From Candidatus Bathyarchaeota archaeon (GTDB lineage: Archaea > Thermoproteota > Bathyarchaeia > Bathyarchaeales > Bathycorpusculaceae), in contig CAWHVC010000004.1 in the NCBI GenBank assembly GCA_963832745.1, positions 32,001 through 96,000 on the forward strand: DNA of 64,000 nucleotides, read 5' to 3'. Shown in pieces: positions 1 to 64,000 of the stretch. The notes under the pieces were generated by a model. That model was given only the letters and a program-made list of their open reading frames with translations, made no database searches and was not told where the DNA came from. Position 1 is the first letter of the stretch. Each line of letters begins with the position of its first letter. Both the position numbers and the translations under genes were made by a program.

Positions 1-413
1 GGCACACGTGATTGTTCCAAAGCCAACCCAAGATGGTCAGGCGAGGTTGTGAGGAAGAAAACTGAGAATGATTCAACCAGCACAACAAAGCGCATTGTCA
101 TAGCTACGGCAGCTTCAATTTCGGGCACTGTTATGACGTAATTGTGGGTTAAGAAGGTTGTAAGCACGTTTAGTATGAAGATGAAGCTGGCAAGGAAAGC
201 AGCACCCCGAAGTGAACGCAACCACTGCTTTTGAACTCGTGCAAGAAATACGAAAGGCAACTGCATAAGAAACAGAATCGCAAGTGGCAGCACTTCATAA
301 AACAAAATTGCACTAATGAAGATGGCTATAACGTATACAAATTTGATTCTTGGATCCAGATTATGGATTGGAGAGTAGACTTTTCGGAATTTTAAGCCGT
401 CAAAAACGCTCAT
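1..413 (-). CDS. ecfT: ECF transporter transmembrane component T (5' part; runs off window start)
   Basis: Hand translation from ATG at 413: MSVFDGLKFRKVYSPIHNLDPRIKF...FFLTTSPDHLGLALEQSRVP. Has the LDPR-K and LTT-P motifs of EcfT/CbiQ and an ATGA overlap with the ecfA2 stop. Confidence 0.9.
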   Translation of the reverse strand, partial: MSVFDGLKFRKVYSPIHNLDPRIKFVYVIAIFISAILFYEVLPLAILFLMQLPFVFLARVQKQWLRSLRGAAFLASFIFILNVLTTFLTHNYVITVPEIEAAVAMTMRFVVLVESFSVFFLTTSPDHLGLALEQSRV

Positions 414-1243
414 CGGTGTTTACCCTCCTTGGCTTTGGATAGTATCGCCGTTTCGGCTTCGTCAATATCAATAATGTCAGCGGGCAAACCTAACGGTGAA
501 AGTTTGGTGAAAACCTGAGCGATTTGTGGAAGCACAATAGAGGATTCCTGAAGCAGTTGGGGGTTGGTTAAGATTTCTTTGGCTATGCCGTCAGCAACGA
601 TTTTGCCGTCCCGCATCAAAATAACGCGGGGATTACATTCAGCCACAAACTCGACGTCATGAGTAACCATAACAACCGTTTTCTTCTTTGTTTGCAACTG
701 CATAACGAATTGGCGCAGCTTCTCCTTCTGCTCATGATCCTGACCAATAGTTGGTTCATCCAGCACCAACGTTTCAGGATCCCAAGCCAAAACCGAAGCC
801 AACGCCACACGTTTACGTTCTCCACCACTAAGCAGAAACGGAGAAGTTTTACGGTACTGTGAAAGCGAGAGCAAATCCATTGCCCAAGTTACACGTTTTT
901 CAATAGTTTCTTTGTCAAAACCAAAATTTTTTAATGCAAAAGCGATTTCGTCTTCAACGGTTTCGCTGAAAAGCTGATTATCGGGATTCTGGAAGACAAA
1001 GCCAACGTTTCTTGCAAGGCCTGCAACGCTGGTTTTTGTGGTTTCAACGCCGTTCACGCGAACAGTACCTGATGAAGGCTTTAGCAGTCCGTTGAAGTGT
1101 TTGATAAATGTGGTTTTTCCTGCGCCGTTTTGTCCCATGATTGCTATGAATTCGCCGTCTTTGATGGTTAAGGAGACTCCTTTTAGAGCTTCCACGTTGT
1201 TAGCGTACGAGTAGTGGATGGCCTCGATGTCAATCATTTGCAT
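410..1243 (-). CDS. ecfA2: ECF transporter ATPase
   Basis: Walker A GQNGAGKT, FQNPDNQLF, LSGGE, LDEPT; adjacent to ecfT. Confidence 0.92.
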   Translation of the reverse strand: MQMIDIEAIHYSYANNVEALKGVSLTIKDGEFIAIMGQNGAGKTTFIKHFNGLLKPSSGTVRVNGVETTKTSVAGLARNVGFVFQNPDNQLFSETVEDEIAFALKNFGFDKETIEKRVTWAMDLLSLSQYRKTSPFLLSGGERKRVALASVLAWDPETLVLDEPTIGQDHEQKEKLRQFVMQLQTKKKTVVMVTHDVEFVAECNPRVILMRDGKIVADGIAKEILTNPQLLQESSIVLPQIAQVFTKLSPLGLPADIIDIDEAETAILSKAKEGKHR

Positions 1244-2082
1244 AACGTCTCCAAGAGTTGCTCTGCAAGTTCGTCTGAGGACAGAGGCGTTTTCTTGTCG
1301 ACATTAAAGCCGTCATTCTTTAACTTCTTATAAAGCAAGGTAGCTTTAGGAATACCTACACCGATACTGCGGGTTTCTTCTAAGCAAAGGATGTCACGGG
1401 GGTTTCCTTCAAGGCAAATTTTGCCTTTATCCATCACAACCAAATGATTTGTGTATTTGGCGGTTAAATCCAACCGGTGTTCAACTAGCACAACCGTGAT
1501 ACCCTGCTCTTGATTAAGTTTGTAAATAACCTCAAAAATCTTCTCTGCACTCAATGGGTCAAGAAAAGAAGTTGGCTCATCCAACACAATAATTTCAGGC
1601 TGCATAGCCAAAACAGACGCAATTGCTACACGTTGCTGCTGACCGCCCGAGACTTCATGAGGCGACCTCTCACGCAAGTCATAGATTCCCGTCAAGTTAA
1701 GAGCCCAATCAACACGTTTACGCATTTCCTCACGGGGCATACCAAGATTTTCTAGGCCAAACGCGACGTCTTTTTCTACGCTTAACGCGAAAAGTTGGTT
1801 TTCGGGGTTTTGAAATACGAGGCCAACGTGTTTTGCCATGTCAAAGGTTTGGTTGCAGGTTATGTCTTGTCCTGCTACTATTACTTGGCCTTGTAGTTCG
1901 CCTTGATAGAAGTGGGGCACTAAACCGTTAAAGCATCGGCACAACGATGTTTTTCCACAACCGCTTGGGCCTGTGATAAGCACAAATTCGCCCTTTTCTA
2001 TGTTAAGAGAAACACCGTTAATAGACGGTTTAGAAGCGCCGGGATAAGTATACACGAGGTCTTTTATTTCGATTATCGCCAT
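1234..2082 (-). CDS. ecfA1: ECF transporter ATPase
   Basis: GPSGCGKT, FQNPENQLF, SGGQQQR, LDEPT; tandem with the second ATPase. Confidence 0.92.
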   Translation of the reverse strand: MAIIEIKDLVYTYPGASKPSINGVSLNIEKGEFVLITGPSGCGKTSLCRCFNGLVPHFYQGELQGQVIVAGQDITCNQTFDMAKHVGLVFQNPENQLFALSVEKDVAFGLENLGMPREEMRKRVDWALNLTGIYDLRERSPHEVSGGQQQRVAIASVLAMQPEIIVLDEPTSFLDPLSAEKIFEVIYKLNQEQGITVVLVEHRLDLTAKYTNHLVVMDKGKICLEGNPRDILCLEETRSIGVGIPKATLLYKKLKNDGFNVDKKTPLSSDELAEQLLETLCK

Positions 2083-2135
2083 CGCACTTGTGCCTGCTAG
2101 ACATTAAGCGTGAACATAGCTTCATTTAAGCGTAG

Positions 2136-3131
2136 CTACGCATTAGTGGGTATTTTGTCCTTCAAAAGCTTTAAGCACTTATCTAATGCGTCGTCGAGTT
2201 CGCCTTTCGCGTTTACGCCTGCGGCCATTGCATGACCACCCCCCACGCCTCCAAGGCTTTCACCCATAGGCATGGCAATGTCTTTTCCAAGATGAATACC
2301 GGTTTTTTCGGTAAAGTCGCGGTTGCAGCGTAGGCTGACTTCAAGTTTGCCAGTTTTCTTTCCAGCAACAGCTGCCATGTGTGCGCCCAAGTCGACAAGA
2401 GATTTGGCGGCTGAAGCTTCATAAGCGCTAACATGGGACAACGCAATTATCCATTCACCTATTTTGACGATTTTTGCTCTCTTACACGCTTTAAGTTTGG
2501 CTAACCGTTCGGAATTGTCGATTGGGTTTTGGAATAACGCAAGCATCGCTTGAGCGTCTACACCGACGTTAACAAGTCCGCCTGCGATTCTGAAAGTGTC
2601 TGAGTCACCAAGTGCGAAATGGCGTGTATCAAAAGCTATGCCGGTGAATAGGGCTTTGGCTTCGTTTAAGGTGAGTTGGATGTTTGCGTTTTGGTATAAG
2701 TCGTAGATTATTTCGCATGTTGCGGCTGCTTTCTCGTTTATGATGCAAAATTTGCAGATTTGCTCGGTGTCCGGATTGGGGGTGTGATGGTCAATTATTA
2801 TCATAGGGGCTTTTGAGGATTTTAAGCGGCCAACGATTTCGTCAAGTTGTTCAACTGTGTTCATGTCAATTAGGAAAATGATGCTTGCAGATTCAATATT
2901 TGGTTTAAGGTTAACTGTGATGGGTAAGTTTTCAAGTAACTGTTTTGTGGGTTTGTTTATGCCTTGTGGGGCCCCGATTTCTACTACTAGGTCGGGTAGA
3001 AACCGTTTAAGTAGGCCTTGAAAAGCGTAAGCTGAACATACAGCGTCCGCGTCTGCGCTTTTGTGGCATAACAACAGTACAAACGTGGCTTGTTGTTCTT
3101 TTAGAATATCTACGATTTGGTTAATGCTCAT
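2136..3131 (-). CDS. DHH/DHHA1 phosphoesterase (NrnA-like)
   Basis: H-x-x-DAD, IIIDHH, DT and GGGH motifs. Confidence 0.88.
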   Translation of the reverse strand: MSINQIVDILKEQQATFVLLLCHKSADADAVCSAYAFQGLLKRFLPDLVVEIGAPQGINKPTKQLLENLPITVNLKPNIESASIIFLIDMNTVEQLDEIVGRLKSSKAPMIIIDHHTPNPDTEQICKFCIINEKAAATCEIIYDLYQNANIQLTLNEAKALFTGIAFDTRHFALGDSDTFRIAGGLVNVGVDAQAMLALFQNPIDNSERLAKLKACKRAKIVKIGEWIIALSHVSAYEASAAKSLVDLGAHMAAVAGKKTGKLEVSLRCNRDFTEKTGIHLGKDIAMPMGESLGGVGGGHAMAAGVNAKGELDDALDKCLKLLKDKIPTNA

Positions 3132-3427
3132 AATAGTGTTCTCAAAAAGTTTTCACTTGCCAAATGTGCTTGTGCGACTGCTTCTTTTACCAGCGCATCA
3201 GCGTCAACATCTTTGGCTTGGTCGTTTAGGACAAGGTTTATTTCAACACTTAAATTGACGGGTTTTGTGCCTTCAGCTTCAACCGTTATATCTAGGCGGT
3301 CAACCATTTTAGAACTAATTTTAGTTTGAATATGTTTACGGGCAGCGTTTTCAGCTGTCGCACATAAAGTCTCAATTTGCTCGGTAGTTAGCTCGGGTAA
3401 GCCTAGCTCTACCAAGAAACATTTCAC
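3128..3427 (-). CDS. DUF3194-like archaeal protein
   Basis: Small acidic protein (ELTTEQIETLC..AENAARKHI) in the usual archaeal pfdB-DUF3194-DHH order. Confidence 0.7.
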   Translation of the reverse strand: MKCFLVELGLPELTTEQIETLCATAENAARKHIQTKISSKMVDRLDITVEAEGTKPVNLSVEINLVLNDQAKDVDADALVKEAVAQAHLASENFLRTLL

Positions 3428-3440
3428 CTAAAAAAGAAGT

Positions 3441-3809
3441 TTACTGTTGACCCGCTGTCGGGTTTATTTCTTCTTGAAGTTTGGCTTGTGTTTCTTTGAC
3501 TTGGCTGCGGATGCGTTCTTCTTGCTTTGTGATGACTGTGCTGCGTGTTGCGAGGAGGTCTTTGCGTTCCGTTAGGTCTGCGGTGATTTTGGTTTTGTCA
3601 GATTTTACCAGCAGTGAGCCTATTGCTTTGTAGATTGCTGCGTCGTCTGCGGTTTTTGTCATTTCAGCCAGTGTCTGTTCTACTTCGCTTTTTTCCATTT
3701 CAACCTGCTGTTTCTGTGCAAGGATGGACTGTAGGGTTTGCTGTAGCTGTTGGAGCCTTAGTAGTCTTTCTTGAACGTTAGGTGGTAATTTTGATAATTC
3801 GTCACTCAA
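3441..3809 (-). CDS. pfdB: Prefoldin beta subunit
   Basis: LPPNVQ..L..LQQLQQ coiled coil and IYKAIGSLLVK beta-hairpin. Confidence 0.93.
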   Translation of the reverse strand: MSDELSKLPPNVQERLLRLQQLQQTLQSILAQKQQVEMEKSEVEQTLAEMTKTADDAAIYKAIGSLLVKSDKTKITADLTERKDLLATRSTVITKQEERIRSQVKETQAKLQEEINPTAGQQ

Positions 3810-3974
3810 GTTTTAATCCTTCCGTAACAGGCAATAAGCAAGGCTCAATAATAAGCATTTCCAACATTCGAAGCGAAGGCGAATCGTGAATTACTAAATG
3901 TTTTTGGCACGTTTTTCAATCAATAGCTTCCTTCCCGTTTTCGGGTTTTTTTGAATTGGAAGCGTTTGGATGAG

Positions 3975-4056
3975 CCTACCCTTATAGTTTTTACCTACCC
4001 CCTATAGGTTTCTGCATAGATCTGCTATTTGGAGCCTAATAGACGGCTAATAGGTT
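3975..4056 (+). repeat. Dispersed intergenic element, copy 1 (with a tandem partial 5' unit and an inverted 18-mer)
   Basis: ACCTACCCCCTATAGGTTTCTGCATAGA at 3993-4020, followed by CTATTTGGAGCCTAATAG; matches copies at 19173 and 35324. Confidence 0.8.
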
Positions 4057-4224
4057 GGTGAGCAACATAGAGCTTCAAAGAAAGCAATGAAAAGCAGTGA
4101 ACAGCGAAATACAGTCGGGCACTAGCATGGCCCATTATGGAGCTTCCCGCCCAACACAAGCCACAACCAGCCAGCCCATATAAGCAATTTTGGCAACTAA
4201 AAAGAAGAAATAAAAACATGTCTA

Positions 4225-4395
4225 ATAAAAAAGTATGTTTTCAAACTTCGCCAGATGTGCCCGATTTTCATAGCTCGTCATATTAAGAGGCAATTAGCAG
4301 TCTTATAAGGTCGAACGTTGTCCTTCTTACCGCCAACAATAAACCGTTTTCTCTGGCCTCTTTATGACTTCAAAGCGCTTTTTGAAGCTCACCGC
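4225..4395 (-). pseudogene. Possible remnant of a class III aminotransferase C-terminus
   Basis: Switching frames gives KEARENGLLL..GGKKDNV..IRLL.PLNMT, which resembles the aminotransferase III tail. Heavily disrupted. Confidence 0.3.
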
Positions 4396-4689
4396 CGAAT
4401 ACTATTTATTACTTGGGTTGGTCTGCTTTTGTATTTTTGTATTGGCAAATATCACTCTTCTTAAAGTTTTGGCTGTTAAAACTCGTAAAAGTTTTGATGG
4501 GGTTTTTTGAGGAGGCATCGTTGGCTCGAAAGCAAGTTGGAGTTTATAATTTATGTGTCATATTAAGCTATGAATTTTGTCGTAAAGGATATAAGCATAG
4601 GATGGTTATGGCTAATATGCCTCAAGCACAATATGCTTTGGGAAAGCATTAGCATGAAAGTGTAAACACAAATTGGGTGAACCAATTGG

Positions 4690-5142
4690 AGAAAAACAAA
4701 CAAACCTCAACCCACAAACCAAACTACCAGAAGAACTAAAAACAAACTACATAAACCACCAGAAAAACCTCCGCTCATATAGAACAGTTGAAGACTGCGG
4801 CAGCGCTGAAACTTTGGAACACCCGCGGCTACCGTGATATACAATTCGATGTCCCTAGTTGTTTGGCGAGAAGACAGTTTTCGTTAAGGTTCTGGCAAAA
4901 CATGCAGACGGCACTGTTGTTGGTGTCGAATGCGTATCAACCGTCAACCTAAAGCAGTTACACAAACGAATTGCAACATTGCAAAGTTGTTTGCCACCCA
5001 ACACATACCTTATCGCAGTTTTCCCCGAAACCCTTGAAAAACAAGCTGAAACAGCAACCCAATTCTCCAATGAAGTATGGTTAACAGGCAAAAACGGCAC
5101 AGTCACCAAATGATGTTCGGCTCATATTTAGGAAAAGAATGA
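4690..5142 (+). pseudogene. Frameshifted hypothetical protein, possible nuclease-like fold
   Basis: Pieces EQLKTAAALKLWNTRGYRDIQFDVP / FGEKTVFVKVLAK..VVGVEC.. / MMFGSYLGKE* lie in different frames. Start approximate. Confidence 0.5.
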
Positions 5143-5367
5143 CCCAACACACCAATAAACAACACCAACCTACACCCTATATGTGAAATAGTTCTAAAAC
5201 ACCGATTAATTGAGCATTCGAGACTTTTGTGTTTTAAATGCTTGACGAAATATAATTTAGAGCCTAAAAAATTAATTTGAACCATCAATTTTAGAACATA
5301 AAAAATTTTTTAATGAAAAATGTTATAACGAAAATAATTACTACAAAGAGGACTTAGGGGTAAGGCG

Positions 5368-6472
5368 TTGAAAGTCTCTGAGCAGAAATACACGTTTGAG
5401 AGTTTTCTTGATGAGCTAATTAACAATGGATTATCCGATAGAGAACGATTGAGAATTGTTTGCTATACAACCGATGAACCAGAGTGGGGTTCACGACCGC
5501 TAAATGGGTTATCACTACTAAGTACGTTTGAAACAAATGCGGTTGAGATAAAACCTCTTGGGGCTATAATGAGGTTAATCGCTCATTATTATGATCATCA
5601 AGTCGACCAAAATAAAGCAGTCACTTATTATGCTTTTCTTGATAGCACAAAAAATTGCTTCTTTGTTTCACGAATGCAACAGGATATGAAGTTCATCAAA
5701 CCCTCGATAGAATAGTTCTGAAAAATTCAGGGCTATATAATGCGTTTTTGGGCTCGCCTACAATGCTAAAGGTCGAAAGATTATTTCTAGAACAATATCA
5801 AGACACAATCATTAAACACTTCTCAGCCAAAAGAAATAGACAAAACATTTTCAAGAGTGAAATTCGCCCTGATTTTGAGAGAAGTATAGAATATACAGGT
5901 CTTGATGGAAAGAGCGCTTTAGAGGAAGTCAGGCGTATCTACGGTGTATCACCACGAATTATTCACTTTGAAATACCTGATTTTGGGCTCTTCAAGATTT
6001 ATTCAAGCGGTCAATTCTGTATTGAAAAAGGGGGCGTTAATGCAAAACGATACCTACTCAAAGTCACAGAATTTGCAACAGAAGATGCAATCTTAACGCG
6101 GAAAACAATCGAATCATCTAACTTCAAGAAATTGTCAGTTGAAACTCAACGAAAAGTCTTATTATTTCCTAAATTGAAGCCATGGCAAATCAAGTTCAGT
6201 ACTCCTGTTGACTTCGAAGCAGGTCAAGGTTTGGTTGATACCTTAAGAGAAAATAACTTTGAGATGTTCAACCATGTTCTTGAAAAAGGGTCTTTAACAC
6301 TAACGGGCTAATTACTGACAGACAAAAAGATGTAATTTTCACTATTGACGCCAACTCCAACAGGTTAGTTGTCGCCCCGCTCGAACAGATATCTTTCGAC
6401 TCCTTCCTCCGTTTCTACCAAGTCGTTATTGAGAATTTTGACCCTAATGCAGAATGCGAAGTGTTTGAATGA
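5368..6472 (+). pseudogene. Hypothetical protein (~370 aa) split by two frameshifts
   Basis: ORFs 5368-5715 and 5655-6311, plus a third-frame tail LITDRQKDVIFTIDAN...NFDPNAECEVFE* ending at 6472. AT-rich. Confidence 0.6.
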
Positions 6473-6482
6473 GGTGATTCGG

Positions 6483-7520
6483 ATGAAAGAGTACAATAAC
6501 TTGGTAAAAAAATTGGGCGATAAAGAGAAAGAATCACTGAAAAAACATTTTGAACCGAAATTAGAAGCCCTGAAAATTATATGGCGGGATGAGATTTGCA
6601 CAGATGCCAAACATCTCGAACTAGTTAACATTTGCTATAATCTTTTTACCAGAAGCACAAGCATAAACCATGTTACGGGTTATAGAGTTATCTTAGTTGA
6701 CCCGCTTTTCACACTCGGAATAAAAAATTTCGACTTAGCTCTATATAATGAAGATATCAAATAGTAATTTTGATTGATGCAAAATCTTCGATATCTGAAA
6801 GGGGCATAGGCTATACTATCGATGATACTCACAAGCGTTCAATGGCTGCCGCAAACAAAGATAAACTGGAATTGTTTATTGGAAAGTCTATTGTTAAAAT
6901 GGAGTTTGCTATACTAACGCCCTCTTATTATGCTTTAGATTTAAGCAAAACTATCCAGACAAAGAATAAAGAAATTTGCGTTTGGGCATACTATCACGAA
7001 CCTAATAAGATAAAGCTAATACAGCCTTCAAGTGAAACCGTTCCAATTATGAGAGCAAATGGAAGAACTCATTCAGATGAAAAACTGCGTCAGATATTAC
7101 TAAAAACAATAGAGGCTAGAATGGGAGCTTTAAGAAGTTTACAAATAATGCCTACATCCCATATCTTCACTAAATTTGAGTACCTTGCGAGCGTTTCTTC
7201 ATTATTTTGGGACAACAATCCCAAGATAAAGGCTCATTAGTTATTCAGCGTTTATTAACCTGTTAAAGCAAGCGTATAGTTCAACCGAACTAATGAAGAG
7301 GGAATTGAATCTGAAACTAAGAAAATTATCAAATCAGGATTGAAGAAAATTGTTCAAAAAGGTCAATTTAGAAGAGCATATTGCAACATGTGAATTTACA
7401 ATTGCCTACAAACGCGCGTCTCCTGAAAAATTTAAGATGAATACATAGAGAATCACACTATTGACAAAGTTTATCAAGCGACAATAGCAGAGTTCAGAAG
7501 AGCTAACGGTATAATTGACT
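6483..7520 (+). pseudogene. Putative PD-(D/E)xK nuclease-fold protein, frameshifted
   Basis: GAGGTG SD then ATG at 6483 (MKEYNNL..). NFDLALYN..[frameshift]..ILIDAKSS resembles D..(D/E)xK. Further fragments to ~7520; end approximate. Confidence 0.5.
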
Positions 7521-7652
7521 AAATGATCTCTAACAGTTTGGCCTTCATAAAATAGCGTTTTGCTCTCTCCTATGAGCGGTTCTAGCCTGAAGCGGTGCCT
7601 GCTTTGAAACGGGTGTAGGGAAAGGAAAGTATTGTAAGGCAGTTTTGCTGGC

Positions 7653-7683
7653 AGTCAAAGTTTCTTGACGAAAACGCTTTTTC
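7653..7683 (+). promoter_or_regulatory. GTCAA-N6-TTGAC inverted repeat next to a BRE/TATA-like sequence
   Basis: AGTCAAAGTTTCTTGACGAAAA, nearly identical to 8391-8412. Confidence 0.55.
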
Positions 7684-7717
7684 TATTTACCACAAACCAC
7701 AACTTATCGATAGAAAA

Positions 7718-8342
7718 ATGAAAGTTATTGTCTACCTGCTACTTGCCCTACTTGTTTCTTCAACAATGTTTGGAGTTTGCAACGGAAAGGTGTGGTTTGA
7801 AGGAATCGATCCACAAGAGGCACAGGAAGTCAGACTTCTAAGAACATGGCAAAATACCTATTGAAAGCTCACGCAGGTCCTGCCAATGTGTGACCTAATT
7901 TTGAAGGAAACGGAACAACACAGTATTAACCTAAGCATTACTGTTACCACTTGGGCATTGGGTTATCAAAATGAAAACTTTGAAACTTGGCTCTCCATCG
8001 ACAACCAAGAACCAGAAAAACTAGTCAGGTATTCTACCATGTACGCCTTCTGCCGCTGGAGAGTTTTATGAACGCCAATACACTACAAACCTAAGCGGGT
8101 TAGCGGATGGTACTCATTTAATAAAAATTCGAGTAGCAGGCGAATGTTACGGTCCCAAGAGTGGCAATTATGATTGCGAGGGCAACGTTTCAATTATAAT
8201 TGACCAAGGTCAAACTGAACCCCTAACTAATACAGAATCATTTCCAAATGCAACCGTAACAGCCACTATCGACCTCATTATTGGAGTTGTAATAGTTGCC
8301 GTGGTCTTTCTAATTGTACATAAGCGAAATATCATTAAGTGA
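7718..8342 (+). pseudogene. Secreted, C-terminally anchored protein, frameshifted
   Basis: Signal-like MKVIVYLLLALLVSS.. at 7718, middle ORF 7886-8071, and TM tail LIIGVVIVAVVFLIVHKRNIIK* ending at 8342. Confidence 0.55.
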
Positions 8343-8390
8343 CAATTAGAATGGTTGTCCAATCACCCAAAGTTCCTATCAGTTACTAGT

Positions 8391-8421
8391 AGTCAAGGTT
8401 TCTTGACGAAAATTCTTTTAT
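8391..8421 (+). promoter_or_regulatory. GTCAAG-N4-CTTGAC inverted repeat next to a BRE/TATA-like sequence
   Basis: AGTCAAGGTTTCTTGACGAAAATTCTTTTA; second copy of the 7653 motif. Confidence 0.55.
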
Positions 8422-8465
8422 GTTTAGTTAAGCGTCTGACTAAAATGGAAGTGTCAACAAGGATT

Positions 8466-9080
8466 ATGCAAAACAAAGTGCTTGCAGCAACGTTATTGCT
8501 TCTACTATTGGTGCTATCGTCACTTTCTTTAATGCCGAGTGCTGAGGCAAATTTTGTTTCTCCGCCTGCAAATCCAGAAATCCACTTTTTATCGCCAGTT
8601 AATACAACTTATAGCTCAAACAATATTTCGATAAATATTGGGTTTGAAACTTACAAAACTAGCTATTATGCTGGCCCTAGACTTGAGTCTTCGAGGCAAT
8701 TTCAGTATGCTTTAGATGGAGAAGAATATCAACGGATTAGAATAACCAATGCAAGTATAGGTCAAAACCCGGGGAGCCAAGTTTGGTTTGAAGGATTAAT
8801 TCAGTTGCATAACCTCACTGAAGGGCTGCATAATTTAACTGTGAAGGTTGTATTCAATTATAGTGAGCCATCGTATCCTCCAAGTCAAAATTACAATATC
8901 CATACTGAGACTATTTCAAACGCCTATCTCGTAATAGACAGTCAGTATGACTCGACGCATAATGCCTTAGAAACGCCTGTTTATCTCTTAATAATTGGGT
9001 CGGTTGTGGCAATAGCACTTGTCAGTTCAGCAGCTCTATGCGCTTACCGAAGAAGACAGAAAACTAAACCCACATCCTAA
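8466..9080 (+). CDS. Secreted Ig-like protein with C-terminal TM anchor
   Basis: Signal peptide MQNKVLAATLLLLL.., I..LSPVNTTY..YALDG..LTEGLHNLTV, then TM + RRRQK. Start moved from 8355 to lie downstream of the promoter motif. Confidence 0.75.
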   Translation: MQNKVLAATLLLLLLVLSSLSLMPSAEANFVSPPANPEIHFLSPVNTTYSSNNISINIGFETYKTSYYAGPRLESSRQFQYALDGEEYQRIRITNASIGQNPGSQVWFEGLIQLHNLTEGLHNLTVKVVFNYSEPSYPPSQNYNIHTETISNAYLVIDSQYDSTHNALETPVYLLIIGSVVAIALVSSAALCAYRRRQKTKPTS

Positions 9081-9094
9081 CAGCAAATTGCAGT

Positions 9095-9853
9095 TTATGG
9101 TTGTCCGTCGTCTTTTAATGCATCACCAAAAATGCGTCTTAGTTCTCGTTTCATGGATGCTGTGTCTTGTGTTAATCCGAAGTAGTCTGCGAAGTAATCG
9201 GTGGTTTTGAGTGCCATGCTTCGGCCTACGCGTTCTGAACCGATTAAGCCCATGTCTTTGAGCATTTTCACGTGACCATATGCGTGTTGGCCTCGGACTT
9301 CAACAACCCGTTTCTGGGTGATTGGTTGCCTAAACGCGATGTATGAAAGTGTCTTTAGAGGACCAGAAGAGAGCAAGGGACGGTTGACAAGTTTTTTGAT
9401 TAAGGGGGTAAATTCGGCTTTAACCTGCAAAACGTACCGTTCATCTTTTAGCGCCAAAATTTCCATGGGCGAGTTTCTTGCAGCGTACTCTTGCATGACG
9501 AGTTCCGTGTATTTTTTGACTTTCTTTTTTGAACGGCTGTTCACTGCTTGGCAAAGCTCGTTTAGGTCTAAGGGACGTCCTGCAACGTATAGGGCTGCTT
9601 CGATTAAGGCTAAGTTGCGTTTTAGTTTTTCTGCAGCTTGGGCTTGATTAACCTCTTTTGCGTCGTCATCGTCGTCTTGTTCTGCTTGGGGTTGAGCTTC
9701 AACTTGTTTAGCGGATGGTTCAGGCTGGGCAGTTGCTGGTGTTGACTGCTCAATTGGCACGGCTTGTTGTGCTGCCTCGGCTGGTTGAACTGGCACCTGC
9801 TGCTCAGTTGCCGCTGCCTGAGTGTCACTTAAATGGTGGTCCGGCTTTTCCAA
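9095..9853 (-). CDS. scpB: SMC-Scp complex subunit ScpB
   Basis: IEAALYVAGRPL, TLSYIAFRQPITQ..VEVRG, TTDYFADYFGL; Q/A/P-rich N-terminal extension. Confidence 0.93.
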   Translation of the reverse strand: MEKPDHHLSDTQAAATEQQVPVQPAEAAQQAVPIEQSTPATAQPEPSAKQVEAQPQAEQDDDDDAKEVNQAQAAEKLKRNLALIEAALYVAGRPLDLNELCQAVNSRSKKKVKKYTELVMQEYAARNSPMEILALKDERYVLQVKAEFTPLIKKLVNRPLLSSGPLKTLSYIAFRQPITQKRVVEVRGQHAYGHVKMLKDMGLIGSERVGRSMALKTTDYFADYFGLTQDTASMKRELRRIFGDALKDDGQP

Positions 9854-10556
9854 CTTTTAGGTTCCCCACTGCAATATACAATTCTTCTGTTTCTTCATTT
9901 TGCCACAAGCTAACTAAACCATCTTGCGCAAGGAAGAGTAGATAAATGAACATTCTTAAGGCTTCTATACGAGTTGCCCCTTTAATCAGCGTTGTGAAGT
10001 CAATGATGCCTTGACCATGCACCTTCTCAACCAGTAACGCGTAAAGTTTGTCAACCTGATTCTCTAATTCGGCAATAAAGCGGTCGAATTGTGGAAGCAA
10101 ATCTGAAACAGCAGGCAAAACAGGCGTTTGAGCCACCATTCGGTCGAGCCTTGAAAGTTTTTCGCCCTTTAAGACTTCATCTAAGACTTCAAGCAGATGC
10201 TGAATAGTAGTTGAAGTCAACTCGTGACGCAAGGGCAAAAACAGTGGCGGTGGTACAAAGTCTGGTGGAAGCCTCTGGACTGCTGGTGGAGGCGGCTCCT
10301 GCAAAGTCAAGAGCAACTTTGATTTCATAAGGTAAATCAGAGCAGATGAATCAAGAGCGACGCCTGAAGCTCGAAAATCCACTTTACCTGTGTGATCCAT
10401 TTCTGTAAGGAAGGAACGCAGCAGATAAGCAATGTTAACGTTCCAAGGTGTGCCAAGTTTGTCTATTTTGCTAAGTTCAAAAAGGATGTTCCAAGGTGGA
10501 CGCAAATAGAACGGCTTGCGAGTTGGCGCGGTTGGAGGCGGTGTTGTGGACGCCAT
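9825..10556 (-). CDS. scpA: Kleisin ScpA
   Basis: PWNVNI, SALIYLMKSKLL, FIYLLFLA..G.VSLWQ; lies between smc and scpB. Confidence 0.88.
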   Translation of the reverse strand: MASTTPPPTAPTRKPFYLRPPWNILFELSKIDKLGTPWNVNIAYLLRSFLTEMDHTGKVDFRASGVALDSSALIYLMKSKLLLTLQEPPPPAVQRLPPDFVPPPLFLPLRHELTSTTIQHLLEVLDEVLKGEKLSRLDRMVAQTPVLPAVSDLLPQFDRFIAELENQVDKLYALLVEKVHGQGIIDFTTLIKGATRIEALRMFIYLLFLAQDGLVSLWQNEETEELYIAVGNLKVGKAGPPFK

Positions 10557-13500
10557 TACCGGGATAACTCTCCTTTGGTTGGTGTTTCAGGCGGAAACTT
10601 GGCAGTAACTACGTTACTGATGCCGTTGCGTTCGTAGACACCGTAGACTTTTTGGGCTTTGTTAACCATTTCAGGACGCAAACTAATAACAATAAATTGG
10701 GTCCGTCCAGCTTCCTCAAGCAGCAACTCGGCAAGCTTAGTTGTGTGGAAAGCATCCAAGTGAGCGTCAGCTTCGTCAAGGATATAGAAGGAGGCTGGCG
10801 AAAACTCTTTGAGACTAAAAATGAACGCGACTGCGGAACATGAACGTTCGCCACCACTAGCCCCACTGACAACAATAGCTGGCTTGTTAGGAAACTGAAC
10901 AATCATGTCAATGCCGCCCGTAAATGGGTCATCAGGATTTTCCAGTTTCAACGTTGCAGTTCCGCCGCCTGATAGCTTATCAAAGTAACCCTGAAGGCTC
11001 GTGTTGATTTTTTCAAAAGCGTTCATGAAGACCTTACGCTTCTTTGCATCAATCTCATCCATAAACGCTACAATAGCCTGTTTTTCCCGTTCCAACTCGT
11101 TTAAACGCACTGATAGTTCACGGTAACGCGAGATTTGGTCAGCATAATGACTGAGCGCAAGCTGATTAACAGCGCCGATACGTTCCAACTCAAACTGCAT
11201 CATTCGAATGGTTGTATCTGCATCTTGAACCTGCTTCTGGCTAATTTCAAGCACATGTTCAAAACCGTACTGTTTAAGCTGATTCTGCAAGGTCTGAAGA
11301 CGCAGGTTACTGGTTTGAATTGTCAGGGTTAACTGGTTAAGAAGCATGTCAGCCTGCTCATACTCAGCATCTAACAAGCGCAGTTCAGTATCGATAGCAT
11401 CAATTTGACTGGTAAACTTTTTGGATTCCTCACGAGCCGAAAACACCGCGTTAGACAATTCAACACGGCTTTTCTCTAAATCATCAAGCTCCTTCTTCAA
11501 GTTATCCCGTTGCTGGAGAGCTTCAGCAATTTCTTTTTCAAGCTTCTTATGCTGCTGATCAACTTTGGACAACTGGATTTTGACGTTCTGGTAACCTACA
11601 CGAAGCACGTTATCAAATTGTGACTGCCGAGTAGAAATTTCAGTCTGCAGCGTACCCAAATTTTGGCGCAAAGTGTTTGTTTCTTCGCCGACTCTTTCTC
11701 TTTGTACTTCAAGGTCCTGAATATGGCTAACATCAGTCTTTTGCCGAAACTCAGACAATTCAATATGATTCTTTTGCAGCGACTTTTTGATTGCGTTACG
11801 CTCTGACATGTACATGCTCATACGGCCCTTGTAGGCGGCGATTTCCCTCTCCAGCCTGCCACCATACTTTTCAGTATGCCGAACGTTAAGCTGTGTACGT
11901 TTAACGCTGCGTCTAATCCTAACAACTTCACGGTCCAATGTAATGATAAACTCGTTAAGCCGACTCATTTCAATCTTAGCATGCTCAATTTCCTCATCAA
12001 TCCCAGTTATGTCTGAACCTCTTTGCGTAAGATGCGTTTGAAGCGCCTTAACAGCTTCATCAAGACTTTTCAGCGCGTTTTCACTGGGAATAATTGTTGA
12101 AAAATCAATAGGTGCACGATAAAAACCGCTTTCAAAAGCACCCGATTCATACAAGTCACCACTAACTGTAACCGAACGGTAACCATTATTTGAAAGCGCA
12201 AAACCAGTTTTATCATTCGAAACAACTATGGTATCGCCAAAAACATAATCAACCGCAAAATCAAACTTTTTATCATACTTAATAAAGCCTGAAAGTTGCC
12301 CAACCACGCCTTCACGAATTGGCGCCGGCTTTGTTTTCCGCGAAATTGCACCTTGCAACGGTATAATTTTAATTCTACCAAGCTTCATACGACGCAAGGT
12401 TTCAGCACACATGAAAGCGGCTTCAACATCTTTAACCACCAACGCATCAAGCCAACCAGTAGCAGCTGCTTCTACAGCTTTCTTGTAGTTTTTATCAATC
12501 TTAATTAAACTACGTAGTCTGCCCTGAATACCACTTATTGCGCCAACATCACCCATTTCTTCAATGCTACGTAGAGCTTTTTCTTCCTGCGCAATGGTTG
12601 CAGCAAGATCTTTTTGGGTTGCAAACTCTATCACTGCATCTTTAGCAGAACGTGCAATCCGTTCAGCATCAGTAATTTCCTTTTGCACAAGCTCTTTTTG
12701 GCTGGTTTTGCGTTCAATTGTATTTTCAAGATTCTTTATCTGCGCTTTTTGGTCTCTTTGCACCTGCTCAAGTTCGCTAAGAGACTTTTCCAGCTCGGCT
12801 AAGTTAATAACAAACTTTTCTTTTCGCACAGTAAGGTTTTTGAGGCGTCCAGCGCAAGTTCGCATCGCAGATTTATCTTTAGTGTATTCCGAACGCAGAT
12901 ACGCGAGCCGTTTGGTGTGGCTTTCAATCTGCATTTCTATTCCGCGAGCTTTGTGATTGTTATCGCCAAGACCTTCCCAAAGCTGAGCAGTTTCTTTAGC
13001 CAAAGCCTCATGTATGGCTTCTTTTTCTTCGATTTGGGCTTTGACTTTTTCGTATTCAGATTTGTAAGCGCGGATTTTAAGGCGGTTATCTTTAATTTCG
13101 TTTTGGATTGAGTCATGATGGACCTGGTTGTTTTGGGAGACCCGTTTTAGGCTTTCAAGGCTGGCTTGACCGGAACTAATTTGAGTTGTTAACTCGGTTA
13201 AACGTGATTTTAATTCGCCAATGTTGATTTGGACTTTGAGAACTTGGCTGCCGCCTTCTTCAAGGGTTTCCCCGCTGAGTTTACGCCATTCGCCTTCTAT
13301 GTCATGACGTTTACCCCTGCGCAGTTCACGTTGCTCTTTAAGCTTGTCAACGCGCGCCTGTACTTTTTCAGTGTTAACTGCAGATTCCTGTAGTTTCGCA
13401 GTTAACTGGGCGATTTCATTAGAAATTTTTATTGCTTGAAACTTTTTAGTTTCCTCTTGAATAAAATTGTAACGTAATAATTGATTGCGTTCACGTTCAA

Positions 13501-14125
13501 GGTCGTCAAGGCGTTTTTGAACTTCATCAATTCTGCCCATGGCAGTGCGAATGCTGATGTCGGCGCTGCGCAGTTTTTCTTCTGCTTCAGCCTTTTCTGA
13601 GTCATATTGTCCTATACCGATAAGTTCTTCAATGATTTTTCGGCGGTCTAACGGGTTAATTTCTGTTAACCTGGTAATTTGGCCCTGTGGAATGATGTTT
13701 TGGCTCATGCTGCTGATTGCAGCCATGGAGAGGGTTTCAATAATGTGTGAACGGCTCATTCTTCTACCGTTGAGACGGTAAACGCTTTGGCCATTGCGGT
13801 AAACTTCTCGGGAAATGGTGACTGTTGAGGTGTCTACAGGCATTAAGCCGTCTGCGTTGTCAAATTGAACAACTACTTTGGCCATTTTGGATTTTTCTAA
13901 GCCGCCTTTTTCTGAACCATGAAAAATTAGTCGTGAAGCGTTGTCAGCTCTCATTCTTCTTGTAGATAATTCTCCAAGCGAGAATAGGAGGGCATCCATA
14001 ATGTTGGTTTTGCCGCTGCCGTTTGGGCCTGTGATTGCTGTGAAACCTTTGTCTAGGTTTACTTTTACTGTTTGTGGCCCGAAAGACTTGAAGCCTTTTA
14101 ATTCGATTCTTTTAATGTACGGCAA
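10556..14125 (-). CDS. smc: Chromosome segregation protein SMC
   Basis: GFKSF, Walker A GPNGSGKTN, long coiled coils, hinge, SGGE and LDEADAHLD. Confidence 0.96.
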   Translation of the reverse strand: MPYIKRIELKGFKSFGPQTVKVNLDKGFTAITGPNGSGKTNIMDALLFSLGELSTRRMRADNASRLIFHGSEKGGLEKSKMAKVVVQFDNADGLMPVDTSTVTISREVYRNGQSVYRLNGRRMSRSHIIETLSMAAISSMSQNIIPQGQITRLTEINPLDRRKIIEELIGIGQYDSEKAEAEEKLRSADISIRTAMGRIDEVQKRLDDLERERNQLLRYNFIQEETKKFQAIKISNEIAQLTAKLQESAVNTEKVQARVDKLKEQRELRRGKRHDIEGEWRKLSGETLEEGGSQVLKVQINIGELKSRLTELTTQISSGQASLESLKRVSQNNQVHHDSIQNEIKDNRLKIRAYKSEYEKVKAQIEEKEAIHEALAKETAQLWEGLGDNNHKARGIEMQIESHTKRLAYLRSEYTKDKSAMRTCAGRLKNLTVRKEKFVINLAELEKSLSELEQVQRDQKAQIKNLENTIERKTSQKELVQKEITDAERIARSAKDAVIEFATQKDLAATIAQEEKALRSIEEMGDVGAISGIQGRLRSLIKIDKNYKKAVEAAATGWLDALVVKDVEAAFMCAETLRRMKLGRIKIIPLQGAISRKTKPAPIREGVVGQLSGFIKYDKKFDFAVDYVFGDTIVVSNDKTGFALSNNGYRSVTVSGDLYESGAFESGFYRAPIDFSTIIPSENALKSLDEAVKALQTHLTQRGSDITGIDEEIEHAKIEMSRLNEFIITLDREVVRIRRSVKRTQLNVRHTEKYGGRLEREIAAYKGRMSMYMSERNAIKKSLQKNHIELSEFRQKTDVSHIQDLEVQRERVGEETNTLRQNLGTLQTEISTRQSQFDNVLRVGYQNVKIQLSKVDQQHKKLEKEIAEALQQRDNLKKELDDLEKSRVELSNAVFSAREESKKFTSQIDAIDTELRLLDAEYEQADMLLNQLTLTIQTSNLRLQTLQNQLKQYGFEHVLEISQKQVQDADTTIRMMQFELERIGAVNQLALSHYADQISRYRELSVRLNELEREKQAIVAFMDEIDAKKRKVFMNAFEKINTSLQGYFDKLSGGGTATLKLENPDDPFTGGIDMIVQFPNKPAIVVSGASGGERSCSAVAFIFSLKEFSPASFYILDEADAHLDAFHTTKLAELLLEEAGRTQFIVISLRPEMVNKAQKVYGVYERNGISNVVTAKFPPETPTKGELSR

Positions 14126-14494
14126 TTCAGTCCTTTATCCTCACTTGGCAACGCTTTTTAAGTTAACATGTCATCATCGTACGTATAAAAGCTTATACCA
14201 ACCGCTCCTATTTTACATTTTTAAATAACAAACAGCTTAACACTAAAATTTGTCAACAGTAAAAGCCTTTTCTGAAATAAAATTGCCCAATTTTTGATTA
14301 TTTGAGTGAAATTACACGCAGATTTAGCATTAAATATTAAACTTGAAAATCGAGGGTGCCAATAAAAAAGGGTGAGAAAAATTAGTTTAAAGTTTTCCAG
14401 TTATTGCCTGAAAGTTTCGATTAAAAAAATTAAACGCCTAAATACTTGAGTAGAGTAAGCAAATCTTACAAACGGAACCAAAGGTGAAACAGGT

Positions 14495-14710
14495 TTGAGT
14501 TTTGGTAATTCATTAAAAAGTCTTGGCACCGTTCAAGAAGCCCTTGTTTTAGGCTTAATGATTGTTTCAATGTTTGCACTTTTCTATTTTGACTTTGACA
14601 TAACATTGAAAATTGGAATTGCAGTTTTAGCCTTCACAATTATTTTGTTGGCAAGCATTGCAAGTCAGTTGCTTAACATTCAAAAAGAAGCAGCTAAAGC
14701 GCGACAATAA
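14495..14710 (+). CDS. Small 2-TM membrane protein
   Basis: Two hydrophobic helices; GGTGA/AGGT SD-like sequence upstream of the TTG. Confidence 0.6.
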   Translation: MSFGNSLKSLGTVQEALVLGLMIVSMFALFYFDFDITLKIGIAVLAFTIILLASIASQLLNIQKEAAKARQ

Positions 14711-14746
14711 CTTTCGCCTGATTTTGCTCGCTTTTGAACCATTAGG

Positions 14747-14797
14747 TACCAACTTTAGGTTCTGCATTAGTTTTTGATCGAAATTAAATAGTAGGTT
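14747..14797 (+). repeat. Degenerate copy of the dispersed element
   Basis: TACCAACTTTAGGTTCTGCATTAG...AAATAGTAGGTT aligns by eye with the consensus. Confidence 0.45.
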
Positions 14798-14814
14798 TAA
14801 TTACGCTTGGAATC

Positions 14815-15150
14815 CTATTGAACGTTGATGTTATGAATTTTCTTAAGTAGCGCCTTGCACTCTTCCATGCCTTTCTCAGTTATTTCAACCACTTGGTGAC
14901 TGCCACCCCAAGACCTAACCGAACGTACCCTTACAAGCTCTGAAGATTTCAACTTGGACAAATGATTCTCCAAACTGCCCTTTCCCAAACCAACAAAAGA
15001 ACGCAAATCCGACGCACTCAACTTCTTATTCATTGCAAGCAGTATCAAAATAAGTATTCGAGTTGACGATTTGAAGCTAGGTTCGCTTAGCTGTTCATTT
15101 AACGATTTTATTGCTTCAGCATCGGAGGTCTTCTCAGTGTCTGTTACCAC
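14815..15150 (-). CDS. Winged-HTH transcriptional regulator (ArsR/MarR-like)
   Basis: RILIL..L, GLGKGSLENHLSKL, VEITEKG. Confidence 0.85.
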   Translation of the reverse strand: MVTDTEKTSDAEAIKSLNEQLSEPSFKSSTRILILILLAMNKKLSASDLRSFVGLGKGSLENHLSKLKSSELVRVRSVRSWGGSHQVVEITEKGMEECKALLKKIHNINVQ

Positions 15151-15821
15151 TAAACTTGGTCCTCCGGTGAGTTAGGCAGTTTCTGCCTGTAAGCGTGCAG
15201 TGAAGCGGAAAGAAAGACGGCGGCCATTATTGTCAAAATGGTCAGATAAAATATCATGTGAGCGTGTAGCAGGAAGAGGGTGAGGATGCCGATTGTGCAT
15301 AACGCGTATGTTATCAGTACAGCTATGCCTTCTCGTGGTATCTGTTCGGGGAACGAAACTTTAAGGGCAAACAGAAAAGGCAACGTCGAGGTGGCTAAAA
15401 TTCCATAGAGAACTGCCCCCGCAAGTGGGCGTAGAAAAATAATCGCCAAAATAATGGGCACATAATAGGCCAACCATACAACGGCTACTCTCGAGGGTCT
15501 AAGCATTTTTGTCCATATGGAGTCCACGATTTCTCTACGCACTTTCATGACGTTATACGCTTTTTTAAGAATCCAAGTTGCGAAGGCAATTCCAATCATG
15601 CTAATTGTAGTGTTAACTAAAATTCGAGTCTCAAGACCATAGACGGCTGAGAAGCCCACGCTTTCTAAAAGTAATGGCAGAAAAGTGATAAGTGCAATTT
15701 GAACAGCGACTATGCCAAAGCAGTATCCCCATGCCCTTCGCAGTATGTAATGTTCTATAGTGAAGGCTCTTTCTGCAATTTGCCTAACCTGATTTGGCGA
15801 AACCGGTCTTTCTTCAGCCAA
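15150..15821 (-). CDS. Membrane protein (~6 TM)
   Basis: Multiple hydrophobic segments; translationally coupled to the wHTH gene. Confidence 0.75.
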   Translation of the reverse strand: MAEERPVSPNQVRQIAERAFTIEHYILRRAWGYCFGIVAVQIALITFLPLLLESVGFSAVYGLETRILVNTTISMIGIAFATWILKKAYNVMKVRREIVDSIWTKMLRPSRVAVVWLAYYVPIILAIIFLRPLAGAVLYGILATSTLPFLFALKVSFPEQIPREGIAVLITYALCTIGILTLFLLHAHMIFYLTILTIMAAVFLSASLHAYRQKLPNSPEDQV

Positions 15822-15881
15822 TAATTTTTCTCCTTAAACCTATTTTTGATGGTAGCGGCTCTTTTGACTTTTATTGTTGCT

Positions 15882-15896
15882 GTACAAAAATTGTAC
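15882..15896. promoter_or_regulatory. GTACAA-N3-TTGTAC perfect inverted repeat in a divergent promoter
   Basis: GTACAAAAATTGTAC, just upstream of TTTATAAA (~15910). Confidence 0.5.
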
Positions 15897-15970
15897 CTAT
15901 AAAACATTATTTATAAAACAATGAATTATACTAGCGGAAATACGGATTTATTTAGTTAAAAGGTAATCGC

Positions 15971-16888
15971 ATGATAGATATGGTTGGTCTTACTAAAAAA
16001 TTCGGTGACCTAACAGCCGTAGACAACCTCACCCTACACGTTGATGACGGAGAAATCTTCGGCTTCTTAGGACCAAACGGAGCAGGCAAAACCACCACGG
16101 TTCGCATGCTCTGCTGCCTCATCTCCAAAACCAGTGGGTCTGCTAAAGTCGGCGGCTACGACATCTCTAACAAAAAGGATTCACTAAAAATACGAAAAAG
16201 CATAGGGTTCGTCTCCGATAACGTTGGATTATCTGAAAATCTGACAGCCTACGACAACCTAGACTTTTTTGCAAAAATGTACGATTGCCCAGAACCCCAA
16301 AGGAAAGAGAACATCCAGCGTTTTCTTGAGATGTTGGGGCTTTGGGAGAAGAGGAATGTTTTGGCAGGAACTTTTTCTAAGGGCATGAAACAAAAACTTG
16401 CTATAGCTCGAGCCTTAATTCATGAACCGCAAGTCATTTTTATGGATGAACCTACCGCGAACTTGGATCCTGAGGCTTCTAAAACTGTGCGAGATTTCAT
16501 TCTTCAATTGAAAAAAGAGAAGAAAACAATTTTTCTGAACACCCACAACCTTGACGAGGCACAGAGAATCTGTGACAAGGTAGCAATAATGAATACGAAT
16601 CTAAGGGCAATTGGTACTCCACAGGAACTTGAAAGGTCTGTTAGCGGCAGGAAGACAGTTATCGGTTTGGAACAGCAAGTCAACGATGCAGTTTTGAGAG
16701 CACTGAAAAATCTGGTGCTCAGGGACCTGTCCAGTGAAGGCAACACGATAACCTTCAGTGTAGACGACGCTGACAAGGAAAACTCGCCTGTTGTAGAGGC
16801 TATAGTGCATGCGGGCGGTCATATTAAATCAATCAATACGGTGGGCTCAACTTTGGAAGATACCTATCTAAAACTTGTGAGGAAGTAA
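15971..16888 (+). CDS. ABC-2 exporter ATP-binding protein
   Basis: GPNGAGKTT, FSKGMKQK, DEPT. Confidence 0.92.
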   Translation: MIDMVGLTKKFGDLTAVDNLTLHVDDGEIFGFLGPNGAGKTTTVRMLCCLISKTSGSAKVGGYDISNKKDSLKIRKSIGFVSDNVGLSENLTAYDNLDFFAKMYDCPEPQRKENIQRFLEMLGLWEKRNVLAGTFSKGMKQKLAIARALIHEPQVIFMDEPTANLDPEASKTVRDFILQLKKEKKTIFLNTHNLDEAQRICDKVAIMNTNLRAIGTPQELERSVSGRKTVIGLEQQVNDAVLRALKNLVLRDLSSEGNTITFSVDDADKENSPVVEAIVHAGGHIKSINTVGSTLEDTYLKLVRK

Positions 16889-16891
16889 AAT

Positions 16892-17635
16892 ATGCGACTC
16901 TCAAAGGCTTGGATTATAGCTGCTAGGGATTTCAAAATATTTAGAAGAGTAAAAAACGTCTGGTACTCAATCATTATCTTCCCAGTTGTTATCTCGGTCT
17001 TGTTTCCGGTGATACTTGAATATTTATCAATAAGGGGTAACCCTGGACTCTCAGCGCCAAGTGTGCTTCCAAATTTACTTACTTCTTTTTCTTTCTTTTT
17101 AGTTATAGGCGCAGCGTATGTTCCATTGGGGATTGCCTCCTATAGTATAGTGGGAGAGAAAGTGGAGAAGAGTCTGGAACCGCTCCTAGCCACGCCCATT
17201 ACTGATGGAGAAATATTGCTTGGAAAAGCCATTTCCGCAGTTATTCCAACTTTGATAGCAATGTATGCTGCTGCAGCAGTCTTTATGGTGGGCATTGATG
17301 AGGTTACTTTCGGTACGCTTGGGTACTATTATTTTCCAAACTGGAATATTGCCACTTTGCTTTTGGTTCTGATGCCGGCCGCCATTGTTATGAGTGTTCT
17401 GTTCAGCGTTATTGTTTCATCAAGAGTCAATGATGTACGCAGCGCTAACAGTTTTGGAGTGTTTATTCTCTTTCCCCTCCTTGGCTTATACCTTCTCAGT
17501 GAAACAAGCATAATTACCCTTGATGTAAACACCCTGCTCATAATCTCAGGGGTCCTCTTAGCGGTTGATGTGGCGCTGTTCCTTGTGAGCACAAAAACTT
17601 TTCGAAGGGAGGAAATACTGACAAAATGGAAGTAA
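16892..17635 (+). CDS. ABC-2 exporter permease
   Basis: GEKVEKSLEPLLATP..EILLGK; about 6 TM. Confidence 0.9.
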   Translation: MRLSKAWIIAARDFKIFRRVKNVWYSIIIFPVVISVLFPVILEYLSIRGNPGLSAPSVLPNLLTSFSFFLVIGAAYVPLGIASYSIVGEKVEKSLEPLLATPITDGEILLGKAISAVIPTLIAMYAAAAVFMVGIDEVTFGTLGYYYFPNWNIATLLLVLMPAAIVMSVLFSVIVSSRVNDVRSANSFGVFILFPLLGLYLLSETSIITLDVNTLLIISGVLLAVDVALFLVSTKTFRREEILTKWK

Positions 17636-17691
17636 ATCCTCTTTACCAGTTGCAAGAAGTTAAAACCAAAATTAATAAGAGGCGATCATAA

Positions 17692-17943
17692 ATGGGAAAA
17701 GCAAAGTTCGAAATCGGAGAAAAAGAAAAACACACTATCACCGTTAATGCAAGCGCACTTTTAAAACTCATCAAGATAGAAGTAGATGGTAAAAAAGTCG
17801 TTAATGAATCTCACTTTACACCTACGGCAAAGAAGTTCCAGTTAGAAGTAGGAGACACCGAAAAGCATCAAGTGGAAATTGAAGCTGGACCCTTCTCCTC
17901 GCCCACTCTAACCGTAGATGGCAAGTCTGTTCAAAAAACCTAA
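17692..17943 (+). CDS. Small beta-rich hypothetical protein
   Basis: Internal duplication (EIGEKEKHTI..VDGK / EVGDTEKHQV..VDGK); GAGG SD. Confidence 0.7.
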   Translation: MGKAKFEIGEKEKHTITVNASALLKLIKIEVDGKKVVNESHFTPTAKKFQLEVGDTEKHQVEIEAGPFSSPTLTVDGKSVQKT

Positions 17944-18059
17944 AAAAGCATCATTATCACAAAAGAATGGAATTTAGCCAACTAACTAAAAATTTTTTCC
18001 TGTTTTAATATAAAAAAGGGAACGCAAACCGCGATAAAATTGAAGAGACTAAGAGAGAG

Positions 18060-18272
18060 GTGAAAAAAATGGTAGACATGAAAGATTACTATCAAACGAA
18101 CAAAGGAAGACTCCTTGGAATTGGGGGAATATTGATTCTTGTGGGTCTTGTCCTATATTTTGCTAGAGGCCAAGAAGCGGTGCTGATATTACCCATCATT
18201 GGGGCTGTTTTGTTCATTGCCGGTGTTATTTATAAGCCGCGCAAGAAGAAAGAAAACGTTACCAGCCAATAA
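18060..18272 (+). CDS. Small 2-TM membrane protein
   Basis: Two TMs plus a basic tail; true start may be ATG at 18069. Confidence 0.65.
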   Translation: MKKMVDMKDYYQTNKGRLLGIGGILILVGLVLYFARGQEAVLILPIIGAVLFIAGVIYKPRKKKENVTSQ

Positions 18273-18399
18273 CCTCTGTTTTTCTTTGAATCTTTTGGCT
18301 CTTTTTTGCCTTATGTTCAAGTAAGCAAAACCTTAAAGCAGAAAACAACTTTTAGTTCAATAGTTCATTTTCGGTTTTTCTTTCGCAAGGCGATTTTTA

Positions 18400-19149
18400 T
18401 TGGTTGAAATGAAGATTGTTTTGATTACAGGCGTCTTATGCATCATTGTAGGTTTAGGCATTATCATCGGTGGAGGCATCGCTATTCCTTACATAAACTC
18501 TTCAATTGACAACCTTCAAACAACCACATCAAACTATTTGTCTCAAGCAGATAATGCCCTTTCAAGCGCCATAAACGCCATAAACTCCACCCAAGTCACG
18601 TTAGTTTACTTAACTTCAGCAACAAACATCAGTTTGCCCCAACTTAACAGTAGCAGCCAATTGACAAGCAACATCGCAAACAACCTGACAGCGATTGGTT
18701 CAACTGTTTCAGCAGTTGGACAAACGTTAGCTGGAATCTCCGTTGGCGGAGTTAGCCCTTTTACTTCAGTCGGTGACATAATATCTTCGATTGATGGTCC
18801 CATACAAACGGCGGCAAGCACGCTTCAAAACGTTTCAGAAAGCATAGGCTCCATTCAGCAGCAAACCTCAGATTTACCTAACAGAATAGAAACAATAACC
18901 ATCCAGCTAGATAATGTGCGGTCTTCTTTGACGTCTTTAAGGTCCAGTGTTAATCAGTTGCAGGATTCATTGTCAAACTATTTTGACCAAGCAAGATTAG
19001 TTGCTCTACTGGCGGTTGCTGGCCTCATGGGGTTGGGCGCCATTTTCCTGTTGATTGGCCTTTCCTTACTTTCCTTGCGGCACAGGGCCATTGAGCATGA
19101 AAGCGCCATTTTCAGAATCTTTGCCAAAAACCCATCCCTGAACTCCTAA
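18400..19149 (+). CDS. Membrane protein with extracellular helical/coiled-coil region
   Basis: N- and C-terminal TMs flank a heptad-rich S/T/N/Q region. Confidence 0.75.
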   Translation: MVEMKIVLITGVLCIIVGLGIIIGGGIAIPYINSSIDNLQTTTSNYLSQADNALSSAINAINSTQVTLVYLTSATNISLPQLNSSSQLTSNIANNLTAIGSTVSAVGQTLAGISVGGVSPFTSVGDIISSIDGPIQTAASTLQNVSESIGSIQQQTSDLPNRIETITIQLDNVRSSLTSLRSSVNQLQDSLSNYFDQARLVALLAVAGLMGLGAIFLLIGLSLLSLRHRAIEHESAIFRIFAKNPSLNS

Positions 19150-19172
19150 CTCAACTTTCGAGGCCGGTTTTG

Positions 19173-19226
19173 ACCTACCCTCTATAGGTTTCTGCATATA
19201 GTTTCTAATAGGGTCCAAATAGACTG
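19173..19226 (+). repeat. Dispersed intergenic element copy
   Basis: ACCTACCCTCTATAGGTTTCTGCATATAGTTTCTAATAGGGTCCAAATAGACTG. Confidence 0.8.
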
Positions 19227-19234
19227 ATACTAAC

Positions 19235-20515
19235 CTACTCACTTGGGGGTTCTGTTGCGGTTAGAGGTGGTTTAGGCGTTTGCTGTGGAGTTGGAGGTTT
19301 TTCTTTTTGTGGGGTTTTGTCGTAGGAGCGTTTTAGCATTATTGGGGTTATGATTGTCGTGATTATTATCATGCCGATGATTGCTGAGTAAACACTTTGG
19401 GTAATTACGCCTGAGGATATGGCTACGCCTGCGATGATTAAGCCGACTTCTCCGCGTGAAATCATGCCAATGCCAACTTTGTAGGCTTTGCTTTTGTCTT
19501 TTAGGAAGAAGACGGCTGGAAGACCGCACCCAATCAATTTGCTTGCAATGGCAATTACAACTAAGGCTATAAAGAAGCCATAGAAGAACCAGTCAGTGGT
19601 TATGAAGCTTTGAATGTTAAAGGCGGCGCCTGCAAGTGCGAAGAAAACCGGCGAGAAAATTGTGCTAATCTTTTTGGCGTATTCACGGATTTTTTCGATG
19701 GAGTTGGAGCTTGCAACTGCCATGCCGGCTGCGAATGCGCCTACAATTGGTGAAAGGCCGAGGTAAGCAGCTAATGCGGCGGCTCCAAAGCAAGATGCTG
19801 TTGCGGCTGCTTCAACGGTTTCATCTGAGCGTCCTCTAGCTGTGAAGTTGATTAGTCTTGGAAGGATGAATGAAGCTGAAACAACTAGGACAAGCCATAC
19901 TGCAAGTGAAGCAAAGATTATGCCGAATACGTTTAGGGGGTTTATGGCGGTTGCTGGGCTTGAAATAAACGATACAATGACACCCAAGATTGCAAGGCCA
20001 AGTACGTCGTCTACTACGGCGGCGCTGACCATTGTTTTGGATTCGATTGTGCGTGACTTGTTTAGTTCTTGAAGTACCAGCGAAGTGATTGAGATGCTTG
20101 TCGCAACTAAGGCGGCAGCTATTACCAAACATGCGCCAGTGTCAAAGCCTAAAAGTGCTGAGAACCCGTAGCCCATTACAAATGGAATAACTACACCAAG
20201 GGTGCCTATGGTGAAGCCTGATGCGCCCACATGCCGGAAGTCGGTGAAGGTCATTTCTAGTCCCGCAACGAAAAGGATGAGTATGCCGCCTATTTCGCCG
20301 AAGGCTTGCACTATTTCGTTTATTTCGATTAGGGGTGTGCCGCCTATGCTGATTATTGAGCCTAAGGCGAATGGTCCAAGGATGATGCCTGCGAATAGTT
20401 CGCCTAGTACGGCTGGGATTTTGATTTTTGTGAATAGTTCGCCGAGTACTTTTGCTGAGAAGACGAGTATGCATATTGTGACGATTGCTCTTAGGACTAG
20501 GTCTACTTCGGCCAT
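19235..20515 (-). CDS. Cation:proton antiporter, CPA2 (NapA/KefB-like)
   Basis: GELFAGIILGP, LF.AGLE, ATSISIT, AAVVDD, GMISRGEV. Confidence 0.92.
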   Translation of the reverse strand: MAEVDLVLRAIVTICILVFSAKVLGELFTKIKIPAVLGELFAGIILGPFALGSIISIGGTPLIEINEIVQAFGEIGGILILFVAGLEMTFTDFRHVGASGFTIGTLGVVIPFVMGYGFSALLGFDTGACLVIAAALVATSISITSLVLQELNKSRTIESKTMVSAAVVDDVLGLAILGVIVSFISSPATAINPLNVFGIIFASLAVWLVLVVSASFILPRLINFTARGRSDETVEAAATASCFGAAALAAYLGLSPIVGAFAAGMAVASSNSIEKIREYAKKISTIFSPVFFALAGAAFNIQSFITTDWFFYGFFIALVVIAIASKLIGCGLPAVFFLKDKSKAYKVGIGMISRGEVGLIIAGVAISSGVITQSVYSAIIGMIIITTIITPIMLKRSYDKTPQKEKPPTPQQTPKPPLTATEPPSE

Positions 20516-20645
20516 TGGTTGTGTTCTCCTTTTGCTTTTTTGGGCTTAAAAATTGTTATCGCATTATAGATATAAATATTGCTAATTGCCTATACAATTC
20601 TGCACCTTAACAAACCAACAAACAAAAAAGCCAAAAAAAGAAAAA

Positions 20646-20948
20646 TCAGGGCTCTTTAATATTCAACGTAACATTATCCACGCGGGCAGAACAAATCTTC
20701 CTAATGCCCCGCTTGCCCCGAGCATACTCTACGTCAAGCAGTTTCAAACCCTCAAGAAGCTTAACCTGCTCACTAATGTAGGCTTGACTTAATCCCAGCC
20801 TTTTACCGATAGTTGAAACATCTAGCGGTTCCTTTGAAAGAAGCTGAAGCATCCTCATTGTAGTTGCAGTTAAAGCGTCTGCAACTTTAACGGCTTCCTC
20901 ACCTGAAATGATGAGGTCTCTTTTGGTAGAGTTTTCTTCTGAAAGCAT
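20646..20948 (-). CDS. ArsR-like HTH regulator
   Basis: ADAL...RMLQLL..EPLDVSTI..LGLSQAYISEQVKLLE. Confidence 0.82.
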   Translation of the reverse strand: MLSEENSTKRDLIISGEEAVKVADALTATTMRMLQLLSKEPLDVSTIGKRLGLSQAYISEQVKLLEGLKLLDVEYARGKRGIRKICSARVDNVTLNIKEP

Positions 20949-21058
20949 ATACTTCAGTATCCAGTTATACTAATATCTAATCAACAATACTAAATAGATT
21001 TTACTGATATATTTCTTTAAGTTACAAAAAGAAGCAAACAGACGCAGACTGACCCTAC

Positions 21059-21976
21059 TTACTTGAAAATCCAAGGATAAACTCGACGCACAACTTCCAT
21101 CACATTCTGGGGAGGAATTATACCTTCTTCACAGATTAAGCCATGAATGTAACGGTTAGGCGTAACGTCAAAAGCGGGGTTGCGTACGTCAAGATTTGCG
21201 GGGGCTTCAGGCCAAACCTCAATGGGGCTGCGTTGCTCAATGCCTTCAAGCTCACCATACAGCGTGACTGGGTCAAACTTTAGCAGTTCCGAAACCACAT
21301 ACAACGGTTTACGAGCCTCATGCGCCAACACAGCAAGCCCACTGGTGCCAATCTTGTTAACCACATTACCCTCCGAAGTGATTGCGTCCGCACCTACAAT
21401 TACCATGTCAGCTTTCGAAATAAACGTGCGCGTTGCAGAGTCAACGATAAAGGTGGTTTCTATACCGTGCTCAACCATTTCCCGAGCGGTAAGCCTACCT
21501 TGGAAAGCTGGACGAGTCTCAGTGCAAATGACTTTGAAGTTTTTACCTTCTGCCTTAGCTTTGGTTAACATTCGTGTAGCCGTTGAAGAGTGACAATGAG
21601 TGAAGATTGTCATGCCATTCTGGATGCGTTTTGAACCGATTTCGGCTGTGCGTTCACGTGATGCGTCAAGTTCCTTTAGGAATTCGTCAGCATTCACTGC
21701 CATCAGGTCGCATAATTCAGGAACTTTCTGGTTGATGCTTTGTTGCACTTGTCCGATTAGACACCGTATGGCATTTCGCATTAGGGGTTCAGTTTCTCGT
21801 GTTGTAAAAATTAGCTTCTGCGCTTCAAAGAGTTCTGTGAGTAGTTCGGTTTTGGTGGTTGCTTTTGTTTGTGTGGCGAGTGTTTGGACGGCTTTTACAG
21901 CTGCAATTGCGGCGTTTCTTGCGCCTTGGATTTCGAGTTTGCGGATTTTTTCTGCTGTAGCTTTTACGTTTTCCAT
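21059..21976 (-). CDS. Ribose-1,5-bisphosphate isomerase (eIF-2B family)
   Basis: LEIQGA, THCHSS, ETRP..QG, VGADAIT, NKIGT, NPAFDVTP. Start set at ATG 21976 to avoid overlap with the GH3 gene. Confidence 0.85.
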   Translation of the reverse strand: MENVKATAEKIRKLEIQGARNAAIAAVKAVQTLATQTKATTKTELLTELFEAQKLIFTTRETEPLMRNAIRCLIGQVQQSINQKVPELCDLMAVNADEFLKELDASRERTAEIGSKRIQNGMTIFTHCHSSTATRMLTKAKAEGKNFKVICTETRPAFQGRLTAREMVEHGIETTFIVDSATRTFISKADMVIVGADAITSEGNVVNKIGTSGLAVLAHEARKPLYVVSELLKFDPVTLYGELEGIEQRSPIEVWPEAPANLDVRNPAFDVTPNRYIHGLICEEGIIPPQNVMEVVRRVYPWIFK

Positions 21977-22071
21977 CCTTTTTTCACTTGACGCTTGCTT
22001 TTTAATTATGTAGGTAATTGGATGGAGAAGCATATAAGCAGATTGAACCAGTTTATTTTGCTGAGGCACAG

Positions 22072-23214
22072 ATGTATCCAAGCCATGACGATTTAGGCAT
22101 ACTTGAACCCATTATTGGACCATGGTATACTTCATTAAAAAACCCATTAGACGCCCAAAAGGAGGTCCTTAAGGAGTTGCTTGAAAAGTATTCTCAAACT
22201 GAATACGGCAAGAAATTCGGCGCCCAAAACATCAAAAACATAGAAGATTACGAAACAAAAATGCCTATAATTAATTACGCCAAAATGCAACCGTATCTTG
22301 CCCAAATCCAAAACGGCAATTATCAAGCGTTTCTTTCCGAACCTGCTGAAACATGGGTCATGACTCGCGGCTCCACTGGAAAACAGTCTAAAGTTTTGCC
22401 TGCCACGCAGACGCATCTTAAACAGATTTTCACCTGTGGTGCCCGTGGGTTAATCAATTTTGCGCTTCGCAAACAAAACTTTGACGTCTTCACCGGCGTA
22501 ATTTTGAACTTAAATTTTCCGTCAAGTGTACACACGATTGACCAGAATGGTCAAAAAATGACTTATGGTTACAGTTCGGGAACTTATGCGCGGCTTAACC
22601 CGATGTTTGACCGTGTTAGCCTGTTACCCAAACAGGAGGAAATTGATAAGCTTGGTTCAGGTATCAGCCGTGCTGATTGGGAACAACGTTTCGACCTTGT
22701 TTACGAACAAGCAAAGAATGAAAATGTTACCGCGACAATGGGAGTTACGCCAGTGATTTTAGGGTTTGCCCGTTACATCAAGCATAAGTATGGCAAAAAA
22801 CCTGTTGACCTCTGGAAACCAAAAGCCCTCTTCTGCACAAGTGTTCGGAAAATCCAGTTTAAGTATGGTCCAGTTTTGCAGAAGTACTTTGGTGAGGCAC
22901 CTATTGTGGAGATGTATTCGGCGACGGAAGGCGTTTTTGGTCAACAGTTGGATGATTTGCCGTATATTTCGATGAATTATGACTCTTACTTTTTTGAGGT
23001 TGCAACAGGTAAAGGTGTAAAGTTGCTTTGTGACCTTAAACGTGGTGAATGGGGCAGGCTTATTATTTCTTCATGTATGTTTCCACGTTATGACATAGGA
23101 GATATGGTGGAGTCTGCAGGTGGAAACTATTTTAGAATTTTTGGCAGAGCTAATGCTTCAACAATTCTTGAGCACAGGTTGTACCGCACGTTTTTAGGTA
23201 GAATTATTGGTTAA
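22072..23214 (+). CDS. GH3 (auxin-responsive promoter)-family acyl-adenylate ligase
   Basis: TEYGKKF, P(II)NY, TRGSTGKQSK P-loop, YSATEG and RYDIGD motifs. Start set at ATG 22072 (ORF track gives 22018). Confidence 0.8.
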   Translation: MYPSHDDLGILEPIIGPWYTSLKNPLDAQKEVLKELLEKYSQTEYGKKFGAQNIKNIEDYETKMPIINYAKMQPYLAQIQNGNYQAFLSEPAETWVMTRGSTGKQSKVLPATQTHLKQIFTCGARGLINFALRKQNFDVFTGVILNLNFPSSVHTIDQNGQKMTYGYSSGTYARLNPMFDRVSLLPKQEEIDKLGSGISRADWEQRFDLVYEQAKNENVTATMGVTPVILGFARYIKHKYGKKPVDLWKPKALFCTSVRKIQFKYGPVLQKYFGEAPIVEMYSATEGVFGQQLDDLPYISMNYDSYFFEVATGKGVKLLCDLKRGEWGRLIISSCMFPRYDIGDMVESAGGNYFRIFGRANASTILEHRLYRTFLGRIIG

Positions 23215-23612
23215 GGATGCGGAGAGCGTCTCCGGGCCATAATTGCCACGTAGGCTGCAGCGATTATGATAACAATGCCGATTAAAACTAGAACAAACGC
23301 GCCGTTTGCAGCTGCTGTTAGGATGCCGCTGATGCTTAGTAGGCTAAAAACGCCGATGATTATTAGCACTAACCCGCCAATAAGAAAACCGATGAAGCCG
23401 TGTTCACCCTTTTCCTGTTTCTCATTCTTTTCCCCCCGCTCGTTTTTCTCGTTTTTTTCTGACTTTTCATCTCTACGGTAAGTTGGAGGTGCTGCTTGGG
23501 GTTGTTGAGGCTGTGTTTGTGTGGCTGCTTGACCTTTTAGGGGTGCTCCGCATCGTGGGCAGAACGTCATGTTTTCATCGACTTGGTTGCCACATTTTGG
23601 GCAGTACGGCAT
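23211..23612 (-). CDS. Zinc-ribbon membrane protein
   Basis: CPKC..FCPRCG, EKxEKxE charged linker, 2 TM. Confidence 0.85.
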   Translation of the reverse strand: MPYCPKCGNQVDENMTFCPRCGAPLKGQAATQTQPQQPQAAPPTYRRDEKSEKNEKNERGEKNEKQEKGEHGFIGFLIGGLVLIIIGVFSLLSISGILTAAANGAFVLVLIGIVIIIAAAYVAIMARRRSPHP

Positions 23613-24004
23613 AATTTTTCTCCAAATATTCTTTTCATGTTTAGACTATTTAAAATATCACTTTTACTGTTTTTTGTTTAGAAGTTGTTGCCGAAAAGTG
23701 CCTTAGCACAACAACAAACAAAGTTTTGTTGTGGACAATGTGTTTTTGGTTTTGCTGGCGCCTATGTTTGCTTTTTGAGTGTGCAAAATGGTACAAGTAG
23801 AAAAAGAGTTTAGCCCTATACTTAGGTTGTCTTTTGCTGCTTAGCTTTAAGCTCCGCGTTTTTCTGCTGCAAAGCCGCAACAGCCACCGTTAACAATTAA
23901 ACGTGCCGGTAAACTGATAAAAAACCTTCAGAGTTATACAAACATGTCCTGAATGGATTCTATAAACAAACTATTATAGGGATTTATGGCATAAATGAAA
24001 GAAG

Positions 24005-24802
24005 GTGGCTTCAGTGAAAAAATATGCTTGCAAGAGTATATTCCTATTAGGTTTACTTTTATTATTAGTAATCTGTGCAAGTTCACTTTATGTGTGTGCT
24101 GAAGAAGTTACAATAAAACCTTCGGTTCCAGAATTCAACATAGTGCTGTCTAATCATTCTACCGATACTCCAACAACCTACTCAATAGACCCTTATACTG
24201 GAGAAAACATAACACACCCCGGCACCCATACGGAATGGACTACACTTGACTTAGTAATAAAAAATCAAGAATTCGACAGTGCCACAGAATTCTTTGCTTA
24301 CAATGTTAAAGTCAAAGGATATTATGGAGAGGCATGGACAGAACTTTATAGCGCATCCAACGGATATGCCATGCAAAATTCAACGTCAAACCAAACAGTA
24401 TTATCCTATCATGTTGAAGAAAACGGTGGCTCTTTGATTGCGGGAAATCATGAGGTTCCCGTTTATGGCAAGGTTGATTTTCAAGTGCAAGCAATGATTG
24501 GAACAGTTAATCGCGCAAATGAACCGCCGAATTATCCTTGGACATTTTACGGTGAAGTAAGCGACTGGAGCAATACACAAACATTCACTTTCAGCAATGC
24601 TACAAGCAATTTAAACCCAACATCAACTCCTATGGATAGCCCTAATGTGCCTTCACAAAACACCGAGGCACCCTACTTTCAAGGAGGTGCCTTGTTGGGT
24701 TTAAATCAAACGCAATTCTTCTCAGTAATTTTAATCTCTGTTATAGTTATTTTGTTTACTGCAATAGCCATATTTGTTAAAAAGGGAAAAAATGTGCACT
24801 AA
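24005..24802 (+). CDS. Secreted protein with S/T/P linker and C-terminal TM
   Basis: Signal peptide, KPSVPEF..IDPYTG..VDFQVQAMIG..SDWSNTQT, TM + KKGK. Confidence 0.8.
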   Translation: MASVKKYACKSIFLLGLLLLLVICASSLYVCAEEVTIKPSVPEFNIVLSNHSTDTPTTYSIDPYTGENITHPGTHTEWTTLDLVIKNQEFDSATEFFAYNVKVKGYYGEAWTELYSASNGYAMQNSTSNQTVLSYHVEENGGSLIAGNHEVPVYGKVDFQVQAMIGTVNRANEPPNYPWTFYGEVSDWSNTQTFTFSNATSNLNPTSTPMDSPNVPSQNTEAPYFQGGALLGLNQTQFFSVILISVIVILFTAIAIFVKKGKNVH

Positions 24803-24895
24803 TAACTAAACAGGTATTCTCATCGTTTTTTATGTTATTTACCAAAATATATGGCTAAATGAGTACTTGCTTAGTAATAGGCTTTCTTTCAGTAG

Positions 24896-25510
24896 TTGGT
24901 CGCTGAACTATTTACAAAAGGTATATCTTGTTTTGTTGTTGATTATTTCTGGAGTGATGGCTTTTTGGAAAAGCAGGGCACCAAGTTGAAGGGTTACAAG
25001 CATGCTGAAAGCTTGTTTAGTGCATTATATATTGGCACGATATTCATCTCTCTTGGCGTCATCTACTTTATTCATCTTCCAAAAAGTCTTTTTCTTGAGT
25101 TAATTGACTTTTTTGACCACCTAACCCTTGCCCGTGTACCTGATACAGGCATATTTTTACCTGCACCAATCTCTCCTGCTGCATACGTTGATTTGTATAC
25201 TGCCGTGTTTCAGTTCTTCTTAGTTATTGCCGTAATAGAAGTGGTTATTTTAGTGCTTAGATTCGTGTTCGATTCGCCAGTTAAACGCAAGGCAGAAACA
25301 ATCTCTAACGTGGTCTTCTGGTTTGGCACAAGCTACCTAATCTGGACTTACCTGATGAATGCAGCAACAATTAACAAGTGGTTTGTCTTCTGGATAGGCA
25401 TCATAATAATCTTTGGCTTATCCCTAATAGCCCGCGCTTTCGCGTTGCTGGCAAAACGCAACCCTAACCCCCAAGACAAATCAGAAAGTCAAGTGCTTCC
25501 ACAAAACTAG
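24896..25510 (+). CDS. 4-TM membrane protein
   Basis: Four hydrophobic helices; true start probably ~24965. Confidence 0.7.
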   Translation: MVAELFTKGISCFVVDYFWSDGFLEKQGTKLKGYKHAESLFSALYIGTIFISLGVIYFIHLPKSLFLELIDFFDHLTLARVPDTGIFLPAPISPAAYVDLYTAVFQFFLVIAVIEVVILVLRFVFDSPVKRKAETISNVVFWFGTSYLIWTYLMNAATINKWFVFWIGIIIIFGLSLIARAFALLAKRNPNPQDKSESQVLPQN

Positions 25511-26227
25511 AACTTGCCAACCCATGTCAAATGAGTCTTTAAAGAGTTTAACTTTTGTTTCTCGGGTGCTGTTCCATTCAACAGGGATTTCTTTGACCTT
25601 GTAACCTTTGCGTTCCGCGCGGACAATGGTTTCAGTGTCCCAGAACCAATGGTTAGCTTCAACCTCATCAAGTAGCGGCAACAATTTTTCCCGTTGGAAC
25701 GCTTTAAAACCGCATTGATGATCCTTTACTTTAGAGCCGAGAACTATTCTGACCATGAAATTGTAGGTTTTAGACGCGAAGCCACGCGTGAAGGTTCGTT
25801 TTACTTTGCTTTCTGAAAGCATTCTTGAACCAGTGGCTAACTGGTAGCCTTCAACTGTAACGGCGTCGATTAGTTGACTTAAATGTTTAAGGTCAGTCGC
25901 TAGGTCTACATCCATATAGATTAAAACGTTGCCTTTGGATTGTTTAAAAGAATTTTTTAACGCTCTACCTCGTCCAAGACGTTTTTCGCCATGCAAGTGA
26001 CGAACATAGGGCAGTTCTTGTACTAGTTCATCGGCTTTTTTGTCAGTGCCATCTGTGCTGCCGTCTTCAGCAATTATAATTTCGTAGGTACAGCCGTAAG
26101 TTTTGAGCGCTTGACTAATTTTTTTTACTGTCTGCTCAATTATGTCTGCTTCGTTTAAAGCTGGAAGCACAACTGTAACGTCGAGTTGCCCGGTTTTGAT
26201 TGCGTCTTGCGTTTTTAGAACACCCAT
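25481..26227 (-). CDS. GT2 polyprenyl-phosphate hexose synthase (DPM1-like)
   Basis: VVLPALNE, EDGSTDGT, MDVDLA, DHQCGFKAF, WFWDTE, EIPVEW. Confidence 0.9.
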   Translation of the reverse strand: MGVLKTQDAIKTGQLDVTVVLPALNEADIIEQTVKKISQALKTYGCTYEIIIAEDGSTDGTDKKADELVQELPYVRHLHGEKRLGRGRALKNSFKQSKGNVLIYMDVDLATDLKHLSQLIDAVTVEGYQLATGSRMLSESKVKRTFTRGFASKTYNFMVRIVLGSKVKDHQCGFKAFQREKLLPLLDEVEANHWFWDTETIVRAERKGYKVKEIPVEWNSTRETKVKLFKDSFDMGWQVLVLWKHLTF

Positions 26228-27969
26228 TGGTTAAACCATCTTAAACTTTCAGCTGTGGCGGTTGATACGGTGGCTCCTGAGATTACGGGGTAGAATAGCA
26301 CGAATAGTGCGACTACCGCTATAAAGTAGGTTGCCGCTGCAATCTTCATCCACTTGTACTTCCAATACTTGCTAATAAAATACGCTGAAGCTAGGCAGAT
26401 AATTGGCACGTTAACATAATAATGATAAATGAATAATCCGCGGCTCACAAACGCGTAAGGCAACCATTGAGCAAAGAAAACCACTGCAAGAAACGCCGCC
26501 GGCACTTCAAATTTGGGCATTTGCCGTTTTTTAAGTTCAGAAACTGCTTTGAAAATAACTAATCCTGTGATGGCAATGATTGCCGCAAAGCCCACCCACC
26601 AAACAGCTGGGTTTCCAAACAGGCTAATTGTGGAACGCATGTCACCTGGTAGAGAGCTGATGTATAGCCAGAGAGGTTTTCCGATTATTGGCCAACTCCA
26701 GCCTGGTGAAGAGTACGGATGATCAAGACCTATTGGCGCAGAGTGATAAGCAAACATGCTGTCTTGAAGCCCAACCACATTAAGGAAAGATCTACCCGCT
26801 ATCATGTCGGGAATGTAGGCCGCAAAATAAATGCCTATTGACATAATGATAAAGGCTACCAGGTAAGCGTACGGGTGATCAAATAACTCGTAAACTTTGG
26901 CGGAAAGCTTACTTTTGCTTTTTACCACTTCAGAGAGTCGTATAGCCGCCAATATGGCTAATTCACCCAAGAAACCGAAAAGAACCAGCCACTTAGTGGA
27001 GAAACCCAAAGCAAAGAACAAAAACGAAAGGAACAATGGCACAACGCTGGTGTTTTTCCAGCCCTTCTTAACTACGCCGCTTAGATAGATAAAGAAGAAC
27101 AGTTGCGAGGCTAACGAGAAAAACACGACAAACGTGTCGGTAATGCCTAGTCGTGCCTCTGTGAAATGCATGAAGTCAAATGTGAATAGGAACGCTGCTG
27201 AGAAGCCGCCGATGTAGGAGCCGAACATTTTCTTTCCTAACAGGAAGATTAGCGGAATCATCAGCATGGCAAAAATAACGTCCATAATTCGCCAGCCGAA
27301 CGGGGTTAACCCAAACGCTGCAATGCCGGTTGCGAGGATAAGTTTCCCTAAGGGTGGATGGGTCCATTCGTATGGGAACTGTGAATGCAGGTACTGTTGG
27401 GCTGTTCTTGTGAAGTATACTTCATCGAACATTGTTTCAGTCATGTAAGTGTTAGGTAACTCAACTATGCTTTGTTCATCAATCAACTTGTTGAAATCAA
27501 GGCTGGTACCATTTTCACCAGTGATTGAGGTAATTGGGATTTTCTGGCTGTTTTGGTCAAGGACTGCTATCTCGTTAACTTCAATGTTTGCTCCTTGCTC
27601 AAATTCCAAACGGATGTATCTTGTCGTGTTGTAAATGCTGGTGCTGTTCCAATTCATATACGCAAACGGGTAACCAGCAACGATTTTGCCGATTTCACTC
27701 CAGTCGCCAGGTTGGCCAGTGTAGACTTTGATAGTGCTCGTGGTTTGGCAGTCTTTCATGTAGAAATAAAGTTTGTTAACGTAGATTGGGTTTCCAAGGT
27801 CAATTACTGCAGCCTGTGGTTCAGTATTTTCTACTGTTAGGCTGTTGGATGGCACTTGTGTTGCACCCAAGTTAGTTACAGCTATGGAGAAGAAGATTAG
27901 TGACAGCAAAACCATTGTTAAAATGTCTTTTTTGTCAATATGCAAGTCAAAGTCAAAGTTGAGTTTCAT
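26215..27969 (-). CDS. GT39 protein O-mannosyltransferase (PMT-like) with an N-terminal extracellular beta domain
   Basis: FDEVYF (DE motif), EWTHPPLGK, FGWR, HPYSS..W.WP, GNPAVWW, FIYHYY. Confidence 0.88.
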   Translation of the reverse strand: MKLNFDFDLHIDKKDILTMVLLSLIFFSIAVTNLGATQVPSNSLTVENTEPQAAVIDLGNPIYVNKLYFYMKDCQTTSTIKVYTGQPGDWSEIGKIVAGYPFAYMNWNSTSIYNTTRYIRLEFEQGANIEVNEIAVLDQNSQKIPITSITGENGTSLDFNKLIDEQSIVELPNTYMTETMFDEVYFTRTAQQYLHSQFPYEWTHPPLGKLILATGIAAFGLTPFGWRIMDVIFAMLMIPLIFLLGKKMFGSYIGGFSAAFLFTFDFMHFTEARLGITDTFVVFFSLASQLFFFIYLSGVVKKGWKNTSVVPLFLSFLFFALGFSTKWLVLFGFLGELAILAAIRLSEVVKSKSKLSAKVYELFDHPYAYLVAFIIMSIGIYFAAYIPDMIAGRSFLNVVGLQDSMFAYHSAPIGLDHPYSSPGWSWPIIGKPLWLYISSLPGDMRSTISLFGNPAVWWVGFAAIIAITGLVIFKAVSELKKRQMPKFEVPAAFLAVVFFAQWLPYAFVSRGLFIYHYYVNVPIICLASAYFISKYWKYKWMKIAAATYFIAVVALFVLFYPVISGATVSTATAESLRWFNQWVF

Positions 27970-29224
27970 TTGGTGTTTGCTCCTTTTTCTGCTCGTTGAT
28001 TGCTAAGGGTTCAGTTTTAAGCGCTGCTTTGCCTTTTAATTCATCCCACAATAGCAATGAACCATATAAAAACGTAATCACGTTAATGACGCCGACAACC
28101 AAAACCACGGGGTCACCAGAAAGATTGGGGCCATAACTGTAGCCCGCGTTGGCGTAAAGGTTCAGCCAGTATAAGACGTAAGCAACGTTTGTTAGGAAAG
28201 TTACAGTGATAACGCCGTAAAGCAGCCTGACTTTTCTGACAAACGGAAACATCAAAGCCAAAATGCTGATGGCTGGAAACAGGTAGCGTTCATGAATCCG
28301 TGTTGGAAGCATGAAAAAAGCGAAGAACAACATAAACGCTGCAAAGAAGACTATCATCTGATCTGATTTGCCCCAACGCTTGTTTAGAACATACAAGGTG
28401 AAAAGTGAGAAGACCGCAAATAGTGCCCAACCTAAAATGAACAGGTTGCCATCAGGAATCCATAGGCCAAATATGCCCCAGAGGTTGAATGCGTTGATGG
28501 ATGTGTAGGCGTATCCACTGTACGCGCCAAAATAGATGTCAGAAAGGAAAGTTATTGGGTTGCTCCATTGCATGGGCAAAATAACCACAAAAATAGTTGC
28601 CGTAAAAGCAGCCACTGAAAAAAGCAGACGTTTAACGCCGTTTTTCTTGAAAATCAAAAACGCTACCAACGGCAACAAAGCTATCGCCTGCGGTTTAGTT
28701 AAAACGCCAACAGCAAAACTTACCGCCGAAAGTTCAGGCTTACTTTTTAATGCAAGAATTAGCGATAGTAGAAGGAACAGGGTATAGATGGCGTCGAATT
28801 GCCCCCAAACTGCAGCGTTAAAGATTACTGCTGGGTTAAAAACATAAAGTGCAGCGGCGACAAGGCCAAGTTTGAAGCTTAACTGTTTTCGAACAAACCC
28901 GTAAATCAAGCCAGCAATTAATAGGTCGAAAATGTTTGGGACCAACTTTACAATGTAAGTTACAAAGGGTGTTCCGAAAAGACCTAAAGATTGGGCTAAT
29001 GAACCAAAACCCCAAAACAGGTAAATGTTAAACGGTGGATAATCGCACCAGCTTACAGCGTTGTAGAAAAGTCTTGGACCGTAATCAGCGGCAGTGTTAA
29101 ACCATGAAACGAAGGTGCCCATGTCGTTTTGGTAGCCTTGAAGTGGAAACAGCAGAACCCTAATTACGAAGGATACCCCTAGCATGCCAGCTAAGACTGC
29201 TATTTCACGCTTATCAAACTGCAA
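27953..29224 (-). CDS. GT-C fold membrane glycosyltransferase (lipid-phosphate-sugar dependent)
   Basis: D...F..W, CDYPP, WGQFDA, KPQ, SINAFNLW, PTRIHERYLFP. Confidence 0.85.
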   Translation of the reverse strand: MQFDKREIAVLAGMLGVSFVIRVLLFPLQGYQNDMGTFVSWFNTAADYGPRLFYNAVSWCDYPPFNIYLFWGFGSLAQSLGLFGTPFVTYIVKLVPNIFDLLIAGLIYGFVRKQLSFKLGLVAAALYVFNPAVIFNAAVWGQFDAIYTLFLLLSLILALKSKPELSAVSFAVGVLTKPQAIALLPLVAFLIFKKNGVKRLLFSVAAFTATIFVVILPMQWSNPITFLSDIYFGAYSGYAYTSINAFNLWGIFGLWIPDGNLFILGWALFAVFSLFTLYVLNKRWGKSDQMIVFFAAFMLFFAFFMLPTRIHERYLFPAISILALMFPFVRKVRLLYGVITVTFLTNVAYVLYWLNLYANAGYSYGPNLSGDPVVLVVGVINVITFLYGSLLLWDELKGKAALKTEPLAINEQKKEQTPNETQL

Positions 29225-29648
29225 AGTGGATGCCGATCCTTAAGAGTATTGAAAAATACTTTGGGTTCAACAAGAATAAGAAGCTTTTTCCAAATCCGTC
29301 ATTAAATCAATAAAGCGCCTGAAGCTGATGAGCGAAAAATTTTTGCAGCAGCAACCATTAGAATGGTGCGTCTGTATTTGTTGCCGTTTTAGTTTTCTTG
29401 GGTTCGTGACCAAGCGTCTGGATTGACATATTTAACAGCTGGCCCGTTCTTCCATATTGCTTCATAACCTTTCAAGAAGTCTTTGCTTGAGGTTCGTTTT
29501 CTCATGTGTGTAATGCCTTCTTGAACACGTAAAAACAGTTTTTTTGCCTATAAGCCAAGTTTCGTTTTCTTGCTTATGTCGAAAAAAAGAATATTGTGGC
29601 GATTGGAGAAGGGCTAAGTTTAAATCTTGACAGGTTACATCGGAAACT

Positions 29649-30002
29649 GTGAAGATAATTCAAATTGTTGGAGCCATCGCGGTTGCGTTTTTGTTCTTTT
29701 TGGCAGTTATCTTTGCGCTTGCTTCAACCGTTCAAGCTACGACTTCAAGATTGGCAGTTAGCGGCATACTATTTGTTACCGGAATTGCAGTGATAGTTGG
29801 CATCTACTATACAACAAGAAAACCCAAAACAGTAATCCAGCAACTGGAACTTTCAGGAAAAATGAAAGCAGCCACAATCAAATGCCCAAACTGCGGCGCG
29901 GCAGTTGACGCAAACAAAATCAAAATTGTCCAAGGCGTACCCTACGCTACTTGTCCCTACTGTGGCACAACTTTTGAGGTTACAGAGGAACCAAAATGGT
30001 AA
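29649..30002 (+). CDS. 2-TM protein with C-terminal Zn ribbon
   Basis: Two TMs, then CPNC..CPYC and EEPKW; overlaps the next gene by 7 nt. Confidence 0.85.
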   Translation: MKIIQIVGAIAVAFLFFLAVIFALASTVQATTSRLAVSGILFVTGIAVIVGIYYTTRKPKTVIQQLELSGKMKAATIKCPNCGAAVDANKIKIVQGVPYATCPYCGTTFEVTEEPKW

Positions 30003-31618
30003 AACGTGCTTTCCTGCTGGCGGTTACTGTAGCGCTTTTAGCCACGGCCACATTATGTTCAGGTCTGGCAAATGCTCAAAATTTAGCCTACAATGTTAAT
30101 CAGGAGTGGGCTCAACTTTTCATTAACCCAGATGGCACAGTGGACTTGACTTATAATATGTCATTAACCGTAACAGCGGGTACCATGCATGCTTTTGATT
30201 TGGGAATGCCTAACAGGGATTTTACCATTGGCCGCGCAGTTGACCAGTATGGAAACAATCTTAACACTTACAGTTACACGCCTGATGTGGCTTCGGTGGA
30301 TTTTAAGCAGCCTCTTAACGCTGGAGACAGCATCTGGTACACCATAACCACCAACGTCGCCGGCATGTTAAGCAACGACACGACCAACCCTGGCAATTAT
30401 GGCATGGAGTTTGCGCCTCAATGGATAGAAAATGTGCCCATCCACAACGTCCGCGTACAGATTGTTATGCCTGACGGCGTTACCGTGCAAGACGTGAAAA
30501 CTTTGCCTGACAAGTTCTGGAATAGCAGCTCAACTGTTGAAGGCAAAACAGCGCTTTACTGGGAAATCCCTGTGCTTCAAGCAAATCAGCAGTACCCAAT
30601 CGGCGTTTCTTTCCCGTCAGAGTTTCTGCCAAACTATGTTCCTACTCAACCTGGCGGAATTAACTTAGAAACCCTGCTGGATTATCTTGTTATACCCATC
30701 TTTGTAATAGTAATCATAATCGTCATTATTGTGGCCTCCAGAAGCAAAAGTAAGTACACTTCCCCAAAAGTCAGCATGGAAACATTAGGCTTAAAACGGG
30801 GCTTAACAGCTGTAGAAGCATCAAGCCTGCTTGAGTTTAAACCAACCCAAATAGTAACCGAAATCCTCTATAGCCTCCTGCAGAAACGGGCAGTCTGGGC
30901 TGAATCAACCAAACCCTCGTTGAAACTCAAGGTGCTCTCGCCGTACGAGAACAAGACTGGAACACCAGAAAATCCGTTACGCTACTACGAAATAGACTTT
31001 CTGCACTCCCTGCGGGAAGATGGCACGCTTGATGAAGAAAAACTTGCCCATACCGTCACTTACCTCCGAGACACTGTTGAGGAGAAAATGCGGGGCTACA
31101 ACCGGAAAGACACCGTGGATTATTACCGTAAAATCGTAGCCACAGCTTGGACGCAAGTGGAGCAGGCGGGAACACCTGAGCTTGCCTCAAACGCTTACAA
31201 TGAACAACTGCTCTGGCTTATGATGGACCCCAATCAGAAAACCCGCACAGAAACCGTCTTCCAAAACCGTGTTTTCCAACCTGACCCCTTATGGTTCTGG
31301 TGGTGGTACGGCTACACAATCTATCATCCACACCCAGTTTATCGTCCAAACATTAACGTTCCAGCACAGTCAGGACCTGCACCTGCCATTCCGGGCGCTG
31401 AATTTGCAAACAACATAGCAACCACTTTAGAGAACACTTCAAACAGTATAGTGCAGAACTTAGAAAAGTTTGCGAACTCTATTGTTCCGCCGCCACCAAA
31501 AGCTTCTCATGAACCAGCCCGTCATGGTTCTGACTGCGTTTGTGCATGTCATGCTTGTGCGTGTGCTTGCGCTTGTGTCTCATGCGCTTGCGCCTGCGCA
31601 GGTGGAGGAGGCAGATAA
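29996..31618 (+). CDS. Membrane protein (DUF2207-like architecture) with a C-terminal 10-Cys (CA)n tail
   Basis: Signal peptide, extracellular beta domain (INPDGTVDLTY..VQIVMP..GVSFP), one TM, a cytoplasmic domain, and the tail CVCACHACACACACVSCACACAGGGGR. Confidence 0.85.
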   Translation: MVKRAFLLAVTVALLATATLCSGLANAQNLAYNVNQEWAQLFINPDGTVDLTYNMSLTVTAGTMHAFDLGMPNRDFTIGRAVDQYGNNLNTYSYTPDVASVDFKQPLNAGDSIWYTITTNVAGMLSNDTTNPGNYGMEFAPQWIENVPIHNVRVQIVMPDGVTVQDVKTLPDKFWNSSSTVEGKTALYWEIPVLQANQQYPIGVSFPSEFLPNYVPTQPGGINLETLLDYLVIPIFVIVIIIVIIVASRSKSKYTSPKVSMETLGLKRGLTAVEASSLLEFKPTQIVTEILYSLLQKRAVWAESTKPSLKLKVLSPYENKTGTPENPLRYYEIDFLHSLREDGTLDEEKLAHTVTYLRDTVEEKMRGYNRKDTVDYYRKIVATAWTQVEQAGTPELASNAYNEQLLWLMMDPNQKTRTETVFQNRVFQPDPLWFWWWYGYTIYHPHPVYRPNINVPAQSGPAPAIPGAEFANNIATTLENTSNSIVQNLEKFANSIVPPPPKASHEPARHGSDCVCACHACACACACVSCACACAGGGGR

Positions 31619-31620
31619 AA

Positions 31621-32946
31621 ATGAGTCTGTTTAGAAAACCAAAGATTCCCTTTGGCCGGTTTGCTTACCGCGGAACTGACAAGTATTCAGGTATGTCCTT
31701 GCAGCTACGAGTTGAACGTGACGGACGAGGAGTTATGGTAATTAACGCCAACACCGTGCTGCACTTAAACCAAACCGCCACAGCATTTGCTTACTACTTT
31801 ATGCAGGGTTTACCTGAATTGGAAGTTTTAAGTAAAATCCAAAAAACCTACAAGGTTAATCAGGAAACCGCCAAAGTTGATTATGAGAAAATCATCAATA
31901 CCATCAGCACCTTGGCGAAAACAGAAAAGATTGACCCAATAACGTTCTTGGAGATTGAACGTGAAGAACCATTTTCTTACCAGTACTCGGCGCCACTGCG
32001 GATGGATGCTGCTTTGACTTTCCGTTGCCAAAATGACTGCATCCACTGTTATGCAGGGGGACCACACGAAACGCCTGAACTTTCCACCGCACAATGGAAA
32101 CAGATCATTGACAAACTTAGCGAAATCGGAGTTTTCATTATAACCTTCACAGGCGGCGAACCCACCTTACGCGATGACCTACCAGAACTGCTACTTTACG
32201 CTCAAAAGAAAGGCATAGTCACTGGTTTGATTTCTAATGGCCGTAAACTCAAAGATGCCGCATACGTTAAGGTGCTTGAAGATTCAGGATTAGACTTTGT
32301 CCAGGTAACATTGGAGTCGGATAAGCCTGAAATTCATGACGCAATGACTAAGGCGGTTGGCAGTTGGGCTGAAACTGTTGAAGGCATTAAAAACGCGGCT
32401 AAATCATTAATCTACGTTTCAACCAACAGCACGCTTAGCAAACAAAACGTGGACGGGTTCATGTCTACTGTTGATTTTATCAAGAGTTTAGGTGTGGACG
32501 CGTTTGGCTGCAACAGCCTAATTTATTCTGGTAAAGGGGATAAAGTAAGTGAAGAGTTTGCCCTGTCCGCTGACGAGTTAAAAGATTTATTGCCGAAGAT
32601 TCATGACCGAGCGCATGAGGTTGGCTTAAAATTTCTATGGTATACACCTACCCAGTACTGCATTTTTAATCCTGTCCAAGTAGGGTTAGGAATTAAGTCG
32701 TGCACTGCAGCCATGATTAACGCCTGTGTGGGACCCAACGGCGACGTTTACCCCTGCCAAAGCTACTTTGAAAGCCTCGGCAACATCCTAACTGAGCCTT
32801 GGGAAAAAATTTGGAACAGCCCCCTCGCCCAGAGCCTTCGCAAACGTGAATACGTGGAACCTAAATGCAAAGACTGCCCAACCTTGCAAGAATGCGGTGG
32901 AGGCTGTCCCTTGGAGCTGCAGAGTAAGCAACATATTTGTAGCTAA
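31621..32946 (+). CDS. Radical SAM/SPASM enzyme with PqqD/RRE-like N-terminal domain
   Basis: CQNDCIHC, GGEP, SPASM C..(GDVYPC)..CKDC..CGGGCP, and LHLNQTATAF..EVLSKIQKTYKV..AKVDYEKII (PqqD-like). ATG is 2 nt after the upstream stop. Confidence 0.92.
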   Translation: MSLFRKPKIPFGRFAYRGTDKYSGMSLQLRVERDGRGVMVINANTVLHLNQTATAFAYYFMQGLPELEVLSKIQKTYKVNQETAKVDYEKIINTISTLAKTEKIDPITFLEIEREEPFSYQYSAPLRMDAALTFRCQNDCIHCYAGGPHETPELSTAQWKQIIDKLSEIGVFIITFTGGEPTLRDDLPELLLYAQKKGIVTGLISNGRKLKDAAYVKVLEDSGLDFVQVTLESDKPEIHDAMTKAVGSWAETVEGIKNAAKSLIYVSTNSTLSKQNVDGFMSTVDFIKSLGVDAFGCNSLIYSGKGDKVSEEFALSADELKDLLPKIHDRAHEVGLKFLWYTPTQYCIFNPVQVGLGIKSCTAAMINACVGPNGDVYPCQSYFESLGNILTEPWEKIWNSPLAQSLRKREYVEPKCKDCPTLQECGGGCPLELQSKQHICS

Positions 32947-33024
32947 ACAGTATTATAGACTCTTTAGCGGTTAATCAAACCCTCTTTTAACCATTAAACC
33001 CAGAGTATAGCAGGCAAAAACGCT

Positions 33025-34263
33025 ATGGATATTCAAGAGAAAACGCGGCTCATTATTTTCGACGTTGAAGGAGTCTTAATTCCCAAAAACATGTTCTTCT
33101 ACAAGATGGGCAGAACACTTGGCTTCTTCACTTTAATGCAGATTCTGATATACGGGTTTCTATATGAAATCGGCGTGTCATCTCTTGAAACATCACTTAA
33201 ACGTATTTTCAACAAACTAAAAGGGCAGAAAATGCAAACACTGCTGTGCGTTTTTGACCAAATCCCAGCTACTCCAAGACTGCAAAGTTTTTTTGCGCAA
33301 GTAAAAGAAAGAAATTACCGTGTTGCTCTGATTAGTTCAGGTTTGCCCACGGTAATTGTTGAAAGTTTAGCAAAATGTTTAGGAGCAGACTATGCGTACG
33401 GTATTGATGTTTGTGTGAATGCTGCTGGCGAAGTTACTGGTGAAATCAGCGGGGAAGCCATAGAAGTTAACGGTAAAATGAAGATTTTACAGCATATATT
33501 AACGGTTGAAGGCTTAACTTTAAACGATTGCACGGTGGTGGCTGATGACCGAAACAATCGTTGTCTCTATACACGTGAAACCAAAAAAATCGGTTACAAC
33601 CCAGACTTTATCATCCGAGTAAAATCAGACTATGTTGTAATGGGGAAACTTGCAAGCATCCTGCCAATTTTAGACGCGAAAAAGGTTAAGCGGGCTTTCC
33701 CATCAACAAACGATTTCGTCAGGGAAGACATTCACGCTGCAGGCTTCTTTATGCCTGTAATAGCCCAAATAGTCGGCGTCCTGCCAGTAGCCATTTTCAT
33801 CAGTGCAGTATCAATTGTTTACCTTATATCTGAAATTATTCGGCTAGACGGCAAAAGATTACCATTCATCTCAGACGTAACATGTCATGCAGCTTCACAA
33901 TCAGAGTTTTACGGATTTGCCGCTGCTCCACTTTTCTACGCTTTGGGAATCCTGTTAACATTGTTGATTTTTCCTTTTCCAGCAAGTGCCGCTGCAATCG
34001 CCATTTTTGCTTTAGGGGACAGTACAGCTTCAATCTTCGGGGGCTTGCTGGGCATACGTTTGCCGTTCAATAAGGGTAAAACTTTGGAGGGTTCGCTTTC
34101 GGGTTTTGTCTTCGCGTTTTTGGCGGGCAGCTTGTTTGTTGCACCCTGGATTGCAGCTGTTGGAGCAGCAATTGCCATGTTTGTTGAGTATCTGCCGTTG
34201 CCAATAAATGATAACGTTGTAATTCCAATTGTTACAGCAGTGGCTTTAACACTGCTAATATAG
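33025..34263 (+). CDS. HAD (phosphoserine-phosphatase-like) domain fused to a dolichol/phytol-kinase-like domain
   Basis: N-terminal IFDVEGVL, LISSG, K, DD; C-terminal REDIH, LGDSTASIFG, KGKTLEGS, INDN. Confidence 0.8.
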   Translation: MDIQEKTRLIIFDVEGVLIPKNMFFYKMGRTLGFFTLMQILIYGFLYEIGVSSLETSLKRIFNKLKGQKMQTLLCVFDQIPATPRLQSFFAQVKERNYRVALISSGLPTVIVESLAKCLGADYAYGIDVCVNAAGEVTGEISGEAIEVNGKMKILQHILTVEGLTLNDCTVVADDRNNRCLYTRETKKIGYNPDFIIRVKSDYVVMGKLASILPILDAKKVKRAFPSTNDFVREDIHAAGFFMPVIAQIVGVLPVAIFISAVSIVYLISEIIRLDGKRLPFISDVTCHAASQSEFYGFAAAPLFYALGILLTLLIFPFPASAAAIAIFALGDSTASIFGGLLGIRLPFNKGKTLEGSLSGFVFAFLAGSLFVAPWIAAVGAAIAMFVEYLPLPINDNVVIPIVTAVALTLLI

Positions 34264-34281
34264 CTGCTATGCGAAATTATT

Positions 34282-34566
34282 TTATTTTTTAGAATCTATT
34301 AAATCCTGTTTTTGTTGATGACTTAGTTTTTTGATTTCACGTTCACGCTTCATTGCAACTCCTCGGCAATTATGCGTTTCAACGTAAGCGAGTTTTTGGG
34401 GTTTATGGGCTTTAGTGTATCTTGCACCTTTACCATTTTGATGCTGACGTGTTCTTGCCTCAACATCTTTAGTGTATCCAGTGTAAAAACTGCCGTCACT
34501 GCAAAGCAGTATGTAAACGTAAAACGCCACTGTCTGTTTACTACTCCTCTTGGGGCATGTATTCAA
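34282..34566 (-). CDS. GIY-YIG nuclease (UPF0213/YhbQ-like)
   Basis: YVYILLCSDGSFYTGYT..R..QH..GKGARYT..AMKRE. Confidence 0.9.
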   Translation of the reverse strand: MNTCPKRSSKQTVAFYVYILLCSDGSFYTGYTKDVEARTRQHQNGKGARYTKAHKPQKLAYVETHNCRGVAMKREREIKKLSHQQKQDLIDSKK

Positions 34567-35212
34567 AAGCGATGCCTTTTTGCATTGCCCTTTTCAAGTA
34601 AGCTTCTGGATCAATTTCTTGAACAGTTAACTTGTCAACATCTATAATGTAGATTTCATGAAGGTGTGCATTACGAATTTCATCAACAGTTACGGGGGGC
34701 TTTTTGTAGTAAGCGTCAACAAGACGTTTAACACAGGCGATTTCTTCATCTGTCCGGTTACGCGGAGGCTTAGCAAGCGCCTGAGGAAAAGGCAAAATGT
34801 AATGTGGCGTAACACCTAAAGCGAATTTGCCGGCGAAACTGCTGTAACGTATGATTTTGCTTGCTAACCGTGCAGACGTGTAAGTCATGGGTGCCAACGC
34901 GTTTTCGGGTGGAATGAAACCTGTTTCGATTTCTACTATGAGGTTGCCGTAGCCTTTAGTGGCAAATATGTCGCAGTTCAGTATCTCGTTAAGGGGATAC
35001 TCGAGTTGGACGTCGTAGTCTCTTTGGATTAGGTATTTGGCGCAGACAAGTTCCATGACTGAATGGTTAATTTTTACAACGTTCTCTTTTTGTAGTTTAA
35101 TAAGCCAATCTTTTAATCCAATTATTTTAGTTATGGTGGATTCTGGCGTGTTTATTGTTAGTTTTGAAATTAATTTTAAAATGTCAGCTTCAAATTTTTG
35201 TCTGCCGCTCAT
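34541..35212 (-). CDS. Archaeal hypothetical protein with PD-(D/E)xK-like motif
   Basis: VQLEY..CDIFATKG..IVEIETGF. Confidence 0.7.
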   Translation of the reverse strand: MSGRQKFEADILKLISKLTINTPESTITKIIGLKDWLIKLQKENVVKINHSVMELVCAKYLIQRDYDVQLEYPLNEILNCDIFATKGYGNLIVEIETGFIPPENALAPMTYTSARLASKIIRYSSFAGKFALGVTPHYILPFPQALAKPPRNRTDEEIACVKRLVDAYYKKPPVTVDEIRNAHLHEIYIIDVDKLTVQEIDPEAYLKRAMQKGIAFEYMPQEE

Positions 35213-35323
35213 CTACTGCGACCAACCAAGATTAAGAATGGTTAACTGTTTGTTTAAGCCTTCTGTTGGGTGGTAGTGTTTTGTTTTTCAAAATATTAAT
35301 TGCTTGGAAAATTGCCATTAAGA

Positions 35324-35382
35324 ACCTACCCTCTATAGGTTTCTGCATAGAACCTCTAATAGGCTCCAAATATGAAGGTTGG
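35324..35382 (+). repeat. Dispersed intergenic element copy
   Basis: ACCTACCCTCTATAGGTTTCTGCATAGAACCTCTAATAGGCTCCAAATATGAAGGTTGG. Confidence 0.8.
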
Positions 35383-35699
35383 AAATAATTTGTTTTTTAT
35401 TAATTGTAGGATTATTTTTTGAAAAGTTTGGTGAGTTTGTTAAAGCTGTTCTTTTTTTATGGAAATTTATTGAGTCTTAATGGCAAATTTTTTGTCTGTT
35501 TGTTTCTTTTTTGTGTCTTTTGTTCTGTATTTTTTACTATTTTATTTTCTGTGTCGCTTGCTTTTTTGTGTCTATTTTTTAGTACAGAGTGTTAGAAGAT
35601 AAAATTCTTAAGCCAAAGATTACAATTCATTGTCCAGCGATAACATGCTCGCGGGATAGACAGAAGCAAGTCTAAAACTTAACCTATAGGTCGGTACTA

Positions 35700-36303
35700 G
35701 TGAAGAAAAGCAATATTCGAAGAAAAACTTTTGTTGCTCGAGAGGACTTGCTAAACCGTCTTGCTGAAGTTGCAGAAGCCCAAGGAAGCAGCCTATTTGA
35801 ATTAGTTAACGACCTTTTTCAGTTAGCAATAGATTCCGACGAGCTTAACTTTAGCTTAAAACGGGTAGTTGAAGAACGAAAAACTTTAGAAACAGCTAAA
35901 GGCGCCGGTTTCATTTTGGGGCTGGAAAGCCTATGGTATGAAATGGCTGATACAGCTTACAAAAAAGATAAACGGATAGCTTTGAAAAGCTGGTTTGACT
36001 CTAGGGGTCTGGTTTGCAACACGCTATATGACTAATGGAGTTAATTCTCCTCCGCTTGACCAATTTAAAAATGACTTATCTGCTTTTACTTGGAATGCCC
36101 CCGAGTTTGAGCTTAAAATGAGAGGAAATAAAGCATCAGTAAGGGTAACAAGTCCACGATTTACCGAGGCTTACACTTTTCTTTTTGCCTCATTTTTGCT
36201 TGGTGCAATGGGAAAATTTGGGTATCAACCTGTTGAACAGCAAGTTTCCCGTGGCGTAATTCGTTTAGACACAGTAAGGAATGGTGTAAATGGTACAGCG
36301 TAA
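35700..36303 (+). CDS. Putative RHH-domain regulator with C-terminal alpha/beta domain (one frameshift near 36000)
   Basis: RKTFVAREDLLNRLAEVA..GSSLFELVN is RHH-like. ORFs 35700 and 35995 join (WFDS-GVWFA), paralleling WFESGKWHG in the next gene. Confidence 0.65.
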
Positions 36304-36865
36304 AGATAAGAAATTAGTTTACGTTAATTATGACTTGCTTGAAGAAGTTGCAAAGGCGTCAAGAAGCCGCGGAGAAACAATTACCAAATTCTTAGAGGAA
36401 GCATTAACCCAAGCGGTAAGAGTCACAACAGCAGGTTATGACATTAAACAACTAGGCGAATTCTTTGAAGTGATGTATGCTCAACGAATTCTCGGAGGTG
36501 CCTTTGTACCCTTAGATGTGCTAAATTACCTGACTGATTCTGCTTGCAAAGACGGAAAGGAATCCCTTGCAAATGTGTGGTTTGAAAGCGGAAAATGGCA
36601 CGGCAAATATCTAAAAGAACGCTTTGATGACCCTGTTCAGTCTTTAGAGAGTTTCTTGGAAGCTAGTCGTTGGGATTTAAGTGAGGTTGAAGTGAAACGT
36701 TTTGGTGTAACGGCGCGGGTGCGTTGTGTTTCTACAGTTCTTACAGAGGAGGCAACGCAGTTGCTTGCACGGTTTATTGAAGGTATAATGCAGGGTTTTG
36801 GTTATCAAATCCAGAAAAGTGATGTTTTGAAAGGTATGATTATTCAAGAATTTCTCAGTAAATGA
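36290..36865 (+). CDS. Putative RHH-domain regulator, paralogue of the upstream gene
   Basis: KLVYVNYDLLEEVAKA..RGETITKFLEEAL; WFESGKWHG..W. Confidence 0.7.
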   Translation: MVQRKDKKLVYVNYDLLEEVAKASRSRGETITKFLEEALTQAVRVTTAGYDIKQLGEFFEVMYAQRILGGAFVPLDVLNYLTDSACKDGKESLANVWFESGKWHGKYLKERFDDPVQSLESFLEASRWDLSEVEVKRFGVTARVRCVSTVLTEEATQLLARFIEGIMQGFGYQIQKSDVLKGMIIQEFLSK

Positions 36866-36972
36866 TTTTTTTTGATGTTTTAATTGTAGTTTTGGATTTG
36901 CCTTTTTTTGTATTTTTTTATCTTTTTTTAAGCTTTTTTTGCCTTTTTTTGGATGAGCATTTATTAAGGGTT

Positions 36973-37010
36973 TGTGCACATTTCCTTACACGTGTAACTA
37001 AACGTGTACA
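36973..37010. promoter_or_regulatory. Cluster of palindromes upstream of the S-layer-like gene
   Basis: TGTGCACA (36973), TTACACGTGTAA (36986-36997, perfect), TGTACA (37005); TATA-like TATAAG at ~37046. Confidence 0.5.
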
Positions 37011-37111
37011 TTTAGCGCTGACTTGTGAATTGTGTCTACAGTAGGTATAAGTACTCAAATCGCTAACTTAACAACCACTAATAAGTTATAGAAATAGGAA
37101 GAAATCAAAAA

Positions 37112-39515
37112 ATGAATACAATCAAATCAAAAAATAAGATTATAGCAGCAATAACAGTAATGCTACTAATGGTATCCATGGCGATAGCAATAGCGCCAGC
37201 AAATGCCGCTCCAGCAATAACTGCTCCAACAACAGGAACAGATGTTACTGTCGGACAAAAAGTTACAGTGTCTGGATCAGGTGCAGCTATAGGCAGTCTA
37301 GTGGAAATCTACTGGGGAACCACTGCAGCCGCAAACAAATTGGGTGAAGTCTACGCCGATGGCGCAGGCGCTTACTCAAAGCAGGTAACCATTCCTGATG
37401 CAGTTGCAGGTGCTCACTACCTCATCGTTAGAGACTCCAGTGGCTCAACAGCAGTATCAGTTGATGTTGTGGCAAACATTAAATTGTCCATGACCTCCGG
37501 CATTCAAGGTGATCGAAGTTACCGTAACCGGTACAGGCTTTGCAGGTGCAGCAGTTGGCAGTGCAGCAAGCAATGTTACAATCACCTTCACAGACGATGA
37601 CGAATATCGCAGTTGATGTTGCAGCAGTAAATGCATCTGCAACAGGCAGCTTCTGCAGTAAGTTTCAACAGTTCCAGAAGATGCAGTCTATGGTGAATAC
37701 CTCGTCATTGCAACAGACCAAGCAGCAACACCTAACACAGATAATGCAATCTTCACCGTTGGCGCTGCAATCGAGTTAGAACAAACAAAAGGCCCAACCG
37801 GTACAGTTGTTGACATTTCAGGTCGTGGCTTTGATGCAAACTCAAACATTACAATCTCTATCAACTCAACACCAGAAACAATCGCCAAATTAGTTAGTGC
37901 AATAAAAACTAACGCAAATGGTGTATTCACTGGTCAATTCATCGTTCCAACAATCGCTAAAAACACAACAACAGCATACACTATCACCGCATCAGATGAC
38001 GGTGTTGAAGAATACTCAGCAACAGCATCATTCACCGTAAATGCTACTTCAACCATTACAATCGCTCCAGTTGCAGGTGCCCCAAGCTCTACAGCAACAG
38101 TTTCAGGTATGTACTTTACAGCTATTGAAGGAACCGATGTCACTATCAAATTCGACGGTGCCGCACTTCCAGTAACATTCACAACTGCAGCAGACGGTTC
38201 ATTCACTGGTAACATATCTATCCCAACACGCCCAGAAGCAGCCTATCCAGTACTAGCAGTTGATGACTACGGCTTAAATGCAACTGCATCATTCACCGTT
38301 GCAATTGTCTCATTAGTGGTTTCACCCTCAAGTGTTGTAACTGGCGGTCAAATGACCATAACCGGTTATGGATTTGTTGGTCCACTAGTAAACATCACAA
38401 TGAACGGTCAACTTATCTTCAAGAACCTTGCAGTCGCTTCATTAGCCGGCGGTCAAATCTACACAGTCCCAACTAAAGCAGTAGGCACATACACAATCAT
38501 TGCAACCGACGAAGCAGGCAGAACAGCATCTGACACTGTCCAAATAACAGCAACAACAACCGTAACAGTAACACCAGCAAGCGCACCAAGAAGCTCACTA
38601 GTAACAGTTGAAGGTCTCTACTACCAACCAAGCCAATCATTAACAATCCTGTTGCTCAACACAACAGATAACACTAGAGTTAGCACATTAGTCACAACAA
38701 CAACCAACACAACCGGTGGATTCAAAGCAACATTCATAGTTGACTCAGACCTCCAATTAGACAACTACATCATTAAAGCAAACACAACAATCACATCAGC
38801 AACAGCACCATTCACAGTAGCAATCCTGCAAGTAACAGTTGCAACAGGCGCAGACTCATACCAGCAAGGTGCAATCGGCAGCTTCAGACTGACAAGCTCA
38901 ATGACCCCAGAAGGACGGATTGGAATCTATGATCCAGACGGAAACTTATTCGAATATCACGAATACGTATCAGTGACAATGACTGGGTACCAGCAGAAGG
39001 CTATATATTTGAAGCATATCATTGCAGAGGCAGGAGTGACATCAGGCAGCTACATCTATCCAACAGGCGGATACGGCTTGCTCAGCGGAACAATGTTCCG
39101 ACTGCCATCACGACGCAAAACTTGGCAACTGGACATGGACAGCAATGTTCTTCGGTGAAGACGAATTAGCAATCAATGGCATGTTCGCAGTCACTAACGG
39201 TACAGTCGTAGGCGTTGCAGGTCCAGCAGGTCCACAAGGCGAAGCAGGTCCAAAAGGTGACAAGGTGCAACTGGCGCTTCAGGTGCAACTGGCGCTACCG
39301 GCGCAACAGGCGCTTCAGGTGCAGCAGGCCCAACAGGCGCAACTGGTCCAACCGGTCCAGTAGGTGCTACAGGTCCAGCAGGCTCTGACGCTGAAGGCGT
39401 TATTGGCGGTCCAGCAATGCCAGCAGCATCAATCGGTCTAGCAATTGTTGCATTGATCGTTGGTCTGTTAGCAGCATTCGTTGCAATCACACTGCGACGC
39501 AAAATCGCTAGCTGA
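37112..39515 (+). CDS. S-layer-like surface protein: Ig/IPT-like repeats, collagen stalk, C-terminal TM (several frameshifts)
   Basis: Signal peptide and repeated VTV.G.GF..G.F..F.VP..Y.I.A.D..A.FTV units across frames; ends SIGLAIVALIVGLLAAFVAITLRRKIAS* at 39515. Strong GCA/ACA codon bias. Confidence 0.8.
39211..39389 (+). repeat. Collagen-like (Gly-X-Y)20 coding repeat
   Basis: GVA GPA GPQ GEA GPK GDK [1 nt missing] GAT GAS GAT GAT GAT GAS GAA GPT GAT GPT GPV GAT GPA GSD. Confidence 0.88.
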
Positions 39516-39535
39516 AAAAACCTAAAAAAACCAAA

Positions 39536-39560
39536 CCCCTTTCTCTTTTTATTTTTTTGT
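39536..39560 (+). terminator. U-rich archaeal terminator
   Basis: CCCCTTTCTCTTTTTATTTTTTTGT shortly after the stop codon. Confidence 0.55.
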
Positions 39561-39650
39561 CAAACTTTGCTTTTTAACACGCTTATTTCTACGCATGAAA
39601 CTTTGCTTATCTCAACTTAAACAACAGCAAAATCAGGATGTAAGCAGATT

Positions 39651-41470
39651 TTAGTGACTATTTTTTTTAAGCCAAACAAGAACTGTAACGGCTGCAAATG
39701 CTGAAACTGAAATTATAACGATGATAACCCAAAAAATTGTTTGTTCAGGCGGCGAAGGTTCGTTTGGTGTGCTGGTTGGTATCAGGCTTGTTGTAGGCTC
39801 AATAGTCTATACTGCTATCTATTGTTATATTATCTATTATTTTGTGTGGCGTTTCTTGGTTGCCTGCGTAGTCTTCGCTCCAGTATTCCAGTTTATTTGC
39901 CCCTTCCAAATTGATGTATGGTTGCCCGTTTATAGTGACTGTTTGAGTTGGGCCATCATTAATTTTGTAGTAAATTTCAGCTACGCCGCTTAGGTCGTCT
40001 GTGGCTGTTAAATTTATTGTGAAAGCTGTAGTGTGTGTTTTTCCGTCATAGTTGTCCACTGTAACTGGTGCTTCTGTGTCAAGCGTTACCGAAACGGTTT
40101 GGCCGATGCTGTCTTGGAAGCCAAAAGCATCACTTACTGCAAGATTTACGTTGTAAGTTCCTTCTGAAGTGAAAACATGCTCAACCGCTGGAGAATCAGT
40201 TGTTAGGGATGTTGTGCCATCACCGAAATTCCACGTGTAACTGGTGAATCCGGTTGCTCCACCAAAACTTGCTGATGCATCAAAAACTGTGCCGCCGCCA
40301 ACATAAGCTGAATGTGGCGTCCACGAGAAGATGGCGTTGAAATTGCTTGGTGTAGCGAAAACTGCGGCTGAAGCGTTAACTAATCCGTAACCAAAAAATA
40401 TGTCTCTATCCGAACCGTCGGCTGGCTGTAAATCAACGGCTGTTGTGTCTAAAATGTTTCTTACTTGAATGTTTGTTAACGAGGGGTTTTTAGCCCAAAC
40501 AAGTGCTGCAGTGCCTGATACGTAACCTGTTGAATAGGATGTTCCAGTGCCCCAATAAGTTGTGTTGGTTAAACCTATTGAATACACATTTTCTCCTGGC
40601 GCCGCAAGCTCAATTTCTGGACCGCAGCATGAGTCTTCAAGGCGTCGATTGTTTTCTTTAACTGCTGATACAGCGATTACTGAATCGTAGCAGGCTGGGC
40701 ATCCGACTCCTGTTAAGATTTCGCCTATGTTTCCTGCTGCGCCAACTAGCAAGAGTCCTCTGCTATAAGCCGTGTCAACAGCTTGTTTTAAAGCATAGTT
40801 TTCGTCGATAAGGTTCCAACTCATCGATATGATTTGCATGTCGTGGTCTATTGCCCACTGTATTCCCAAAATTGCCTGATTCAAGTTGCCGACGCCTTCA
40901 TCGTTTAATATTTTTACAGCATAAATCTGCGCGTTTGGGGCAACCCCGGCGGCTCCTAAAGCTGAACTTGATGAAGTAGCAATTATTCCCGCTACCATTG
41001 TGCCGTGGCCATAAACGTCGTTTGTATCTAAATTGTTATCAATAAAGTTGTAGCCGCCATAAACTGTTAAGTCATTGACTGGACCGACGCCTGAATCTAA
41101 AACTGCGACTTTGACGCCTGCACCTGTGCTTTGGCTCCACGCTTGGGGTGCTCCAATATTTTCAATTGCCCAACGTATAGTACCTGATGCTTGTATCTGA
41201 CTGTTTTCCGTTATGTAAGCTATTTGAGAATTTTCTTTTAACTGTGCTACTGCAGTTTTGGGTAAGATGGTGTGAACTGCTGGAATAACATTGTAGACTT
41301 CAAGTATTACGTGCGCCTTTGCTGGTTAGTAATTCAACGTTTGGTGTACCGTTAAAGCCAACTATTGCATCTACGGTTTGGGCTGTTGAACCTGATGCGG
41401 GAGAGCTTGCGAAGGCACCTAAAAGAATACATGTCAAAAGTAAAATAGCGGTGCATTGCTTGTTTTTCAT
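39651..41470 (-). CDS. Membrane-anchored S8 subtilisin with PKD domain (frameshifts near 41315 and 39800)
   Basis: Signal MKNKQCTAILLL at 41470; VAVLDSG, GHGTMVAG and GTSYS triad motifs; FDASAS..WNFGDG PKD; other-frame tail ..EQTIFWVIIVII..LKKNSH* at 39651. Confidence 0.85.
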
Positions 41471-41586
41471 CAGGTTCCCTTTTTGTCCTAACTAACCACT
41501 GTAGCGATTTAAGTTTTGCCACATTGCGTTAAAAGTGAAGGTTTTATTTTGGGAATCAATGTTCTATACTGGTTGGGGACCTGAAA

Positions 41587-41829
41587 ATGAAGTTTGCTGA
41601 ACTTGCAATTTTGCTAAGAGAAATCGTTGACAGTTGCCCAGGTCTAGATGGTAGCACTATTTCTTTGATACCGCAAAAAGCAATGTACCACCTGTACACT
41701 GGATACCATATCGTGATTAAAGATTCAATTAGTCAAGATAGCATGGGCTGTTTAAGAAAAATTGTTGAAGGACATGATTTAATGATGAAAATCAAAATAG
41801 ACTCCATTGTTATCTATGAACCAAGGTAA
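41587..41829 (+). CDS. Small hypothetical protein
   Basis: ATG with GGGG SD-like sequence; 80 aa; globular composition. Confidence 0.6.
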   Translation: MKFAELAILLREIVDSCPGLDGSTISLIPQKAMYHLYTGYHIVIKDSISQDSMGCLRKIVEGHDLMMKIKIDSIVIYEPR

Positions 41830-41860
41830 TCAGGTTAAACGTTTAAGGGGTAATTATGCT

Positions 41861-42739
41861 GTGAATGAAACTGGCAAGCTGGAAAATTTAACTAAAGTAA
41901 AAATCACAAATTTAGAAAAAATGCTTTACCCCCAAATCGGCGTTAAGAAAGCCCAAGTAATCGAATACTACATTTGGTTAGCCCCTAAAATTTTGCCCTT
42001 AATCGCAAATCGCCCACTGGTTCTAACAAGGTACCCCAACGGCATCCAAGGCTCAGTAAGTTTCTTTGAAAAAAACGCTCCCGAAGGCAAACCTGACTGG
42101 GTAAAAACAGTTCCCCTTTATTCAGAAACCAGCAAACGCGAAGTTGACTACATCATATGCAATGATCTTGATACGCTAATTTGGCTGGCAAACCTTGCTG
42201 CACTTGAAATTCACATGCCTTTCGCCAAAGTCGCCAATCGAGAGCAACCTGACTTTTTGTTTTTTGATGTTGACCCTGAACCGCCAGCAACGCTTGGTGA
42301 TGGTGCTGAAGTGGCGCTTTTGCTTAAAGACAAGCTTTGCAGCATGGGGCTTGAACCGTTCATTAAAACTTCAGGCAAGAAGGGTTTGCATGTAATTGTT
42401 CCAATTGTTGAGGGCTGCACGTTTGAGCAGACGCGCTCCTTTGTGCATAAAATCGGTGTTGAATTAGCTAAAGAGACTCCTCTTGTAGTTTCCGAGTTTA
42501 AGGATACCAAGAAGCCCGGTAAAGTGTTTGTTGATTACTTGCAGAATTCTCAAGGTCGAACAATGGTGATTCCCTACAGTTTGCGTCCTACCCTGCAGGC
42601 GACGGTTTCTACGCCGCTCGAATGGGCTGAGGTCAAACGGGGACTTAACGCAGAAGAATACACCATCAAGACAGTTCCAGAACGTAAATATGACCCTTGG
42701 AAAGAAATTTTTAAGAGAAAAGCCAAACTGCCCGTCTGA
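41861..42739 (+). CDS. NHEJ primase-polymerase (stand-alone LigD Pol domain)
   Basis: TNLEKMLYP, RYPNGI, FFEKN, FDVDP, KTSGKKGLH, VDYLQN, PYSLR, VSTPLEW. Start GTG 41861 (ORF track gives 41807). Confidence 0.92.
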   Translation: MNETGKLENLTKVKITNLEKMLYPQIGVKKAQVIEYYIWLAPKILPLIANRPLVLTRYPNGIQGSVSFFEKNAPEGKPDWVKTVPLYSETSKREVDYIICNDLDTLIWLANLAALEIHMPFAKVANREQPDFLFFDVDPEPPATLGDGAEVALLLKDKLCSMGLEPFIKTSGKKGLHVIVPIVEGCTFEQTRSFVHKIGVELAKETPLVVSEFKDTKKPGKVFVDYLQNSQGRTMVIPYSLRPTLQATVSTPLEWAEVKRGLNAEEYTIKTVPERKYDPWKEIFKRKAKLPV

Positions 42740-42813
42740 GAGTTTGGGGCAAAATTTTTTAATAATCGTAAACTTCGCTATTAATCAGTATCAGACTTTC
42801 TGGATGTGTTAAT

Positions 42814-44007
42814 TTGCAGTATCGTGTAGTTCCAAAAAATGGTGATAAACTATCTGTGCTCGGCTTTGGTTGCATGCGTTTACCCTTAAATGGGCAAGCC
42901 ATTGATGAGTCGCGTGCTATAAAACAAATCCGTCTTGCAATCGATAACGGCGTAAATTATGTTGACTCCGCGCCGCCCTATCACGGTGGAGAAAGCGAAA
43001 AAGTCCTTGGTAAAGCCCTGCTCGATGGTTACCGCGAAAAAGTAAAAGTAGCAACCAAACTCACCCCTTTCATGCTTAACAAGGCTGAAGATATGCAGAA
43101 AATGCTTGATTTGCAACTGCAAAAACTTCAAACCAACCACATCGACTACTATTTGGCTCACGGGTTAGATGAGGATTCTTGGCGTAAAATGCAGGATTTT
43201 GGTGTGCTAAAATTTTTAGAGAAAGCAAAAGCTGACGGCAAAATCGTTAACATTTGCTTTTCTTTCCATGGAACGCTTGAAACTTTCAAGGAAATCGTTG
43301 ATTCTCACGATTGGGTGATGTGTCAAATTCAATACAACTTTTTAGATGAGCATTTTCAGGCTGGCACGGAGGGTTTAAAGTATGCTGCTAAAAGGAATCT
43401 TGCGGTTGTGGTTATGGAGCCACTGCGTGGCGGGTCATTAACCTGCAAGGTTCCACCAGAAGTGAAGCAGCTTTATGACGCTTCAAACGTTGGCTGGTCT
43501 CCGGCTGAATGGGCGCTTCGTTGGGTTTGGAATCATCCTGAAGTTACGTTGGCGCTTAGCGGCATGAATGATGAAGCCCAAGTAGTGGAAAACATCAAAA
43601 TCGCAGAGGCAGCGTTGCCAGGCAGCATGACACCTGACCAGTTGGCTTTAATCAAAAACGTTCAAGTAACCTATAGGCATCTTAGGCAGATTCCCTGCAC
43701 TGGGTGTGAATACTGTATGCCCTGCCCTCAAGGAGTAGATATCCCTCGCAGCTTCAGCGTTTACAATGATTACTGCATGTTCGGTGACGAACAACAAGCT
43801 CGTGCCTCCTACGCGTTTGCTTTATTGGGTGCTTTTGGAGGTGAACGGTCTGATGCCACACTTTGCAAGGACTGTAAACAATGCGTGGAACGTTGCCCAC
43901 AGCACATTAATGTTCCGGGGGAGCTCAAGAAAGTTTCTGACACCATTGGCGGTCAAAAAACAGAAGCAATCGCTGCTGCCATAAAAAGTCAACACAAAAA
44001 ACCTTAA
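42814..44007 (+). CDS. Aldo/keto reductase with C-terminal 4Fe-4S dicluster
   Basis: LGFGCMRLP, IDYYLAH, QIQYN, MEPLRGG, CTGCEYCMPCP, CKDCKQCVERCPQ. Confidence 0.9.
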   Translation: MQYRVVPKNGDKLSVLGFGCMRLPLNGQAIDESRAIKQIRLAIDNGVNYVDSAPPYHGGESEKVLGKALLDGYREKVKVATKLTPFMLNKAEDMQKMLDLQLQKLQTNHIDYYLAHGLDEDSWRKMQDFGVLKFLEKAKADGKIVNICFSFHGTLETFKEIVDSHDWVMCQIQYNFLDEHFQAGTEGLKYAAKRNLAVVVMEPLRGGSLTCKVPPEVKQLYDASNVGWSPAEWALRWVWNHPEVTLALSGMNDEAQVVENIKIAEAALPGSMTPDQLALIKNVQVTYRHLRQIPCTGCEYCMPCPQGVDIPRSFSVYNDYCMFGDEQQARASYAFALLGAFGGERSDATLCKDCKQCVERCPQHINVPGELKKVSDTIGGQKTEAIAAAIKSQHKKP

Positions 44008-44055
44008 CCATTTTTATTTTTTCCTTTTTTTGTTTTAGAAAGCGTTAAAACCATC

Positions 44056-44958
44056 GTGAACAAATACTTTAATGGTCAAGCCTTTAAGCTTGAGGTTGCA
44101 GTTTTTGAGGTGACATTTTTGGGTTTAGAAGAACAAACTCGTGAAGATGCTGGGTCTGAGGAAAAGCAGGTTAGCGCTAGTGTTCCAAGGCGTTCAATTT
44201 GGTCGGGAAGTATAACAATTGGGCTTGTTAATGTTCCTGTAAAGTTGTATTCGATGATTTATGATAAGGGTGTTAGTTTCCATTTTCTGCATAAGACTGA
44301 TGGGCAACCTTTGAAATACGTGAAAATGTGCACCAAGGAAGAAAAAATTGTGCCTTGGAATGAGGTTGCTCGGGGCTATGAAGTCTCAAAAAACGAGTAT
44401 ATTCTCTTTGACAAGAAAGAGCTTGATGCTGTAAAACCTGAATCAGACAGGCGCATACGCATCAGCAAATTTGTTGACTACTTTAGTGTGGACCCAATCT
44501 ATTTTGACCGCACGTACGCTTTGATGCCTGACAAAAGCAAGGATGCCTACAACCTGCTGCTGACGGCGCTTGAGAAGAAAAACAAAGCTGGGGCAGGACG
44601 CATTACTTTGCGAACCAAAGAGTACCCAGCGTTACTGCATACTTACAAGGGCGCTCTTGTTTTAACCACTTTGCGCTATGCCTACGATGTAGTTAACCCT
44701 CAGGATTTCGAGGAAATCCACAAACTCAAAGAACCTGAAAAAGCTGAACTTGATTTAGCAGTAAAAATTGTAACAGACCTTAGCGGTGAGTTTGATATAA
44801 CGGAGTTTGAGGACACTTACCAAAAGAAGGTTGAAGCTCTTGTTGCCCAAAAAATGAAGGGTGAAAAAATAACTGTTGAAAAGCCTCCTGAAGAAGAAGC
44901 TAAAGGTCTCATGGTTGCATTGCGGGAAACTCTTAAGCAGTTGGAAAAGCAGAAATGA
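44056..44958 (+). CDS. ku: Ku protein (NHEJ)
   Basis: RSIWSGSITIGLVNVPVKLY, RGYEV, DPIYFDRTY, FEDTY, LMVALRET. True start probably ~44110-44120. Confidence 0.93.
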   Translation: MNKYFNGQAFKLEVAVFEVTFLGLEEQTREDAGSEEKQVSASVPRRSIWSGSITIGLVNVPVKLYSMIYDKGVSFHFLHKTDGQPLKYVKMCTKEEKIVPWNEVARGYEVSKNEYILFDKKELDAVKPESDRRIRISKFVDYFSVDPIYFDRTYALMPDKSKDAYNLLLTALEKKNKAGAGRITLRTKEYPALLHTYKGALVLTTLRYAYDVVNPQDFEEIHKLKEPEKAELDLAVKIVTDLSGEFDITEFEDTYQKKVEALVAQKMKGEKITVEKPPEEEAKGLMVALRETLKQLEKQK

Positions 44959-46399
44959 GCCGTCATCGCCACCTGTATAAGCCGATGCTTGCCAAAGTTG
45001 CAGAGAAACCGTTTTCTGGTAAAGACTGGGTTTTTGAAATCAAATGGGACGGATTTCGCGCAATCGCTTATGTTGAGGAACCGTTTAGTGTTAAAAGCCG
45101 TAACCAGAAAGAGCTTAAACAAAACTTTCCCGAACTTGAACAGCTAAAGCATTTGGCGCGTGGTCTTGTGGTTGATGGAGAAATTGTTGTGATGAAAAAT
45201 GGTAAGCCAGATTTTCAATCGTTGCTTGAGCGTGGGCAAGCTGTTTCGTCGCGTGAGATTGACCGGCAAATGGGTCGGGTGCCGGCGGTTTACATTGTTT
45301 TTGACGTGTTGGAGAAGGATGGCGAAAGTTTGACTGGGTTGCCGTTGGTGGAGAGGAAACGGGTTCTTAAAGAGTCGCTTACTGAAGGCTCTAATGTGCT
45401 GTTGTCTGATTTTATCGAAGAGAACGGTGAAGCTTATTATCAGCTTGCGTTGGAACAAGGTTTAGAAGGAGTCGTCGCTAAACGTAAAGACAGCCTTTAC
45501 GAGGAGGGTTTGCGGACTGGTAGTTGGCTGAAAATTAAGCAGTTAAAAACTTGTGACTGCATTATTTTCGGTTACACCGAGGGCGGTGGGGTGCGGGGAA
45601 AAACTTTTGGTGCTCTGCTGCTTGGAGTTTATGATAAAGAGGGAAAACCAGTTTATCTTGGTAAGGTTGGAACAGGTTTTAGTGAGCAAACACTTGGAAC
45701 GTTAATGGATAAGTTTGAAAAAGTTAAGACTGATGCTGAACCGTTTAAGTCTGACGTGGGCGATGTTGTAACGTGGCTAGAGCCCAAACTGGTTTGTGAA
45801 GTAGGCTATCAAGTTTTGACGCATGATTTTAAGCTGCGTATGGCACGTTTCCATAACCTGCGTGAAGATAAAGCGCCGGAAGACTGCACAATTGACCAAT
45901 TCATGGAAGCCAACCCCAAACAGGTGCCAGCAAAGGCTACTGGCGAAAAGCTGTCTGAGTACAAGTCAAAACGCGACTTCCTTCAAACCAGCGAACCCCC
46001 ATGCGGAAGTAGAAAGAAACTGGTGGTGCACCCATTTTTGTTGTTCAGGAGCATCATGCAAGTCATCTTCATTGGGATTTTAGGTTGGAAAGCGGTGGTG
46101 TTTTGAAAAGTTGGGCTGTTCCTAAAGGTGTTCCAGAGGACACGAAACAGCGGCATCTTGCTGTGGAAACTGAGGACCATCCGTTGGAGTATGCAAATTT
46201 TGCGGGCACTATTCCCGCGGGTCAGTATGGGGCTGGGACAGTTATTATTTGGGATAAGGGGCATTACTCAGTTAAGGAGTGGGAGCAGGACAAAATTGAA
46301 GTGGTTCTTGATGGTCAACGCCTAAAGGGACGCTATGTACTGGTGCGGCTTAAGCGTGGGGATGCTAAAAACTGGTTGATGCTTAAAGGAAAAGAGTAG
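44955..46399 (+). CDS. ligD: NHEJ ATP-dependent ligase fused to a 3'-phosphoesterase (frameshift near 46000-46020)
   Basis: EIKWDGFR, DGEIV, FDVL, EGVVAK, WLKIK, then LSEYKSKRDF..EP. The other frame gives FVVQEHHASHLHWDFRLE..LKSWAVPKG..EDHPLEY..YGAG. Confidence 0.88.
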
Positions 46400-46401
46400 C
46401 C

Positions 46402-47163
46402 ATGGCGGTTTATGCTGGGACGATTGGGTGGAGCTACAATTTCTGGAAAGGCTCTTTCTATCCAGCTAAACTTGCCAACAATAAACTTCTCTCTTATTAT
46501 GCAACCCAGTTCAACACGGTAGAGGTTGACAACACCTTTTACCGTATCCCAAACCCTCAAACAATGCTAAACTGGAAACAACAAACCCCCAGCAACTTCA
46601 TCTTCGCCCTAAAATTCCCCAACCTAATCACGCATGTAAAGATGCTCAAGGACTGCCAAAGAGAAACAGCCCTTTTTCTTGAACGTGCACAGTTGCTTAA
46701 AGAAAAGTTGGGTCCAATGTTGTTACAGTTTCCGCCCAGTTTTGGTGAGGCGCATTTTTCTGATTTAGAGGCTTTTTTGGCTGGGTTGCCGCGGGATTTG
46801 CGGTTTGTGGTTGAAGTGCGAAACAAAAGCTTGCTTAATGAACGCTTTTTTGAGGTTCTAAAAAGCAATAATGTTGCGCTTGCTTGGGTAGACAGCCCCA
46901 TAATGCCGCCGACTTTGGAGTTGACTTCTTGTTTTGCTTATTTGCGTTTGGAAGGTGACCGTGGAAAAGTAAATGGTTTGCTTGGCAAGGTTGAGGTTGA
47001 CCGTTCAGCCGACGTTAAGGGTTGGGCTGAAAAACTTGCGCCATTCAAAGGGCGAGGAGTTGGGGTTTTTGGGTATTTTGGCAAGTTTTATTCTGGTTTT
47101 CCACCTTTGGATGCTCGGCGTTTTTTGGAAGATTTGGGTGTTGGTTACCAGACTCTGCTATAA
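46402..47163 (+). CDS. DUF72 (YecE-like) TIM-barrel protein
   Basis: GT.GWSY..W.G.FYP, FNTVEVDNTFY, ITH, LLQFPPSF, VEVR, YLRL.G. Confidence 0.9.
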   Translation: MAVYAGTIGWSYNFWKGSFYPAKLANNKLLSYYATQFNTVEVDNTFYRIPNPQTMLNWKQQTPSNFIFALKFPNLITHVKMLKDCQRETALFLERAQLLKEKLGPMLLQFPPSFGEAHFSDLEAFLAGLPRDLRFVVEVRNKSLLNERFFEVLKSNNVALAWVDSPIMPPTLELTSCFAYLRLEGDRGKVNGLLGKVEVDRSADVKGWAEKLAPFKGRGVGVFGYFGKFYSGFPPLDARRFLEDLGVGYQTLL

Positions 47164-47352
47164 TCAGTTGTGTTTCTGCGTGTTTTGCTTCTTTTTTAGC
47201 TATGACTATTTTTTTTAATTGAATTAATTTTTTGTATGGACACTTTATTCATACATTTATTGTTAAAAAATTATTTGTAAGTAGGTTAATACTTACTTTA
47301 TTTAAGCTGTGATTTTGACAAATTATATAAGCAAAACGTGTCAATGTGCATA

Positions 47353-47426
47353 CTTTGTTGAGAGTAGCGCTATCAATTGTCTGGCTTCAGCGTTAGGCTA
47401 GACAGTAGACGAAGCTTTCTCAAAAG
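47353..47426 (+). promoter_or_regulatory. Long imperfect hairpin in a probable 5' leader
   Basis: TTGAGAGTAGC pairs with GCTTTCTCAA; TGTCTGGCTT pairs with AGGCTAGACA (G-U pairs). Lies between TTATATAA (~47323) and SD AAGGAG. Confidence 0.5.
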
Positions 47427-47442
47427 GAGAGATTAAAACAAA

Positions 47443-50006
47443 TTGGAAAATAAAATCAAAAAAATGTCGAGACAAAAACTGATAACAGCGTTAATAATAC
47501 TGCTTTTTGCTTCTTCAGCAATTATTGCCTTTGATGCTCAACCTATACAGGCTCAACCTTCAGCTCAACAACCAACCATTATAGTGCCTGCAGGTACTAC
47601 TCCTGAAGTAAATGCTGAAACAATTGCACACCTTAGCTTTAGGCCAAGAATTGTTGGTGTAAACCAACCTGTTCTTGTGAACATATGGCTTCAATCAGTT
47701 ACTTTAGGTGCCAACTACAAGTATACCCAATCATACAAGGTTACAATAACTAAACCTGACGGTTCAGAAGAGGTATTTATTAAAGACTCATATGTGGCAG
47801 ACGCGACAGCATGGTTAGAATATACACCAAAAACAACAGGGACTTACAGCATAAAATTTGACTTCCTTGGTCAATTCTTCCCCAACGGAACCTACTTTGA
47901 AGGTGTAAACTATGATAGCGTAGCAGCAATCGGTCCTTACACGGCAGGACAATTTAATAGACCCGCATATTTCCGTTCAACATACTACCCGCCTAGTTCT
48001 GATGGTCCATACACTCTTGTAGTTCAGGATGATGCAGTTCAATCTTGGCCTTCAATGCCACTACCAACGGATTACTGGACAAGACCTGTTACAACACACA
48101 ATCGTGACTGGTGGTCAATTCTTGGCAATTATCCCTCCACAGGCATCGTCGGAGGTGGCGATTACTGGCCAGCAGACACTAACACTTACGCTCAACCAAG
48201 ATACGGTTACTTGCCCTATGTTGTCGGACCTAAATCTGCACACGTAGTCTGGAAGCAACCCTTCAATATCGGTGGACTTGTCGGAGGAGATATGGGACAA
48301 CAAACAATCTGGGAAAGCGCCAGAGTCATCTACGGTCACCCAACACTAATCTACTCAGGTAGAGCATACTGGACAACCACAAAAGTAGTTGACGGACAAA
48401 CACAAAGCGTTTGGCAGTGCTATGATTTAAGAACCGGCGAAGTATACTGGGAAAAATACCCGGCTGTGCAAACACCAACTTTCCTCATTTATGATGCAGG
48501 TACCTCAGAAATTGCTGAAGCAGAACCGCACCTAGCCACAGTGTATCTTGGATACATGGGTAATGGATTCTTCATTAAATATGACCCATGGAACGGCAAC
48601 ATCATTGGTAACTACTCAACCGCCCCAATAACGTCAGCTAGCACATACTTTGCTGAACCCTACGCTTATGGTATACAAACTATCGGGTCTGGCTCAACTG
48701 CTCAACGTCAATTAATCAAATGGACAACTGCCGGAACAAGTAACGATTTCAGTACACGCATAATCAGCAATGTAAGTTGGCCACTTAGCAGTCTACCTGC
48801 AACAGTTGATTATGAAGCAGGTTTAGCTGTCAGCGCGTCTGCTTCAAGTATCCTTTCCTACAGTCTTGAAACAGGAAAACTTGTTGCCAATATTACTACC
48901 GGAATGGCTTATGGCACTGAAGGAACACCCGCTCAAGTAGATCACGGCAAAATTGCACAACGCTATAACGACGGTTACTGGCATTGCTGGGACTTAAGAA
49001 CTGGACAATACCTGTGGAAGAGTGAATTGTCAAGTTATCCATGGGGCACTTTTGGAACTTATGGCTCATGTAGTTACGGCGGTATGATAATGTCTAATCA
49101 ATTCGATTCAGTTACAGCACTTAACTGGACTAACGGCAAAGTTGTCTGGTCTTACTATGATCCTGCTGCTTCACCATACGAAACACCCTACACGGCAGGC
49201 AACGAAACAGTTAACCCATGGCACGCTTGCGGAATGATTGCTGATGGTGTTTATTACACAATGAATGCTGAGCACTCAGCTGATATGCCAATCAAACGAG
49301 GTTGGAGAATGCATGCAATAAACATAACCACTGGCGAAAACATCTGGAGCTTTGCGGGAACCCAATCAGGCTCAACTGATGGTTCACGTGTATTCCAAGG
49401 AGCAATCGCTGATGGATACTTAGCCTACTCAGACGCTTACACCTGCATGGAGTATGTAATCGGTAAGGGTCAAAGTCAAACAACCGTTACAGCCCCAGAC
49501 GTTGATGTTTCTATAGGAAGCGGCCTAATGATTAAAGGCACAGTTCTAGATCTGTCACCAGCACAACCCGGAACCGCCTGCGTCTCTAAAGACTCAATGA
49601 CCACCGTTATGGAAAGCATACACTTACAATTGCCAATCAGCGGCATCTATAACAACGAAACAATCGTTGGTGTTCCAGTTTCAATTGATGCTGTTGACCC
49701 TAACGGAAACCCAATACATCTTGCAACAATCACATCTGACGGATACAGCGGCACTTTCGGCTACAACTGGAAACCAACCATGGCGGGACAGTACACTATA
49801 ACTGCAACTTTTAGTGGAGACGATTCATACGGTAGCTCTTTTGCAACAACCTACGTTAACATAGTTGAAGCACGCAACAACATCAACACCAGCATCTACA
49901 CAGCTAATCACAATGCCACCCATACGAAATCTACACCATCGGAACAGGCTTAGCAATAATCATAACCGTAATTGCTGTTGGTTTATTCTTAAGAAAACGC
50001 CCATAA
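47443..50006 (+). CDS. Secreted PQQ-like beta-propeller protein with C-terminal TM (frameshift near 49870)
   Basis: Repeats CYDLRTGEVYW, CWDLRTGQYLW, ALNWTNGKVVW, AINITTGENIW; other-frame tail PYEIYTIGTGLAIIITVIAVGLFLRKRP* at 50006. Confidence 0.85.
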
Positions 50007-50191
50007 AATCATAATCTACACACTCTTTTCTTTTTTTGGCAACTCCATTTCTGTACTGTCTCAAATGTTAACATACTCAGACATACCAAAAGACATTTTC
50101 AAAGCAACCATTTTTATTGCTTAAGTAAGTATATGCAAAAAATTATGATTATCTTAAAATAGTTTCCTGGGGCGTGAAATTTCGTAATAGC

Positions 50192-50266
50192 ACCTACCCC
50201 TTAGAGATTTTCTTAGCCCCCTCCTATCTCTACTGCATTGTTTGGGTCTTAGGCTCCAAATAGGTT
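50192..50266 (+). repeat. Dispersed element, diverged copy
   Basis: ACCTACCCCTTAGAG..CTGCAT..TTAGGCTCCAAATAGGTT. Confidence 0.65.
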
Positions 50267-50373
50267 GATTCGATTTTTCTATTGGGTTGTTTGGTTTTTT
50301 TTGTTAGAAACATCTTTAAATAAAAGTAAATAATTATGTGTTTATAATAAAGCGATAAAGCAGTTGGTAACCA

Positions 50374-50868
50374 ATGAGACAAACGTTCACAATAACATCA
50401 CCCTTAAGCCAGACACAAAAAACCGTCTGGCAAATGATAACCCAAGGATTACCAATAACAACAATAGCAGAAAAACTCCATACCACCCGCCAATTCGTAA
50501 ACCAAACAAAAATCTCTGCAGAAGCAAAACTCTCCACAACCCTAATGGATATAGCTCAAGCAAACGATTTCCAAGTCACCAAACTGTACTCCCAACAAGG
50601 CATGCTCTTAGGCTACCATCCTGTACTGAAACGCAAGGCTATTCTCACGTACAGCACCAATTATGGCATAAAAGTGTGGTACTGGCACAACAACGCCGAA
50701 GAAGTCACAAACGAAGAATTCCTGCACCAAACACGCGTATACCTGCTCGATGTTGCCAAAGAAAGAGGCATAGAAATCCAAGACGCAGAAAAAATGCATC
50801 CCGCCAAACTGGCAACCATAATTTTTTCCAAACTAATGCCTGACGCAGGCCTAGGTGACCAACAATGA
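50374..50868 (+). CDS. Putative HTH transcriptional regulator
   Basis: LSQTQKTVW..GLPITTIAEKLHTTRQFVNQ HTH; ATGA-coupled to the ABC ATPase. Confidence 0.7.
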   Translation: MRQTFTITSPLSQTQKTVWQMITQGLPITTIAEKLHTTRQFVNQTKISAEAKLSTTLMDIAQANDFQVTKLYSQQGMLLGYHPVLKRKAILTYSTNYGIKVWYWHNNAEEVTNEEFLHQTRVYLLDVAKERGIEIQDAEKMHPAKLATIIFSKLMPDAGLGDQQ

Positions 50869-51794
50869 TTGCCCAAGCAAACATTTTAGGCATTTTTGAG
50901 GGCATAACAAAGAGTTTTGGCAGCCATAAAGCCTTGGATGGACTGAACTTTAAGGTTTACAAGGGCGTCAACGGTTTAATAGGTCCCAACGGTGCAGGGA
51001 AAACCACCACAATCAAGCTGCTTTTAGGTTTAATTAAAGCAAATTCTGGACAGGCGGAAATGTTTGGGCTAAACTGCTGGAGCCAGTCACAACAGGTTCG
51101 TTGCCGAATAGGTGTACTCTATGAAAAATTAGCTTTTTATGAGCACCTTTCAGGGTTTGAACACCTAAAGTTTATGGCAAAAATAAAAGGTGTTCCTGAC
51201 CCGGCGGCGGAAAGCAAAGAGGTGCTCAAACTTGTCGAACTTGACGGTGAAGCGCAAAACAAGCGCATAGGCACCTACTCGGCAGGTATGAAACAAAGAA
51301 TAGGTTTAGCACACGCCCTTTTGGGCAAACCTGACCTTGTAATTCTTGATGAGCCCACATCTAATTTAGACCCTTTGGGCAGGGAACATGTAATCAGTTT
51401 AGTTAATGAACTTAAAAAAGAGGGGTATTCTTTTTTGATTTCAAGTCACATTTTGCCTGAACTGGAAAAGGTTTGTGAACACATCGTTTTGATGAATAAA
51501 GGTCGAGTCGTAAAGCATGGGCTGCTTACAGAGTTGCTTGGAGATATTTCTCCTCAGACATTTGCGATTAAGGTTCAACCAATTACACCGCTGTTTGAAC
51601 TGCTGAAAAAAGAGGCAAGCGTAAAAGCAGTAACCCTAAACAACGGCACACTAATCGTTGACACAAAAGACCACCATGCCTTCAAGCAGCGACTTCCGTC
51701 GCTTGCCTCTGAGGCGCATGTTTCTCTTGAAGAAGTCAAAGCGGGCGGTAAGGATTTGGATTCCTTGTTTAAACTTGCGGTTGAGGAGGCTTAA
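50865..51794 (+). CDS. ABC-2 ATPase (copy 1)
   Basis: GPNGAGKTT, YSAGMKQR, DEPTS, SSHIL. Confidence 0.92.
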   Translation: MIAQANILGIFEGITKSFGSHKALDGLNFKVYKGVNGLIGPNGAGKTTTIKLLLGLIKANSGQAEMFGLNCWSQSQQVRCRIGVLYEKLAFYEHLSGFEHLKFMAKIKGVPDPAAESKEVLKLVELDGEAQNKRIGTYSAGMKQRIGLAHALLGKPDLVILDEPTSNLDPLGREHVISLVNELKKEGYSFLISSHILPELEKVCEHIVLMNKGRVVKHGLLTELLGDISPQTFAIKVQPITPLFELLKKEASVKAVTLNNGTLIVDTKDHHAFKQRLPSLASEAHVSLEEVKAGGKDLDSLFKLAVEEA

Positions 51795-51798
51795 AAGT

Positions 51799-52632
51799 AT
51801 GGAATCAAATGGTGTAAAGTTGGCGTTGCTTAGGACCGAGATTAGGCGAGTTTGGGGTTTTCCAGTTCTTGAATTGGCTGTGGGCTTTTTGGCTTTTATT
51901 GCCGTTACAACTATTCCTACTCTACAAGAAATAACGATTCAAAGTGAGGCTCAAGCTATCTTTAATGGGCTGGTAGCAAACTCGGTCTACGACACGATGG
52001 GCGCACAGTTGTTACCTATGGGTTTGTTTTGCGGTATATTAGTTGCGTTGTCGTTTGCCAAAGATTACGAGCAGGGTTTAATGCAGACGCTACTGTCTTC
52101 GCCGTTGTCCCGCTCAACAGTGTTTATTGTAAAATTTGTCGCTGTAACGGTTCCGTTAACGCTGTTGACTTGGGGTGTAACTACGTTTATGATAGCCCTT
52201 AACTATAGCTTAGGTGGAGCTACTGTTTCTTTGATGCTCCAAGTGGCGGCAGCTTCATTGTTAACGACGTTTTTGACGGTGTTTTTCTTTGGCGGTTTAG
52301 CCACCCTAATTGCGTTAACAATTAAACGAACCATCCCAACAGCCCTTGGGACAATGATGCTCAGTTTTCTAATGTTTTTTATAACTACGCTAAGAGCTGA
52401 AACAATAGGACCTTTAGCGAATTATATTGCGGTTACTCCTTTCAAGGCGTCGCTATTGGGGCTGGGTAAACTGTTGGGTGCAGATTCTGCGAGGGTCATA
52501 GGTCTTGCGGAGAATACGCTTGAGAGTTCCGTGCCTGCCCTTGGATTCTTGACTATTGCTCTGGTTTATGGATTGGCGCTTCTGGTGCCAATGTATCTTT
52601 ATTTCACTAGGAGGTTTGAAGTACGAGAATAA
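51799..52632 (+). CDS. ABC-2 permease (copy 1)
   Basis: SFAKDYEQGLMQTLLSSPLSR..KF; ATG 51799 after GAGGAGG. Confidence 0.88.
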   Translation: MESNGVKLALLRTEIRRVWGFPVLELAVGFLAFIAVTTIPTLQEITIQSEAQAIFNGLVANSVYDTMGAQLLPMGLFCGILVALSFAKDYEQGLMQTLLSSPLSRSTVFIVKFVAVTVPLTLLTWGVTTFMIALNYSLGGATVSLMLQVAAASLLTTFLTVFFFGGLATLIALTIKRTIPTALGTMMLSFLMFFITTLRAETIGPLANYIAVTPFKASLLGLGKLLGADSARVIGLAENTLESSVPALGFLTIALVYGLALLVPMYLYFTRRFEVRE

Positions 52633-53201
52633 ACATAACCCGTTTAGGCCTTGTTTGCCTTATCATCGGTTTAATCATAATGGTTAACGCTGCCTCATCA
52701 CATGTGGCTCGAGCATCGATTTCCAACAACGGCGAGGTGGACCCGGGCGAGACAGCGTGTAAAATCCTGTTTATGGCGCCTGTAGGTCAAGGCAACCTGA
52801 CAGTAGGATACAACGTAGAACCAGGAAAGCCTAGCCCAATGCCTGAATTTTTCCCTGCATTTGTTGAGTTGCCTGTTCACCTAAAAATCATAGGCCCCAG
52901 CGACAAGACGATACTTGAACAAGACATAATCACACCCGCCAGCATCCCAATTAATTTCGATACAAGAGGCGAATACAAAATATACGTAACCAACAATGGT
53001 TCGGAACGCACTGGCATAGCAATCGGCAAAACATTTGAAATGAACAATCCTCAAAACCGTGAAGCAGACAAATACTTGCTTTCAGAAACTCTGATTGTTG
53101 TCGGTGCGGTTGTTGTAGCCGTTGGGTTAACGTTGAATCTGGTATCTAAGCTGAGAAATAATGCCAGGTCTAAAAGCTACGTGGGAAGTGTGAAACAATG
53201 A
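52623..53201 (+). CDS. 2-TM protein with extracellular beta domain (copy 1)
   Basis: Paralogue of 56717 (LFMAPVG.GN.T, RGEY..VTN, READK.L). Similarity extends upstream to ACG 52623; first ATG is at 52680. Confidence 0.75.
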   Translation, partial: TRINITRLGLVCLIIGLIIMVNAASSHVARASISNNGEVDPGETACKILFMAPVGQGNLTVGYNVEPGKPSPMPEFFPAFVELPVHLKIIGPSDKTILEQDIITPASIPINFDTRGEYKIYVTNNGSERTGIAIGKTFEMNNPQNREADKYLLSETLIVVGAVVVAVGLTLNLVSKLRNNARSKSYVGSVKQ

Positions 53202-53923
53202 AACGCTATCTCCCCATTCTTACCCAAGGCTGGCTTCCACAAGACCCGTATATTCCGAGTCACCTAAAAATTGTCTCTAATAGGCATAGACGGATAGGCA
53301 AGGCAAAAACTATTGCTGGATCAACTTTGTTACTTATAGGCCTAATTGCGCTGGTAGCGTCGGTTATGGCTATACAGCAGACGCGCGAGATCCATAGTGA
53401 CTCTTATGTCTTGGAACCTAACCAGAAAAGCGGCGAGGTTTCAACAGGAGGCGGACACCATTCTGTAACCGTAGTGCACTCCTTTGAGGGTAAAATTATT
53501 GTTGAAGGGAAAAATGTAGAGTTTAAAGTCGTTAGTAGAGAACCGACAGTGATGACGTTTGATTTTAATGGAAAAAAGAGAAATCAAACTGTTTATTTGC
53601 GGGATTCAGAAACTCATGAAGTACTCAGCCAAACAGTCGATGGCACATACGCATTCAATCTTCCTGCAAACGGGGACTATCACTACGAATATATTGTCCA
53701 AAATACAGGTAGCCAGCAAGCAAGAATAAACTTTCAACTAAACGAGACACAAATAACTATTGGCATGCTGATGCTCGGCGCAATTGTACTTTTAGTTACT
53801 GCTCTTCCGGGAACACTTCTAATCGTAAGTGGACGTAGAAGCAGAAAAGCTACATCCAGCAAAGCTGGCAAACTTAATTTTTCCAAACTTATGCCTGATG
53901 CAGGGCTGGGTGGCCAACAATGA
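53198..53923 (+). CDS. 2-TM protein with GWLPQDP N-terminal motif (copy 1)
   Basis: Paralogue of 57283; its 3' end overlaps the duplicated regulator tail. Confidence 0.78.
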   Translation: MKRYLPILTQGWLPQDPYIPSHLKIVSNRHRRIGKAKTIAGSTLLLIGLIALVASVMAIQQTREIHSDSYVLEPNQKSGEVSTGGGHHSVTVVHSFEGKIIVEGKNVEFKVVSREPTVMTFDFNGKKRNQTVYLRDSETHEVLSQTVDGTYAFNLPANGDYHYEYIVQNTGSQQARINFQLNETQITIGMLMLGAIVLLVTALPGTLLIVSGRRSRKATSSKAGKLNFSKLMPDAGLGGQQ

Positions 53924-53935
53924 TTGCTCAAACAA
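53841..53935 (+). repeat. Diverged direct repeat of 50785-50880 (regulator 3' end plus MIAQ start)
   Basis: Encodes AEKLHPAKLANLIF/SKLMPDAGLGGQQ*MIAQ versus AEKMHPAKLATIIFSKLMPDAGLGDQQ*MIAQ. Confidence 0.85.
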
Positions 53936-54951
53936 AAGTTTTAAGCCGCTTACAAAAGCCAGTCTTAGCAGTATCTTGCATGTTGCTTTGTCTGCTTCCT
54001 ATCTTCTTTATCTCTCCTGCAACAGGCGTAACGGATAATTCTTTTCCGTCGTCATTTTATGTTACATTCAAAGGAGACCTGCAACTTGGTCACTCACCCG
54101 GTGACGATACAACAGAGGACGCACATGCTGTGCAATTTTTGAATGGAACATATTACTTAGCTAAAACTGTACTTTTCACTTTCGCCATGGAAGAATCCCT
54201 TAATGGTGAATACACTGTCAAGTTTATGCTTACCCTTGATGACTTTTATTATGAAGTAACTTTACCTGCTACTGTTTCAAATGGACGGGTTTACATAGAT
54301 TCCACTCCAACAATGTTTGTCGTAAATCCCAACGAATTAATTAATGATAACATTATCCAGATCTTTCAAACAGAAAACTGGTCTTTTTCTGGCACTGTTA
54401 TGGATGATGGGCGACCAGCGCGAGTAATTACTTTAATTGAAGATTACCATGTGTCTTCAAAAAGAGTTAACGCGTTCTATCAGCAACCTGACGGATCAAA
54501 ATTAATGTTCCAGCCTTTAGTGTTTTATGATCTAACAACGGGTGTACTTGTTGACGCTCCTGAGTACATTATGGATGAGGTGCTTTTTAACAAGGTGGGC
54601 GTGGCTCTTCTCTACAACGGAAACTTTCGTTTGTCGGATTATTCAGAAAACTTGAACTTCACCTTATGGGATTTTACGGATTCATTGAATCCATCCATCG
54701 TATCTAAGCCATCAAATCCGTCGAATCCATCATCATCAAGTGGTGGACAATTAGGCACAACAACACCTTCCTCTCCTTCGAATACTTCATCTGATTCATC
54801 TATTTGGCTAATTTCAATACCTGTACTTGTTGCAGCGTTTATTTTGGTTGGATTTTTAACCTATAAATCAACTTCAAAGAAAAAGAGCGACACGCAAAAA
54901 ACTAACTCAGACAAATTTTCAAAAATCTATCCCACTTATGCATCAAAATAG
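53920..54951 (+). CDS. Secreted protein with S/P linker and C-terminal TM
   Basis: Signal-like segment, YDLTTGVLV, SNPSNPSSSS linker, TM + KSTSKKK. Confidence 0.8.
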   Translation: MIAQTKVLSRLQKPVLAVSCMLLCLLPIFFISPATGVTDNSFPSSFYVTFKGDLQLGHSPGDDTTEDAHAVQFLNGTYYLAKTVLFTFAMEESLNGEYTVKFMLTLDDFYYEVTLPATVSNGRVYIDSTPTMFVVNPNELINDNIIQIFQTENWSFSGTVMDDGRPARVITLIEDYHVSSKRVNAFYQQPDGSKLMFQPLVFYDLTTGVLVDAPEYIMDEVLFNKVGVALLYNGNFRLSDYSENLNFTLWDFTDSLNPSIVSKPSNPSNPSSSSGGQLGTTTPSSPSNTSSDSSIWLISIPVLVAAFILVGFLTYKSTSKKKSDTQKTNSDKFSKIYPTYASK

Positions 54952-54964
54952 GAGGACACAGCTT

Positions 54965-55906
54965 ATGGGTTCTAAAGTTATTGGTGAATTTAAATCTGTA
55001 ACAAAACGGTTTGGCGCTACAACTGCACTTGACGGCCTTAGTTTAGAAATACACCGCGGCATCAATGGGTTAATTGGCCCAAACGGCGCAGGCAAAACAA
55101 CAGCCATCCGACTAAGCTTAGGACTAATCAAACCTAATGCAGGCAAAGCAGAACTATTTGGATTCGACTGCTGGAACAACTCTTACGCAATCCGCAGCAA
55201 AGTAGGCGTTCTATACGAAAAACTCGCCTTCTACGACAACCTCTCAGGACTTGAACAACTAAAGCTAATGGCAAAACTAAAAGGTGCATCCGAGTCTTTA
55301 ACTGAACTAAAAACGCTTTTGAAGCTTGTTGAACTTGACCAGGCAGCTCATGACCGACGTATCGGCGGCTATTCAGCTGGTATGCGTCAAAGACTTGGCT
55401 TAGCACAAGCACTCTTAGGTAATCCGGAGTTGGTGTTTCTTGATGAACCCACTTCAAATTTAGACCCGCTAAATCGAGCCAAAATTCTTGAATTAATAAC
55501 TTTTTTGAATAAAGAAAAAGGCACTTCTTTTTTGATTTCAAGTCACATATTGCCTGAGCTTGAAAGGGTCTGTGACAATTTTATTTTGATGAATAAGGGT
55601 AAATTGTTGCGTCAAGGGGGTTTAGAGCAGATGATTGATAAAACTTGTACAACAAAATTCATTGTTAAAGTACAGCCAATTGGGTCGGTGGCGGCTCTTT
55701 TGAAAGATGAAGATTATGTTGAGGATTTGTCGGCAGTTGATGATTCTTTGCATGTTACAGTGAGTGATGTTGGATTGTTTAAGCAGCGTTTGCCTTTGCT
55801 TATAGGCCAAGCCGGTGCATCTTTGGATGAAGTGAAAATGGTAAAGTCTGATTTAGAAGCCGTTTTTAAATCAGCTGTTGAGGAGGTTCAAGCAGTTGTC
55901 TCTTAA
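54965..55906 (+). CDS. ABC-2 ATPase (copy 2)
   Basis: GPNGAGKTT, YSAGMRQR; ATG 54965 after AGGAGG; paralogue of 50865. Confidence 0.92.
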   Translation: MGSKVIGEFKSVTKRFGATTALDGLSLEIHRGINGLIGPNGAGKTTAIRLSLGLIKPNAGKAELFGFDCWNNSYAIRSKVGVLYEKLAFYDNLSGLEQLKLMAKLKGASESLTELKTLLKLVELDQAAHDRRIGGYSAGMRQRLGLAQALLGNPELVFLDEPTSNLDPLNRAKILELITFLNKEKGTSFLISSHILPELERVCDNFILMNKGKLLRQGGLEQMIDKTCTTKFIVKVQPIGSVAALLKDEDYVEDLSAVDDSLHVTVSDVGLFKQRLPLLIGQAGASLDEVKMVKSDLEAVFKSAVEEVQAVVS

Positions 55907-56726
55907 AGCAGGTTTAGCGTTGCTAAAAGCTGAACTGGGAAAAGTTTGGGCCAGACCAATACTAGAAATTACCGTTGCACTAATGGCAGTAATGGCCACA
56001 TATTTAGTACAGCCTATTACAAAGATTGTTAGTCACTCGACTTTTTCAGTTACTCTTCAATCCGTGGTGACTGAAAATGTGAGTTCTGTTGTATCTTCTT
56101 TGATGCTGCCTTTAGTTGTTATGTGTGCAGTTTTAATGTCTTTATCGTTTGCCCGGGACTATGAGTCGGGGTTAATGCAATCAATTTTATCTGCCCCTGT
56201 ATCTCGTAAAATGCTTTTTACTGTAAAGTTTTTTGCGGTAGTGTTGCCTTTAGCTTTGCTTACTTGGATTTTTACCACATTTTTTGTGGGTCTTACTTTT
56301 TATTCAAGTCCTTGGATTGTTTTACAGTTTTCCTTGTTTGCTCTGCCTGTTTCTTTCTTGTTTTTGATGCTTTGCGGAGGCATAGGCGTTTTAGTTGCTT
56401 TAATGGTAAAGCGTACAATTCCAGCAGTGCTGACATCATTTCTTGTAAACTTTGCCCTTTGGTACCCATCAACAATAATTACTGGAATTGCGTTTATCAG
56501 GGGTGATTTTTTTGCTAATTATTTGTGTTTAACTCCTTATAAAGGGGCTTTGGTTTTTTTGGATAAATTACTTGGTATAGATCCCAAGGTACTTCTTGAA
56601 TATCCATATGCATTGGAACTTTCTCTTTCTGCAGTTGATTTTGGTGTTTTGCAGATTGTTTATGTGTGTATTTTGGTGATTCCATTGTTTGTTTATTTCA
56701 GTCGGAGGTTTGAAATATGCGAATAA
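55878..56726 (+). CDS. ABC-2 permease (copy 2)
   Basis: SFARDYESGLMQSILSAPVSR..KF; true start likely TTG 55896. Confidence 0.88.
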   Translation: MRRFKQLSLKAGLALLKAELGKVWARPILEITVALMAVMATYLVQPITKIVSHSTFSVTLQSVVTENVSSVVSSLMLPLVVMCAVLMSLSFARDYESGLMQSILSAPVSRKMLFTVKFFAVVLPLALLTWIFTTFFVGLTFYSSPWIVLQFSLFALPVSFLFLMLCGGIGVLVALMVKRTIPAVLTSFLVNFALWYPSTIITGIAFIRGDFFANYLCLTPYKGALVFLDKLLGIDPKVLLEYPYALELSLSAVDFGVLQIVYVCILVIPLFVYFSRRFEICE

Positions 56727-57286
56727 ATACTAAAAGACTTGGCTTAATATTGGTGATTCTCGGGGCAATTTTGTTATTTAATGTTTGGACTGCACGAGTT
56801 TGTGAAACAGGAACCCAGCTTGATCCTATTAAGTCTGGTGAGACTTTTGCTTATGGTTTGTTTATGGCTCCAGTTGGTTTGGGGAACATTACTTTTGACG
56901 GAGAGGTTATGAAGGTGATTCCTGGGTCTTCTGGTCCGATAACGGTTAATGCTGCAGTACCTATACATGTGGCGGTTGTTAGTCCGTCAGGTGTTGTTTT
57001 GGTTGATGCGGAAGCTGTTACTCCATGCAGTTTTAAGGTTAATTTTGTCGAGCGTGGCGAATATGTAGTTAATGTAACTAATCTGAGCGATGAAGATAAT
57101 CCTATTCCAGTTGATGTAGAGTATCCAAAGGATACTGGTGTTGTTTATAGGGAGGCTGACAAGTTTCTTGTTAGCGTAATTTTAACGGTAAGTGGAGTGG
57201 TGCTCTTTTGTTTGGGTTTAATTACGTCTTTATTTTTACACAAAAGACAAAGCATAACGAAACAAATTAGAAGTGAGAATCCATGA
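56717..57286 (+). CDS. 2-TM protein with extracellular beta domain (copy 2)
   Basis: Paralogue of 52623-53201. Confidence 0.78.
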   Translation: MRINTKRLGLILVILGAILLFNVWTARVCETGTQLDPIKSGETFAYGLFMAPVGLGNITFDGEVMKVIPGSSGPITVNAAVPIHVAVVSPSGVVLVDAEAVTPCSFKVNFVERGEYVVNVTNLSDEDNPIPVDVEYPKDTGVVYREADKFLVSVILTVSGVVLFCLGLITSLFLHKRQSITKQIRSENP

Positions 57287-57966
57287 AACTCCACATGCAT
57301 ATCAGAACTCAAGGTTGGCTTCCACAAGACCCCTATATTCCGAGCCACGTAAAAATTGTCTCCAGCAGGCATAGGTGGATAGGTAAAGCAAAGATTGTTA
57401 CTGGGTCAACTTTGCTGTTGATAGGCTTGATTGCGTTGTTGGTATCGATTATGGCTGTGCAGCAGATACGTGAAATTCATAGTGAATCTTGTGTCTTGGA
57501 GTCTAACGAGAAAAGCTTAGTAGGGTCATCAGGCGGCGTATCTTTTTCTCATCCTTACTATAATCGCTGTTTTGAGGGTCGAATAATTGTTGAAGGCAAG
57601 AATGTGGAGCTTAAGGTCGTTAGTAGAGAACCGGTAGTGAAAACGTATGATGTTGATGGAACAAAGGGATACAGCACCGTTTATTCACTGGATTCACCAA
57701 CTCAGGAAATACTCGGTACATTCGTTGATGGTGCATACAAGTTTAATCTTCCCGCGAATGGGGACTATTATGATTATGAATGTAACCTCCAAAATAATGA
57801 CAGTCAGCAGGCAAAAGTAACCTTCCAGGTAAACGAGATACAAACAGATATCGGCAAGCTGATACCCGGCGCAATAGCACTGTTAGTTACTGCTATTCCA
57901 GGAACAGTTCTAATAATAAGTGGGCGTAAAGGGAAAAAGGGCAACTTAGCTGCTCTAACTGCATAA
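57283..57966 (+). CDS. 2-TM protein with GWLPQDP N-terminal motif (copy 2)
   Basis: TQGWLPQDPYIPSH is identical to copy 1. Confidence 0.78.
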   Translation: MKLHMHIRTQGWLPQDPYIPSHVKIVSSRHRWIGKAKIVTGSTLLLIGLIALLVSIMAVQQIREIHSESCVLESNEKSLVGSSGGVSFSHPYYNRCFEGRIIVEGKNVELKVVSREPVVKTYDVDGTKGYSTVYSLDSPTQEILGTFVDGAYKFNLPANGDYYDYECNLQNNDSQQAKVTFQVNEIQTDIGKLIPGAIALLVTAIPGTVLIISGRKGKKGNLAALTA

Positions 57967-58002
57967 TTTTAACATACCTTTTTCTTGATTTTTTGTATCA
58001 AC

Positions 58003-58047
58003 ACCTAATCCCTGTAGGTTTAGTTTTTACTAAGCTCCAAATAGGTT
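58003..58047 (+). repeat. Dispersed element, shortened copy
   Basis: ACCTAATCCCTGTAGGTTT..CTAAGCTCCAAATAGGTT. Confidence 0.6.
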
Positions 58048-58147
58048 GTTGGTCAAGCGCTTTTTATTCAAAAACTTGTGCTTCACTGTAGTGTTTTGCT
58101 GAAAGACTTAAAATTAGGTTAATGTTTGATTATTGTTGGCGATAGTT

Positions 58148-59332
58148 ATGGATATTGACCAGCGCAAAATCGCTAACATTCACAATTTTTATTCAGACTT
58201 CGAGGAGATGTCAAACCAGCTTTTAGCTTTAAAAGACAATTTTCCCTCAGGCCTAATCATACCTGTTTTTGGCAGTGACATAAAAAGTCCCGGCTTAACA
58301 AAAATAATCAGCGAAATCAACCAATGCACATACCTAAGCAAAATTTTTATTGCACTTTCTGCCCAAACGCCTGAAGATTATGACGAGGCACTAAGGATTA
58401 GTCGAGCCTTCAAGGTTCCCTGCGACGTAGTATGGTGCAATAAGCCAGAAGTTGTAACGGTTTTTGAGGAATTAAAAGCCAAAGGCCTTGACGTTACCCA
58501 GTCATACGGTAAAGGTAAAGACGTCTGGATAGCCATGGGAATCGCGTCACTGGACCTTTTTGCTTTTGCAGTTCACGATGCAGACATTGTTTCTTACACC
58601 AAAATGTTGCCTACACGGATGCTTTACCCGCTTATTGAGCCTAAACTTGACTTTTTCTTCTCCAAAGGTTATTATGCAAGAATTAACCAAGACACCCGAA
58701 AACTGTACGGAAGAATACAACGCCTATTTATCAACCCCCTGCTTGAAGTCCTGCAAGAAAAACTTCGTTACTCCAAGTTTTTAACTTATTTGCAGTCGTT
58801 TAGTTATCCGCTTGCAGGAGAAATTGCTCTTTACTGCGATTTAGCTACACATTTACGGGTGCCAAGTGATTGGGGTTTGGAGATTGGGCTGCTCTCAGAA
58901 GTCTACCGTAATGCTTCCTACGGCAGAATCTGTCAAGTAGACTTGGGCTTTTATGATCATCGCCATAAAGAAATTAGTCACGACGGACTTCTGAAAACCG
59001 CTGAAGACACTCTTATCACGTTGCTTAGAACTTTAACTGAAACAGAAAACGTGGATATTTCCGAATCTTTCCTTACCAGTCTTCAAGTTTCTTACCGGCG
59101 GCTTGCGCAGGATAAGATACGGCAGTACCACGCTGACGCCACATGTAATAAGCTTGTTTTCGACCGTCATGAAGAAGAAGTAAATTTAGAGTCCCTATCT
59201 ACAGTTATTCTTAGTGGCGGGAAGAAGTATCTTGAAAATCCTGTTAGGGCGCAGTTGCCTGACTGGTTACGTACAATGGCTGCGATGCCAAATATTCGCG
59301 AGAAATTGAGGGAGAAAGCGATTGAGCAATAA
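58148..59332 (+). CDS. gpgS: Glucosyl-3-phosphoglycerate synthase (GT81-like)
   Basis: GKGKDVW, HDADI, FSKGYYAR, LYGR..RL, YPLAGE, DWGLEIG, YDHRH; followed by a HAD-IIB phosphatase. Start ATG 58148 (ORF track gives 58133). Confidence 0.8.
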   Translation: MDIDQRKIANIHNFYSDFEEMSNQLLALKDNFPSGLIIPVFGSDIKSPGLTKIISEINQCTYLSKIFIALSAQTPEDYDEALRISRAFKVPCDVVWCNKPEVVTVFEELKAKGLDVTQSYGKGKDVWIAMGIASLDLFAFAVHDADIVSYTKMLPTRMLYPLIEPKLDFFFSKGYYARINQDTRKLYGRIQRLFINPLLEVLQEKLRYSKFLTYLQSFSYPLAGEIALYCDLATHLRVPSDWGLEIGLLSEVYRNASYGRICQVDLGFYDHRHKEISHDGLLKTAEDTLITLLRTLTETENVDISESFLTSLQVSYRRLAQDKIRQYHADATCNKLVFDRHEEEVNLESLSTVILSGGKKYLENPVRAQLPDWLRTMAAMPNIREKLREKAIEQ

Positions 59333-60083
59333 AAAAATCGTTATTTTTTCTGACATGGATGGCAGCCTGCTTAATAGTAAGTTTGAGTATGCTGAGGTTG
59401 AGCCGTTTTTGCAGAGGATTTTGTCTCTTGGTGCGGCGTTGGTTCTTGCTAGCAGCAAAACACGTTTTGAACTTGCCTACTACCGGCAACAACTTCACAT
59501 CCAAGATCCATACATAGCCGAAAACGGGTCAGTAATAATAGTGCCCAAACAATACTTCAAGCAAGAACCCAAATTCTCAAAACAATCCCTTGAAGAAGGA
59601 CTAATCGAACTTGGCATACCCTACCAACTTATCCGTGAAAGGTTGGCATGCGTAAAAAACCAAACCGGCGCAGACATCGTTGGGTTTGGCGATTTAACAG
59701 TTGAAGAGGTGGCCAAAGACACCTTGTTGCCTTTGGATTTAGCTGTTTTAGCTAAAAAGCGAGAATACAGTGAACCCTTCAAAATCGTGAGTGGTGATAA
59801 AGCTCAGGTTTTGCAGGCGTTGTGGGCTTCTGGGGTTTGTTATGTTGAGGGTGGCCAGTTTTTAACTGCTTCTGGCTGCGTTGATAAAGGTGATGCTGTA
59901 TCTGTTTTAAGGGATTTGTACTTGGAACAGTTTGACACCGTTTTTACTGTTGGTGTTGGTAATGGGCAAAACGATTTAACCATGTTGGATGTGGTCGATA
60001 AACCCTTTTTCATACGTAATCCTGCCATGATTCGGTCTGTTTGGGCGGAAATCCTGCGTATAGTTGAATCAAATGCGCTTTAA
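59322..60083 (+). CDS. gpgP: Glucosyl/mannosyl-3-phosphoglycerate phosphatase (HAD-IIB)
   Basis: FSDMDGSLL, SSKTR.E, AENG, KREYSEPF, DKG, ND..ML. Confidence 0.8.
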   Translation: MSNKKIVIFSDMDGSLLNSKFEYAEVEPFLQRILSLGAALVLASSKTRFELAYYRQQLHIQDPYIAENGSVIIVPKQYFKQEPKFSKQSLEEGLIELGIPYQLIRERLACVKNQTGADIVGFGDLTVEEVAKDTLLPLDLAVLAKKREYSEPFKIVSGDKAQVLQALWASGVCYVEGGQFLTASGCVDKGDAVSVLRDLYLEQFDTVFTVGVGNGQNDLTMLDVVDKPFFIRNPAMIRSVWAEILRIVESNAL

Positions 60084-60149
60084 TATGCATAATAACTGCG
60101 TTAATGCCTTTGTTTGGTTATCGAATGATTTTTTTATAATAACTCTGTA

Positions 60150-61406
60150 TTGAATTATGGGGAGTTGATTAAAATAACCATTGAATCTTTATCTTTAGAT
60201 GCTAAAGTTTATCTTCATGACATAGAAAGAGCCGACATTATCGTTGGTATTCCAAGTTTTAACAACGTGTTAACGGCTAGTTACGTGATTAGCCAAGTAA
60301 CTAAAGGTTTAGACACATATTTTCCCCAATATCGCTCTGTGGTTTTTGTTTCAGATGGAAACTCTAAAGATGATACTTTAAACTCTATCAAAAAAGTCAA
60401 TTTGCCCTCAGAAGTTAAACTGATTCCAGCAATTTACATTGGTACCTCGGGGAAAGGCAGCGCTGTTCGGGCCATTTTTGAAGCCGCTCGTTACCTGAAA
60501 GTTAAAAGTGTCGCCCTTGTTGATTCGGACCTTCGCAGCATTACTCCTGACTGGATGGATATGCTAATTACTCCAACTCTTAACGGCACCGACTTTGTTG
60601 CCCCATACTATAACCGCCGAAAATATGACGGAACTATTACCAATTTTCTCTGTTACCCCGTAATGCGTAGCCTGTTTGGGAAAGATATTCGGCAACCTAT
60701 CGGTGGCGACTTTGGCTTATCTATTGGGTTGGTTGAGAAGCTTTTAGATTCTCCTCTCTGGGATGCAAGTAATGATGTTTGCCGTTTTGGTATCGACATT
60801 TTTGAAACTTGCACAGCAGTCGCTGGAGGCTTCCGTGTTAAGCAGGCGCTTTTAGGGGTCAAAAATCATGATGCTAAGGATCCTTCGAGTCAGTTGGCAT
60901 CTATGTTTAGGCAAGTAATGAGTACAATGTTTGCTTGCATTGAGCATTATGAGTCTGTCTGGAAGAATGTTCATGGTGTTACTGGAACAGGTTTTGTTGG
61001 CGAAGCAAACTATAAAGAGATTCCAGAGACAATTGAAGTTTCGCTTAAAGAAACAATAGATGCTTACAGTGCCAACTATGACGGTTTTACGGATGTTTAT
61101 CGAGCGGTTTTGGACAGTAGTCTTGTTGGCAAGTTTGAAGAGTTAAAACAAATAGAAACTAAAGCGGTTGATTTTGTGTCTGAAGATTGGGCAAAAACCG
61201 TTTACTCCTTCATAGCTGCTTACCACAAAACCCCTCCAGATGGCAGAGCTAAACTGATTGATGCGTTGCGTGTGCTTTGGATTGGCAGAGTCGCAGTTTT
61301 TCTAAAGGACACTTGGACTGAAACTCGTGTGGAAGCAGAGGCAAAAATTGTCTCCGAAGCCAAGGTTTTTGAAAACTTGAAGGATTACTTTGTGAAAAAA
61401 TACTAA
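60150..61406 (+). CDS. Single-step glycosylglycerate synthase-like glycosyltransferase (Ggs/MgS family)
   Basis: VGIPSFNN, SDGNSKDDT, GKGSA, VDSDLRSI, KYDGTITN, RQPIGGDF, FGIDIF, HDAKDP...L..MF. Confidence 0.75.
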   Translation: MNYGELIKITIESLSLDAKVYLHDIERADIIVGIPSFNNVLTASYVISQVTKGLDTYFPQYRSVVFVSDGNSKDDTLNSIKKVNLPSEVKLIPAIYIGTSGKGSAVRAIFEAARYLKVKSVALVDSDLRSITPDWMDMLITPTLNGTDFVAPYYNRRKYDGTITNFLCYPVMRSLFGKDIRQPIGGDFGLSIGLVEKLLDSPLWDASNDVCRFGIDIFETCTAVAGGFRVKQALLGVKNHDAKDPSSQLASMFRQVMSTMFACIEHYESVWKNVHGVTGTGFVGEANYKEIPETIEVSLKETIDAYSANYDGFTDVYRAVLDSSLVGKFEELKQIETKAVDFVSEDWAKTVYSFIAAYHKTPPDGRAKLIDALRVLWIGRVAVFLKDTWTETRVEAEAKIVSEAKVFENLKDYFVKKY

Positions 61407-61679
61407 AAACTTTTTTCTTGTATTCCTCTTAAACTATGAATCAATTTCTGCTGGATTCCAAATTATTTTGAGCAGTTAGCCAGGTTATCGCATGTATACC
61501 GTTTGATTGTTAGTGTAGGTTAGCAGTCACAAGCATTTAACTCAGTCGATTGCTCTCTATATGGTAAATTAAATTTTGGGTATAGAACTCAAATTAGGAT
61601 AATTATCAAAAGCAATGAATCTTTTTTGAGGAGATTTTTTGAAATTGATGAAAATCGTTAAAATCAAAAAAGGTATTAG

Positions 61680-61937
61680 GTGAAAGATATGGGGTTTGGA
61701 AGTTTCATTGGTGGTTTAGGTCTCTGTGTATTAGCAGTTCTGTTTGGATTTTTTGGACTTGTAGATTTATTGGGATTTCTTATTTTTGTTCCGATAGGCT
61801 ATGTTGTTCCATTGGGAATGGGCGTGATAGTAATAGCACTCTTCTTGTTTCTATTTGGGTGGTATTCTTACAAATCGGGCAAACCACAAGGAACAATAAA
61901 TTTCGTAATCAATAGATTTAGGGTTGTTAAGTGGTGA
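61680..61937 (+). CDS. Small 2-TM membrane protein
   Basis: Two hydrophobic helices; GTG start. Confidence 0.55.
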   Translation: MKDMGFGSFIGGLGLCVLAVLFGFFGLVDLLGFLIFVPIGYVVPLGMGVIVIALFLFLFGWYSYKSGKPQGTINFVINRFRVVKW

Positions 61938-62169
61938 ATGCAGTGAATAAAGAGCTTAAAAATAAGACAGAAATATCTGAGAAGCTTCTAAAGCAAGGCT
62001 GTTCGCTCCAAGCAAAAGAGGCAATACTCAGATGGTATTCATAATGGGCTATGTTTTTCTCTATATTTTGAATACTTTTGAGCTATCTTAATCGTTTAAT
62101 GTATGCTCGAACTGACTTTCTTTAAAATATGTTTAATTATTTTTCAGCCGTTGAGTTGCTACTGTTTAT

Positions 62170-62333
62170 CTATGCTTTTCTTTTAGCTTTTCCAGTTGCT
62201 TCTTGGATTTTGTCTTTCACTTGTTCTACTTTGATCTTAACCTGATAGTTTTTATCACCTGTGAATTTGCCTATTTCTCACGAATTTTACTTTTTGTCTT
62301 TTTAATTTTATTATTAGTTTTTTCTTTGTTCAT
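62170..62333 (-). pseudogene. CsbD-like stress protein (1-nt frameshift near 62279)
   Basis: MNKEK..KTKSKIR(E)EIGKFTGDKNYQVKIKVEQVKDKIQEATGKAKRKA*; absent from the ORF track. Confidence 0.6.
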
Positions 62334-62459
62334 TAAAAATCATCAATTTCTTGCTCTATAGGCAATTGATAAATGGGCTGTTGATGTTGGCTAACAGTCA
62401 CAAGGGCTTAACTCCTACAATGACCCTTAATAGGGTATAAGGTATTTCGTTGGGAATAT

Positions 62460-62621
62460 TTGTTAACTCTTGTCATTATTCTTGTTGTACTTTGGGCGGT
62501 TGGATTCTTTGCTTTACCTGGCATAGGTGCATTAATACACGTTTTGCTGGTAATCGCTGTAGTATTACTGCTTGTCTGGCTGCTCACGGGCAAAAATTAT
62601 GGAAATGAAATTAATCTTTAA
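62460..62621 (+). CDS. Lmo0937/DUF5670-family small membrane protein (53 aa)
   Basis: MLTLVIILVVLWAVGFFALPGIGALIHVLLVIAVVLLLVWLLTGK..; below the ORF-track cut-off. Confidence 0.75.
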   Translation: MLTLVIILVVLWAVGFFALPGIGALIHVLLVIAVVLLLVWLLTGKNYGNEINL

Positions 62622-62635
62622 GGAGATATGAATGT

Positions 62636-62851
62636 ATGTCGGTTGTAAAAATTATTGAGCTTATAGGTAGCTCACCAAACAATTGGGAAGACGCAGTTAA
62701 GAGTGCATTAGCAGAAGCTGCAAAAACAGTTCACAATATAAAATCTATCTATGTGAAGAGTTGCAAGGCCAAAATTGAAAACAATAAAATCATTGAATAC
62801 AGGGCTGTCGTCAAAATAGCTTTTGTTGTAGAGCGCGAAAAAATCAACTAA
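62636..62851 (+). CDS. Dodecin-family protein
   Basis: VKIIELIGSSP..WEDAV..A..EA.KT..I..EYR..VKIAF. Confidence 0.9.
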   Translation: MSVVKIIELIGSSPNNWEDAVKSALAEAAKTVHNIKSIYVKSCKAKIENNKIIEYRAVVKIAFVVEREKIN

Positions 62852-62875
62852 CTAGACTTTTAGGGGCTGAATCAA

Positions 62876-63190
62876 TTGGTAAATTGTGTAAACTGTGGAG
62901 CAGAACTGCATGAAGGATTCAAATTTTGTTCAAACTGTGGGACTCCAATAGGTGTAAAAGAAGAGTTTACAGTGCCTTCAGAGGATCTTGTTGCGAAAAT
63001 CAAGGAACTATTCCATGAAGGGGATATTTCAAGAATCATAGTGAAGGACGAGAACAGCAAAACTCTCTTAGAGATACCCGTGTGGGCGGGCATTGTAGGA
63101 ACAATACTGGCTCCATGGTTAGCGGCCTTGGGTGCAATAGCAGCTTTAGCAACAAAATGCACTGTCACTGTTATTAGGCAAAAAAGTTAA
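62876..63190 (+). CDS. Zinc-ribbon plus DUF4342 protein
   Basis: CVNCG..FCSNCG; EEF.V..LVAKIKEL.HEG..RIIVK..LLEIP..AP.LAALGAIAAL. Confidence 0.85.
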   Translation: MVNCVNCGAELHEGFKFCSNCGTPIGVKEEFTVPSEDLVAKIKELFHEGDISRIIVKDENSKTLLEIPVWAGIVGTILAPWLAALGAIAALATKCTVTVIRQKS

Positions 63191-63381
63191 CGCACGTGTT
63201 AGGTATTAGAATCTTGGGCTTGTCTTTGTAATCTTGATAGTAGTTTGGTTTTTTATTTGGAAAAAACTTTGGAATTAACTATTCCATTTTTAAGTTGCCA
63301 GTGTTACCTTGCAAGTAAAGAAATTATTTTTAAACCCAAATCCCCAGTTAATTAGTAACCAGAAACAAAAGCTGAGGCAAA

Positions 63382-63996
63382 ATGTTCTTTAAACAAATTC
63401 AGCAGCATGGCGATAATTTTTCTTACATTATAGCAGACGAGTCCACTAAAGAAGCTGCAGTTGTTGATTCCAGTTTTAACGCAGCCGAAATTATTGGTGA
63501 ACTAAAAGCGCAAGGTTTCACTCTAAAGTACATTATAAATACTCATGGGCACTCTGACCATACTGCGGGTAACTATGAGCTTCATGCAGCGTTTGGCGCA
63601 AAAATTGTTGCCTACCGCGATTCAAGAGCACGCTACGATATCCCCGTTGAAGATGGCGAAATCCTGCAAGTTGGTGGTATCCAAATTAAAGTGATTTATA
63701 CGCCTGGTCACACAACTGATGGCATAAGCTTGCTGGTTGATGGCAAAAAAGTGTTAACGGGCGACACTTTGTTTGTTGGGGAATGTGGTAGAACGGATTT
63801 TGCGGGCGGCAATACTCGTAGTATGTATGATAGCTTGTTTAACAAGCTTTTGAGGCTTGATGATCAAGTGGAGGTTTATCCGGGTCATGATTATGGTGAT
63901 AAAAAATCGTCAACTATTGGTGATGAGAGGCGCCTGAATTATACACTGAAGCCTCGCTCGGTGGAAGAGTTTATCGTGTTTATTAATGAACCCTAA
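63382..63996 (+). CDS. MBL-fold metallo-hydrolase (glyoxalase II/ETHE1-like)
   Basis: THGHSDH, TPGHT, TGDTLF..CGRTD, YPGHDY. Confidence 0.92.
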   Translation: MFFKQIQQHGDNFSYIIADESTKEAAVVDSSFNAAEIIGELKAQGFTLKYIINTHGHSDHTAGNYELHAAFGAKIVAYRDSRARYDIPVEDGEILQVGGIQIKVIYTPGHTTDGISLLVDGKKVLTGDTLFVGECGRTDFAGGNTRSMYDSLFNKLLRLDDQVEVYPGHDYGDKKSSTIGDERRLNYTLKPRSVEEFIVFINEP

Positions 63997-64000
63997 ACTT

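Follow-up and report, generated by a model that had tools for sequence, protein, structure and literature searches.

The question raised by this locus is whether a radical SAM enzyme with an RRE domain modifies the Cys-rich end of a full-size membrane protein encoded directly upstream of it. The locus lies in a 64,000-nucleotide stretch of DNA (the window) from a Candidatus Bathyarchaeota archaeon, and all features given with coordinates below are on the + strand.

Organization of the locus

The three tightly coupled genes of the initial annotation were borne out by the coordinates, with an overlap of 7 nt between gene 1 and gene 2 and a gap of 2 nt between gene 2 and gene 3. Gene 1 (29649..30002; 117 aa) encodes a protein with a pair of hydrophobic segments near its N-terminus and a zinc ribbon (CxxC...CxxC) near its C-terminus, gene 2 (29996..31618) a 540-aa type I membrane protein that is a distant DUF2207 relative and the presumed substrate, and gene 3 (31621..32946; ATG at 31621, stop at 32946) the 441-aa RRE/radical SAM/SPASM enzyme. 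The open reading frame list opened gene 3 at TTG 31540 (468 aa), within the coding region of the gene 2 tail; in 51 intact Bathyarchaeia loci, the distance of the real gene 3 start from the stop of gene 2 was −4 to +37 nt (within −4..+3 in 44/51). Co-occurrence of the zinc-ribbon gene with the tail was seen at 66/67 GTDB loci and 26/80 metagenome loci; some substrates of type B carry a comparable zinc ribbon within the tail protein itself. Promoter and terminator scans gave counts no different from the shuffled level. Gene 4 (HAD/membrane, lipid-enzyme-like; 58 Bathyarchaeia loci, 1 metagenome locus) and divergent glycosyltransferase genes (10 Bathyarchaeia loci, 0 metagenome loci) were rejected as core parts.

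A membrane protein with a conserved Cys-Ala tail

By hydropathy, gene 2 starts with a signal-peptide-like segment (about aa 1-27; 29996..30076), which we infer to be cleaved after Ala-x-Ala, and has a single transmembrane helix (about aa 221-254; 30656..30757). Structural searches (VIA, Foldseek) identified the region between them (aa 28-213; 30077..30634) as an extracellular beta-sandwich with the fold of the ribophorin I/Ost1 luminal and M1-aminopeptidase N-terminal domains (6s7o_E, VIA Z 14.8, rmsd 2.9, 180 aligned); the likeness to ribophorin I (sequence match E=0.88) is limited to the fold of one luminal domain. A helical domain predicted to be cytoplasmic (about aa 264-496, including helix 466-496; 30785..31483) appears weakly GOLPH3/DUF2207_C-like (whole-protein model against GOLPH3/GPP34, Z 7.0, rmsd 4.2, 160 aligned). 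A low-confidence Pro/Ser-rich linker precedes the Cys-Ala tail (aa 514-540; 31535..31618), in which 10 of the 21 residues from C514 to C534 are Cys, followed by GGGGR and the stop. Since a signal-like segment is present and the one transmembrane helix is followed by basic residues, the tail is predicted to be cytoplasmic. The length of 540 aa, the Cys count and the position of the tail beyond a Pro-rich linker on that side thus agree with what had been noted initially.

The tail was the best-conserved part of gene 2, with a top-residue frequency of 0.86 (residues 521-540) versus 0.42 to 0.47 in the folded domains. Synonymous variation was found at all 18 tail-core codons (57 loci), which rules out an origin by DNA repeat or slippage, and the CACACA(G/S/H)G DNA pattern occurred once each in 39/301 class genomes versus 0 for the reversed control. 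Conservation, codon variation and the empty control together indicate that the tail is not a chance feature. The number of Cys residues ranged from 5 to 10 in 132 locus proteins, with one 3-Cys tail (P0265), and A533, A535 and G537 were invariant. The position profile of the 132 proteins is circular where the search pattern had fixed residues, and those positions were not used. Judged by sequence, the minimal tail unit is C-A-C-A-C-A-x-G-G, further upstream Cys-Ala units being optional. The tail is internal rather than terminal in type B proteins, and a 90-aa extension makes it so in four archaeal ones (P0145, P0167, L077, L079). On this ground, we rejected a reaction at GGGR of the ubiquitin-like or C-terminal-carboxylate kind.

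The tail-bearing proteins of all types are membrane proteins of 320 to 780 aa. Those of type B (Firmicutes-type) lack the whole cytoplasmic domain and have only the ectodomain, transmembrane helix and tail in common with the others. The initial proposal that helix 466-496 serves as an internal leader was not sustained as a general rule, as the helix is absent from type B substrates and is confidently placed within the folded region of the model. Complex prediction for the enzyme with gene 2 residues 262-540 gave a score of 0.00 in two runs, which counts neither for nor against binding.

An RRE/radical SAM/SPASM enzyme apparently closest to sactisynthases

The N-terminal segment of gene 3, initially described as PqqD-like, on its own matched PqqD only at E=0.058 (Pfam), and one homologue cleared the PqqD cut-off. 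The family profile matched the solved RRE of TfuB1 (E=2e-5), the model (E26-31, E37-41, E45-49, H51-61, H66-77, H81-100; pLDDT above 90) has a three-strand/three-helix layout, and the alignment with SkfB begins at residue 25; together these identify an RRE fold at about aa 25-100 (31693..31920). Radical_SAM (PF04055) and SPASM (PF13186) were above their Pfam cut-offs, and TIGR04085 scored 53.6 (cut-off, 27). The CxxxCxxC motif was confirmed as C136/C140/C143, followed by Y144 (32026..32052; 51/51 active-type alignment rows). A full SPASM Cys set is present in gene 3 (32659..32940; C347, C361, C379, C416, C419, C425, C429 and C440, plus C369) but is not a property of the family: just 22/41 enzymes of type A kept the last Cys, and none of 8 Firmicutes-type enzymes had the AuxII motif. 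C347 was invariant in type A (41/41).

SkfB was the top match to gene 3 by profile (E=4e-34), Foldseek and VIA (Z 29.9, rmsd 3.4, 343 aligned); further VIA neighbors were anSME (Z 25.4) and EpeE (Z 18.9). Among the best 25 of 78 NCBIfam families, gene 3 was below the curated cut-off for every one, including NirJ2, AhbD, MftC, PqqE, StsB (90.8/625), AlbA (85.2/850) and SkfB (79.8/300). The heme-pathway families NirJ2 (142.6 of 500) and AhbD scored best; although far under cut-off, they weigh against a thioether-forming activity. The six catalytic-proximity positions, placed by motif adjacency without the figures of the source paper, read Y-T-I-T-Q-S in gene 3, compared to Y-T-I-S-K-L in StsB, Y-T-F-S-Q-L in SkfB, F-F-T-S-H-Q in CteB and S-S-I-S-H-A in PqqE. 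With this mapping, gene 3 (3/6 identities to StsB, 3/6 to SkfB and 0/6 to CteB) appears closest to the sactisynthases; T and I are also found in BlsE, a non-peptide enzyme, and position 3 varies within the gene 3 family. The tail-linked enzymes formed one clade versus 14 other SPASM proteins (support 0.85). At some loci, pseudo-enzymes without clusters retain the RRE.

Tail and enzyme are linked in both directions

We searched genomes for co-occurrence of the tail with PqqD-radical SAM-SPASM genes, as proposed in the initial annotation, and found it to be strict both ways, with the proviso that linked genes of related genomes are not independent observations. Tail and enzyme were together at 67/67 GTDB loci, and the enzyme was directly downstream of the tail in 31/31 further tail-positive genomes. 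The tail was directly upstream in 57 of the 58 Bathyarchaeia class genomes with the enzyme, the 58th enzyme being on a 1,571-base contig, and 57/72 genuine tail-first metagenome contigs carried the enzyme clade, the remaining 15 being cut short. Neither gene was present in 239/301 class genomes; both are patchy and were lost together. Three gene orders were found, including a reversed order. The linkage also holds in Chloroflexota-rich clusters, in a MAG of Desulfobacterota type and in Bacillota, and Gemmiger formicilis, a gut commensal available in culture, is among the carriers. A plasmid tblastn search with a type A homologue gave no match. Viral contigs gave 6 tail-pattern matches, none with the enzyme beside it; 5 look like chance frames, and one (L222) looks like a real tail and lies 264 bases from a contig end. 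The genomes counted are mostly of one archaeal class, as would be expected if tail and enzyme were neighbors by descent only, with unrelated functions; such an explanation is effectively refuted by the two-way counts, the joint patchy loss and the survival of linkage across gene orders and phyla, and is almost certainly wrong.

Neighbor clustering on ORFs of at least 100 aa revealed no stand-alone precursor among conserved neighbors, as had been noted for this operon, no protease or exporter/transporter conserved across loci, no small-molecule pathway gene common to types A, B and C, and no MNIO among the conserved neighbors scanned. We regard the tail as the likeliest substrate of the enzyme.

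What the enzyme may do to the tail

Domain anatomy, linkage, conservation and monophyly within the sample are what the data show, and on this basis we consider it likely that the gene 3 enzyme changes the tail covalently in some way. Gene 3 would then encode a maturase devoted to the Cys-Ala tail. Gene 2 would enter the membrane as a single-pass protein, with a disordered Gly/Ser/Pro linker from which the tail extends into the cytoplasm, and the enzyme would bind the tail region through its RRE, probably at the tail itself, because this is the sole cytoplasmic element common to all substrate types. The modified tail would remain part of the membrane protein, since neither a protease nor an exporter is conserved. 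The same lack, together with a folded and conserved protein body and with tails that are internal, argues against the tail being a RiPP core cleaved off by a general protease, with the membrane protein as an oversized leader; a flexible linker does precede the tail and RODEO-type mining took such C-terminal ends as precursors, and we consider this fate very unlikely.

The enzyme could instead target a lipid, cofactor or small molecule, with the tail left unchanged as a metal- or Fe-S-binding thiolate array, a sulfur donor or an enzyme dock. The alternating Cys-rich sequence and the zinc-ribbon partner would fit such a role, as would the lipid-enzyme-like gene next in many Bathyarchaeia (58 loci) and the cluster-less pseudo-enzymes, whose retained RRE suggests that binding is selected apart from catalysis. 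The lack of a conserved small-molecule pathway gene speaks against it, and the invariant Ala and Gly, beyond Cys, probably exceed the usual needs of metal binding. To our knowledge, all characterised RRE-bearing SPASM enzymes act on a bound peptide. We consider an unmodified tail unlikely.

As to the chemistry, the balance tips just barely toward thioether cross-linking of the tail, as suggested by sequence and fold comparisons. A 5′-deoxyadenosyl radical would be formed and would probably take H from the C-alpha of Ala or Gly, which would be joined to a tail Cys sulfur, repeatedly, to give sactionine-type thioethers (−2 Da each). Rings may run from Cys to i+3 via A533, A535 and G537, between adjacent residues, or as a hairpin. 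In StsA, the donors lie in a CxCxC motif and the acceptors are Gly; since the 10 Cys of the tail alternate with Ala, not every one could take part in an StsA-like hairpin, a point against this chemistry. Full AuxI ligation is a feature of anSME/SuiB-type enzymes. In thioether-forming enzymes such as CrpC, the fourth AuxI site is thought to be left open (PMC13692751); the invariant C347, a ligand assigned from the motif, could fill this site, against thioether formation. Other chemistries, namely epimerisation at every second residue to a D,L-alternating segment, Cys oxidation yielding thioaldehyde/formylglycine or dehydroalanine, and carbon-sulfur links between Cys residues, would draw on the same linkage and RRE evidence, and would accord with strict Cys-Ala alternation in variable repeat number, with a possibly fully ligated AuxI and with EpeE and anSME among the structural neighbors. 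SkfB nevertheless ranks above both, the proximity residues seem to fit sactisynthases better, and the tail has no sulfatase-type CxPxR context; we regard these other modifications as unlikely.

Thioether cross-linking might also serve envelope sensing. A bolder version, which we hold to be quite doubtful, is that the (Ala-Cys)n tail becomes a ladder of small thioether rings on a single-pass receptor with a ribophorin-I-like ectodomain, its modification state being a new transmembrane signalling/envelope-stress switch in archaea and gut Bacillota. Adjacent-residue thiomorpholinone rings, which occur in enteropeptins, or i+3 rings would then form a rigid polycyclic segment permanently tethered at the inner membrane face. 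An Fe-S/SAM-dependent enzyme would write this state, and the pseudo-enzyme that lacks clusters, together with the zinc-ribbon partner and a methyltransferase, would read or tune it.

Comparison with known systems

The closest precedent is CrpC/CrpA of Methanococcus voltae (TIGR04463; PMC13692751, 2026), likewise an archaeal RRE-radical SAM-SPASM enzyme adjoining a Cys-rich protein. C-terminal Cys residues of CrpA are cross-linked as thioethers, and CrpC, which does not strictly require the RRE, acts on CAGM, CAVD and PCAGD motifs within this 28.8-kDa protein (PMC13692751). Unlike gene 2, CrpA has an N-terminal leader, ten 17-residue repeats and ranthionine-type links; Crp substrates carry repeated CxxQ/D, and the Cys-Ala tail has no Asp/Gln acceptor pattern. 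Gene 2 (about 2% Cys) falls under the 5% filter of the Crp study, which never uses the word "membrane" (PMC13692751), and TIGR04463 was not in the best 25 of 78 NCBIfam families for gene 3 nor in the best 25 of 40 for its SPASM part. The sactisynthases SkfB, StsB/BlaB and AlbA share RRE, radical SAM, SPASM/Twitch and, by the motif mapping, apparently similar proximity residues with gene 3, but they act on short leader-core peptides, which then undergo cleavage and export, whereas the gene 2 core sits on a membrane protein; among neighboring ORFs of 100 aa or more, neither a short stand-alone leader precursor nor a protease/exporter was seen. QhpD, as summarised in PMC13692751, is also an RRE-bearing radical SAM-SPASM enzyme and forms thioethers in a subunit that remains a protein; QhpC differs from gene 2 in being small and soluble, with an N-terminal leader and Cys-Asp/Glu acceptors missing from the Cys-Ala tail.

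TIGR04222/MNIO (DUF692) systems (PMC12452194) similarly pair a RiPP-type enzyme with integral membrane proteins that carry C-terminal Cys after a low-complexity Gly/Ser linker and are its proposed substrates. They differ in enzyme class and in their variable, predicted-periplasmic tails, and a third of the genomes lack MNIO; gene 2 had no TIGR04222 match, and one homologue matched weakly (19.2 of 43, E=7e-4). DUF2207 proteins (PF09972, PF20990) resemble gene 2 in signal peptide, beta-sandwich ectodomain, transmembrane helix, helical cytoplasmic domain and low-complexity C-terminus. Unlike them, gene 2 is below the Pfam cut-offs (14.9 of the gathering score of 24.4) and stands out by its invariant Cys-Ala tail with an enzyme of its own; DUF2207 was above cut-off in 0/88 representatives, with 3 N-domain and 4 C-domain sub-threshold matches. 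A Streptococcus mutans DUF2207 mutant is reported to be stress-sensitive (PMC10457818). In the PMC10288494 supplement (2023), precursor SSN group 40 ("Other Uncharacterized") has three rows that end in CACACACAGCACACAGGGR, the bacterial tail of type A, beside RRE-radical SAM enzymes; they are listed as uncharacterised 82- to 176-aa fragments, without being recognised as membrane-protein ends, and the main text, in the sections covered, makes no mention of them.

In a search of mainly open-access literature, we found no relevant work tying a CACACA tail, DUF2207 or an RRE/membrane/thioether tail to radical SAM, nor the exact tail motifs, Bathyarchaeia radical SAM/SPASM or relevant pseudoenzyme work. 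The initial view that no characterised example exists thus stands for the gene 2/gene 3 family; it does not extend to its precedents, and CrpC/CrpA, QhpD, TIGR04222/MNIO and the three listed fragments, loose parallels as they are, reduce the novelty of the proposed modification.

Significance

RiPP-type thioether chemistry verified on large proteins is rare, PMC13692751 adding one case; if true, the present system would extend it to an integral membrane protein, the first such case found in our literature search. Precursor-mining tools overlook cores fused to large proteins. The near-invariant 10- to 20-residue core is portable, terminal or internal and on different scaffolds, and so is testable as a tag, and the catalytically dead paralogs with a kept RRE, born repeatedly, are a model for pseudo-enzyme function in the radical SAM superfamily. 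The system spans archaea and bacteria and offers a starting point for working out what DUF2207-like proteins do.

The gene cassette and its surroundings

The three coupled genes were confirmed from the sequence as first described in the initial annotation: gene 1 (29649-30002, +; 117 aa), a zinc-ribbon protein; gene 2 (29996-31618, +; 540 aa; 7-nt overlap with gene 1), a membrane protein with 10 Cys among the 21 residues of its tail (C514-C534); and gene 3 (31621-32946, +; 441 aa; 2-nt gap after gene 2), the presumed modifying enzyme. A 468-aa frame for gene 3 from a TTG at 31540, which overlaps the tail, was rejected, since gene 3 starts at -4 to +37 nt relative to the gene 2 stop in 51 intact related loci. 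This genome has one copy of the cassette, and close relatives are Bathyarchaeia.

Behind the cassette lies a gene (33025-34263, +) for a HAD-phosphatase domain fused with a membrane domain, found at this place in 58 Bathyarchaeia loci versus one metagenome locus. Beside the ribophorin-I-like gene 2 stand three divergently oriented glycosyltransferase genes (25481-29224, -), one GT2, one PMT-type and one GT87-like, which were found in only about 10 related loci. The window also carries an archaeal non-homologous end-joining cluster (41807-46106, +; LigD primase-polymerase, aldo-keto reductase, Ku and ATP-dependent ligase), a row of SMC, an unnamed 243-aa gene and ScpB (9095-14125, -), and a protein with a GH3-family (acyl acid-amido synthetase-like) N-terminal domain (22018-23214, +).

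Linkage of tail and enzyme

The proposed co-occurrence of tail and enzyme was borne out from both the protein side and the tail side. In the protein-first search, the two genes lay on the same strand within 2.6 kb in 67/67 GTDB loci, with the zinc-ribbon gene at 66. In the tail-first metagenome search, a 26-base degenerate pattern matched at least 125 stretches; among those listed, 80 had flanks, representing 76 distinct contigs, of which 4 were chance frames with the enzyme absent and 72 were genuine. Among these listed matches, an enzyme-clade member lay within 4.1 kb in 57/72 (counting contig L153, where a pseudo-enzyme, a gene 3 paralog without cluster Cys, was the sole clade member in view), and in 15/72 the contig ended on the expected enzyme side.

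In a phylum sample of 251 genomes, both genes were found, adjacent, in an identical set of 12; one weak extra match for each gene (genomes G240 and G128) was in neither case a family member. In a class sample of 301 genomes, which overlaps the phylum sample, the enzyme was present in 58, with the tail immediately upstream in 57; the 58th gene sits on a contig of 1,571 bases. The membrane-protein profile matched 61/301, four beyond the 57: in G013 the gene adjoins a frameshifted enzyme, in G352 and G355 it is truncated at a contig end with no enzyme elsewhere at E<=1e-90, and the G254 match is an ordinary DUF2207-like protein, also truncated at a contig end. Neither gene occurred in 239/301, and presence was patchy within the genus (5/14 others). 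Named homologues included Ca. Zymogenus saltonus, Gemmiger formicilis and Oscillospiraceae, and Atlas clusters were for the most part Chloroflexota. The linkage persists across changes of gene order and phylum (related genomes are not independent).

Three arrangements of the cassette

Three ARRANGEMENTS were distinguished: type A (window), type B and type C. Type A runs zinc ribbon, tail protein, enzyme, followed in some bacteria by a paralog without cluster Cys and a methyltransferase. In type B, the enzyme precedes a tail protein of 320-430 aa, whose ectodomain and transmembrane segment (TM) are as in type A (HHalign 99.9%), whose cytoplasmic domain and helix 466-496 are absent, and whose tail runs on as GGGRAGCSxK plus about 25 residues. 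The zinc ribbon lies within the type B tail protein, between TM and tail, at loci L108, L119 and L160, which ties the function of gene 1 to the system. In type C, the enzyme is followed by the pseudo-enzyme, then by one or two tail proteins and a methyltransferase.

C-A-C-A-C-A-x-G-G was the sole cytoplasmic element common to types A, B and C. Helix 466-496, previously put forward as an internal leader, therefore cannot be a general leader; it may help in type A.

A FastTree phylogeny of 76 proteins placed all tail-linked enzymes and pseudo-enzymes in one clade (support 0.85, long stem) relative to a comparison set of 14 other SPASM proteins, all taken from this genome and locus L003. Pseudo-enzymes (type A: L085, L122, L127, L136, L147, L157; type C: L110, L137, L153) nest within the active-enzyme clade and keep RRE and barrel; CxxxCxxC is absent, as are all SPASM Cys in type A, with AuxII partly retained in type C. 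A second, lone enzyme copy in one Bathyarchaeia genome (L250:1635-2921; G319:C69) lies away from the cassette; its cluster motif is degenerate, its SPASM Cys are missing, and it looks like a separate pseudo-enzyme origin.

Eleven distinct contigs (L085, L087, L096, L099, L102, L103, L132, L136, L137, L142, L157) carry a gene for a class I SAM-dependent methyltransferase behind the cassette, co-directional on 10 of them; this gene is absent in the window. At L085, L117, L129 and L136, the tail and enzyme genes are separated by an ORF of about 180 aa that resembles an IS200 transposase. One family of the phylum outside Bathyarchaeia (L077, L079, P0145, P0167) has a conserved in-frame 90-aa extension after the tail, with the enzyme still immediately downstream.

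The gene 2 membrane protein and its tail

Hydropathy gave a signal-like N-terminus and a single TM (221-254) with basic residues after it, which predicts a cytoplasmic tail. A structure model made from 128 rows had high confidence at 28-213 and 264-496 and low confidence at 501-534. In this model, with Foldseek also searched, the ectodomain resembled a luminal domain of ribophorin I/Ost1 (Z 14.8, rmsd 2.9, 180 aligned) and, at a Z of about 12, the N-domains of M1 peptidases; residues 269-480 matched GOLPH3 with a Z of only 7.0 in the whole-protein model. DUF2207 matches of the family were below threshold. An S. mutans DUF2207 mutant is acid- and peroxide-sensitive (excerpt of PMC10457818). Gene 2 may be a single-pass sensor or scaffold.

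The tail core was the best-conserved region of gene 2 (0.86 versus 0.42-0.47), in an alignment whose rows were pre-chosen as full-length and tail-bearing, which favors this result. In a less circular count, made with a profile that itself included the tail, 112/150 representatives had at least 480 aa; 103 ended in the tail, 3 had a variant or internal tail and 6 had none (four matching the ectodomain only, two ending early). All 18 tail-core codons varied synonymously across 57 loci. That this Cys-rich element stays unmodified, as a metal/Fe-S or docking element, we consider unlikely.

The gene 3 enzyme

Radical_SAM and SPASM scored above the Pfam cut-off in gene 3, and PqqD was weak (E=0.058). 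A family profile built from 57 rows matched the solved RRE TfuB1 (E=2e-5), with SkfB as top match (E=4e-34) and PqqE second. In the model (mean pLDDT 92.8), residues 26-100 form three strands and three helices, with one additional strand at the N-terminus; profile match and layout together identify the PqqD-like segment recognized earlier as an RRE. Foldseek ranked SkfB, SuiB and CteB at the top, and VIA gave Z 29.9 for SkfB (rmsd 3.4, 343 aligned, starting at residue 25), 26.7 for SuiB and 25.4 for anSME. None of the NCBIfam named families was above its own cut-off among the best 25 matches listed.

The annotated CxxxCxxC held, C136/140/143 being invariant in 51 active-type rows together with C361, C379 and Q380-S381, but a full SPASM Cys set, which gene 3 itself has, did not hold across the family: in type A, C347 is kept in 41/41 enzymes and the last Cys in 22/41. 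The AuxII motif was absent from 8/8 Firmicutes-type enzymes, which look Twitch-like. At six catalytic-proximity positions (Precord et al., excerpt of PMC10288494), gene 3 has Y-T-I-T-Q-S, equal to StsB at 3/6, SkfB at 3/6, PqqE at 1/6 and CteB at 0/6. Because positions were mapped by motif adjacency, and because the non-peptide enzyme BlsE shares two of four visible positions, this pattern leans toward sactisynthases and is no test.

Proposed modification and related systems

On a balance only slightly in its favor, we propose that gene 3 would abstract H at C-alpha of tail Ala/Gly and form several Cys thioethers, the cross-linked tail being retained on the membrane protein. Rings might join Cys to i+3, with the last at invariant G537; they might be six-membered, from adjacent residues, as in enteropeptins (excerpt of PMC12395415); or they might form a StsA-like hairpin. 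Release of the tail as a peptide, rather than its retention, appears very improbable. Against thioether formation, C347 may saturate AuxI; a different covalent change of the tail, such as epimerisation or Cys oxidation, is rather doubtful.

No family model covers gene 2 or gene 3, and literature searches by exact motif and by keyword found no paper on the system; three fragments ending in the tail stand under 'Other Uncharacterized' (precursor group 40) in the spreadsheet supplement of PMC10288494. The earlier statement that no characterised example is known thus stands for this system but not for protein substrates as such: the archaeal RRE-rSAM-SPASM enzyme CrpC introduces ranthionine cross-links into a Cys-rich protein of 28.8 kDa, and QhpD, summarised in the same source, also acts on protein (excerpt of PMC13692751). 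Membrane proteins with Cys-rich tails (TIGR04222) have been proposed, as predictions only, as MNIO substrates (excerpt of PMC12452194). The system is real, conserved and uncharacterised; it would work similarly to sactipeptide and Crp-type maturase systems but belongs to none, and what sets it apart is the fusion of a near-invariant core to an integral membrane protein.
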